This document shows, in pieces, positions 1 to 32,000 of a stretch of 32,000 bases of DNA. Source of the DNA: Schaalia odontolytica. Its GTDB lineage: Bacteria > Actinomycetota > Actinomycetes > Actinomycetales > Actinomycetaceae. Numbering within the stretch: the stretch's first letter is position 1; every line of letters starts with the position of its first letter. The position numbers and the translations under genes are program-made. The notes under the pieces were generated by a model. That model was not told the origin of the DNA. It was given only the letters and a program-made list of their open reading frames with translations, and did no database searches. The stretch covers positions 1,320,001-1,352,000 of the forward strand of contig NZ_CP040006.1 in NCBI RefSeq assembly GCF_005696695.1. The letters run 5' to 3'.

Positions 1-259
1 CGGCGGCGATGATCATTGCCAGCGTCGTCTTGCCGAGTCCCGGAGGGCCCGCAAGCAGGACGTGGTCGGGGCTGGCCGAACGCATCCGCGCGGCGTCAAG
101 CACGAGCTGCAGCTGGCCTCGCACGACGCGCTGGCCCACGAACTCCGAGAGCTTCTTGGGGCGCAGCGCGGCCTCGGCTGCCCGCTCGAGTTCCCCGGCG
201 TCGGGGGCCACGATGCGCATCGCATCAACGTCGAAACCGGAATCCATCTGATCAGCCAC
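1..259 (-). CDS. ruvB: Holliday junction branch-migration ATPase RuvB, N-terminal fragment (runs off the left edge)
   Basis: My reverse-strand translation from GTG 259 (alternative ATG 247) reads [17 protein letters not shown]...[11 protein letters not shown]...[20 protein letters not shown]. This is a RuvB N-terminus with a Walker A motif. The GTG overlaps the ruvA stop (GTGGCTGA). This frame is not in the ORF track because it is truncated. Confidence 0.9.
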
Positions 260-875
260 GTCCGCCTCCCAGCGTCACGAGGGCGGCGCGCAGCATGTCG
301 GATGCGCCAAGACCACTGCCCGCGAGTTTCTCGACGGCCTTGGCAGCCTGAGCCTCGGACCAACCCAGTCCGACCAGGGCAGCGCTGACCTCGGAAGCCA
401 CGGCGTCCTCGGTGGGCGCGGAAGCAGTGGCGGCTTCTCCACTCGGCAGGGCTGCCGGGGTGCCCAGCTTGTCGCCGATTTCGAGGGCCATGCGCTGAGC
501 TGACTTCTTTCCCACACCGGGGATCCGCTGGAGAGCCGTGAGGTCCTGGTCGCGCACAGCGCGGCGCAGATCATCGGGACGCAGGACCGCCAATGCGGCG
601 AGCGCGATCTTCGGTCCGATGCCCGACACCGACAGCAGCTTCGTGAACACATCACGCTCGTCCGCAGACTCAAAACCGTACAGCGTCATCGAGTCTTCGC
701 GCACGATCATCGACGTGAACACGGTCATCTCCTGATCGCGCGAGGCGCCCTGCGCAAAAGCGGGCGTCACGTGCACGCGGAAGCCGATGCCTCCCACCAC
801 GATATCGATGTGGTCGAGGCCGACGCTCGCGACTGTACCGCGCAGAATGGAGATCACTGCATTCCTTTCGTTCAT
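252..875 (-). CDS. ruvA: Holliday junction DNA helicase subunit RuvA
   Basis: 207-aa ORF. It has ISILRGTV...[12 protein letters not shown] (OB-fold N-terminus), the HhH region [16 protein letters not shown] / [18 protein letters not shown], and a C-terminal domain III. It sits between ruvC and ruvB. Confidence 0.95.
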
Positions 876-912
876 GGGTCACCCGCGCATGCGGGCGAAC
901 ATATGTACGATT

Positions 913-1542
913 CTAGCCGCGCCTACGCCTCGGATCGACGGCACCCGTTCGGCGTTGCGCGGCCTGGGCCTCGGCCCATGCCTTTTGGGCAGGCGTCATG
1001 GATCCGCGCGCGGTCAGGCGACCCGAGATCGAAACGGCGACCGACGAGTCCTCGGGGGCGCCGAGCAAGCCTGTCCCCCGCCACGCGTGCGTAATCGCAA
1101 TGGCAAGAGCGTCTGCGGCGTCCGCGGGCTTAGGAGCCTTGGCGAGGCCAAGGATGCGTGCGACCATCGCCTGCACCTGCGCCTTGTCCGCGTTTCCGTT
1201 ACCAGAAACGGCGGACTTCACCTCGGAGGGCGTGTGGACAGCCATCGGCAGGCCGGCACGACCGACGCATGTCATCGCCGCACCCATGACCTGCATCGTG
1301 GTGGTCACCGACTGGAGATTGTCCTGCGCGAAGACGCGTTCGATGGCGACGACCTCTGGCTCGTAGCGCTCGATGACGCTGTCGATCGCGTCCGCGATCG
1401 TGCGCAGCCGGAAGTGCGTCGCCAGGTCCTTATCGGTACGGGCGACACCGACGTACACGAGCGAGGCGCGCCGCGACGCATCGACGTCAACCACGCCGAG
1501 GCCGCAGCGCGTCAGGCCCGGGTCGATGCCCATGACGCGCAT
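913..1542 (-). CDS. ruvC: crossover junction endodeoxyribonuclease RuvC
   Basis: 209-aa ORF starting [18 protein letters not shown], with the catalytic D...E (VVAIERVF) and AADALAIAITHA motifs. Its ATG overlaps the pdxT stop by 1 nt (TGATG). Confidence 0.95.
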   Translation of the reverse strand: MRVMGIDPGLTRCGLGVVDVDASRRASLVYVGVARTDKDLATHFRLRTIADAIDSVIERYEPEVVAIERVFAQDNLQSVTTTMQVMGAAMTCVGRAGLPMAVHTPSEVKSAVSGNGNADKAQVQAMVARILGLAKAPKPADAADALAIAITHAWRGTGLLGAPEDSSVAVSISGRLTARGSMTPAQKAWAEAQAAQRRTGAVDPRRRRG

Positions 1543-2135
1543 CAGGCGCGGCCCACCATATCGACGAACATCGCGTGAATACGATCGTCTCCGCCCACCT
1601 CGGGATGGAAGGATGTTGCCATGACGTTGCCGCTGCGCACGCCGACGATCGGGCCTTCGGCGCTGTTGCCGGCGCGCGCGATGACCTCGATGCCCTCGCC
1701 CACCGATTCAACCCACGGGGCGCGAATGAACACGGCGTGGAAGGGACCTCCCTCAACGCCCTCAACGTCCAGGTCCTCCTCGTAGGAGTCGACCTGACGA
1801 CCAAAGGCGTTACGACGCACGACCATATCGAGTGCGCCGAAAGAACGCTGGTCCTCACGTCCATCCAGGATCGACGACGCGAGCATAATCATGCCCGCGC
1901 ACGTGCCGTAGACCGGCAGGCCGGAGGCGATCCGGTCGTTGAGCGTGTCAAACAGACCGAAGGAGAGCAGCAGGTTCGACATGGTCGTCGACTCGCCGCC
2001 CGGGATGACCAGGCCGTCGACCTGGTCGAGCTCAGAAACCCTGCGCACAAGCAGCGCGCGGGCGCCGGAGTTTTCCAGCGCCCGCACGTGCTCTGCGACG
2101 TCGCCCTGCAGGGCGAGAACGCCGATGGTCACCAT
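1542..2135 (-). CDS. pdxT: pyridoxal 5'-phosphate synthase glutaminase subunit PdxT
   Basis: 197-aa ORF with [13 protein letters not shown], the nucleophile context GTCAGMI and the C-terminal FHPE motif. Its start overlaps the end of pdxS (ATGGTGA). Confidence 0.95.
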
Positions 2136-3037
2136 CCGCGCTCCGCGAGGCGATGATCGACCGGCAGGTCGTCGACGTTGATGCCGACCATGGCCTCGCC
2201 CAGGCCACGCGAGACCTCGGCGATGACGGACGGATCGTCATAGAAGGTCGTGGCCTTGACGATGGCGGCCGCGCGCTTGGCGGGGTCGCCGGACTTGAAG
2301 ATGCCCGAGCCAACGAAGACACCCTCGGCGCCCAGCTGCATCATCATGGCAGCGTCGGCGGGCGTGGCAATGCCACCGGCCGTGAAGAGCACGACGGGGA
2401 GGCGTCCCTCGCGGGCGACCTCGGCGACGAGCTCGTAGGGGGCCTGCAGTTCCTTGGCCGCGACGTAGAGTTCGTCCTCGGGCAGGGAGGTCAGGTGGCG
2501 GATCTCGTCGCGGATCTTACGCATGTGCGTCGTCGCGTTCGAGACGTCGCCGGTACCGGCCTCGCCCTTGGAGCGGATCATGGCCGCGCCCTCGTTGATG
2601 CGGCGCAGCGCCTCACCGAGGTTGGTCGCACCGCAGACGAAGGGAACGGTGAAGTTCCACTTGTCGATGTGGTGGGTGTAGTCGGCGGGGGTCAGGACCT
2701 CGGACTCGTCGATGTAGTCGACGCCGAGGGACTGCAGAACCTGCGCCTCAACGAAGTGGCCGATGCGGGCCTTGGCCATCACGGGGATGGACACAGCCTC
2801 GATGATGCCTTCGATCAGGTCGGGGTCGGACATGCGGGCCACGCCACCCTGGGCGCGGATGTCGGCGGGGACGCGCTCGAGGGCCATGACGGCCACGGCG
2901 CCCGCGTCCTCGGCGATCTTCGCCTGCTCGGGGGTGACGACGTCCATGATGACGCCACCCTTGAGCATCTGGGCCATACCGCGCTTGACCTGCGGGGTAC
3001 CGACCTCGCGCTTAGCGGTCGAATCGCTCATGTTCAC
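2129..3037 (-). CDS. pdxS: pyridoxal 5'-phosphate synthase lyase subunit PdxS
   Basis: 302-aa ORF with [33 protein letters not shown], a highly conserved PdxS/SNZ sequence. GTG 3037 overlaps the yebC TGA (GTGA); ATG 3031 is an alternative start. Confidence 0.95.
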
Positions 3038-3795
3038 TCCTGCTCTTCCAGCTGGGCACGAACCTCGTCCGACAGGGACATATTCGTGTAGATGTTCTGC
3101 ACGTCATCGGAGTCCTCGAGGGCGTCGATGAGCTTGTTGACCTTGAGGGCGCCCTCGAGATCGAGCTCGACCTCGGTGGAGGCGACGAACTGGACTTCGG
3201 CGGAGTCGTAGTCGATGCCGGCGTCCTGCAGGGCGGTACGCACGGCAACGACGTCCTTGGGGTCGGACTCGACGATGAAGAGCTCGCCGGCGTCCTCAAC
3301 CTCTTCGGCGCCTGCGTCCAGGACGGCCATCATGATGGATTCCTCGTCCACACCGTCGGCGGCGGGCACCTCAACGATGCCGCGACGAGAGAACAGGTAG
3401 GCCACCGAACCGGGGTCGGCCAGCGAGCCGCCATGGCGGGTGAAGCCCAGGCGAACGTCGGAGGCGGCGCGGTTGCGGTTGTCGGTCAGACACTCCACCA
3501 GGAAGGCGACGCCGTTGGGGCCGTAGCCCTCGTACATGATGGTCTCGTAGTTGGCGCCACCGGCCTCGGCACCGGAGCCGCGCTTGACGGCGCGGTCGAT
3601 GTTGTCGGCGGGAACAGAGTTCTTCTTCGCCTTCTGGATGGCGTCATACAGGGTCGGGTTGCCAGCGGGGTCGCCGCCGCCCGTGCGAGCTGCAACCTCA
3701 ATGTTCTTGATGAGGCGCGCGAAGAGCTTGCCGCGCTTGGCGTCAATAGCGGCCTTCTTGTGCTTGGTGGTCGCCCACTTAGAGTGTCCCGACAT
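3034..3795 (-). CDS. yebC: YebC/PmpR (TACO1) family DNA-binding transcriptional regulator
   Basis: [37 protein letters not shown] is the family signature. GGGAG lies 5 nt upstream of ATG 3795. The ORF-track start at GTG 3798 is one codon earlier. Confidence 0.93.
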
Positions 3796-3829
3796 CACTT
3801 CTCCCTGTTGGGTGGATAGATACCGCCAT

Positions 3830-3835
3830 ATTCTA
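3830..3835 (-). promoter_or_regulatory. candidate -10 hexamer TAGAAT for the yebC-pdxST-ruvCAB operon
   Basis: The minus strand reads cgcgtTAGAATatgg about 35 nt upstream of the yebC ATG, in an otherwise GC-rich 145-bp intergenic region. There is no convincing -35 element. Sequence pattern only. Confidence 0.35.
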
Positions 3836-3943
3836 ACGCGTCTGCGGCCCCCATCCGCATCCGGGCGGGCGTCACATGGACAAACGTAAACACACTCACA
3901 GGAACGATGAACGAGGCCGGGGCCTCATCCGCGGGCACGTGAC

Positions 3944-4426
3944 CTACCGGGTGGGCGGGGTCAGCACCGTGCGCAGAGCGCAGTTCGAAGGGGCCAGATC
4001 CTCCCAGGTTCCGTCGAAGGTAAGGATGAGAGCCGTCGCGGTCGGTACGCCTCGGGCTGCCTCTCCCCGATCATTCTCGCGCGCCAGCACGTAACCGGCG
4101 CCGGAGATAGTGGGCTCGTGACCGACGATGAGTGCGCTGGTCCCCTCGAAAGTGCGCGCCAGGGTGAGGATGTCCTCCTCGTCGGCGTTATAGACACCGC
4201 GGTCGAACCAGCTATCACGAATTGACACGTGCTGGTTGATCTGAGCGAAGGTCTGCTGGGCGCGCGTCGCGTCCGAGCACACCGCGACATCGAATGCGCC
4301 GATCTCACGGGATAAGACACCGCCGAGACGCGCGGCCTGATCGACGCCCGCATGCGTGAGGGGTCGAGTGTGATCGGGGTATGAATATGCGGCCTGCGCG
4401 TGGCGAACGAGAACGAGGGTTGGCAT
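3944..4426 (-). CDS. histidine phosphatase superfamily protein, SixA-like
   Basis: MPTLVLVRHAQA....RPLT..G..QA (RHA catalytic motif) and a later IVGHEP motif. I chose the ATG 4426 start because longer versions (4459, 4510) would overlap the well-supported divergent ORF at 4458. The start is uncertain. Confidence 0.8.
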   Translation of the reverse strand: MPTLVLVRHAQAAYSYPDHTRPLTHAGVDQAARLGGVLSREIGAFDVAVCSDATRAQQTFAQINQHVSIRDSWFDRGVYNADEEDILTLARTFEGTSALIVGHEPTISGAGYVLARENDRGEAARGVPTATALILTFDGTWEDLAPSNCALRTVLTPPTR

Positions 4427-4457
4427 ACTTCCAAGCGTAACCGCAGGGGAGGACACC

Positions 4458-4691
4458 ATGGCACTGGGAGTCGAAGCCGCATCGGGCATCTGCTCGGCGC
4501 GTGAATGCACGAACGCCGCGAGCTACCGGATCGACTGGCGTAACCCTGCGATCCACCACGCCCGCACGAAGACGTGGCTCGCGTGCGAGGACCACCTGTC
4601 GTACCTGGAGAACTACTTCAAATACCGCTCGTTCCCTTTCGAGGTGTCAGCCTTCATCGCACCCGATCAGGATCCCTCTCAGGACCACTGA
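4458..4691 (+). CDS. small conserved-looking Cys/His protein (77 aa), function unknown
   Basis: A strong SD (GGGGAGGA) lies 5 nt upstream of the ATG. The composition is protein-like, not the Arg/Ala/Gly junk of mirror ORFs. Pattern C-x4-C ... W.NP..H.....K.WLAC.DH, which I recall from small actinobacterial hypothetical proteins. Its 3' end overlaps the convergent gene by 13 nt. Confidence 0.65.
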   Translation: MALGVEAASGICSARECTNAASYRIDWRNPAIHHARTKTWLACEDHLSYLENYFKYRSFPFEVSAFIAPDQDPSQDH

Positions 4692-5350
4692 TCCAGAGGC
4701 AGGTCGTTCCAGGTCAGGGCACGGAGCCCCTTCGCCAGCTCGTCGGCGCAGGCCGGGGTGAAGTCGGGCGCCCACTCGAAGGTGGACGTGCCCGTGTTCG
4801 ACATGAAGTGCTTGGAGACGAGTTCCTCGTCGATATCGGTGGACAGCCACGTGGCCAGCAGGCGCGTGAGTGCACCGTGGATGACGAACACCGCGACGGC
4901 CTCGTCCCCCGCTTGCTCGCGTGCGGCCAGGCCCACGCGGCGAACGGTCTCGAGCGAGCGGGCCAGGGCTTCGCGCCCGCTCTCGCCGCCGGGCATGCGA
5001 TTATCCAAATCCCCGGCGCACCACGACAGGGTCGTGCGCACGTAGAGCGACTGCGATGCCGGGTCGGCCGCCATTTCGAGGTCGCCAGAGCGGAGCTCGC
5101 GGATGCCGGGGTGCACCTGCGGGGTCAGCCCGTAGGCGCACGCCAGCGGGGCCGCGGTCAGCCGCGTGCGATGCAACCCGGATAGCGCGATGACGGTGGG
5201 AGGCGGCGCAACCTCAGACTCCCATCGATCCGCGAGGCGCTGGGCCTGGAGGAGTCCTTCGGGAGTCAGCCCAAGGCCGGGGCGCACCGTATCGAGCGCG
5301 CCAAGGCGATTCGCGGGGGTCTGTCCGTGCCGTACCAGCACAATCTTCAC
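4679..5350 (-). CDS. histidine phosphatase family protein (phosphoglycerate mutase-like / CobC-like)
   Basis: 223-aa ORF starting (V)KIVLVRHGQTPAN (RHG motif), with a later VFVIHGA motif. Its GTG start overlaps the glnE TGA (GTGA). Confidence 0.85.
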   Translation of the reverse strand: MKIVLVRHGQTPANRLGALDTVRPGLGLTPEGLLQAQRLADRWESEVAPPPTVIALSGLHRTRLTAAPLACAYGLTPQVHPGIRELRSGDLEMAADPASQSLYVRTTLSWCAGDLDNRMPGGESGREALARSLETVRRVGLAAREQAGDEAVAVFVIHGALTRLLATWLSTDIDEELVSKHFMSNTGTSTFEWAPDFTPACADELAKGLRALTWNDLPLDQWS

Positions 5351-8283
5351 TGCTGCTCCCAGAAAAGTCGTTCCATGACGGCGCGCGCTTTGCGTCCAGC
5401 GCGCAGCCAGTCGTCTTCGAGGGCGTTCAGCCCGCCGCTACCGTACCCGAGGATGGCTGCGAGGGCACGTAGCTCCGCGCTGTCACGAGGCAAGACGTCG
5501 AGCTTCACACCGCTCATGCGCCCGCTCGCCAGCGTGTTGGCCGCGCGAATGCGAGTGGCCATGTCCCAGGCATCAAGAAGAGTCTGCGCGTCTTGAGCGC
5601 TGATCAGCTCGTGCTCCCGGGCGCTCAGGATCGCCTGCGTCGTCGAGGGCGTACGCAGTGCGGGGTTGTTCATTCCGGCACGCATCTGGATGAGCTGGAT
5701 CGTCCACTCCACGTCCGTGAGGCCACCGGGGCCGAGCTTCACGTGGCGAGAGGGCTCGATGCCGCGCGGCAAACGCTCGTTCTCCATGCGGGCTTTCAGC
5801 AAGCGAATATCTCGCACATCCGACTCGCTCACTCCCCCATAGGCAAGCTCATCAAAAAGTTCCCGTGCAGCATCGGCGAGGCTTCCCTCACCGATCGGGC
5901 GCGCACGCACCGCCGCTTGGCGCTCCCAGGTGGAGGCCCACCGCTGCGCGTACTCACGATGCGACTCGATCGTGCGGCTCATCGGGCCGTTCTTACCCTC
6001 GGGTCGCAGGTCAAGGTCGACGACAATGCCCAGCTGGTTGGTCGCCGAGCCGAGGAGGTTCTTCACGCGGTTGACGATCGTCGTCGCGCTGGCTGCCGCC
6101 TCCGCCTCGGTGGTACACCCGACAGCCTCGTGCAGGGCAATCACGTCGGCGTCCGAGGCGTACGAGCACTCGCGTCCGCCGTAGCGGCCCATCGCGACGA
6201 ACACGACGGCCGCCCGCTGCTCGCCCCACCGCTCAGCTTCCTCCCGCTGCGCGATGGCGAGGGCTCCGAGAATTGCCGCATCCGTGGCGTCGGCGATCGC
6301 GTTCCCACGAGGATCGACGCCGTCCAGCAGGTCGCTCATCGCGCAGCGCGTCAACTCGCGGGTGCGCACGGCGCGGACGCGAGCGGCGGCCTCCGTCGCG
6401 TCGTCGTGGCGATCAATGAGGGCTGCCACTTCACGAGCGAGCCGATGCGGCTCGCGCGGCGCCAGCTCACCATCGTCGTCGAGCCAGGCTACGGCCTCGG
6501 GACGCTTGGCGAGCGCCTCTGCAATCCAGCGGGAGTTCGGAAGCATGGTCGTGAGCCTGTGGGCGGCGACGCCCGAGTCGCGCAGGAGCGCGAGGTACCA
6601 GTGCGAGTCTCCGATATCCTCGGACAGGATGCGGAAGTTCAACAGGCCCATGTCGGGGTCGGCCCCTCCGGCGAGCCACGAGATGAACACCGGAAGCAGG
6701 TGACGCTGGATCGCGGCGCGCCTGCTCGTTCCCTGTGTGAGGGCTCCAATGTGCGTGAGCGCTCCCGCCGGATCCCGGTAGCCGATAGCAGCCAGTCGGT
6801 CGCGCGCACCATCCGCGTGCAGGGACACCTCGTCCTCGCTCAGCGACGCAGTCGCGGCGATGATCGGGCGATAGAAGACGTCCTCGTGCAAAGCGCGCAC
6901 GCGAGTGCGCACCTCGTCGATAGCAGCACTGATCGACTCCGCATCCGCGAAGCGAGCGGTCCCCATCGCACGCCCGAGGACACGCAGCTCCCGGTCCTTA
7001 TCGGGAATCAGGTGCGTGCGACGCATGCGGGGCAGCTGAGTGCGGTGTTCGACAGCGCGCAGGAAGCGGTAGCACGAGGCGAGCTGTTGCGCGTCACTGC
7101 GCGCGATGTAGCCACCCTCGCGCAACGCCTCAATCGCCTCGAGCGTCGACCTCACGCGCAGGAAGGCATCGGTGCGACCGTGAACAAGCTGGAGCAGCTG
7201 AACCGTGAACTCAACGTCACGCAGGCCCCCGCGCCCGAGCTTGAGCTCACGCGACGCATGCGAACGCGAGATATTGTCCTCGACGCGACGGCGCATCGCG
7301 CGCGCCGCCTCGACGAATCCCTCGCGCGTCGCAGCGCTCCACACGTAGGGCTGTGCGGCTTCCTCAAAGGCACGCCCGACGGTCTCGTCCCCCGCACAGG
7401 CGCGCGCCTTGAGCAGCGCCTGGAACTCCCACGTCTGCGCCCACTTGTCCCAATACTGGCGGTAGGACTCGACGGTGCGCACGAGCGCTCCGTTGCGCCC
7501 CTCGGGCCGTAGGTTCGCATCAACCGTCCACAGCGGCGCTTCGGTTCCGGGTCCCGAGCAGGCGGATGCCGTCGCCGCAGCAAGGCGCGTCGCGACCTCG
7601 AGGGCCACGCGTTCATCCCCGTCTGCCCCGGCCTCGGCGACGTAGACGACGTCGACGTCGGAGATGTAGTTGAGTTCCCGTGCCCCCGTCTTACCCATCA
7701 CGATGATGGCGAAGGGGATACGCCCCTGCGGGTCGATGTCCCGCCTCGCCAGGGCAAGACCGGCCTCAAGCGTGGCGTCGACCAGGTCGGCGATGCGCCG
7801 ACCGACCTCGGGCATGAAGCCTTCAGGATCATCGCTCGTCAGGTCATCGGCGGCCAGGTACAGCAGGACCTGGCGATACGCGCCGCGCAGATCGTCCACC
7901 CGGGCGTCCTCAGAGGCGACGAAGGCGCCGCGCTCCCCTCGCGTCGCAGCCACGGACGCGAGCATCACGCGCGCAGCCTCGCCGGGATCCTCCCACGTCG
8001 ATCGAGCACGGCCGGGCTGGGCAATGATGTAATCGCCCAGCCACTGGCTGCCACCCAGGACGGCGCACAGGCGAGCGCGCGCACGCGAATCATCGACGAG
8101 TCCCCGCACGAGGCCGGAGTCCGCCTCGTGCAGACGGATCGCTGCCAGCAAGGCCTGATCGGGGTCGGCACTGGCTCCCAGGTCCGCCGCCCATACCTCG
8201 GCTCCACCCGGAAGCTCCTCGAAAAAGTCGAGGGCTCGGCGAGGGTCCAGGAATCCGGCAAACCGAAGTTCGTCAGGTGTCAC
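5347..8283 (-). CDS. glnE: bifunctional glutamine synthetase adenylyltransferase / adenylyl-removing enzyme GlnE
   Basis: Two repeated nucleotidyltransferase modules (GKTGARELNYISDVDVVYV ... GRGGLRDVEFTVQLLQLVHG, and MGRYGGRECSYASDADVIAL ... GPGGLTDVEWTIQLIQMRAG). I trimmed the start to GTG 8283, which overlaps the glnA2 TGA (GTGA). This gives 978 aa, a typical GlnE size. The ORF-track N-terminal extension lies inside glnA2. Confidence 0.9.
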   Translation of the reverse strand: MTPDELRFAGFLDPRRALDFFEELPGGAEVWAADLGASADPDQALLAAIRLHEADSGLVRGLVDDSRARARLCAVLGGSQWLGDYIIAQPGRARSTWEDPGEAARVMLASVAATRGERGAFVASEDARVDDLRGAYRQVLLYLAADDLTSDDPEGFMPEVGRRIADLVDATLEAGLALARRDIDPQGRIPFAIIVMGKTGARELNYISDVDVVYVAEAGADGDERVALEVATRLAAATASACSGPGTEAPLWTVDANLRPEGRNGALVRTVESYRQYWDKWAQTWEFQALLKARACAGDETVGRAFEEAAQPYVWSAATREGFVEAARAMRRRVEDNISRSHASRELKLGRGGLRDVEFTVQLLQLVHGRTDAFLRVRSTLEAIEALREGGYIARSDAQQLASCYRFLRAVEHRTQLPRMRRTHLIPDKDRELRVLGRAMGTARFADAESISAAIDEVRTRVRALHEDVFYRPIIAATASLSEDEVSLHADGARDRLAAIGYRDPAGALTHIGALTQGTSRRAAIQRHLLPVFISWLAGGADPDMGLLNFRILSEDIGDSHWYLALLRDSGVAAHRLTTMLPNSRWIAEALAKRPEAVAWLDDDGELAPREPHRLAREVAALIDRHDDATEAAARVRAVRTRELTRCAMSDLLDGVDPRGNAIADATDAAILGALAIAQREEAERWGEQRAAVVFVAMGRYGGRECSYASDADVIALHEAVGCTTEAEAAASATTIVNRVKNLLGSATNQLGIVVDLDLRPEGKNGPMSRTIESHREYAQRWASTWERQAAVRARPIGEGSLADAARELFDELAYGGVSESDVRDIRLLKARMENERLPRGIEPSRHVKLGPGGLTDVEWTIQLIQMRAGMNNPALRTPSTTQAILSAREHELISAQDAQTLLDAWDMATRIRAANTLASGRMSGVKLDVLPRDSAELRALAAILGYGSGGLNALEDDWLRAGRKARAVMERLFWEQQ

Positions 8284-9620
8284 CGGGGAACAACCTTCAG
8301 GAATTGCTCGAGCTCCTGGCGAGTAATCTGCTGGCGGTATTCCGTCCATTCCTTGCGCTTGTTTCGGATGACGTAGTCGAACACCTGCTCGCCGAGCGTG
8401 GAGGCCACCAGATCGGAACCCTTCATGGCACGCACGGCGTCCGCCAACGAGGCAGGCAGGGCGTGAATGCCCATAACCTGACGTTCGCGATCCGACAGGT
8501 CCCACACATTGTCCTCGGCCTCTGGCATCAGCTCCATCTTCTTCTCGATGCCCTCGAGCCCAGCCGCGATCAGGACGGCGAACGCCAGGTAGGGGTTCGC
8601 GCTCGGATCGGGGGCACGGTACTCGATACGCGCTGCCGCGGCCTTCTTCGGCTTGTAGAGCGGAACGCGCACGAGAGCCGAGCGATTCAAGTGGCCCCAG
8701 CACACGTAGGAGGGAGCCTCTCCCCCGCCCCACAGGCGCTTGTAGGAGTTGACATGCTGGTTGGTGATGGCCGCGATCTCCTCGGCGTGCGCGAGAAGGC
8801 CAGCGATGAACTGACGCCCCGTCGTGGACAGGCGATACTGGCCCGCAGGAGAGAAGAACGCATTTTCTTCGCCCTCGAACAGCGACAGGTGCGTGTGCAT
8901 ACCCGAGCCGGGGTGCTCAATGAAAGGCTTGGGCATGAACGTCGCAACAAGCTCCTCGCGTAGCGCGACCTCCTCAATGAGGGTGCGGGCAGTCATGATG
9001 TTATCCGCTGCGCGCACGGGATCAACGGCTCGCAGGTCAATCTCGTTTTGCCCCGGCCCACCCTCGTGGTGCGAGAACTCGACCGGAATCGCCATGTCCT
9101 CGAGCATGCGCACGGCGCGGCGGCGGAAGTCGTTCGAATCGCCGCGCGCCACGTGGTCGAAGTAGCCAGCCTGATCGACGGGGATCATGCGATCGGGCGT
9201 CACAGGCTGACGCAGGAGGTAAAACTCGATCTCCGGGTGAATCATGACCCGGAACCCGGCGTCGGCGGCGCGCTCCACGGCGCGCTCGAGAACCCCTCGA
9301 GGATCCGAGGGAGCCGGGCGGCCGTCAGGCATGAGGACGTCGCAGAACATGCGGGCAACCGGGTCCTCGTTAGAACGCCACGGAAGCAGCTGGAACGTCG
9401 ACGCATCCGGCTTGAGTAGCATGTCCGACTCGTAGACGCGCGTCAGGCCTTCGACGGCCGACCCGTCGAAGCCAATCCCCTCACTGAACGCCTCCTCGAG
9501 CTCACCGGGGTCGATCGAGATCGACTTCAAGACGCCCGCAACATCCGTGAACCACAAACGGATAAAGCGAATGTTCTTCTGCGCGACCTCGCGCAGCACG
9601 TATTCCTGATGCGAATCCAC
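8280..9620 (-). CDS. glnA2: type I glutamine synthetase, GlnA2-type
   Basis: VDSHQEYVLREVAQKNIRFIRLWFTDVAGVLKSISI..., KPFIEHPGSGMHTHLSLF and NSYKRL motifs. GTG 9620 is preceded by GGGAGGA at 5 nt and gives 446 aa, collinear with mycobacterial GlnA2 as I remember it. The upstream 20 codons of the ORF track are a hairpin, not coding sequence. Confidence 0.9.
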   Translation of the reverse strand: MDSHQEYVLREVAQKNIRFIRLWFTDVAGVLKSISIDPGELEEAFSEGIGFDGSAVEGLTRVYESDMLLKPDASTFQLLPWRSNEDPVARMFCDVLMPDGRPAPSDPRGVLERAVERAADAGFRVMIHPEIEFYLLRQPVTPDRMIPVDQAGYFDHVARGDSNDFRRRAVRMLEDMAIPVEFSHHEGGPGQNEIDLRAVDPVRAADNIMTARTLIEEVALREELVATFMPKPFIEHPGSGMHTHLSLFEGEENAFFSPAGQYRLSTTGRQFIAGLLAHAEEIAAITNQHVNSYKRLWGGGEAPSYVCWGHLNRSALVRVPLYKPKKAAAARIEYRAPDPSANPYLAFAVLIAAGLEGIEKKMELMPEAEDNVWDLSDRERQVMGIHALPASLADAVRAMKGSDLVASTLGEQVFDYVIRNKRKEWTEYRQQITRQELEQFLKVVPR

Positions 9621-9636
9621 CGGTATCCTCCCGTTG

Positions 9637-9676
9637 AGAAAAGAACGGGCCGACCGCAGGGACTGCGGTCGGCCCG
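9637..9676 (-). terminator. intrinsic terminator after the SPFH gene
   Basis: The minus strand reads CGGGCCGACCGCAG-TCC-CTGCGGTCGGCCCG, a perfect 14-bp stem with a 3-nt loop, followed by TTCTTTTCT. It begins about 13 nt after the SPFH stop codon. Confidence 0.75.
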
Positions 9677-9689
9677 GCATGGCTTCAGT

Positions 9690-10649
9690 CTACTTGCCCA
9701 GGTTGAAACCCTTCGAGATGGATTCCAGTGCGCCGGTGAGATCCGAGGGCAGCATCCACAGCTTGGACGCCTGGCCGTCTGCGATCTTCGGCAGCATTTC
9801 GAGGTACTTGTAGGACAGGAGCTCGGGCGTGGCCTTACCGGCGTTGATGGCCGCGAAGACCGTCTGAATGGCTTCAGACTCACCCTGTGCGCGCAGGATC
9901 TGTGCCTGGCGGGCACCCTCGGCCTGGAGAATCAGTGCTTCCTTCTGACCCTTGGCCTGAAGAACCTGAGCCTCCTGCTGGGCAGACGCGGCCAGAACGG
10001 CGGCCTGCTTGGCACCCTCAGCCTTCTTGATCTGGGCCTCACGCTCGGCCTCGGCCGTGAGGATCGTCGCACGCTTGGTACGCTCGGCGGTGATCTGCTG
10101 CTCCATGGCGGCCAGGACTCGCGGCGGCGGCTCGATGGACTTGAGCTCCACGCGGGTCACGCGAATGCCCCACGGGCCCGTGGCCTCGTCAAGAACGCCG
10201 CGCAGCTGCTTGTTGATCGACTCACGTGAGGTCTGCGTCTGCTCCAGATCCAGCGAACCGATCAGGTTACGCAGCGTCGTCGCGGTCAGCTGCTCGATCG
10301 CCTGCAGGAAGTTAGCGACCTCGTAGGTCGCGCTGCGCGGATCCGTGATCTGGAAATAGATGACGGAGTCGATCGAGACCATCGCCTGGTCGGCGGTGAT
10401 AACGGGCTGCGGCGGGAAGTTCGCGACCTGCTCACGCAGATCGATACGAGCGGCAACGCGGTCCACGAAGGGGACCAGCAGGTGGAAACCACCCTGCATG
10501 ACCGCCTGGAACCGACCAAGACGCTCCACAACGTACGCCTGCGACTGCGGAACGATCCGCACTGCGCGGGCGAGCGAAACCACGACGAAAACGACGAGAG
10601 CAAGCACCACGATGAACGCGATGTTGCCGATGATGTTTCCTGAATTCAC
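9690..10649 (-). CDS. SPFH/band-7 (stomatin/QmcA-like) membrane protein
   Basis: 319-aa ORF with an N-terminal TM helix and a band-7 core (VVERLGRF......GFHLLVPFVD......PPQPVITADQAMVSIDSVIYFQITDP). The C-terminus is an Ala/Gln/Glu-rich coiled coil. GTG start with AAGGA upstream. Confidence 0.9.
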   Translation of the reverse strand: MNSGNIIGNIAFIVVLALVVFVVVSLARAVRIVPQSQAYVVERLGRFQAVMQGGFHLLVPFVDRVAARIDLREQVANFPPQPVITADQAMVSIDSVIYFQITDPRSATYEVANFLQAIEQLTATTLRNLIGSLDLEQTQTSRESINKQLRGVLDEATGPWGIRVTRVELKSIEPPPRVLAAMEQQITAERTKRATILTAEAEREAQIKKAEGAKQAAVLAASAQQEAQVLQAKGQKEALILQAEGARQAQILRAQGESEAIQTVFAAINAGKATPELLSYKYLEMLPKIADGQASKLWMLPSDLTGALESISKGFNLGK

Positions 10650-10695
10650 GGCGTCTTTCCTTTCTTACGTCGATGAAAATACAAGATGTGCGGGA

Positions 10696-11172
10696 TCAGG
10701 AGATCGAGTCTCCGTACGGATGCGTCGGAGCCGCAGAGGCCGGGTTGAGGGCACTCACGACGGCGGTTGCACCGTCGATGCGGTCAACACGAACCTCGGC
10801 GCCAACGGGCAGCGTGGGCCCCTCAGTGCGCGCGCTCCACTCTCCACCCGAGAACTGGATACGCCCGTGGCGCTCTCCCACGGCCTCGGTCACGTATCCG
10901 GTCTTGCCAATCAGACCGTCAGTGTTGCTCGGAACGTAACCGCTGGACCGGTCGATACGCCCTTTCAGGAAGGGACGCAGGATGACCAGGAGAGCAATCG
11001 AGACGACAATGAAGACGATGACCTGAACCGTCAGGTTTGCGCCGAAAGCGCCCGCGATGCCCGCCGCCAACGCGCCGATCGCAAACATGAGGAAGACGAA
11101 GCTCACGCTCATGACCTCGACGATTCCGCAGACGAGGGCACCGAGAATCCACAGCCACCACATACCGCTCAC
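10696..11172 (-). CDS. NfeD family membrane protein (partner of the SPFH protein)
   Basis: 158-aa ORF with N-terminal TM helices and a C-terminal OB-fold-like region (GKTGYVTEAVGERHGRIQFSGGEWSARTEG...VRVDRIDGATAVV). It sits directly upstream of an SPFH gene, the classic pairing. The start is either GTG 11172 or ATG 11163 (AGGAG 10 nt upstream). Confidence 0.85.
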   Translation of the reverse strand: MSGMWWLWILGALVCGIVEVMSVSFVFLMFAIGALAAGIAGAFGANLTVQVIVFIVVSIALLVILRPFLKGRIDRSSGYVPSNTDGLIGKTGYVTEAVGERHGRIQFSGGEWSARTEGPTLPVGAEVRVDRIDGATAVVSALNPASAAPTHPYGDSIS

Positions 11173-11182
11173 GCTCCTATTC

Positions 11183-11971
11183 TCACGCGCTCACGCCGCG
11201 CGCCCACCAGCGCCCGTCGGTGTTGCCAGCGAGCAGCGGCATGCCGTACACCTCGGACAGGTTGACACCCGTCAGGACGTCTTCAATCGGCCCCTGGTGA
11301 GTGATCACGCCGTTGGACATGATCGCGCAGTGCGTGACGCCTGCGGGGATCTCTTCGATCTGATGCGTCACCAGGATGACCTGCGGGGACTTCGAACCCT
11401 GCATGATCTCCGACAGAGCGGCGATCAGCAGCTCGCGAGCACCCAGGTCGAGGCCCGAGGTCGGCTCGTCGAGGATGAGCACCTCAGGGTCGGTCATGAG
11501 GGCGCGCGCCAGCAGCACGCGCTGGGCCTCGCCCTCGGACAGCGTCGAAAACTCACGCTGGGCGAGGTGCGAGACACCGAAGATGTCCATGAGCGCGTGG
11601 GCACGCTCGTCGTCGACCTGCTCGTATTCCTCGTCGTGGGCGACGGCAAGGCCCCAGGCAGCGCTGCGCACCGTGTCGAGGACCGACTGAGTCGGCACGA
11701 TCTTGGCCCCCACCGCGGCCGAGGAGAGCCCCACGCGCGTGGCGATCTCTGAGGGGTCGGCGTGCGACAAATCGGTCTCCGAGACCGTCACCTCTCCGCT
11801 ATCGGGAGCGATACGGCCCGAGGCCACGCGCGCCAACGTGGTCTTGCCGGCGCCATTCGGGCCGACGATGACCCAGTGCTGGCGCGGGCGCGTCGACCAC
11901 GAGACGTCGGACAGGACCTGCGTGTCCCCGCGTTGGAGGGACACGTGAGAAAGATTCAGGACGTAAGTCAT
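11183..11971 (-). CDS. ABC transporter ATP-binding protein (stand-alone ATPase; no permease in the window)
   Basis: Walker A GPNGAGKTTL, signature LSEGEAQR, Walker B LILDEPTSGLD and H-loop LVTHQ. Confidence 0.9.
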   Translation of the reverse strand: MTYVLNLSHVSLQRGDTQVLSDVSWSTRPRQHWVIVGPNGAGKTTLARVASGRIAPDSGEVTVSETDLSHADPSEIATRVGLSSAAVGAKIVPTQSVLDTVRSAAWGLAVAHDEEYEQVDDERAHALMDIFGVSHLAQREFSTLSEGEAQRVLLARALMTDPEVLILDEPTSGLDLGARELLIAALSEIMQGSKSPQVILVTHQIEEIPAGVTHCAIMSNGVITHQGPIEDVLTGVNLSEVYGMPLLAGNTDGRWWARGVSA

Positions 11972-12007
11972 GTATCCAGCCTAGTCGTCTGTCGGGTGAC
12001 GTGCGCC

Positions 12008-13231
12008 CTAAACGAGCGAACGGTACAGCTCGGCGGTCTTCACGCCGATCGCTTCCCAGGAGAAGTGATCGCGGGCGCGAACGAGGCCGGCCTCGCCCAT
12101 ACGACGGCCCAGCTCAGGATCGTCGAGGACACGCACCAGGCGATCAGCCATCGCTTCCTCAAAGGCGCGAGGATCGAGCGGGGTTCCCGTGCCGTCCTGC
12201 ATCTGTTCGATCGGCACGAGGTAGCCGGTCTCTCCATCGACGATGACGTCGGGAATGCCGCCGGTCGCGGTGCCGACGACGGGCAGGCCGAGGGCCATCG
12301 CCTCGAGATTGACGATGCCGAGGGGCTCGTACACCGACGGCGTGATGAAGACCTGCGCCGAGGACAGGATCGCCGCCACCTCGGGTTGGGGGAGCATCTC
12401 GGAGATAAGAACGACGCCGGAGCGGCGAGCGCGGAGCTCGGCGACGAGGCCCTCAACCTCGGCCGCGATCTCAGGGGTGTCGGGAGCGCCGGCGCACAGC
12501 ACAAGCTGAACGTCATCGGGCAGGAGCTGGGCGGCGCGCAGGAAGTACGGGAGGCCCTTCTGGCGGGTGATGCGGCCGACGAACACGACCGTGCGACGAG
12601 ACGGGTCAATACCGTGCTCGGCGAGAACGCGGGCGCGCAGTTCCTCGCCCGCCTCACCCTCGGGGGCGTGCCACTTGTTCAGGTCGATGCCGTTGTGGAT
12701 GACGTGCACGCGCTCGGGATCAACGCCGGGGTAGCAGCGCAGAATGTCGTCACGCATGCCATTCGAGACGGCGACGATCGCGCTCGCAGCCTCGTAGGCC
12801 GTCTTCTCCACGTAGGAGGACAGGCGGTAGCCGCCGCCGAGCTGCTCAGCCTTCCACGGGCGCAGCGGCTCAAGCGAGTGCGCTGAGATCACGTGCGGGA
12901 TGTCGCCGAGAAGCGACGCAACGTGTCCGGCAAAATTCGCGTACCAGGTGTGGGAGTGAACCAGGTCAGAACCCTCGCACGCAGCAGCGATCTCGAGGTC
13001 GACACCAAGCGTGCGCAGCGCGGCGTTCGCTCCGGCCAGCTGAGGCAAATCCGCATGTCCGGTCACGCCCGGGTCGGCTCCATCGGTACCCGGTTCGCGC
13101 GGACCGTCAAACGCCTGGACACGCAGGTCATCGACGAGGCCGCGCAGGACCTTGGCCAGTTCGAGCACGTGGACACCGGCTCCTCCGTAGACGTGAGGCG
13201 GGTATTCACGGGTAAGGAGATCAACGCGCAT
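12008..13231 (-). CDS. glgA: GT4 glycogen synthase / alpha-maltose-1-phosphate synthase (actinobacterial GlgA/GlgM type)
   Basis: MRVDLLTREYPPHVYGGAGVHV..., HSHTWYANFAGH and AHSLEPLRPWKAEQLGGGY closely match the mycobacterial Rv1212c-type enzyme as I remember it. ATG 13231 is preceded by GGAAGGA at 7 nt and gives 407 aa. The ORF-track extension to 13609 is rejected. Confidence 0.9.
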   Translation of the reverse strand: MRVDLLTREYPPHVYGGAGVHVLELAKVLRGLVDDLRVQAFDGPREPGTDGADPGVTGHADLPQLAGANAALRTLGVDLEIAAACEGSDLVHSHTWYANFAGHVASLLGDIPHVISAHSLEPLRPWKAEQLGGGYRLSSYVEKTAYEAASAIVAVSNGMRDDILRCYPGVDPERVHVIHNGIDLNKWHAPEGEAGEELRARVLAEHGIDPSRRTVVFVGRITRQKGLPYFLRAAQLLPDDVQLVLCAGAPDTPEIAAEVEGLVAELRARRSGVVLISEMLPQPEVAAILSSAQVFITPSVYEPLGIVNLEAMALGLPVVGTATGGIPDVIVDGETGYLVPIEQMQDGTGTPLDPRAFEEAMADRLVRVLDDPELGRRMGEAGLVRARDHFSWEAIGVKTAELYRSLV

Positions 13232-13402
13232 GGTGGGGTCCTTCCGACGGGAGCGGCGTGTGAGACACATCGTATCCGATCTCACGTCACCGCTGGTCGA
13301 AAACGAGACAGTGTAGCAATCGATAGACATTTGTAATACAGTGTGACCACTCCCACGGATCCGCGCCGATGCGGGTCCACTCGACCAACGAAGAGGTGCC
13401 AC

Positions 13403-14638
13403 ATGGCAAAGAACCACGTTCTGGCAATCGTTCTCGCGGGCGGTGAGGGTAAGCGACTGATGCCCCTGACGGATGACCGTGCAAAGCCGGCAGTTCCGTT
13501 CGGTGGTCACTTCCGTCTGATCGATTTCGCGCTGTCGAACATCGTGAATTCCGGATACCTCAAGATTGTTGTCTTGACGCAGTACAAGTCCCATTCGCTC
13601 GACCGCCACGTCACAAAGACCTGGTACACGTCTCCCCTACTCGGCAACTTCATTGCTCCTGTGCCGGCTCAGCAGCGTCGCGGCCCGCACTGGTACCTGG
13701 GTAGCGCGGATGCCATCTACCAGTCGCTGAACATCGTCGACGACGAGCAGCCGGAGTACATCGTCATCATCGGTGCGGACAACATCTACCGTATGGACTT
13801 CTCGCAGATGGTCCAGCACCACATCGATTCGGGCCTGCCCGCCACGGTCGCCGGCATCCGTCAGCCGATCGAGCTGGCTTCGGCGCTCGGCGTCATCGAC
13901 GGCGAGAACGGGGTCGTCAAGAACTTCCTCGAGAAGCCGAAGAACGCCGTGGGCCTGCCCGACGATCCCACCAAGGTCCTCGCCTCCATGGGCAACTACG
14001 TGTTCACCACGAAGGATCTGGTCAACGCTCTGCGGGAGGATGCGGCCGACCCCGATTCGAAGCACGACATGGGTGGCAACATTATTCCGTGGTTCGTCGA
14101 GCGCGGCGAGTGCGGCGTCTACGACTTCCAGGACAACGACGTGCCGGGATCGACCGACCGCGACCGCGACTACTGGCGTGACGTCGGTACGCTGGACGCC
14201 TACTACGAGGCGAACATGGACCTGATCTCGGTGCACCCGGTGTTCAACCTGTACAACCGCGATTGGCCGACCATGACGATGATCGACGGCTCACTGCCGC
14301 CGGCCAAGTTCGTGTACGGCGATGCGGATCGTCTGGGTCACGCGATCGACTCGTTCGTCTCCCCCGGCGTCATCGTCTCCGGCGGCGAGATCGTGCGCTC
14401 GGTCATTTCCCCGAACACCTACGTCCACTCGTGGGCGAAGATCGAGGATTCCGTTGTTATGCACGGCTGTCGCATCGGTCGCTCGGCCCGAGTCGTGAAG
14501 ACGATTCTGGATAAGAACGTCGTCGTTGAGGAAGGTGCCGTCGTCGGCGTCGATCTTGACCACGATCGCGAGCGTGGCTTCACCGTCACAGAGTCCGGCA
14601 TTACGGTCGTTCCCAAGGGCGCGGTCGTCCGCAAGTGA
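13403..14638 (+). CDS. glgC: glucose-1-phosphate adenylyltransferase (ADP-glucose pyrophosphorylase)
   Basis: [35 protein letters not shown] is the GlgC signature, followed by a C-terminal left-handed beta-helix region. ATG 13403 gives 411 aa. Confidence 0.95.
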
Positions 14639-15324
14639 GCATGACTCACCGTCTCGACGAGCCGGGTGCTCCGCTGCTGTGTGCCAGCGGGGCACCCGGC
14701 CTCGTCGTCACCGACGTCGATTCGACGCTGATTCGCCAGGAAGTCATTGAGGAGCTCGCCGAAGCTGCGGGCACGCGGGCGCGCGTCGCCGAGATTACGT
14801 CTCGTGCGATGAATGGCGAGCTTGATTTCGCGGAGTCTTTGCGCGAGCGCGTTGCAACCCTCGCTGGGGTCCCCGAATCCGTCTTCGGTGATGTCCTGTC
14901 CGCCATCACCCCCACGAAGGGTGCTCGCGAGCTGATCGACGCAGTCCACCGGGCCGGCGGAAAGTTCGGCATCGTCTCGGGCGGATTCGAGGAAGTGGTC
15001 GCTCCCCTGGCGGCCTCCCTCGACATCGATTTCTACGCGGCGAACCGCCTCGAGGTCGCCGGCGGTATATTGACGGGCCGCGTGCTGGGCCGCATCGTGA
15101 CCTCCCAGGTGAAGGTCGAGTGCTTGCGTTCCTGGGCCTCGTCCCTCGGTGTCCCACTCGAGCGCACGGTTGCGATCGGCGACGGGGCAAACGATATCCC
15201 CATGATGCACGAGGCCGGGGTCGGTATCGCGTTCTGCGCGAAGCCCGCCGTGCGCGAGCAGGTGTCGGTCCAGCTGAACACGCCGGACCTGTCTCTGACG
15301 ATCGCTCCCCTCGGCCTCGCCTAG
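14635..15324 (+). CDS. serB: HAD-family phosphoserine phosphatase SerB (catalytic domain only)
   Basis: Motif [11 protein letters not shown], motif II SGG, motif III K....[13 protein letters not shown] 14635 overlaps the glgC TGA (GTGA); ATG 14641 is an alternative start. Confidence 0.85.
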
Positions 15325-15333
15325 CCGGACACG

Positions 15334-15861
15334 TCAGGGTTCGCGCGTGTCTGTCAGGCGGATCATACGCCCGTCCCACCCGTCGCGCCAGGCGCGCGCG
15401 TACTCGAGGATCTGCGCGGGGTAGATTTCTCCATCGATCTGGGCGGCGGCCTCGTCGATGTCCCACCAGGCCTGGGTGTCGATGACGGAACGTTCCAGGT
15501 CAGTCCATCCATCCCGGCTCAGGGCGGTCGAGGGCGCCTGCGCGACGAAAAACCACTCGTCCTGCCTGGCGGTGACCGCCAGGAAGTCGAACTCGGCGGT
15601 CCGGTAGAGGACGGGGCCCACCAGGTCGTCAGGGGCCAGCTCGATACCGGTTTCTTCGAAGACCTCACGCACGGCTGCGGCGCGCGGGTCCTCGCCCTCT
15701 TCGATGCCGCCACCGATCGTGAACCACCAGAACCGCTCCGGTTGGTCCTCGTCGTGGCCCTTGGCCAAGAGGACCCGTCCACTGTCGTCAAAGAGGAGGA
15801 CGCGGGCGGCCTCCCGATGGGGATAGCCGTCCGCGTCCACAGGCCAGTCGAGTGCGCTCAT
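15334..15861 (-). CDS. NUDIX hydrolase
   Basis: Nudix box GGGIEEGEDPRAAAVREVFEETGI. ATG 15861 overlaps the TGA of the upstream PrsW-like gene (ATGA). The ORF-track extension to 15960 is rejected. Confidence 0.85.
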   Translation of the reverse strand: MSALDWPVDADGYPHREAARVLLFDDSGRVLLAKGHDEDQPERFWWFTIGGGIEEGEDPRAAAVREVFEETGIELAPDDLVGPVLYRTAEFDFLAVTARQDEWFFVAQAPSTALSRDGWTDLERSVIDTQAWWDIDEAAAQIDGEIYPAQILEYARAWRDGWDGRMIRLTDTREP

Positions 15862-16706
15862 GCCTCCAGGGTAGCCCGCTGGCGGCGCAGACCCCACACG
15901 AGGAGAGCGACGCTCACGACGAAAACGGGGATCTCGATCGCGCCGTAGGTGAGGTTCCACGAGTCTTCGGGGGCCAGGAACCCAACGCCGTTAGCCTGGG
16001 CGTGCAGCGCGAGTGCTCCGCCGTATCCGCCGACCGCGACGAGAAGGCCCGTAAGCACATTCTGTGCTCGCAGCACCGCCCAGGCCAGCGCGTATCCGAA
16101 CACGCCGGTAAAGATGGCATGCGCGTATGCGCCAAGGATGGCACGCACGAGGAACGATTCCCACAGTCCGCTCATCCCGTTTTCAAGGGCGCTCACGTAG
16201 TAGCCCACGTCCTCACCCCAGGCGAACCCGAGACCAACGAGCGCTCCAAGAACGCCGCCCTGCGCAGGGCGATCGAGCACCTTACGCGCAGCGAGAATCA
16301 GCGCCAGAACACCAATTCCCTTACCCGTCTCTTCCACGATGGGACCCGTGAGCACGGACGTCACGAAATCAACCGCTTCATCGCTCAGGTTGCTCGCGGC
16401 TACGGCCGAGTCGATGACTGTGTTGCCGTATCCCGCAAAGATCAGCGCGCCACCGGTTCCCCAGCCGAATGCGGCCAACCAGGACAGCACTGTGGGCTTG
16501 AGGCGAGCGGCCCATGCGAGGAACGCCAGGCCAACAACTGCGCTCAGCGTCGAGGCACCAACCGCAAGCCAGGCATCAGATGACGAGACCCCCTCGAGAG
16601 CTTCCGTCAATTCATAGATAGCCGCCCGAACACTCACTGCAACGAGGATGAGCGAGCACACGACGAGCGCCCACGAACGAGGGCGCATAGACACAGCATG
16701 AGTCAC
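15858..16706 (-). CDS. PrsW-family intramembrane glutamic/metallo-protease-like protein (paralog 1)
   Basis: 282-aa polytopic membrane protein with the PrsW motifs EETGKGIGVL (EExxK), FAWGEDVGYY and HAIFTGVFGYAL. GTG start with AAAGGAAA upstream. Confidence 0.8.
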   Translation of the reverse strand: MTHAVSMRPRSWALVVCSLILVAVSVRAAIYELTEALEGVSSSDAWLAVGASTLSAVVGLAFLAWAARLKPTVLSWLAAFGWGTGGALIFAGYGNTVIDSAVAASNLSDEAVDFVTSVLTGPIVEETGKGIGVLALILAARKVLDRPAQGGVLGALVGLGFAWGEDVGYYVSALENGMSGLWESFLVRAILGAYAHAIFTGVFGYALAWAVLRAQNVLTGLLVAVGGYGGALALHAQANGVGFLAPEDSWNLTYGAIEIPVFVVSVALLVWGLRRQRATLEA

Positions 16707-16887
16707 GTTATTTCCTTTCTGTCGCCCCCCATCATGCCCGCTGTTCCTATGCGTCGCCTATGAGGGGGCGATGTAACGGCCGTGAGAACGCGCTCATGCA
16801 ACAGACCCCGTAGCGGGAGCCGCCGAGAAACCTGATCTCACCTCGTTGACTCGGTTCCGCCCCATTGCCCCTGTTCAATGCGACGTG

Positions 16888-18189
16888 TCAGGCGACGTGC
16901 GCACGACCCGCGACGGCGTTCGTGACATCCTTTTGCTGCTCCGCGATAGAGGTCAGTCGCAGGAATTCACGGCGCTTTTCAACGGCATCGGCCAGCATCT
17001 GACGATCGTTTTCGATGCGCGAGGGATCGGCGCCATGGCGAGCCATGAGGCGCTGGTCGAGGCCGAGGGAGGCCAGGTCGGACAAGAAGGCTCGCATGGC
17101 ACGCTTCGCATCCCGACCACCCTGGGCAGCCCACTTGAAGGCGGCTTTACGCGCGCGACGATCGGTCGCCATCGAGACTTCGCCGGGAAGGATCCATCCG
17201 GTGCGCACGTACGGGACGAGGCCATCGCGAATGTGGAGAGCCTCCCGACGCGCAGCTCGCAGCAGCAGAATCGACCAGAGGACGAACCCAGGAATACCCA
17301 CGACGACATACATGGCAATGAAGGCAAATCCAGATCCGGTCAATGCGGCGCTTCCATTCCACACGAAGTGAATGAGCATCGCAAAGAACCAGAAGACGAC
17401 GACGATAGCGGTCTTCAACCAGCCCCGCTTGAACTTGAGGAGGGCGAGCGCCAATCCGATGCCCGTCATCGAGGTTGCCATGACGTGTAGGAAGGGTCCC
17501 AGCAGGGCGCGAACAACGAATACCAAGACGAGAGTCTTTGTTCCTTGTCCTTCGGTGCGCAGGAAGTACAGGATGTCCTCGAAGAAAAGGAACCCGGCCG
17601 CCGAGAATCCCGCGTACACGACACCGTCGAGCACCGAGTTGATGGAGTTGCGGCGTACAACAACGATGATGAGAACGCCGATACCCTTGAGGGTCTCCTC
17701 AACGAGGGGCGCGATGAATGACGCGGCGAGTGCCTCCGCACGGTCGAAGTCACCGATTGTGGCGGCAATGTCCTCACCCAGTGCAGTATTCATGATCATC
17801 GCCGACAGGGTCGCCACGCCCCCGCCCCACAGAAACATCGCAAGCTTCGTCGTCCACGGTTCAGGCTCCCAGCGATCAATCCGCTGGAGGAAGCCGACGA
17901 CGATCACGAGGGCAACCAGGGACAGCAGCGTCGTCTTCACGAAGGACGTCACGCTCGAAGACTCGGGTGCCAGACCGAAGACGATGATGCCGATGGTCCC
18001 CAGCACGCCGATCGTCGTCATGACAACCTCGAACCAGGGGAAGGAGTGCGCGGCCTTGGGAGGCTGCCAGACGGGAGCGGCATCGTCGGGGGCCGGTGCT
18101 GAGACGCCATCGGTGGAGTCGATGGTGGCGCTGCTGATCTTGCTGAGGCGATAGTCCTCGCCGGGCCCTCCCCAGTGGGTCGCGTGCAT
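16888..18189 (-). CDS. PrsW-family protease-like membrane protein (paralog 2) with a ~130-aa cytoplasmic C-terminal extension
   Basis: Motifs VEETLKGIGVL, GFLFFEDILYF and HVMATSMTGIGLAL. I chose ATG 18189, 2 nt after the upstream stop, with GAGG about 10 nt upstream. The ORF-track start at 18255 would overlap the upstream gene by 65 nt. Confidence 0.8.
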   Translation of the reverse strand: MHATHWGGPGEDYRLSKISSATIDSTDGVSAPAPDDAAPVWQPPKAAHSFPWFEVVMTTIGVLGTIGIIVFGLAPESSSVTSFVKTTLLSLVALVIVVGFLQRIDRWEPEPWTTKLAMFLWGGGVATLSAMIMNTALGEDIAATIGDFDRAEALAASFIAPLVEETLKGIGVLIIVVVRRNSINSVLDGVVYAGFSAAGFLFFEDILYFLRTEGQGTKTLVLVFVVRALLGPFLHVMATSMTGIGLALALLKFKRGWLKTAIVVVFWFFAMLIHFVWNGSAALTGSGFAFIAMYVVVGIPGFVLWSILLLRAARREALHIRDGLVPYVRTGWILPGEVSMATDRRARKAAFKWAAQGGRDAKRAMRAFLSDLASLGLDQRLMARHGADPSRIENDRQMLADAVEKRREFLRLTSIAEQQKDVTNAVAGRAHVA

Positions 18190-18190
18190 A

Positions 18191-18805
18191 TCAGTAACCT
18201 CGTCCGCCCGTCTGCGTGTCATCGTCAAAGTCAATGGGCTCGGGAATCGGAGCATGCCCGGCCAGTCGCAACAATTTTACCATTCGTGCGGAACGCAGGG
18301 CGCGAACTCCCGCGACATCCACGTTGTGCACGTTGCGTGTGAGCTCGATGCGGTAGCACGTCGCATCCAACGCTTCCAAGCGCGCAGCGGCTTGGGGATC
18401 CGATACAATGCGCGCCCGTTCTTCAAGGGTGAGAGTCTCACGGATTGCGCGAGACAGGGCGGACGCACGCTCCAAACGCGCGGCGACCTCGACACGATCG
18501 CCCTGGCGTTGCGCCGCGGTTCGGCGGTCGAGGCCATCGGTGGTGAGCTGGTCTCCCCCGTCCTGAATGTAGGCGCGTGCGGCGTCGGCGAGGCCGGAGC
18601 TTTCCAGACCGGCGCTGCGGCTCAGAAGGTCTGCCTCGGAGGCCCGGCGCAGCAGGAGTCGCGAGAGAGAGTCTCGCGAAGCAAGGATGCGCTGATGGAG
18701 CCGGTCCAGGCGGCGCGCTCGCGTGATCGCGAATCCTGCGATAACGCCGAGCGCGATAACGGCGAATACGATAGCGACAAGCAGCCAGGGGGACAGCGAG
18801 ATCAT
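18191..18805 (-). CDS. single-pass membrane-anchored helical protein, weakly LemA-like, function unknown
   Basis: 204-aa ORF with an N-terminal TM helix (WLLVAIVFAVIALGVIAGFAI) followed by Arg/Leu/Ala-rich helices. The C-terminal YRIELTRNVHNVDVAGVRALRSARMVKLL loosely recalls the LemA R-x3-YN-x2-V segment. Its ATG overlaps the pimA TGA (ATGA). Confidence 0.7.
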   Translation of the reverse strand: MISLSPWLLVAIVFAVIALGVIAGFAITRARRLDRLHQRILASRDSLSRLLLRRASEADLLSRSAGLESSGLADAARAYIQDGGDQLTTDGLDRRTAAQRQGDRVEVAARLERASALSRAIRETLTLEERARIVSDPQAAARLEALDATCYRIELTRNVHNVDVAGVRALRSARMVKLLRLAGHAPIPEPIDFDDDTQTGGRGY

Positions 18806-19983
18806 GCGAGTTCCTCCCCTTCTTCGCCGCGGCCTCGGATCAGGTCACGTGCCCGACGCGTTCCCGATTCGGCGGGACTTCCCATGGCGATCGCCAGCTT
18901 GTAGACCTCGAAGACCTTATCCGCCACAACCTCCCAGTCGTACTGCGCCGATGATCGCGCTCCGGCTGCGGACAGTTCCTCGAGGCGGTCGCGGTCTGTC
19001 AGCAGGTCGATGAGTGTACGTGCGAGCGAGTCGCTGTTGCCCGTCTCGAAGAGCGCGCCAGCTCGCCCGTCCTCTAGCACCGCACGGAAGGCTGGGATAT
19101 CCGAGGCAACGACTGCTGTATGGGCCGCCATCGCCTCGACAAGGACGATACCGAAAGACTCGCCGCCCGTCTGCGGAGCGACGTAGACGCTGGCGCCCGC
19201 GAGCAAGGATTCCTTCTCCTCATCGCTGATTCCACCCAGGAAAGACACGGAATCACCAAAACGCTCGACGGCCTGGCGAATCTCCGGAGCGTCTCCTCGA
19301 CCGGCAATCAGGAAACGCGCACCCGGGAAACGCTCAAGGACACCAGCAATGGCACCGGCGAAAATGCTCAGGCCCTTACGGGGCTCATCGAGGCGGCCGA
19401 GGAATACGATGACCGGACGTTCGTCCGTCGCCACCCACTGTTCAAGGGGCTGCGCGGTGCGGAACGAGGCCGTTTCGACCCCGTTCGGAATGATGACGGC
19501 ATCGCCGCCGTGGTGCTCGATCAGCGTTCGGCGCGCCTCCTCGGACACCGCGATGCGCACTCCGATGCGTTCCATGTACAGGCGCATGGGCGCCGAGGCA
19601 ATCGCGCGCGAGACCGACCGACCGAGGGCCGCGTGGAATGTCCCCACGAGGGGGGCAGTCGAAAGCATCGCAGCTGCCATGGACACCGAGGGAACGACAG
19701 GCTCGTGGACGTGCACGACGTCAAAATCGTTGTCTGCCAGCCAACGGCGAGTACGCGCGAGTGCCTTCGGCTTCACGGAAATATTGGCCACCGATCCGTT
19801 AAAGGGGATCGACACGGACGAACCGGCGGACGTAATCCACTCAGGCAGGTCCTCCGAGGTCGACGGCGTCAGCACCTGAACGTCGTGTCCGCGGGACCGC
19901 AGCTTCAACGCGAGGTCGCGAATGTGGAAGCCCACTCCCCCGGGCACGTCCCAGGAGTACGGATTCACGATTCCAATCTTCAT
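18802..19983 (-). CDS. pimA: GDP-mannose-dependent phosphatidylinositol alpha-mannosyltransferase PimA (GT4)
   Basis: MKIGIVNPYSWDVPGGVGFHIRDLA..., FDVVHVHEP, GRLDEPRKG and GGESFGIVLVEAMAA..AVVASD closely parallel M. tuberculosis PimA (Rv2610c) from memory. The synteny also matches. Confidence 0.9.
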   Translation of the reverse strand: MKIGIVNPYSWDVPGGVGFHIRDLALKLRSRGHDVQVLTPSTSEDLPEWITSAGSSVSIPFNGSVANISVKPKALARTRRWLADNDFDVVHVHEPVVPSVSMAAAMLSTAPLVGTFHAALGRSVSRAIASAPMRLYMERIGVRIAVSEEARRTLIEHHGGDAVIIPNGVETASFRTAQPLEQWVATDERPVIVFLGRLDEPRKGLSIFAGAIAGVLERFPGARFLIAGRGDAPEIRQAVERFGDSVSFLGGISDEEKESLLAGASVYVAPQTGGESFGIVLVEAMAAHTAVVASDIPAFRAVLEDGRAGALFETGNSDSLARTLIDLLTDRDRLEELSAAGARSSAQYDWEVVADKVFEVYKLAIAMGSPAESGTRRARDLIRGRGEEGEELA

Positions 19984-20906
19984 CGATTCTTCCTCTCGTG
20001 CTCGGCCCTCGCGCGCGCCAGGCGCTCGGGGTCAAGATCCTCCACATACACGCGTTGCATCATGTGCCAGTCCTGCGCCTTGGTCGCCATCATGGCGGCA
20101 AATTCGTCCACCCACGCCTGCGTGAGGGCCTCGACGCGATTGAGGCCGGGGCGCTCCTGGCCATCCACGTTGATCGGTCCGACACAACGCACTCGGACAT
20201 CGGCCCCTGCGGGTGTCTCGTTCTCGTACGTGATGCAGGCTGCAAAGAGCGGACGCTCCAGCTTGGTCGCGAGCGCAGCGGGACCCGCGGCGACAAGTGC
20301 GCGCCGAGTCCCCAGGTCGACCTCAATGCCCGAACCCGAAATATCCCGGTCTGCAAGAAGCGGGACGATGACGCTACGGCCGCGCACGCGCTCGATGAGG
20401 GTAGAAAAGACCGACTCGCCCTTCGCGACGCCGATGATCTCCATGCCGAGGCCTTCGCGCAACGACACGAAACGTTCAAACAGCGCGGGAGGCTCCACCT
20501 TTTCAGCCACGGTCACGATGTCACGACCGTGTGCGCACGCCCACGCGCCAGCACGATCCCAGCTGCCGGAGTGTCCGAGAGCGAGGACGACCGGGCCATC
20601 TTCGCTGGCCGCAGCCAGGGCCTCGAAGCCCTCGAAGGAGACGCCCTCGAGCAACGGCTCGCCACGACGCGAGCCGAGCATTAGCTGCTCAGCGTAGTTG
20701 CGGATGTGCGACCGGACCGCGTCACGCACCTCGTGGGCGGACGGCTCGTTTCCGGTTAAACGCGCCATGTTGGCGCGCAGCCGGTCGATCATGGCTCCCC
20801 CGCGCCTGGCCGCAATCGATGCACCAGTGTCCGCCATGCGCATGACGAGGCGCAGCGGCAAACGGGGGGCGATCGAAAAAGCGAGCGACAGGGGCGAAAA
20901 ACTCAC
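19980..20906 (-). CDS. patA: lipid A biosynthesis (HtrB)-family acyltransferase, PIM acyltransferase PatA-like
   Basis: 308 aa from GTG 20906, which overlaps the PI synthase TGA (GTGA). LALGHSGSWD fits the family's H-x4-D active-site pattern. Its position between pgsA and pimA equals that of Rv2611c. Its stop overlaps the pimA ATG (ATGA). Confidence 0.8.
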   Translation of the reverse strand: MSFSPLSLAFSIAPRLPLRLVMRMADTGASIAARRGGAMIDRLRANMARLTGNEPSAHEVRDAVRSHIRNYAEQLMLGSRRGEPLLEGVSFEGFEALAAASEDGPVVLALGHSGSWDRAGAWACAHGRDIVTVAEKVEPPALFERFVSLREGLGMEIIGVAKGESVFSTLIERVRGRSVIVPLLADRDISGSGIEVDLGTRRALVAAGPAALATKLERPLFAACITYENETPAGADVRVRCVGPINVDGQERPGLNRVEALTQAWVDEFAAMMATKAQDWHMMQRVYVEDLDPERLARARAEHERKNR

Positions 20907-21529
20907 GGCGTTCCTTCGTCGATGTTGCGGGCAGTGAACCAGATGCGCTGGCAGACGGTGACGAAGGAGGCAAACGCCACCCAGGTCAGGCCGGCCGCAA
21001 ACACCCACTCGGGCAGACCGAGGCTCATGAGGATCGCCGTGCCCATGCCGATGATGAGGCGGTCGGTGCGCTCGGCAATACCCAGCTTGGCAACGACGCC
21101 GACGGATTCGGCGCGGGCGCGCGCGTAGGGCACGGCGGCAGCACCGACAATCGAGCAGATGCCGGCAATGATTGCCCATGTACGCACGAACGAGTCGTCC
21201 ATCTGGAAGACCGCGTAGGCGGTGAGGGAGCCGAACACGGCGCCATCACCCAGGCGGTCAAGCGTCGAATCCAGGAAGGCGCCAAAACGCGTGCCGCCCG
21301 TCGTCATGCGCGCGAGCGTGCCGTCAACAGAGTCGCCGAACATGACGACGGCCAGGGCGATGCCGCCCTGCCAAATCCATCCCTGAGGAATGCAGATAAC
21401 CGCGATCGCGACCGTCGCAACGGTGCCCGCGATCGTCACCATATTCGGGGTGACGCCCACGCGTGCGAGAACGCGAGCGAGAGGCGTAAAGATCGCCTTC
21501 GTAATGGAACGTCCGTGGTTTCCGAGCAT
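20903..21529 (-). CDS. pgsA: CDP-alcohol phosphatidyltransferase, phosphatidylinositol phosphate synthase type (PgsA1-like)
   Basis: 208 aa from ATG 21529. It carries the CDP-alcohol motif DSVDGTLAR....G.FLDSTLDRLGD and is a multi-TM protein. The start overlaps the HIT gene TAA by 1 nt. The ORF-track extension is rejected. Confidence 0.88.
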   Translation of the reverse strand: MLGNHGRSITKAIFTPLARVLARVGVTPNMVTIAGTVATVAIAVICIPQGWIWQGGIALAVVMFGDSVDGTLARMTTGGTRFGAFLDSTLDRLGDGAVFGSLTAYAVFQMDDSFVRTWAIIAGICSIVGAAAVPYARARAESVGVVAKLGIAERTDRLIIGMGTAILMSLGLPEWVFAAGLTWVAFASFVTVCQRIWFTARNIDEGTP

Positions 21530-22131
21530 TAGTCCTCCTTCGGCCAGGCGGCGGCGAGCCGGGCACGAGCGTCCTCCAGGAGCTCGGGCACTGCCTTCGT
21601 CTGCGCGATAATCGGCAGGAAGTTCGCGTCGCCCAGCCAGCGCGGAACGATGTGCTGGTGCAGGTGGGCGGCGATGCCGGCACCGGCTACCTCGCCCTGG
21701 TTCATGCCCAAGTTGAAGCCCGCCGGAGCGGCAACGGCGCGGGTAACACGCATGGCGGTCGCCGTCAGGTTGCCCAGCTCGATGCGTTCCTCGTCGGTGA
21801 GCTCCGTGTAGTCGGAGACGTGACGATACGGGCACACGAGCAGGTGCCCGGAATTGTAGGGGAACAGGTTCATGAGCACGAAGCACGTGTCGCCGCGGTA
21901 GACGATCAGTCCCGCCTCGTCATCCTTACCGGGCGCCGTGCAGAACGGGCACCCCACGTCCGAGGCGTCGACGGGCTTGCCTTCGCCGCGGATATAGGCC
22001 ATCCGGTAAGGGGTCCAGAAACGACCGAAGCCGTCCGGGACGCCCGCCAGGGAGCGGGCGTCCTCGGTCGGCAACTGGCCGTTCGGGGTACCGATCGAAT
22101 CGGAACCGGCGTCACGGCTCATGACTCTCAC
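21529..22131 (-). CDS. HIT family protein (Ap4A phosphorylase / GalT-like, Rv2613c-type)
   Basis: Histidine triad [12 protein letters not shown] and CPFC upstream. GTG 22131 overlaps the thrS TGA (GTGA); ATG 22122 is an alternative start. Confidence 0.85.
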
Positions 22132-24161
22132 GCCTCGTCGAGGCCGTCGATCTGGTCCGCGTTGTTGCGCTGCTCGATGTGCGAGACGATCAGCTCAACC
22201 GCGCGATCAACGGCGACGCCGTTGTGCTGCGAGCCGTCACGCAGACGGAAGGACACGGCCCCGGCCTCGACGTCCTCGCCGCCGGCGATGAGCGTGAACG
22301 GGATCTTGTCCTTGGAGGCGTTGCGAATCTTCTTGCCGAAGCGGTCGTCTGACAGGTCGGTCTCGACGCGCACGCCGCGCTCACGCAGCTTCGCGGCGAC
22401 GTCCTTGACGTAGCCGTCAAAGGCCTCGGCGACGGGGATGAGACGGACCTGAACGGGCGAGAGCCACGCGGGGAATGCGCCCGCGTAGTGCTCGGTGAGC
22501 ACACCGATGAAGCGCTCGACGGAGCCCAGCTTGGCGGAGTGGATCATGACGGGGCGCTGACGGGAACCGTCGGCCGCCGTGTACTCCAGGTCGAAGCGGT
22601 CGGGCTGGTTGAAGTCGTACTGGATCGTCGACATCTGCCAGGTACGACCGATCGCGTCCTTAACCTGCACGGAGACCTTGGGGCCGTAGAAGGCAGCGCC
22701 ACCCGGATCCGGAACCAGGTCGAGGCCGGTCGCGGCGCAGGCATCCTCGAGCGCCTTCGTGGCGGCCGCCCAGTCCTCATCCGAGCCGATGAACTTGTCC
22801 TTCTTCTTGCCGTCCTCGTCGCGCGTGGACAGCTCCAGGTAGAAGTCCTTGAGGCCGAAAGCGGAGAGAATCGACAGGAAGAACTCGATCTGCGTGCGGA
22901 TCTCCTCCGAGGCCTGCTCAGGCGTGCAGTAGGTGTGCGAGTCGTCCTGCGTGAAGCCGCGCATGCGGGTCAGGCCGTGGACGACGCCGCTCTTCTCGTA
23001 GCGGTAGTCGTGACCCAGCTCGTAGAAGCGCAGGGGCAGCTCGCGGTAGGAGCGGCCGCGCGAGCGGAAGATCAGGTTGTGCATCGGGCAGTTCATGGCC
23101 TTGAGGTAGTACTCCTGGCCTGCCTTGGTCACGTTGCCGTCCTCGTCGCGCTCTTCATCGACGAGCATGGGCGGGAACATCGTGTCCGCGTAGTAGGGCA
23201 GGTGACCCGACGTGTGGAAGAGTCCACCCTTGGAGATCTCGGGGGTGTGCACGAAGTCGAAGCCGGCCTTCTTGTGACGGTCAGTCACGTAGGACTCGAT
23301 CTCGTGACGCAGGATGCCGCCCTTGGGATGGAAGACAACGAGGCCGGGGCCGATCTCCTCGGGGAAGGAGTACAGGTCCAGCTCGGCGCCGAGGCGACGG
23401 TGGTCGCGGCGCTCGGCCTCCTTGATGCGCTCCTGGTAGGCGACGAGGTCTTCCTTGGAGGCCCAGGCGGTGCCGTAGATGCGCTGGAGCTGATCGTTGG
23501 ACTGATCGCCCTTCCAGTAGGCGGCCGAGGCCTTAGTCAGCGCGAAGCCGTTACCGATGAGCTTGGTGGAGGGCAGGTGCGGACCGCGGCACAGGTCCTT
23601 CCACGCGACCGAGCCGTCGCGGCGCACGTTGTCGTACATGGTGAGCGTGCCGCCGCCGACCTCGACGGAAGCACCCTCGGCGCCCTTACCCTTCGTGGTG
23701 ACGAGTTCGAGCTTGTAGGGCTGCTCAGCCAGCTCGACGACAGCTTCCTCCTCGGAGAACTCGCGGCGCACGAAGCGCTGGCCTTCCTTGACGATGCGCT
23801 TCATGCGCTTCTCGAGGTCGCGCAGCAGCTCGGGGGTCACCGCGTCGATGTTGCCGAAGTCGTAGTAGAAACCGTCGGTGATGAAGGGCCCGATACCCAG
23901 GTTCACGTCGGGGAACACATCCTGGACGGCCTGCGCGAGCACGTGCGTGGCGCTGTGGCGCAGAATGTTCAGGCCGTCCTCGCTGGCCAGGGTGATGGCC
24001 TCGACGGTCGTTCCTGCTTCAAAAGGCGTCTCGAGGTCACGCGGGGTGCCGTCAACCTTGATGGCGACGACGTCGCGCGACTTCTCGAACCACGTTGTGC
24101 CCGTGGTCCCCGCCGGTACGGTCTGTTCGTGTCCGTCAATGACGAGCGAGATATCGGGCAC
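22128..24161 (-). CDS. thrS: threonine--tRNA ligase
   Basis: 677 aa with a TGS domain N-terminus, the editing domain motif [10 protein letters not shown], class II core motifs ([36 protein letters not shown]) and an anticodon-binding C-terminus. GTG start with AGGAG 5 nt upstream. Confidence 0.97.
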
Positions 24162-24204
24162 TGTGTCTCCTAGTTTCGTTAGATACGCGAGATTGTGTTG
24201 CGAA

Positions 24205-24214
24205 TAGAATTCTA
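24205..24214 (-). promoter_or_regulatory. candidate thrS-operon -10 (TAGAAT) inside a 10-bp perfect palindrome TAGAATTCTA
   Basis: This is the only AT-rich element in the 72-bp gap between the FemAB-family gene stop and the thrS start. On the minus strand TAGAAT lies about 45 nt upstream of the GTG. Pattern only. Confidence 0.3.
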
Positions 24215-24233
24215 GCCCCGTGGCGCGAACGCT

Positions 24234-25259
24234 TCAGGAGCGGGCGCGCCAGTCCTTCACGGCCTTCGCGGCGCTCAGGGCACGGTAGGTGGCCTTCTTG
24301 ATGGGCATGTCCCAGCCGCCGGGCACGTCTGTGAAATGCGTGGCGAAGGCGCTCTTGTACTTGCCGACGCTGTACAGATCGGGGCAACGCGGCGAGTGCG
24401 CGCCCATGAGGTCGAATTCGCGCACGCCATCGCGGGCGAGGAATTCGGCCGCCAGGAAGTCCAGGACCGGGGGCTGACGCAGGCGACGGCCGGCCTCGGT
24501 GGAGGCACCGTACTCGGCCTGCGCCCGGATTCCTTCGACGAGGCAGAAGTCCCAGCACAGGATGTTGCCGTCGGCGTCACGCATCGAGAAGATGCGCGCG
24601 TGCTTCGGGCCCAACGTCTTGAGCAGGCTGAGGTAGTACTCCTTGGGGTGAGGGCGGAAGCCGTCACGCTTAGCGGTCTCTTCCATGACGGCGTAGTACT
24701 CGTCGATGACGGCATCGACGTTGGCGGTGTCCTCGTGGAAGGTCACGCCCTCGGCCTTGCCCTTCTTCAGGCCGGAGCGGATCGAGCGCTTACCGGCCTT
24801 GGGCATGGCGGCGAGGATCGCTTCCTCGGTCTTGCCAGACGTGTCGATGACGACGGTGCGGTCGTAGGAGATCGTCTGCAGCGGCATGCACAGGTCGGGG
24901 TGCTGGTAGATGGCGTGCAGGCGCACGAAGGCGACGGTCTTATCCTTTGCCTTAATCTCGCGCACAAGGTCCGCTCGCAGAGCAGCTTCGCGCTCCGGGG
25001 AGGCTTCCTTCACCCACGCGGGTCCCCACTTCGCCCACAGGTAATGGACGCCACGCACCGAATACTTATAGAGGGTGATGAACGCGATCTTGGAATCATC
25101 CTCACACCAGGCGTAACGTCCCCACACTCCGTGGCCCTGGGATTCTTCAAACGCTTCCCACACGCACGTCTGTTCGATGGGCAGGGAGCGGTCCTGGAAG
25201 CCAGAGACCGCGGCGATCTTGTCTTCCTGAGAGATGGGCACGAGTGCGGTTGTCGTCAT
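24234..25259 (-). CDS. FemAB-family aminoacyl-tRNA-dependent peptidoglycan interpeptide-bridge transferase (FemX-like)
   Basis: 341 aa, collinear with Weissella FemX as I remember it. Matches: W..F....G...WG / GP.W block, PKAGKRSIRSGLKKG (cf. PSKTKSKIKR), AKRDGFRPHPKEYYLSLL (cf. ERHGITHRPIEYFQRM), FDLMGA (cf. YDLGGI) and KYKSAF. Confidence 0.82.
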   Translation of the reverse strand: MTTTALVPISQEDKIAAVSGFQDRSLPIEQTCVWEAFEESQGHGVWGRYAWCEDDSKIAFITLYKYSVRGVHYLWAKWGPAWVKEASPEREAALRADLVREIKAKDKTVAFVRLHAIYQHPDLCMPLQTISYDRTVVIDTSGKTEEAILAAMPKAGKRSIRSGLKKGKAEGVTFHEDTANVDAVIDEYYAVMEETAKRDGFRPHPKEYYLSLLKTLGPKHARIFSMRDADGNILCWDFCLVEGIRAQAEYGASTEAGRRLRQPPVLDFLAAEFLARDGVREFDLMGAHSPRCPDLYSVGKYKSAFATHFTDVPGGWDMPIKKATYRALSAAKAVKDWRARS

Positions 25260-25362
25260 GGTGTCCTCGTTAGTCGGAATTATCGGTCGCGTAGGGGGTC
25301 AGTCTATCAGGGCCTCCTCCCCCACCGACGAGGCCGGGGCCGGGCAGGGAAGGGGCGTGACG

Positions 25363-26640
25363 TCAGTAGGACGTCTCGGTGGGTTCCGGATAGTAGCGGG
25401 CAAACTTACGCCTATGGTTCTGCTTCTGGAGCCACACGGTCAGGTTACGGCGCAGGTCCTTCTCCGTCGGATTGAGAAGCAGATCAAAACGCCGGCCCTC
25501 ACGGATGATGCGCTTGACGCGCGCGCGCAGATCCTCATCGGTGATGTAGTGCAGCAGCAGGGAGTCCGGCACGAGGGTGTAGAGAATCTCGTCGGTCGCT
25601 TGGGTCTGCTCGCAGGCCTTGCCGTCAATAAGGTCCTCGACCATCGGGATCATCGGGTTCGCACCGGCGGCGGCCATGTACCAGTTGTTGCGGCCGATGC
25701 GCGGATTCACCTCGAAGAAGAGCGCTCGCCCGTCCCGGGGATCGATCTTCACGTCGAAGTTCGCGAAACCGCGGTAGCCGTTCTCGGTCAGTAGAGCGCA
25801 GGCATCGCGCCACAGCGTCGGGAAGTCCTCGGTGATCATGGCGACGGGGTTTCCGATCATCGTGGGCGCGTGGTCTTCGAGGAGGACACGCGCCGACCCG
25901 ATCAGGGTCACCTCTCCGCGCGAGTCCACATACGCCGTGATCGAGCGCATCGCGGTGTTATCGCCAGGAATCAACTCCTGCACCAGGAAGGTATCGCGGA
26001 AGCCCGCTGCCTTCAGGGTCCCCCACAGCTGAGTGAGTTCCTCAGCCGTGTCGATGAACCAGATCTTGCGCTTGCCCTCGAACTCGAGCACGTCATAGGG
26101 CTCGCCCTTCGCGGACTTAGCAACCACCGGGAAACTAAAGGGAATCTCGGGAGCGGCCCAGGCCTCGTCCTCCGCTCCGGAGAAATCGACCTCGACCGTA
26201 CCCGGCGTGGCAATGCCGGCACGCTCGCACGCACGAGCAAACTCCGCCTTGTCGGTGAGTCGATCCATGACCTCCTCGGTGGGGAACGGCAGCGCGTAGT
26301 GGCGCGAGAGCGTCTCCATGTTCCGAGCAACGAACGCCGAGAAAATGTCGTGGTTGGCCATCAGGATGAGCTTCTTATCCGAATGCTCACCCGCAATGGT
26401 CATAAGGACGTCCAGGAGCTGTGCGTCACTCGCATGAGCGCTCACGTGGCGGACATCAAAAAAGTGCGAACGCGTGATCGACTCGGTCGGCTGCGATCCC
26501 ACGCAGATGCACCGACAACCGAACGCTTCGTTGAAACAACGCCCAATTCCGTATACTCCGAAGTCTCCTCCGATAATGACGGGCAGGATATCTTCGCGGG
26601 GCATCAGCGGTCGCGTCTGAGTCAGATAGTCGATCGTCAT
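25363..26640 (-). CDS. ATP-grasp carboxylate-amine ligase (D-aspartate-ligase-like class; substrate unknown)
   Basis: 425 aa. It has a pre-ATP-grasp N-terminal domain (PVIIGGDFGVYGIGRCF), DK.EF...C...GI.TP, FPVVAKSAKG, LVQELIPGD and FANFDVKIDPRDGRALFFEVNPRIGR (the E-x-N Mg-binding motif). Confidence 0.82.
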   Translation of the reverse strand: MTIDYLTQTRPLMPREDILPVIIGGDFGVYGIGRCFNEAFGCRCICVGSQPTESITRSHFFDVRHVSAHASDAQLLDVLMTIAGEHSDKKLILMANHDIFSAFVARNMETLSRHYALPFPTEEVMDRLTDKAEFARACERAGIATPGTVEVDFSGAEDEAWAAPEIPFSFPVVAKSAKGEPYDVLEFEGKRKIWFIDTAEELTQLWGTLKAAGFRDTFLVQELIPGDNTAMRSITAYVDSRGEVTLIGSARVLLEDHAPTMIGNPVAMITEDFPTLWRDACALLTENGYRGFANFDVKIDPRDGRALFFEVNPRIGRNNWYMAAAGANPMIPMVEDLIDGKACEQTQATDEILYTLVPDSLLLHYITDEDLRARVKRIIREGRRFDLLLNPTEKDLRRNLTVWLQKQNHRRKFARYYPEPTETSY

Positions 26641-26711
26641 GCCACAAGCCTAGCGCCTGGTAGGATACAGAACGTTCCCTGAGACCTCTCTCACCAACAC
26701 GGAAGTACATC

Positions 26712-27563
26712 ATGAGCACGCCCTATTCTCCCGAGAATCAGCAGCCTTACCAGCCCCAGCAGGGTGGATACCCACAGCAGGGCGGATACCAGCAAGGTGG
26801 CTTCGGGCAGCAGCCCACCCAGCAGATGCCCGCCATGGGCGGCTACGGGCAGCAGCCCACCCAGCAGATGCCCGTAGCGGGCGGCTACGGCCAGTCTCAG
26901 GGCTACGGTCAGCAGGCCCAACAGGGCTACGGTCAGCAGGCCCAACAGGGCTACTACGCTCAGGGCCAGTTCCAGGGAGCCCCGGGCGGCGATCAGCCGG
27001 CAAAAAAGAAGACGGGCCTCATCATCGGCATCATCGCGGCCGTCGTGGTCGTGCTCATTGCCGCCGGCGTCGCCATCTGGTGGTTCATGTCCGGCGACGA
27101 CTCTTCCGACGCTGATGCTGCCCAGAGTGCCCCGAGCGCCGCAGCCCCGTCCGCAGGCGCAAACCCGTCGCAGCCTCCCGTGGGCACCAACCCCTCGCAG
27201 CCTCCCGTGGGCACCAACCCCTCGCAGCCTCCCGTCGGCACCAACCCCTCGCAGCCTCCCGCGGGTACGTCCCCCTCTAAAGGCACGGGTCCTGGCGCCG
27301 GCTCTGATCCTGACATGGAGAAGCAGGCCATCGCCGAGTGCACGAAGGAAATCAACGACGACTACACGAACGCAAACGTCTCGGACACGAAGCTGGAACT
27401 GAAGGAAAGCTACGGTGAGACTAAGTGGTGGGACTACACCGGTACCGTCACCGGAACAAGCACCATCACGAACAAGCCTGTCACGACCCGGTTCACGTGC
27501 TCCGTGTTCTACTTCTCGAGCACGAAGGAATACTCCGCTGTCGTCATCCCCGAAACCTACTGA
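26712..27563 (+). CDS. Q/G/Y-rich single-pass membrane protein with 2-Cys ectodomain, paralog 1 (uncharacterised)
   Basis: 283 aa with GGAAG 7 nt upstream of the ATG. Architecture: QGY-rich tail, PAKKKTG + TM (LIIGIIAAVVVVLIAAGVAIWWF), (NPSQPPVGT)x4 spacer, then a C-terminal module (...AECTKEIN...YTGTVTGTS...RFTCSVFY...). Paralogous to the next two genes. Confidence 0.8.
   Translation: MSTPYSPENQQPYQPQQGGYPQQGGYQQGGFGQQPTQQMPAMGGYGQQPTQQMPVAGGYGQSQGYGQQAQQGYGQQAQQGYYAQGQFQGAPGGDQPAKKKTGLIIGIIAAVVVVLIAAGVAIWWFMSGDDSSDADAAQSAPSAAAPSAGANPSQPPVGTNPSQPPVGTNPSQPPVGTNPSQPPAGTSPSKGTGPGAGSDPDMEKQAIAECTKEINDDYTNANVSDTKLELKESYGETKWWDYTGTVTGTSTITNKPVTTRFTCSVFYFSSTKEYSAVVIPETY
26805..26888 (+). repeat. 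2 x 42-bp tandem duplication inside paralog 1 (GQQPTQQMP(AM/VA)GGY)
   Basis: Units 26805-26846 and 26847-26888 differ only in 4 consecutive nt (gcca vs gtag). Confidence 0.9.
26901..26948 (+). repeat. 2 x 24-bp perfect tandem duplication inside paralog 1 (GYGQQAQQ)
   Basis: ggctacggtcagcaggcccaacag occurs twice back to back. Confidence 0.95.
27162..27269 (+). repeat. 4 x 27-bp in-frame tandem repeat inside paralog 1 (NPSQPPVGT)
   Basis: Units start at 27162, 27189, 27216 and 27243. Units 2 and 3 differ at 1 nt; units 1 and 4 differ by a few nt. Confidence 0.95.
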
Positions 27564-27601
27564 CACGCGCTGACAGCTTCTGATAGACCGAGGGAGTCCC
27601 C

Positions 27602-28312
27602 ATGTCCAGCCCCTTCAACCCCAACCAGCAGCCGATGCCCGGCAACGGTCAGTACCCGACCGGCCAGCAGTTTGGTGCTAGTTACGGCCAGCAGCCCGGC
27701 CAGCAGATGACTGGCGCGGGCGGCTACGGTCAGCCTCAGGGCTTCGGGCAGCAGCCTCAGCAGGGCTACTACCCCCAGGGGCAGTTCCAGGGCGCTCCCT
27801 ATGGTGGAGCGCCGGAAAAGAAAAAGACGGGCCTCATCGTCGGCATCATCGCAGCAGTCCTGGTCGTCGCTATCATCGCCGGCATCGCGATCTGGGCACT
27901 CAACAAGGACGACTCTGACTCGGTCGCTGATTCACCCACGATGCCTGGGGTTCCTTCTCAGGGCTCCGGCCCTACGGCGGGCACCAACCCGATGCAGCCT
28001 CCCGTAGGTACCAACCCGTCGCAGGGGACCGCTCCGGGGAATGGGAACGGCGGTCAAGGTGACATGCAGCAGCGGGTTGCCTCGATGTGCAAAGAGGAAA
28101 TCAATAAGAAGTTTTCAAACGCCAACATCTCGAATGAGAACTTTACGCAGCCGGAGGTCCTCCCCAACGGCCAGAAGCAAATCTACACCGGGATCGTCAG
28201 CGGAACCGAAACCTCAACGAACAAGAGCGGACGTTGGTCGTTCACATGTAACGGCTACTACATTAAAGACATGAACGACTACACCGGCTGGATAACCTAC
28301 AAAGAAGCCTAA
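27602..28312 (+). CDS. Q/G/Y-rich single-pass membrane protein with 2-Cys ectodomain, paralog 2 (uncharacterised)
   Basis: 236 aa with GAGGGAG 5 nt upstream of the ATG. Same architecture: MSSPFNPNQQ..., PEKKKTG + TM, GTNPMQPPVGTNPSQG spacer, then the ...SMCKEEIN...YTGIVSGTE...WSFTCNGYY... module. Confidence 0.8.
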   Translation: MSSPFNPNQQPMPGNGQYPTGQQFGASYGQQPGQQMTGAGGYGQPQGFGQQPQQGYYPQGQFQGAPYGGAPEKKKTGLIVGIIAAVLVVAIIAGIAIWALNKDDSDSVADSPTMPGVPSQGSGPTAGTNPMQPPVGTNPSQGTAPGNGNGGQGDMQQRVASMCKEEINKKFSNANISNENFTQPEVLPNGQKQIYTGIVSGTETSTNKSGRWSFTCNGYYIKDMNDYTGWITYKEA

Positions 28313-28399
28313 GCCGTCACGTTCACGAGCTACCTTCTACGCACGTTGCGTTCACCTTGGAGACCGGCTCAACCTATCGAACCACAAACGGGAGCACCA

Positions 28400-29152
28400 A
28401 TGTCGAACCCCTACAACCCCAACCAGCAGTCTGCTGGCGGAAACGGCCAGTATCCGGCCGGGCAGCAGTACACCCAGCAGATGCCCACCGCAGGCGGATA
28501 TCAGCAGCAGGGGTACCCACAGCAGCAGGGATACGCCCAGCAGCCTCAGCAGGGCTACTACCAGCAGGGCCAGTTCCCGGGCGCCCCGTACGGTGGAGCG
28601 CCGGAGAAGAAGTCAAAGACCGGGCTGATCATCGGCATCATTGCAGCAGTGGTGGTCGTGATCCTAGTCGCTGGCGTCGCGATCTGGGCGCTGACCAAGG
28701 ACGATTCCTCCACCGACAAGGCATCGGCCTCGCCGAGCGCTCCGACCAGCGCAGCGCCCACGTCCGCTCCTTCCGCGGAGCCCAGCCCGTCGGCTCCCAT
28801 GACTCCCGCCCCTGCACCGACCCAGTCCACGCCGCCCGTCAACACAAAGCCCAGCCCGGCACCGACCCAGGGTACGGGTTCTTCCGGGAGCGTCAGCTCC
28901 GATGAGGAATACGGCGTCAAGTCTGAATGCAAGTCCGCACTATCGCAGACGGTCCAGCAGGGCAAGCTTGAGAACTGGACAGTCGAGCGCGACGGCGTGG
29001 ATTCGAGCGGACGTCCTCAGTACCTATCGAAGGGCCAGTTCAACGGCACTCTTCTCACGGGCAAGAGCGGCACCTTCGACTTCACATGCACAGTCGTCTA
29101 CCACCAGGAGAATGGCTTGTACGAGGCGTGGGCTTCTATCGACGCCTACTAA
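28400..29152 (+). CDS. Q/G/Y-rich single-pass membrane protein with 2-Cys ectodomain, paralog 3 (uncharacterised)
   Basis: 250 aa from ATG 28400 (GGGAG 6 nt upstream), starting MSNPYNPNQQ like paralogs 1 and 2. PEKKSKTG + TM, S/A/P/T spacer, then the ...SECKSALS...GQFNGTLLTGKSGTFDFTCTVVY... module. The 18-codon ORF-track extension is rejected. Confidence 0.8.
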   Translation: MSNPYNPNQQSAGGNGQYPAGQQYTQQMPTAGGYQQQGYPQQQGYAQQPQQGYYQQGQFPGAPYGGAPEKKSKTGLIIGIIAAVVVVILVAGVAIWALTKDDSSTDKASASPSAPTSAAPTSAPSAEPSPSAPMTPAPAPTQSTPPVNTKPSPAPTQGTGSSGSVSSDEEYGVKSECKSALSQTVQQGKLENWTVERDGVDSSGRPQYLSKGQFNGTLLTGKSGTFDFTCTVVYHQENGLYEAWASIDAY

Positions 29153-29173
29153 ACCGTACAACCGACAAGCGCA

Positions 29174-30940
29174 ATGATCATCCACCCCGAGCTGCTTCCT
29201 GGCGAACTCTACGCAGCGCAGCCCTGGTGGAAGAACGCCGTGCTGTACCAGGTCTATCCCCGTTCGTTCCAGGATACGAACGGGGATGGACTCGGAGACC
29301 TTGCAGGGATTATCCGCCGCCTCGACTACCTCGCTGAGCTGGGTGTCGATATCGTGTGGATATCCCCGATCTACCGCTCCCCTCAGGCGGATAACGGCTA
29401 CGACATCTCGGACTACCGCGACGTCGATCCGCTGTTCGGAGATCTCGAGACTTTTGATGCCCTCGTTGCACGTGCTCACGACCTGGGTATGCGCATCGTC
29501 ATGGACCTCGTTGTCAACCACACGTCAATCGAGCACCCCTGGTTCGTTGAGTCAGCGTCGAGCGTCGACTCAGAGCGTCGAGACTGGTACTACTGGCGGG
29601 ATCCACGCCCTGGCTTCGAGCCTGGTGCTCCCGGTGCTGAGCCGACGAACTGGGAGTCGTTTTTCGGCGGGCCGGCGTGGGAGTACGACGCGTCTACCGG
29701 CCAGTACTACCTTCACCTTTTCGCACGCGAGCAGCCCGATCTGAACTGGGAGAACCCGCAGGTTCGTGACGCCGTCTACGACATGATGAACTGGTGGCTT
29801 GACCGGGGTGTTGATGGTTTCCGCGTCGACGCGATCGACGTCATTTCGAAGCTACCGGGCCTGCCTGATGGAGGCGCCCCGCGCCCGCCGTTTGGGGTCG
29901 GGCACGAGTGCTTCGCGGACGGTCCTCGTCTCCACGAATTCCTGCAGGAGATGCACGAACGGACGTTCGCTCACCATCCGGGGTCGTTTACGGTGGGCGA
30001 GGCCTCGAACGCATCCCCCGAGACAGCACTGCTGTTTTGCGATCCCGAGCGCCGCGAGTTCAACATGCTCATCCAGTTCGAGCATGTCAACCTCGGCCTC
30101 GAGAACGGCAAGTTTTCGCCCCGCCAGCTGGCGCCCGGGGAGCTGGCGGATGTTCTCACTCGCTGGCAGGACACGCTCGGGACGCGCGGATGGAACGCGC
30201 TGTACCTGGAGAACCACGACCAGCCGCGCTCGGTGTCCCGTTTCGGGGATCCATCGCTCTACTGGTACGAATCGGCAACCGCACTGGCGACCGCCTATTT
30301 CCTCCAGCGCGGAACCCCCTTCATCTATCAGGGCCAAGAGATCGGCATGCTCGGCGGTGATTTCACGACCGCAGCCGATTTCCGTGACGTCGAATCCGTG
30401 TCGTACATGGAGTGTCTGGGGATCGATAAGGTCCCCGAGGGACTCGCCGCGATGTCGCGAGACAACGGCCGGACCCCGATGCAGTGGGACTCCTCCCCCG
30501 CTGCCGGCTTCACCTCGAGCGAGCCATGGATCGATGTTCCGCCGTCCGCCGCTGCCATCAACGTTGCGGCACAGATCGAGGATGCAGGATCGGTCCTGTC
30601 GTATTACAAGGCACTTATCGAAGCTCGTCACCGCGTTCCCGCGCTGACGCAGGGCTCATTTGAGCGTATCGACGTGAGTTCACCGGCGCTCTTCGTCTAT
30701 CGTCGGCAGATGGCGGGCAGCGAGGTTCTCGTGATGGTCAATCTGTCCGGGCAACGCCACGCTCCCCTGTTCTCCCGACAGGACGAGGCCGTGGCTTCGT
30801 TGCCGTGGCGCCTCTACTTGGGCAACACGGAAGCATCACAGACGACGACCGATGAGACCGGCAATCACCCGGGCAGCGAACCCACTGTTGCCACACCATT
30901 GAAGCCGTGGGAGGCTCGCGTGTATCTCCTCGCCGGATAG
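29174..30940 (+). CDS. GH13 alpha-glucosidase / oligo-1,6-glucosidase-type enzyme (cytoplasmic; no signal peptide)
   Basis: 588 aa with WWKNAVLYQVYPRSFQDTNGDGLGDL and GH13 regions I-IV: DLVVNH, GVDGFRVDAID, FTVGEA, YLENHDQPR. It starts 21 nt after paralog 3. No clear SD. Confidence 0.93.
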   Translation: MIIHPELLPGELYAAQPWWKNAVLYQVYPRSFQDTNGDGLGDLAGIIRRLDYLAELGVDIVWISPIYRSPQADNGYDISDYRDVDPLFGDLETFDALVARAHDLGMRIVMDLVVNHTSIEHPWFVESASSVDSERRDWYYWRDPRPGFEPGAPGAEPTNWESFFGGPAWEYDASTGQYYLHLFAREQPDLNWENPQVRDAVYDMMNWWLDRGVDGFRVDAIDVISKLPGLPDGGAPRPPFGVGHECFADGPRLHEFLQEMHERTFAHHPGSFTVGEASNASPETALLFCDPERREFNMLIQFEHVNLGLENGKFSPRQLAPGELADVLTRWQDTLGTRGWNALYLENHDQPRSVSRFGDPSLYWYESATALATAYFLQRGTPFIYQGQEIGMLGGDFTTAADFRDVESVSYMECLGIDKVPEGLAAMSRDNGRTPMQWDSSPAAGFTSSEPWIDVPPSAAAINVAAQIEDAGSVLSYYKALIEARHRVPALTQGSFERIDVSSPALFVYRRQMAGSEVLVMVNLSGQRHAPLFSRQDEAVASLPWRLYLGNTEASQTTTDETGNHPGSEPTVATPLKPWEARVYLLAG

Positions 30941-31088
30941 AGCCACGAGGAGCAACCCAAGGCAACGTCGGGTTCAATGCAGGCTGCCGCTGCGCCCTGT
31001 GAGCAGCACCCGACCATAGGCGAATGACCGTCGTTCTTTTTGCACGATTAGTGGTTTCCGGTCTCAGTACAACTGCTTCACGCACGTA

Positions 31089-31131
31089 GAACACGCGGGT
31101 GGGAAGACCAAGTCTTCCCACCCGCGTGTTC
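31089..31131. terminator. perfect 20-bp-stem hairpin between convergent genes (probable bidirectional terminator; no U-tract)
   Basis: GAACACGCGGGTGGGAAGAC-caa-GTCTTCCCACCCGCGTGTTC. It lies 149 nt after the GH13 stop and 59 nt after the surface-protein stop. Confidence 0.6.
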
Positions 31132-31189
31132 CGCATGATTCGTGCATTCGCGTCATCGCTTCGGAGCCGCGAGAGTAACCTTCATCGGG

Positions 31190-32000
31190 TCAGCGCTGAC
31201 GACGCTTGACTGCGACGAGCGATCCACCCGCAAGGGCCACGATTCCGGCCAGGACGCCGATGTTCGCAGCATCAGCACCGGTCTTCGCCAGGCGCGGAGC
31301 CGGAGGCGTCGAAGGCGTCGGGGTCGGCTCCGGCGTCGGGGACTCCGAAGGCGTGGGGGTGGGCTTCGGAGACTCCGAGGGGGTCGGAGTGGGCTCCGGG
31401 GTCGGCGTCGGAGTGGGCTCCGGGGTCGGAGTGGGCTCCGGGGTCGGCGTCGGGGTCGGCGTCGGCGTGGGCTCCGGGGTCGGCGTCGGGGTCGGCGTCG
31501 GAGTGGGCTCCGGGGTCGGCGTCGGGGTCGGCGTCGGAGTGGGTTCCGGGGTCGGCGTCGGGGTCGGCGTCGGCGTGGGCTCCGGGGTCGGCGTCGGGGT
31601 CGGCGTCGGAGTGGGTTCCGGGGTCGGCGTCGGGGTCGGCGTCGGAGTGGGCTTAGGCGTAGGGACCAGCTTGTTGTTCAGGTTCAGCGCAAAGAGCTGA
31701 TCCTCGCTGAGCTTGAAGGTCGCCTCGCGGTTGTTGGCCTTGAGGGTGACGCCCTGCGCGGTATCGAACACGCGGCTCTCGGCCTCGTTCCAGGTCACGC
31801 CATCGGCTGCAGGGAGGTCACCCTCGGAGACGGTCACCTCGGTGCCCAGCGGGAGGGTACCCGGGTAGCTGTAGCGCTTACCGGCCTTGACGGTCGCCTG
31901 GTAGGTCTTGTTGACCGACGGATCGGCGTCGTTCTTCAGCGTGATGTTGAGGGTGTACTCGAGGTCCTTCGCGTTGTCGGGGAGCTCGCCGTCGACCTTC
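31190..32000 (-). CDS. LPXTG-type (LAKTG) sortase-anchored cell-wall surface protein, C-terminal part (gene continues beyond the right edge)
   Basis: The C-terminus ...[35 protein letters not shown] has the motif (31277-31291), a hydrophobic helix and a basic tail. The frame stays open upstream of the ORF-track GTG. My translation of 31838-32000 gives [54 protein letters not shown], a beta-rich Ig-like domain. Confidence 0.85.
31391..31648 (-). repeat. in-frame PT-rich tandem repeat: 6 x 36 bp ([12 protein letters not shown]) plus shorter 24- and 18-bp units
   Basis: 36-bp units start at 31433, 31469, 31505, 31541, 31577 and 31613 on the plus strand, differing at only 1-2 positions. The wider P/T/E/S stalk spans about 31295-31660. 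Confidence 0.95.

Follow-up and report, generated by a model that had tools for sequence, protein, structure and literature searches.

Proteins with a similar architecture

In Actinobacteria, a low-complexity cytoplasmic tail, a single transmembrane (TM) helix, and a small exported domain are commonly combined in one protein, as in the members of the DUF4333, DUF4352, and Rv0361 families of this phylum. The same layout is seen in the products of three tandem genes of Schaalia odontolytica, referred to here as p1, p2, and p3. However, these proteins have no sequence match to DUF4333 or DUF4352, and their C-terminal domain (the head) is predicted to consist of a helix and a four-stranded sheet, whereas DUF4352 has an Ig-like fold; the model of the Rv0361 family matches the trio across the TM helix only. 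The trio represents a new sequence family within a familiar actinobacterial architecture. Among the described proteins of this type, Mpr, a phage resistance protein of M. smegmatis, is a DUF4352 protein (PMC9262609, PMC12596739).

Like RsgI-type anti-sigma factors and PASTA-kinase-type sensors, the trio proteins join an exposed globular module to a TM helix through a PT-rich linker, and the NTF2 domain of RsgI9 is among the weak fold matches of the head. However, the N-terminal tail of the trio is of pure low complexity and carries no folded signaling domain (neither RsgI_N nor a kinase). Uncharged, rich in Q, G, Y, and P, and containing [QG]Y[GQ] repeats, this tail is similar to eukaryotic FUS-like (prion-like) domains and to the tails of CYSTM proteins, from which the trio differs in being bacterial and membrane anchored and in lacking a Cys-rich TM module. 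Many single-pass proteins throughout Actinobacteria have cytoplasmic tails that are similarly rich in Q, G, Y, and P.

Organization of the locus

The window, a 32,000-nucleotide stretch of the genome, contains the three genes on the same strand between an ATP-grasp gene and a gene for a family GH13 glycoside hydrolase (Table 1). The strain is S. odontolytica XH001, the host of the epibiont TM7x. An earlier note, made from the DNA sequence alone, had assigned the same four-part layout to all three products (283, 236, and 250 aa), and the open reading frames (ORFs) and their composition confirm it. The paralogy of the three genes exceeds chance: BLASTP comparisons of the heads only give E values of 1e-16 for p1-p2, 1e-6 for p2-p3, and 4e-4 for p1-p3. 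The mutual identity of the three proteins is only 21 to 31%. The homologues of p1 in other strains have lengths of 266 to 317 aa, and a protein identical to p2 is encoded in GCA_001462375.1 (record LLVT01000003.1). The longest ORF of p3 begins with a TTG at position 28346 and would yield a protein of 268 aa; the ATG start listed in Table 1 is preceded, 8 nt upstream, by GGGAG and fits the MS.P(Y/F).P N terminus that is conserved in all homologues. The locus tags of the trio, APY09_08385 to APY09_08395, were deduced from gene order, not from the annotation, and none of the papers searched mentions them.

Table 1. Coordinates of the trio, its repeats, and its neighbors in the window
Feature	Position	Strand	Size	Description
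FemAB/GNAT-like gene APY09_08375	24234..25259	-		Pfam FemAB/Acetyltransf_6
ATP-grasp "carboxylate--amine ligase" gene APY09_08380	25363..26640	-		Pfam CPSase_L_D2 ATP-grasp fold
Divergent intergenic region, ATP-grasp/p1	26641..26711	.	71 bp	
p1 (APY09_08385, tag inferred from position)	26712..27563	+	283 aa	Tail, aa 1-96; KKK and TM, aa 97-126; linker, aa 127-198; head, aa 199-283 (nt 27306-27560); Cys210/Cys263
p1 tail repeats	26799..26954	+		In frame; 42 nt x2.3 (GGYGQQPTQQMPxx) and 24 nt x2.4 (QGYGQQAQ)
p1 stalk repeat	27162..27265	+		In frame; 27 nt x3.9 (NPSQPPVGT)
p2	27602..28312	+	236 aa	GAGGGAG upstream; tail, aa 1-71; KKK and TM, aa 72-101; linker, aa 102-151; head, aa 152-236 (nt 28055-28309); Cys163/Cys216
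p3	28400..29152	+	250 aa from ATG	GH13-adjacent paralogue; tail, aa 1-68; KKSK and TM, aa 69-99; linker, aa 100-165; head, aa 166-250 (nt 28895-29149); Cys177/Cys230
p3 tail repeat	28502..28544	+		In frame; 18 nt x2.4 (QQQGYP)
GH13 alpha-glucosidase-type gene	29174..30940	+	588 aa	Pfam Alpha-amylase; 21 nt after p3

Pfam searches bear out the identities that the note had given to the FemAB, ATP-grasp, and GH13 neighbors, and the 71-bp divergent gap and the 21-nt gap before the GH13 gene are as it described them. Consensus scans revealed no sigma-70 promoter in the intergenic region and no terminator between p3 and the GH13 gene, and neither Rfam nor tRNA scanning of the window gave a match. 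The intergenic region and the first ~50 to 100 nt of p1 can be aligned (81 to 86% at the nucleotide level over the whole match) even where the remaining locus is unrecognizable. At every locus that reaches it, the GH13 gene is found 10 to 30 nt downstream of the last family member (25 nt in the most divergent one). No signal peptide is evident by eye at the N terminus of the GH13 protein, so it is probably cytoplasmic. Genes of glycogen metabolism (GlgC, GT4, and CBM48-isoamylase) are located nearby. In the Tn-seq data, APY09_08380 (0 insertions) and APY09_08375 (1 insertion) are both on the essential list, whereas the trio is absent from the essential lists, which jump from APY09_08380 to APY09_08455.

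Tail, transmembrane helix, and linker

The N-terminal tails of the trio (76 to 103 aa) contain 23 to 30% Q, 18 to 23% G, 11 to 14% P, and 8 to 12% Y, for a total of 67 to 73%, which amounts to a prion-like/FUS-like composition. Each includes at most 5 charged residues, namely, the 3 K/R of the KKK cluster and 1 or 2 D/E. Across the family, tail length ranges from 22 to ~130 residues; the ~22-residue tail of one natural paralogue indicates that a long tail is not obligatory. The TM cores, with a mean Kyte-Doolittle value of 3.2, are preceded by the KKK cluster and followed by a D/S-rich acidic stretch. This charge distribution supports the topology suggested in the earlier note, with the tail in the cytoplasm and the head outside, and the family members can be predicted to be type II (N-in/C-out) single-pass membrane proteins. 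The disorder of the tail, also proposed there, is seen in the AF2 model of full-length p3, where residues 1 to 72 have pLDDT values below 50 and no secondary structure; the same model contains a TM helix at residues 74 to 99 and a disordered linker. The Pro/Ser/Thr/Ala linkers of 50 to 72 residues are predicted to be disordered and partly consist of tandem repeats, and the lengths of the stalk and of the entire protein vary from strain to strain.

The C-terminal head

The heads comprise ~85 aa each and contain two Cys residues, reported by the note as identically placed and indeed separated by 53 residues in p1, p2, and p3. The first Cys, shared by 15 of the 16 aligned sequences and by all 20 full-length ones, is nearly invariant; full invariance across the family is limited to the second Cys and a G-x-x-x-G motif. 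Two further features listed in the note apply to the trio only in part. A terminal aromatic residue is found in p1 (...PETY) and p3 (...IDAY), and p2 ends in ...KEA; the Y-x-G-x-(V/F)-x-GT stretch does not extend to p3, which has S-K-G-Q-F-N-G-T without the leading Y. The location of the conserved Cys pair in the predicted exported head, beyond the TM helix on its acidic side and opposite the Lys cluster, is what would be expected of an MdbA substrate, and the two residues may form a disulfide.

In the AF2 model of the head, built from a 16-sequence alignment (pLDDT 87.5, pTM 0.72), a helix (H7-24) is followed by four strands. The head is thus predicted to be a single helix packed on a four-stranded antiparallel sheet, with one Cys in the helix and the other in strand 3. 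The model of full-length p3 has the same fold as the head-only model (head pLDDT ~90), and the p1 and p3 folds are alike. This fold and the hypervariability of the locus (see below) are the two points that the earlier note lacked.

Foldseek searches against the PDB gave TM scores of 0.45 to 0.58, none with an E value below 1e-3. The strongest matches include SQAPI (2kxg; TM score, 0.58), phytocystatin-derived Affimers/Adhirons, latexin, and a phytocystatin. In these cystatin/monellin-like proteins and in NTF2-like ones (G3BP NTF2 and SnoaL-like), a curved antiparallel sheet wraps around a helix, as it appears to do in the modeled head. This resemblance seems weak, with E values of 0.02 or more for the cystatin-like matches and equally good scores for the NTF2/SnoaL-like ones. 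In contrast to both groups, the head is only 85 residues long, has 1 helix and 4 strands, and carries no inhibitor motifs and no expected ligand pocket; all Foldseek E values are above 0.01, and the helix-to-strand Cys pair is specific to the trio family. Among the viral structures in BFVD, the best fold matches were a "membrane protein" of Gordonia phage Finkle and an uncharacterized protein of Corynebacterium phage Juicebox (TMq, 0.54 to 0.66; E value, ~0.01), both of similar size and from actinobacterial phages. These matches are not significant, and a phage origin was rejected, as tblastn against 50,697 phage records yielded no homologue and there was no PHROG match.

Sequence database searches

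Searches of Pfam, NCBIfam, PADLOC, PHROGs, and the PDB sequences with full proteins and isolated heads revealed no match above threshold, in line with the inability of the note to place the head in a characterized family. Its nearest idea, DUF4333, did not hold: there was no match for the full proteins at E values up to 1 or for the heads of 16 family members at E values up to 10, and the DUF4333 HMM (PF14230) did not match any of the three trio heads at E values up to 10. No cystatin or other inhibitor HMM matched the 16 members at E values up to 10, and the QxVxG hairpin and PW motifs of cystatins are absent from the 16-sequence alignment.

Several other assignments were considered and rejected. 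An NTF2-like/SnoaL-like domain needs ~120 to 130 aa with three helices, 5 or 6 strands, and a pocket, whereas the 85-aa head has one helix and four strands, no HMM match, and TMt values of at most 0.38. For PepSY, only subthreshold PepSY_TM/PepSY_MTB matches over the TM helix were found and none in the head. The Rv0361 family model (NF051431) scored 18 to 21.5 bits against a cutoff of 37, with the match confined to profile positions 2 to 42 of 140, i.e., the TM helix. FliL models scored 13 to 29 bits (cutoffs, 131 to 197) and were covered only in their N-terminal Lys and TM part; CYSTM scored 15.5 to 16.7 bits (cutoff, 25.2) over the QGY tail and into the beginning of the TM helix, which contains no Cys; and the matches to GltJ and SCO2584 were below threshold and confined to TM or low-complexity stretches. 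The only PADLOC anti-phage defense match was PD-T4-6, at 14 to 20 bits over a low-complexity/TM stretch. Sortase-anchored LPXTG proteins do not fit either, since the C terminus belongs to the folded head (...PETY, ...YKEA, and ...IDAY) and the sole hydrophobic segment is the internal TM helix. Six large Ig-repeat proteins (Big_2, Big_13, and PKD) that emerged from the exhaustive protein search were rejected as relatives; their matches came from weak Y-T-G-x-V-T-G-T-like strand similarities summed over 4 to 10 repeats.

Distribution and strain variability

A search of 1.84 billion representative proteins returned 25 matches, of which ~19 are real related clusters, and the family appears to be restricted to Schaalia (Pauljensenia in GTDB). 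A Mycolicibacterium locus (L018) was spurious, having been drawn in by Q-rich patterns. The earlier note had allowed for homologues scattered in unrelated contexts; all relatives that could be placed on a contig are located in one slot, between the ATP-grasp and GH13 genes. Synteny with FemAB/ATP-grasp and GH13, which the note had proposed to check, is conserved wherever both sides of the slot are visible. However, it is only weakly informative with respect to function, as the family is confined to one narrow clade and the gene order is inherited.

The trio family changes far faster between strains than the neighboring genes. The slot holds 1 to 4 copies, and the heads at 14 loci fall into at least 12 classes (<80% identity); copies have been lost in some genomes, and the most conserved paralogue, p3, is present in every locus that has its GH13-proximal end on the contig. 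Compared with ThrRS, FemAB, and ATP-grasp (95 to 99% identity), the heads are 62 to 92% identical; overall, the heads range from 36 to 92% and the flanking genes from 92 to 99%. In locus L025, the heads are 36 to 48% identical versus 92 to 96% (aa) and 86% (nt) for the flanks, and blastn similarity ends past window position 26813; its head proteins group with the S. odontolytica sensu stricto entries. Head classes do not follow the divergence of the flanks. Thus, the flanks of L010 are among the closest to those of the window (only L005 is closer), yet its p2 belongs to a different class. The alleles are mosaics, as in locus L011, in which the tail, TM helix, and linker of p1 are 91 to 94% identical and the head is 65% identical. 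Per-site entropy among 120 p2 variants is bimodal, reflecting two allele groups, and is uninformative on the individual regions.

Pooled by region, dN/dS is 0.1 to 0.4 in all four parts of the proteins (0.1 to 0.6 at the widest). These values, below 1, indicate that the genes are real and constrained, and they provide no sign of gene-wide positive selection. The dN of the trio is ~5 to 40 times that of the FemAB-like and ATP-grasp neighbors (95 to 99% aa identity). Given that no region has a dN/dS above 1, this fast evolution could reflect relaxed constraint and not an arms race. Synonymous divergence of the GH13 gene is also raised (0.37 to 0.53), so the trio is not alone in its deep divergence.

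Proposed function

The wide differences between the heads of different strains lead us to read the trio as non-essential, exposed surface molecules. Our tentative overall interpretation is that these are variable surface proteins with heads diversified under pressure from binders, and not components of peptidoglycan housekeeping. The head would be exported and its Cys pair oxidized via the actinobacterial MdbA/VKOR pathway; in Actinobacteria, Actinomyces among them, MdbA is known to catalyze the oxidative folding of exported proteins (PMC9974433, PMC5478893). The extended linker, ~15 to 22 nm at 0.3 nm per residue, would place the head within or beyond the thick wall, although the stalk is possibly not long enough to span it. 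The linker is perhaps O-mannosylated, Pmt being present in the clade: its C-terminal domain was found in 13 of the 13 TM7x-susceptible strains (PMC7784981). The tail would allow clustering of the proteins or their docking onto partners in the cytoplasm. The heads could diversify through duplication, loss, and allele replacement, driven by whatever binds them, be it phage, epibionts, or salivary antibodies or proteases.

An alternative, unlikely but deserving attention, is that the trio belongs to an "orphan" family of this lineage, under weak constraint and with no specific partner, whose variability comes from drift and repeat slippage only. The dN/dS values, absence from the essential lists, length changes driven by repeats, and loss of copies in some genomes would all agree with such an origin. 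However, the fold is predicted confidently, the Cys pair and G-x-x-x-G are invariant (the first Cys nearly so), the N-terminal motif is conserved, p3 is kept at every locus that has its GH13-proximal end on the contig, and three paralogues with such low mutual identity are maintained side by side. Quite unlikely is a role along the lines of the scaffolds or sensors suggested in the earlier note, in which the trio would serve the envelope jointly with the peptidoglycan cross-bridge enzymes of the divergent FemAB-like and ATP-grasp genes and the tails would recruit cytoplasmic wall synthesis proteins. The short intergenic region, its conservation together with the 5' end of p1, the adjacency retained at every locus that includes the left flank, and the predicted location of the tails on the same membrane side as the two enzymes are consistent with this scheme, but descent within one narrow clade accounts for the synteny, a natural paralogue makes do with a ~22-aa tail, and there is no significant match to a divisome or elongasome family. 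Furthermore, the neighbors are essential and nearly invariant, whereas the trio is unlisted as essential, varies in copy number, and has a far higher dN, which argues against a tight partnership in peptidoglycan synthesis; a functional tie of the trio to this pathway is not supported.

Two further proposals appear very improbable. The heads might be membrane-tethered cystatin-like inhibitors engaged in an arms race with host or bacterial proteases, as could be suggested by the SQAPI, Affimer/Adhiron, latexin, and phytocystatin folds among the top PDB matches and by the rapid evolution of the head; nevertheless, none of these matches reached an E value of 1e-3, NTF2/SnoaL-like folds are equally good, and both inhibitor HMM matches and the cystatin motifs are missing from the 16 members. 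Just as doubtful is an operon of the trio and GH13 for carbohydrate sensing or uptake, tied to alpha-glucan metabolism. In its favor, the GH13 gene closely trails the final copy of the family wherever a locus extends that far, no terminator consensus lies in the gap of the window, and glycogen genes are nearby. However, the head has no signature of a carbohydrate-binding module or solute-binding protein, the GH13 enzyme is probably cytoplasmic, a single-pass protein is incapable of transport, and adjacency within one clade is weak evidence.

XH001 serves as model host both to TM7x, which was the first Saccharibacterium to be cultivated, and to phage LC001, and the interpretation as variable surface proteins bears on these two partnerships. 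The candidates for TM7x/LC001 docking in previous studies (PMC7784981, PMC11032452) include only cell wall polysaccharide genes and transporters. Being non-essential, predicted to be surface directed, and sharply variable between otherwise near-identical strains, in an organism with genetic tools for its deletion, the trio locus offers a concrete, testable docking candidate. There is a slim chance that the variable heads or the stalk glycans are host-side docking molecules that set the strain range of phage or Saccharibacteria epibionts; if so, differences in host range among strains of the XH001/TM7x system would be explained by how many copies and which allele class a strain has at this locus. 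The type strain ATCC 17982, which we take to be the same as NCTC 9935, is also permissive for TM7x; combined with the 36 to 48% identity between the heads of S. odontolytica sensu stricto and those of XH001, this argues against a head-specific TM7x receptor. If the heads have no binding partner, the trio would simply be a lineage-specific family. For Q/G/Y/P-rich cytoplasmic tails in general, the trio provides a small, deletable, and naturally length-variable (~22- to 130-aa tails) entry point.

Architecture of the paralogous trio

The three consecutive genes p1, p2, and p3 encode single-pass membrane proteins that can be aligned over their full lengths and share an identical four-part layout, as the earlier note had proposed. 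For p3, the longest ORF starts at TTG 28346; the ATG at 28400 is preceded by GGGAG and yields the N-terminus MS.P(Y/F).P that is common to all relatives. The N-terminal tails (76 to 103 residues) consist of 23 to 30% Gln, 18 to 23% Gly, 11 to 14% Pro, and 8 to 12% Tyr, with basic residues confined to the membrane-adjacent KKK cluster. The tail is followed by a single, strongly hydrophobic transmembrane (TM) helix (mean Kyte-Doolittle value of 3.2) flanked N-terminally by Lys and C-terminally by an acidic D/S stretch, a Pro/Ser/Thr/Ala linker, or stalk, of 50 to 72 residues, where p1 has a 27-nt unit (NPSQPPVGT) repeated 3.9 times, and an 85-residue C-terminal head. The two Cys residues of the head are exactly 53 residues apart in all three proteins, and the heads alone show significant pairwise similarity (1e-16 for p1-p2, 1e-6 for p2-p3, and 4e-4 for p1-p3). 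Two smaller features described as common to the trio held only in part: the terminal aromatic residue is missing in p2, whose C-terminus is non-aromatic, and the Y-x-G motif lacks its Tyr in p3. The intergenic distances were correct as given (71 bp on the divergent side, 21 nt on the GH13 side), and the neighboring genes were confirmed to encode an ATP-grasp ligase, a FemAB/GNAT-like protein, and a GH13 enzyme.

The N-terminal motif, in its longer form MS.P(Y/F).P..QP, is conserved across paralogs and species; M1 and P4 are invariant, S2, P7, and P11 are nearly so, and its DNA is still alignable where the remainder of the gene no longer is. The tails also carry a recurrent motif, QQ(P/Y)(T/G)QQM(P/T). 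Each of these two motifs may serve as a short linear motif or result from a constraint on translation initiation.

Features of the window discussed in the text
Feature	Positions	Strand	Description
p1	26712-27563	+	283-aa ORF
p1, conserved N-terminus	26712-26813	+	
p2	27602-28312	+	236-aa ORF
p3	28400-29152	+	250-aa ORF, counted from the ATG
Alpha-glucan genes	12008-14638		
PrsW-family genes	15858-16706; 16888-18255	-	Adjacent paralogs, intramembrane proteases
ORF following the pimA operon	18191-18805		204 aa, no Pfam match
pimA operon	18802-24161	-	thrS, HIT, CDP-alcohol phosphatidyltransferase (pgsA-type), lipid A-type acyltransferase, GT4 (pimA-type)
FemAB/GNAT-like and ATP-grasp genes	24234-26640	-	
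GH13	29174-30940		
Sortase-type surface protein	31190-32000	-	C-terminal part; gene continues beyond window end

Sequence searches and predicted fold of the head

Against Pfam and NCBIfam, the trio proteins gave only subthreshold matches, all of them over low-complexity or TM parts (GltJ, FliL, Rv0361, CYSTM, and PASTA-kinase juxtamembrane regions), which were discarded, and the isolated heads gave none. A head-profile search of PDB sequences found no match, and no relative of the trio was found in PADLOC, PHROGs, or 50,697 phage genomes. These results bear out the view that the head matches no characterized family. The nearest idea of the earlier note, DUF4333, was abandoned, as neither this domain nor PepSY, cystatin, or any other shared family was detected at E values up to 10 among 16 heads of the family.

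The AlphaFold2 model of the p1 head, built from a 16-sequence alignment (pLDDT, 87.5; pTM, 0.72), consists of a helix (residues 7 to 24) followed by four long antiparallel strands. In the model of full-length p3, residues 1 to 72 are structureless (pLDDT of <50), the TM helix spans residues 74 to 99, the linker (100 to 161) is disordered, and the head (pLDDT of ∼90) has the same topology as that of p1. Foldseek searches of PDB and BFVD returned no head match below an E value of 1e-3. The nearest folds, none reaching that threshold, were cystatin-like and NTF2-like alpha+beta proteins (SQAPI, Affimers, latexin, G3BP-NTF2, and SnoaL-like; TM scores of 0.45 to 0.58) and two small actinophage membrane proteins (0.54 to 0.66). 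The predicted fold is thus an ordinary one, a small helix-on-sheet module whose shape is very widespread, and it tells little about function. In the model, the first Cys lies in mid-helix and the second in the middle of strand 3, where they could plausibly staple the helix to the sheet.

Phyletic distribution

An HMMER search of 1.84 billion representative proteins with a profile built from the three heads yielded 25 proteins. Six, all very large proteins with Ig/PKD repeats, showed many weak matches of a beta-strand motif and were rejected as relatives. The other ∼19 clusters comprise full-length four-part proteins or their fragments, labeled "hypothetical protein" and assigned to Schaalia odontolytica, S. 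dentiphila, or Schaalia sp.; a single cluster labeled Rothia is probably a mislabel. In the genome scan, loci were found solely in Schaalia, Pauljensenia, and "Actinomyces" assemblies, plus two records titled Sanguibacter keddieii 250_SKED (L006, NZ_JVOJ01000045.1) and Xylanimonas cellulosilytica 352_XCEL (L010, NZ_JVKM01000059.1). The latter two encode PimA, ThrRS, FemAB, and ATP-grasp proteins that are 96 to 99% identical to those of strain XH001, the source of the window, in unchanged order, and are evidently mislabeled Schaalia of the same clade. A protein identical to p2 in every residue is encoded in GCA_001462375.1 (record LLVT01000003.1); the accession LLVT00000000 denotes the draft genome of Actinomyces (now Schaalia) odontolytica subsp. 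actinosynbacter XH001, which is host to the Saccharibacterium TM7x (PMC4742689). The trio represents a new sequence family, found in one genus only, whose architecture is itself common among Actinobacteria.

Copy number and allele variability

At every locus with sufficient flanking sequence (short contigs, such as L024, carry none), the order is ATP-grasp on the left, one to four family genes, and GH13, so that the synteny with FemAB/ATP-grasp and GH13 is retained. Three copies are present in XH001 and most other loci, one in L017 and L021/L022, two in L012, L013, L025, and L026, and four in L005. The p3-like gene adjoining GH13, the most conserved member, was found at all loci whose contig extends to the GH13-proximal end; variation is greatest in the p1 and p2 slots. 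The fourth member in L005 (positions 8867-9499; Schaalia sp. ORNL0103), like the protein P0126, has a tail of only ∼22 residues (MSTPFNPNQQPMPGNGPYPTGQPAKKK...), but its TM helix, stalk, and head are normal; such a natural "tail-less" variant would be useful for probing the function of the tail.

In genomes whose ThrRS, FemAB, and ATP-grasp are 95 to 99% identical to those of XH001, the heads are only 62 to 92% identical. In these close genomes, heads exceed the three flanking proteins in dN (0.04 to 0.27 versus 0.002 to 0.026) and dN/dS (0.1 to 0.35 versus 0.01 to 0.08), and class-switched p2 heads have a dS of 1.0 to 1.3 versus ∼0.3 in the flanks, which fits old alleles exchanged by recombination, although the dS of GH13 (0.37 to 0.53) is also above that of the left flank, so that the contrast may in part be due to genes of the left flank that evolve unusually slowly. 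At least 12 head classes, separated at 80% identity, occur in 14 loci. The alleles are mosaic: the tail, TM helix, and linker of p1 in L011 are 91 to 94% identical to those of XH001, and its head is 65% identical. Head class is not tied to flank distance: L010 has flanks among the closest (only those of L005 are closer) and yet differs in p2 class. In the metagenome contig L025, whose two family members group with NCBI entries labeled S. odontolytica, including a complete genome, the flanks are 92 to 96% identical to XH001 at the protein level and 86% at the DNA level, but the heads just 36% and 48%; nucleotide similarity ends ∼100 nt inside p1. Tails and stalks vary in length through in-frame repeats, with p1 ranging from 266 to 317 residues.

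Pooled pN/pS values of 0.14 to 0.62 across regions, none above 1, show that the trio genes are real and constrained by purifying selection; these region-wise values gave no signal of gene-wide positive selection. That the trio is an orphan family under weak constraint that has simply drifted is possible, though less likely than not.

Possible functions

In the Tn-seq study of XH001 (PMC12369343), thrS (APY09_08370), the FemAB-like gene (APY09_08375, "GNAT family acetyltransferase"; one insertion), and the ATP-grasp gene (APY09_08380, "carboxylate--amine ligase"; no insertions) are all in the essential lists, where the next entry is APY09_08455. The trio, APY09_08385 to APY09_08395 as deduced from position, is in no essential-gene file of that study and thus appears to be nonessential in vitro.

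Judging from the charge distribution, the tail would be cytoplasmic and the head external. If extended, the Pro-rich linker would span ∼15 to 22 nm, by estimate comparable to the thickness of a Gram-positive wall, which would place the head at the cell surface or in the outer wall. The conserved Cys pair would suit the MdbA/VKOR pathway, by which Actinomyces and Corynebacterium fold exported proteins oxidatively (PMC5478893, PMC9974433). The clade also encodes a protein O-mannosyltransferase, whose Pmt C-terminal domain is present in 13/13 TM7x-susceptible and 0/10 resistant strains (PMC7784981). Mannosylation of the S/T-rich stalk is accordingly possible, if putative. Exposed surface molecules, the targets of phages, epibionts, antibodies, or proteases, are typically nonessential, gain and lose copies, replace alleles specifically in the head, and vary in stalk length. 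Because these traits combine in the trio, its proteins may be exposed surface molecules of this kind; this is the preferred reading, tentative as a whole chain, and the topology and architecture by themselves are much more secure.

That the trio works together with the FemAB/ATP-grasp cross-bridge enzymes, as suggested earlier from an adjacency that is seen within one clade only, is at variance with how these genes and the trio differ in essentiality and evolutionary rate, and is improbable. Still less can be expected of a joint role with the downstream GH13, to which the short intergenic gap points, or of heads acting as cystatin-like protease inhibitors, given that the fold matches are weak and the heads lack inhibitory motifs; both are very unlikely.

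As for particular partners of exposed surface molecules, no mention of the trio genes was found in the literature searched, and the study of LC001, a phage that infects XH001, points to the wall-polysaccharide cluster APY09_00485-00540 rather than to the trio locus (PMC11032452). It is highly doubtful that the trio is a phage receptor or the carrier of a relevant stalk glycan. Since ATCC 17982 also supports TM7x growth and the heads in genomes labeled S. odontolytica sensu stricto are only 36 to 48% identical to those of XH001, a head-specific TM7x receptor is unlikely. The added value lies in a hypervariable, copy-number-variable locus in a genetically tractable model host.

Genomic neighborhood

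The window is ordinary core chromosome, encoding PdxS, YebC, GlnE, GlnA, an SPFH protein, GT4/GlgC, and two PrsW paralogs, the latter just upstream of the pimA operon; Rfam and tRNA scans of the window gave no matches. The operon is conserved in actinobacteria, and its gene content fits the synthesis of phosphatidylinositol mannosides; the 204-aa ORF comes after it. Next to thrS, the FemAB/GNAT-like and ATP-grasp genes, 95 to 99% conserved across the clade, fit a tRNA-dependent plus ATP-dependent pair for peptidoglycan cross-bridge formation. In the metagenomic locus L021, the ATP-grasp gene matches in tblastn in two pieces with small ORFs only and may be disrupted or misassembled.

GH13 evolves much faster than the left-flank genes (86 to 91% amino acid identity; dN/dS of 0.16 to 0.19). 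Other alpha-glucan genes are scattered near the trio, in the window and at 20065-20711 of locus L001, and include a GT4 glycogen-synthase-like gene, a GlgC-type ADP-glucose pyrophosphorylase gene, and, further downstream, a CBM48-isoamylase gene. The sortase-type surface protein contains DUF5979 and a long (TPTPTPEP)n repeat followed by an LAKTG motif, a hydrophobic stretch, and an RRQR tail; its full length is 562 to 640 residues depending on the strain, and a second DUF5979/Big_8 protein is encoded just past it.
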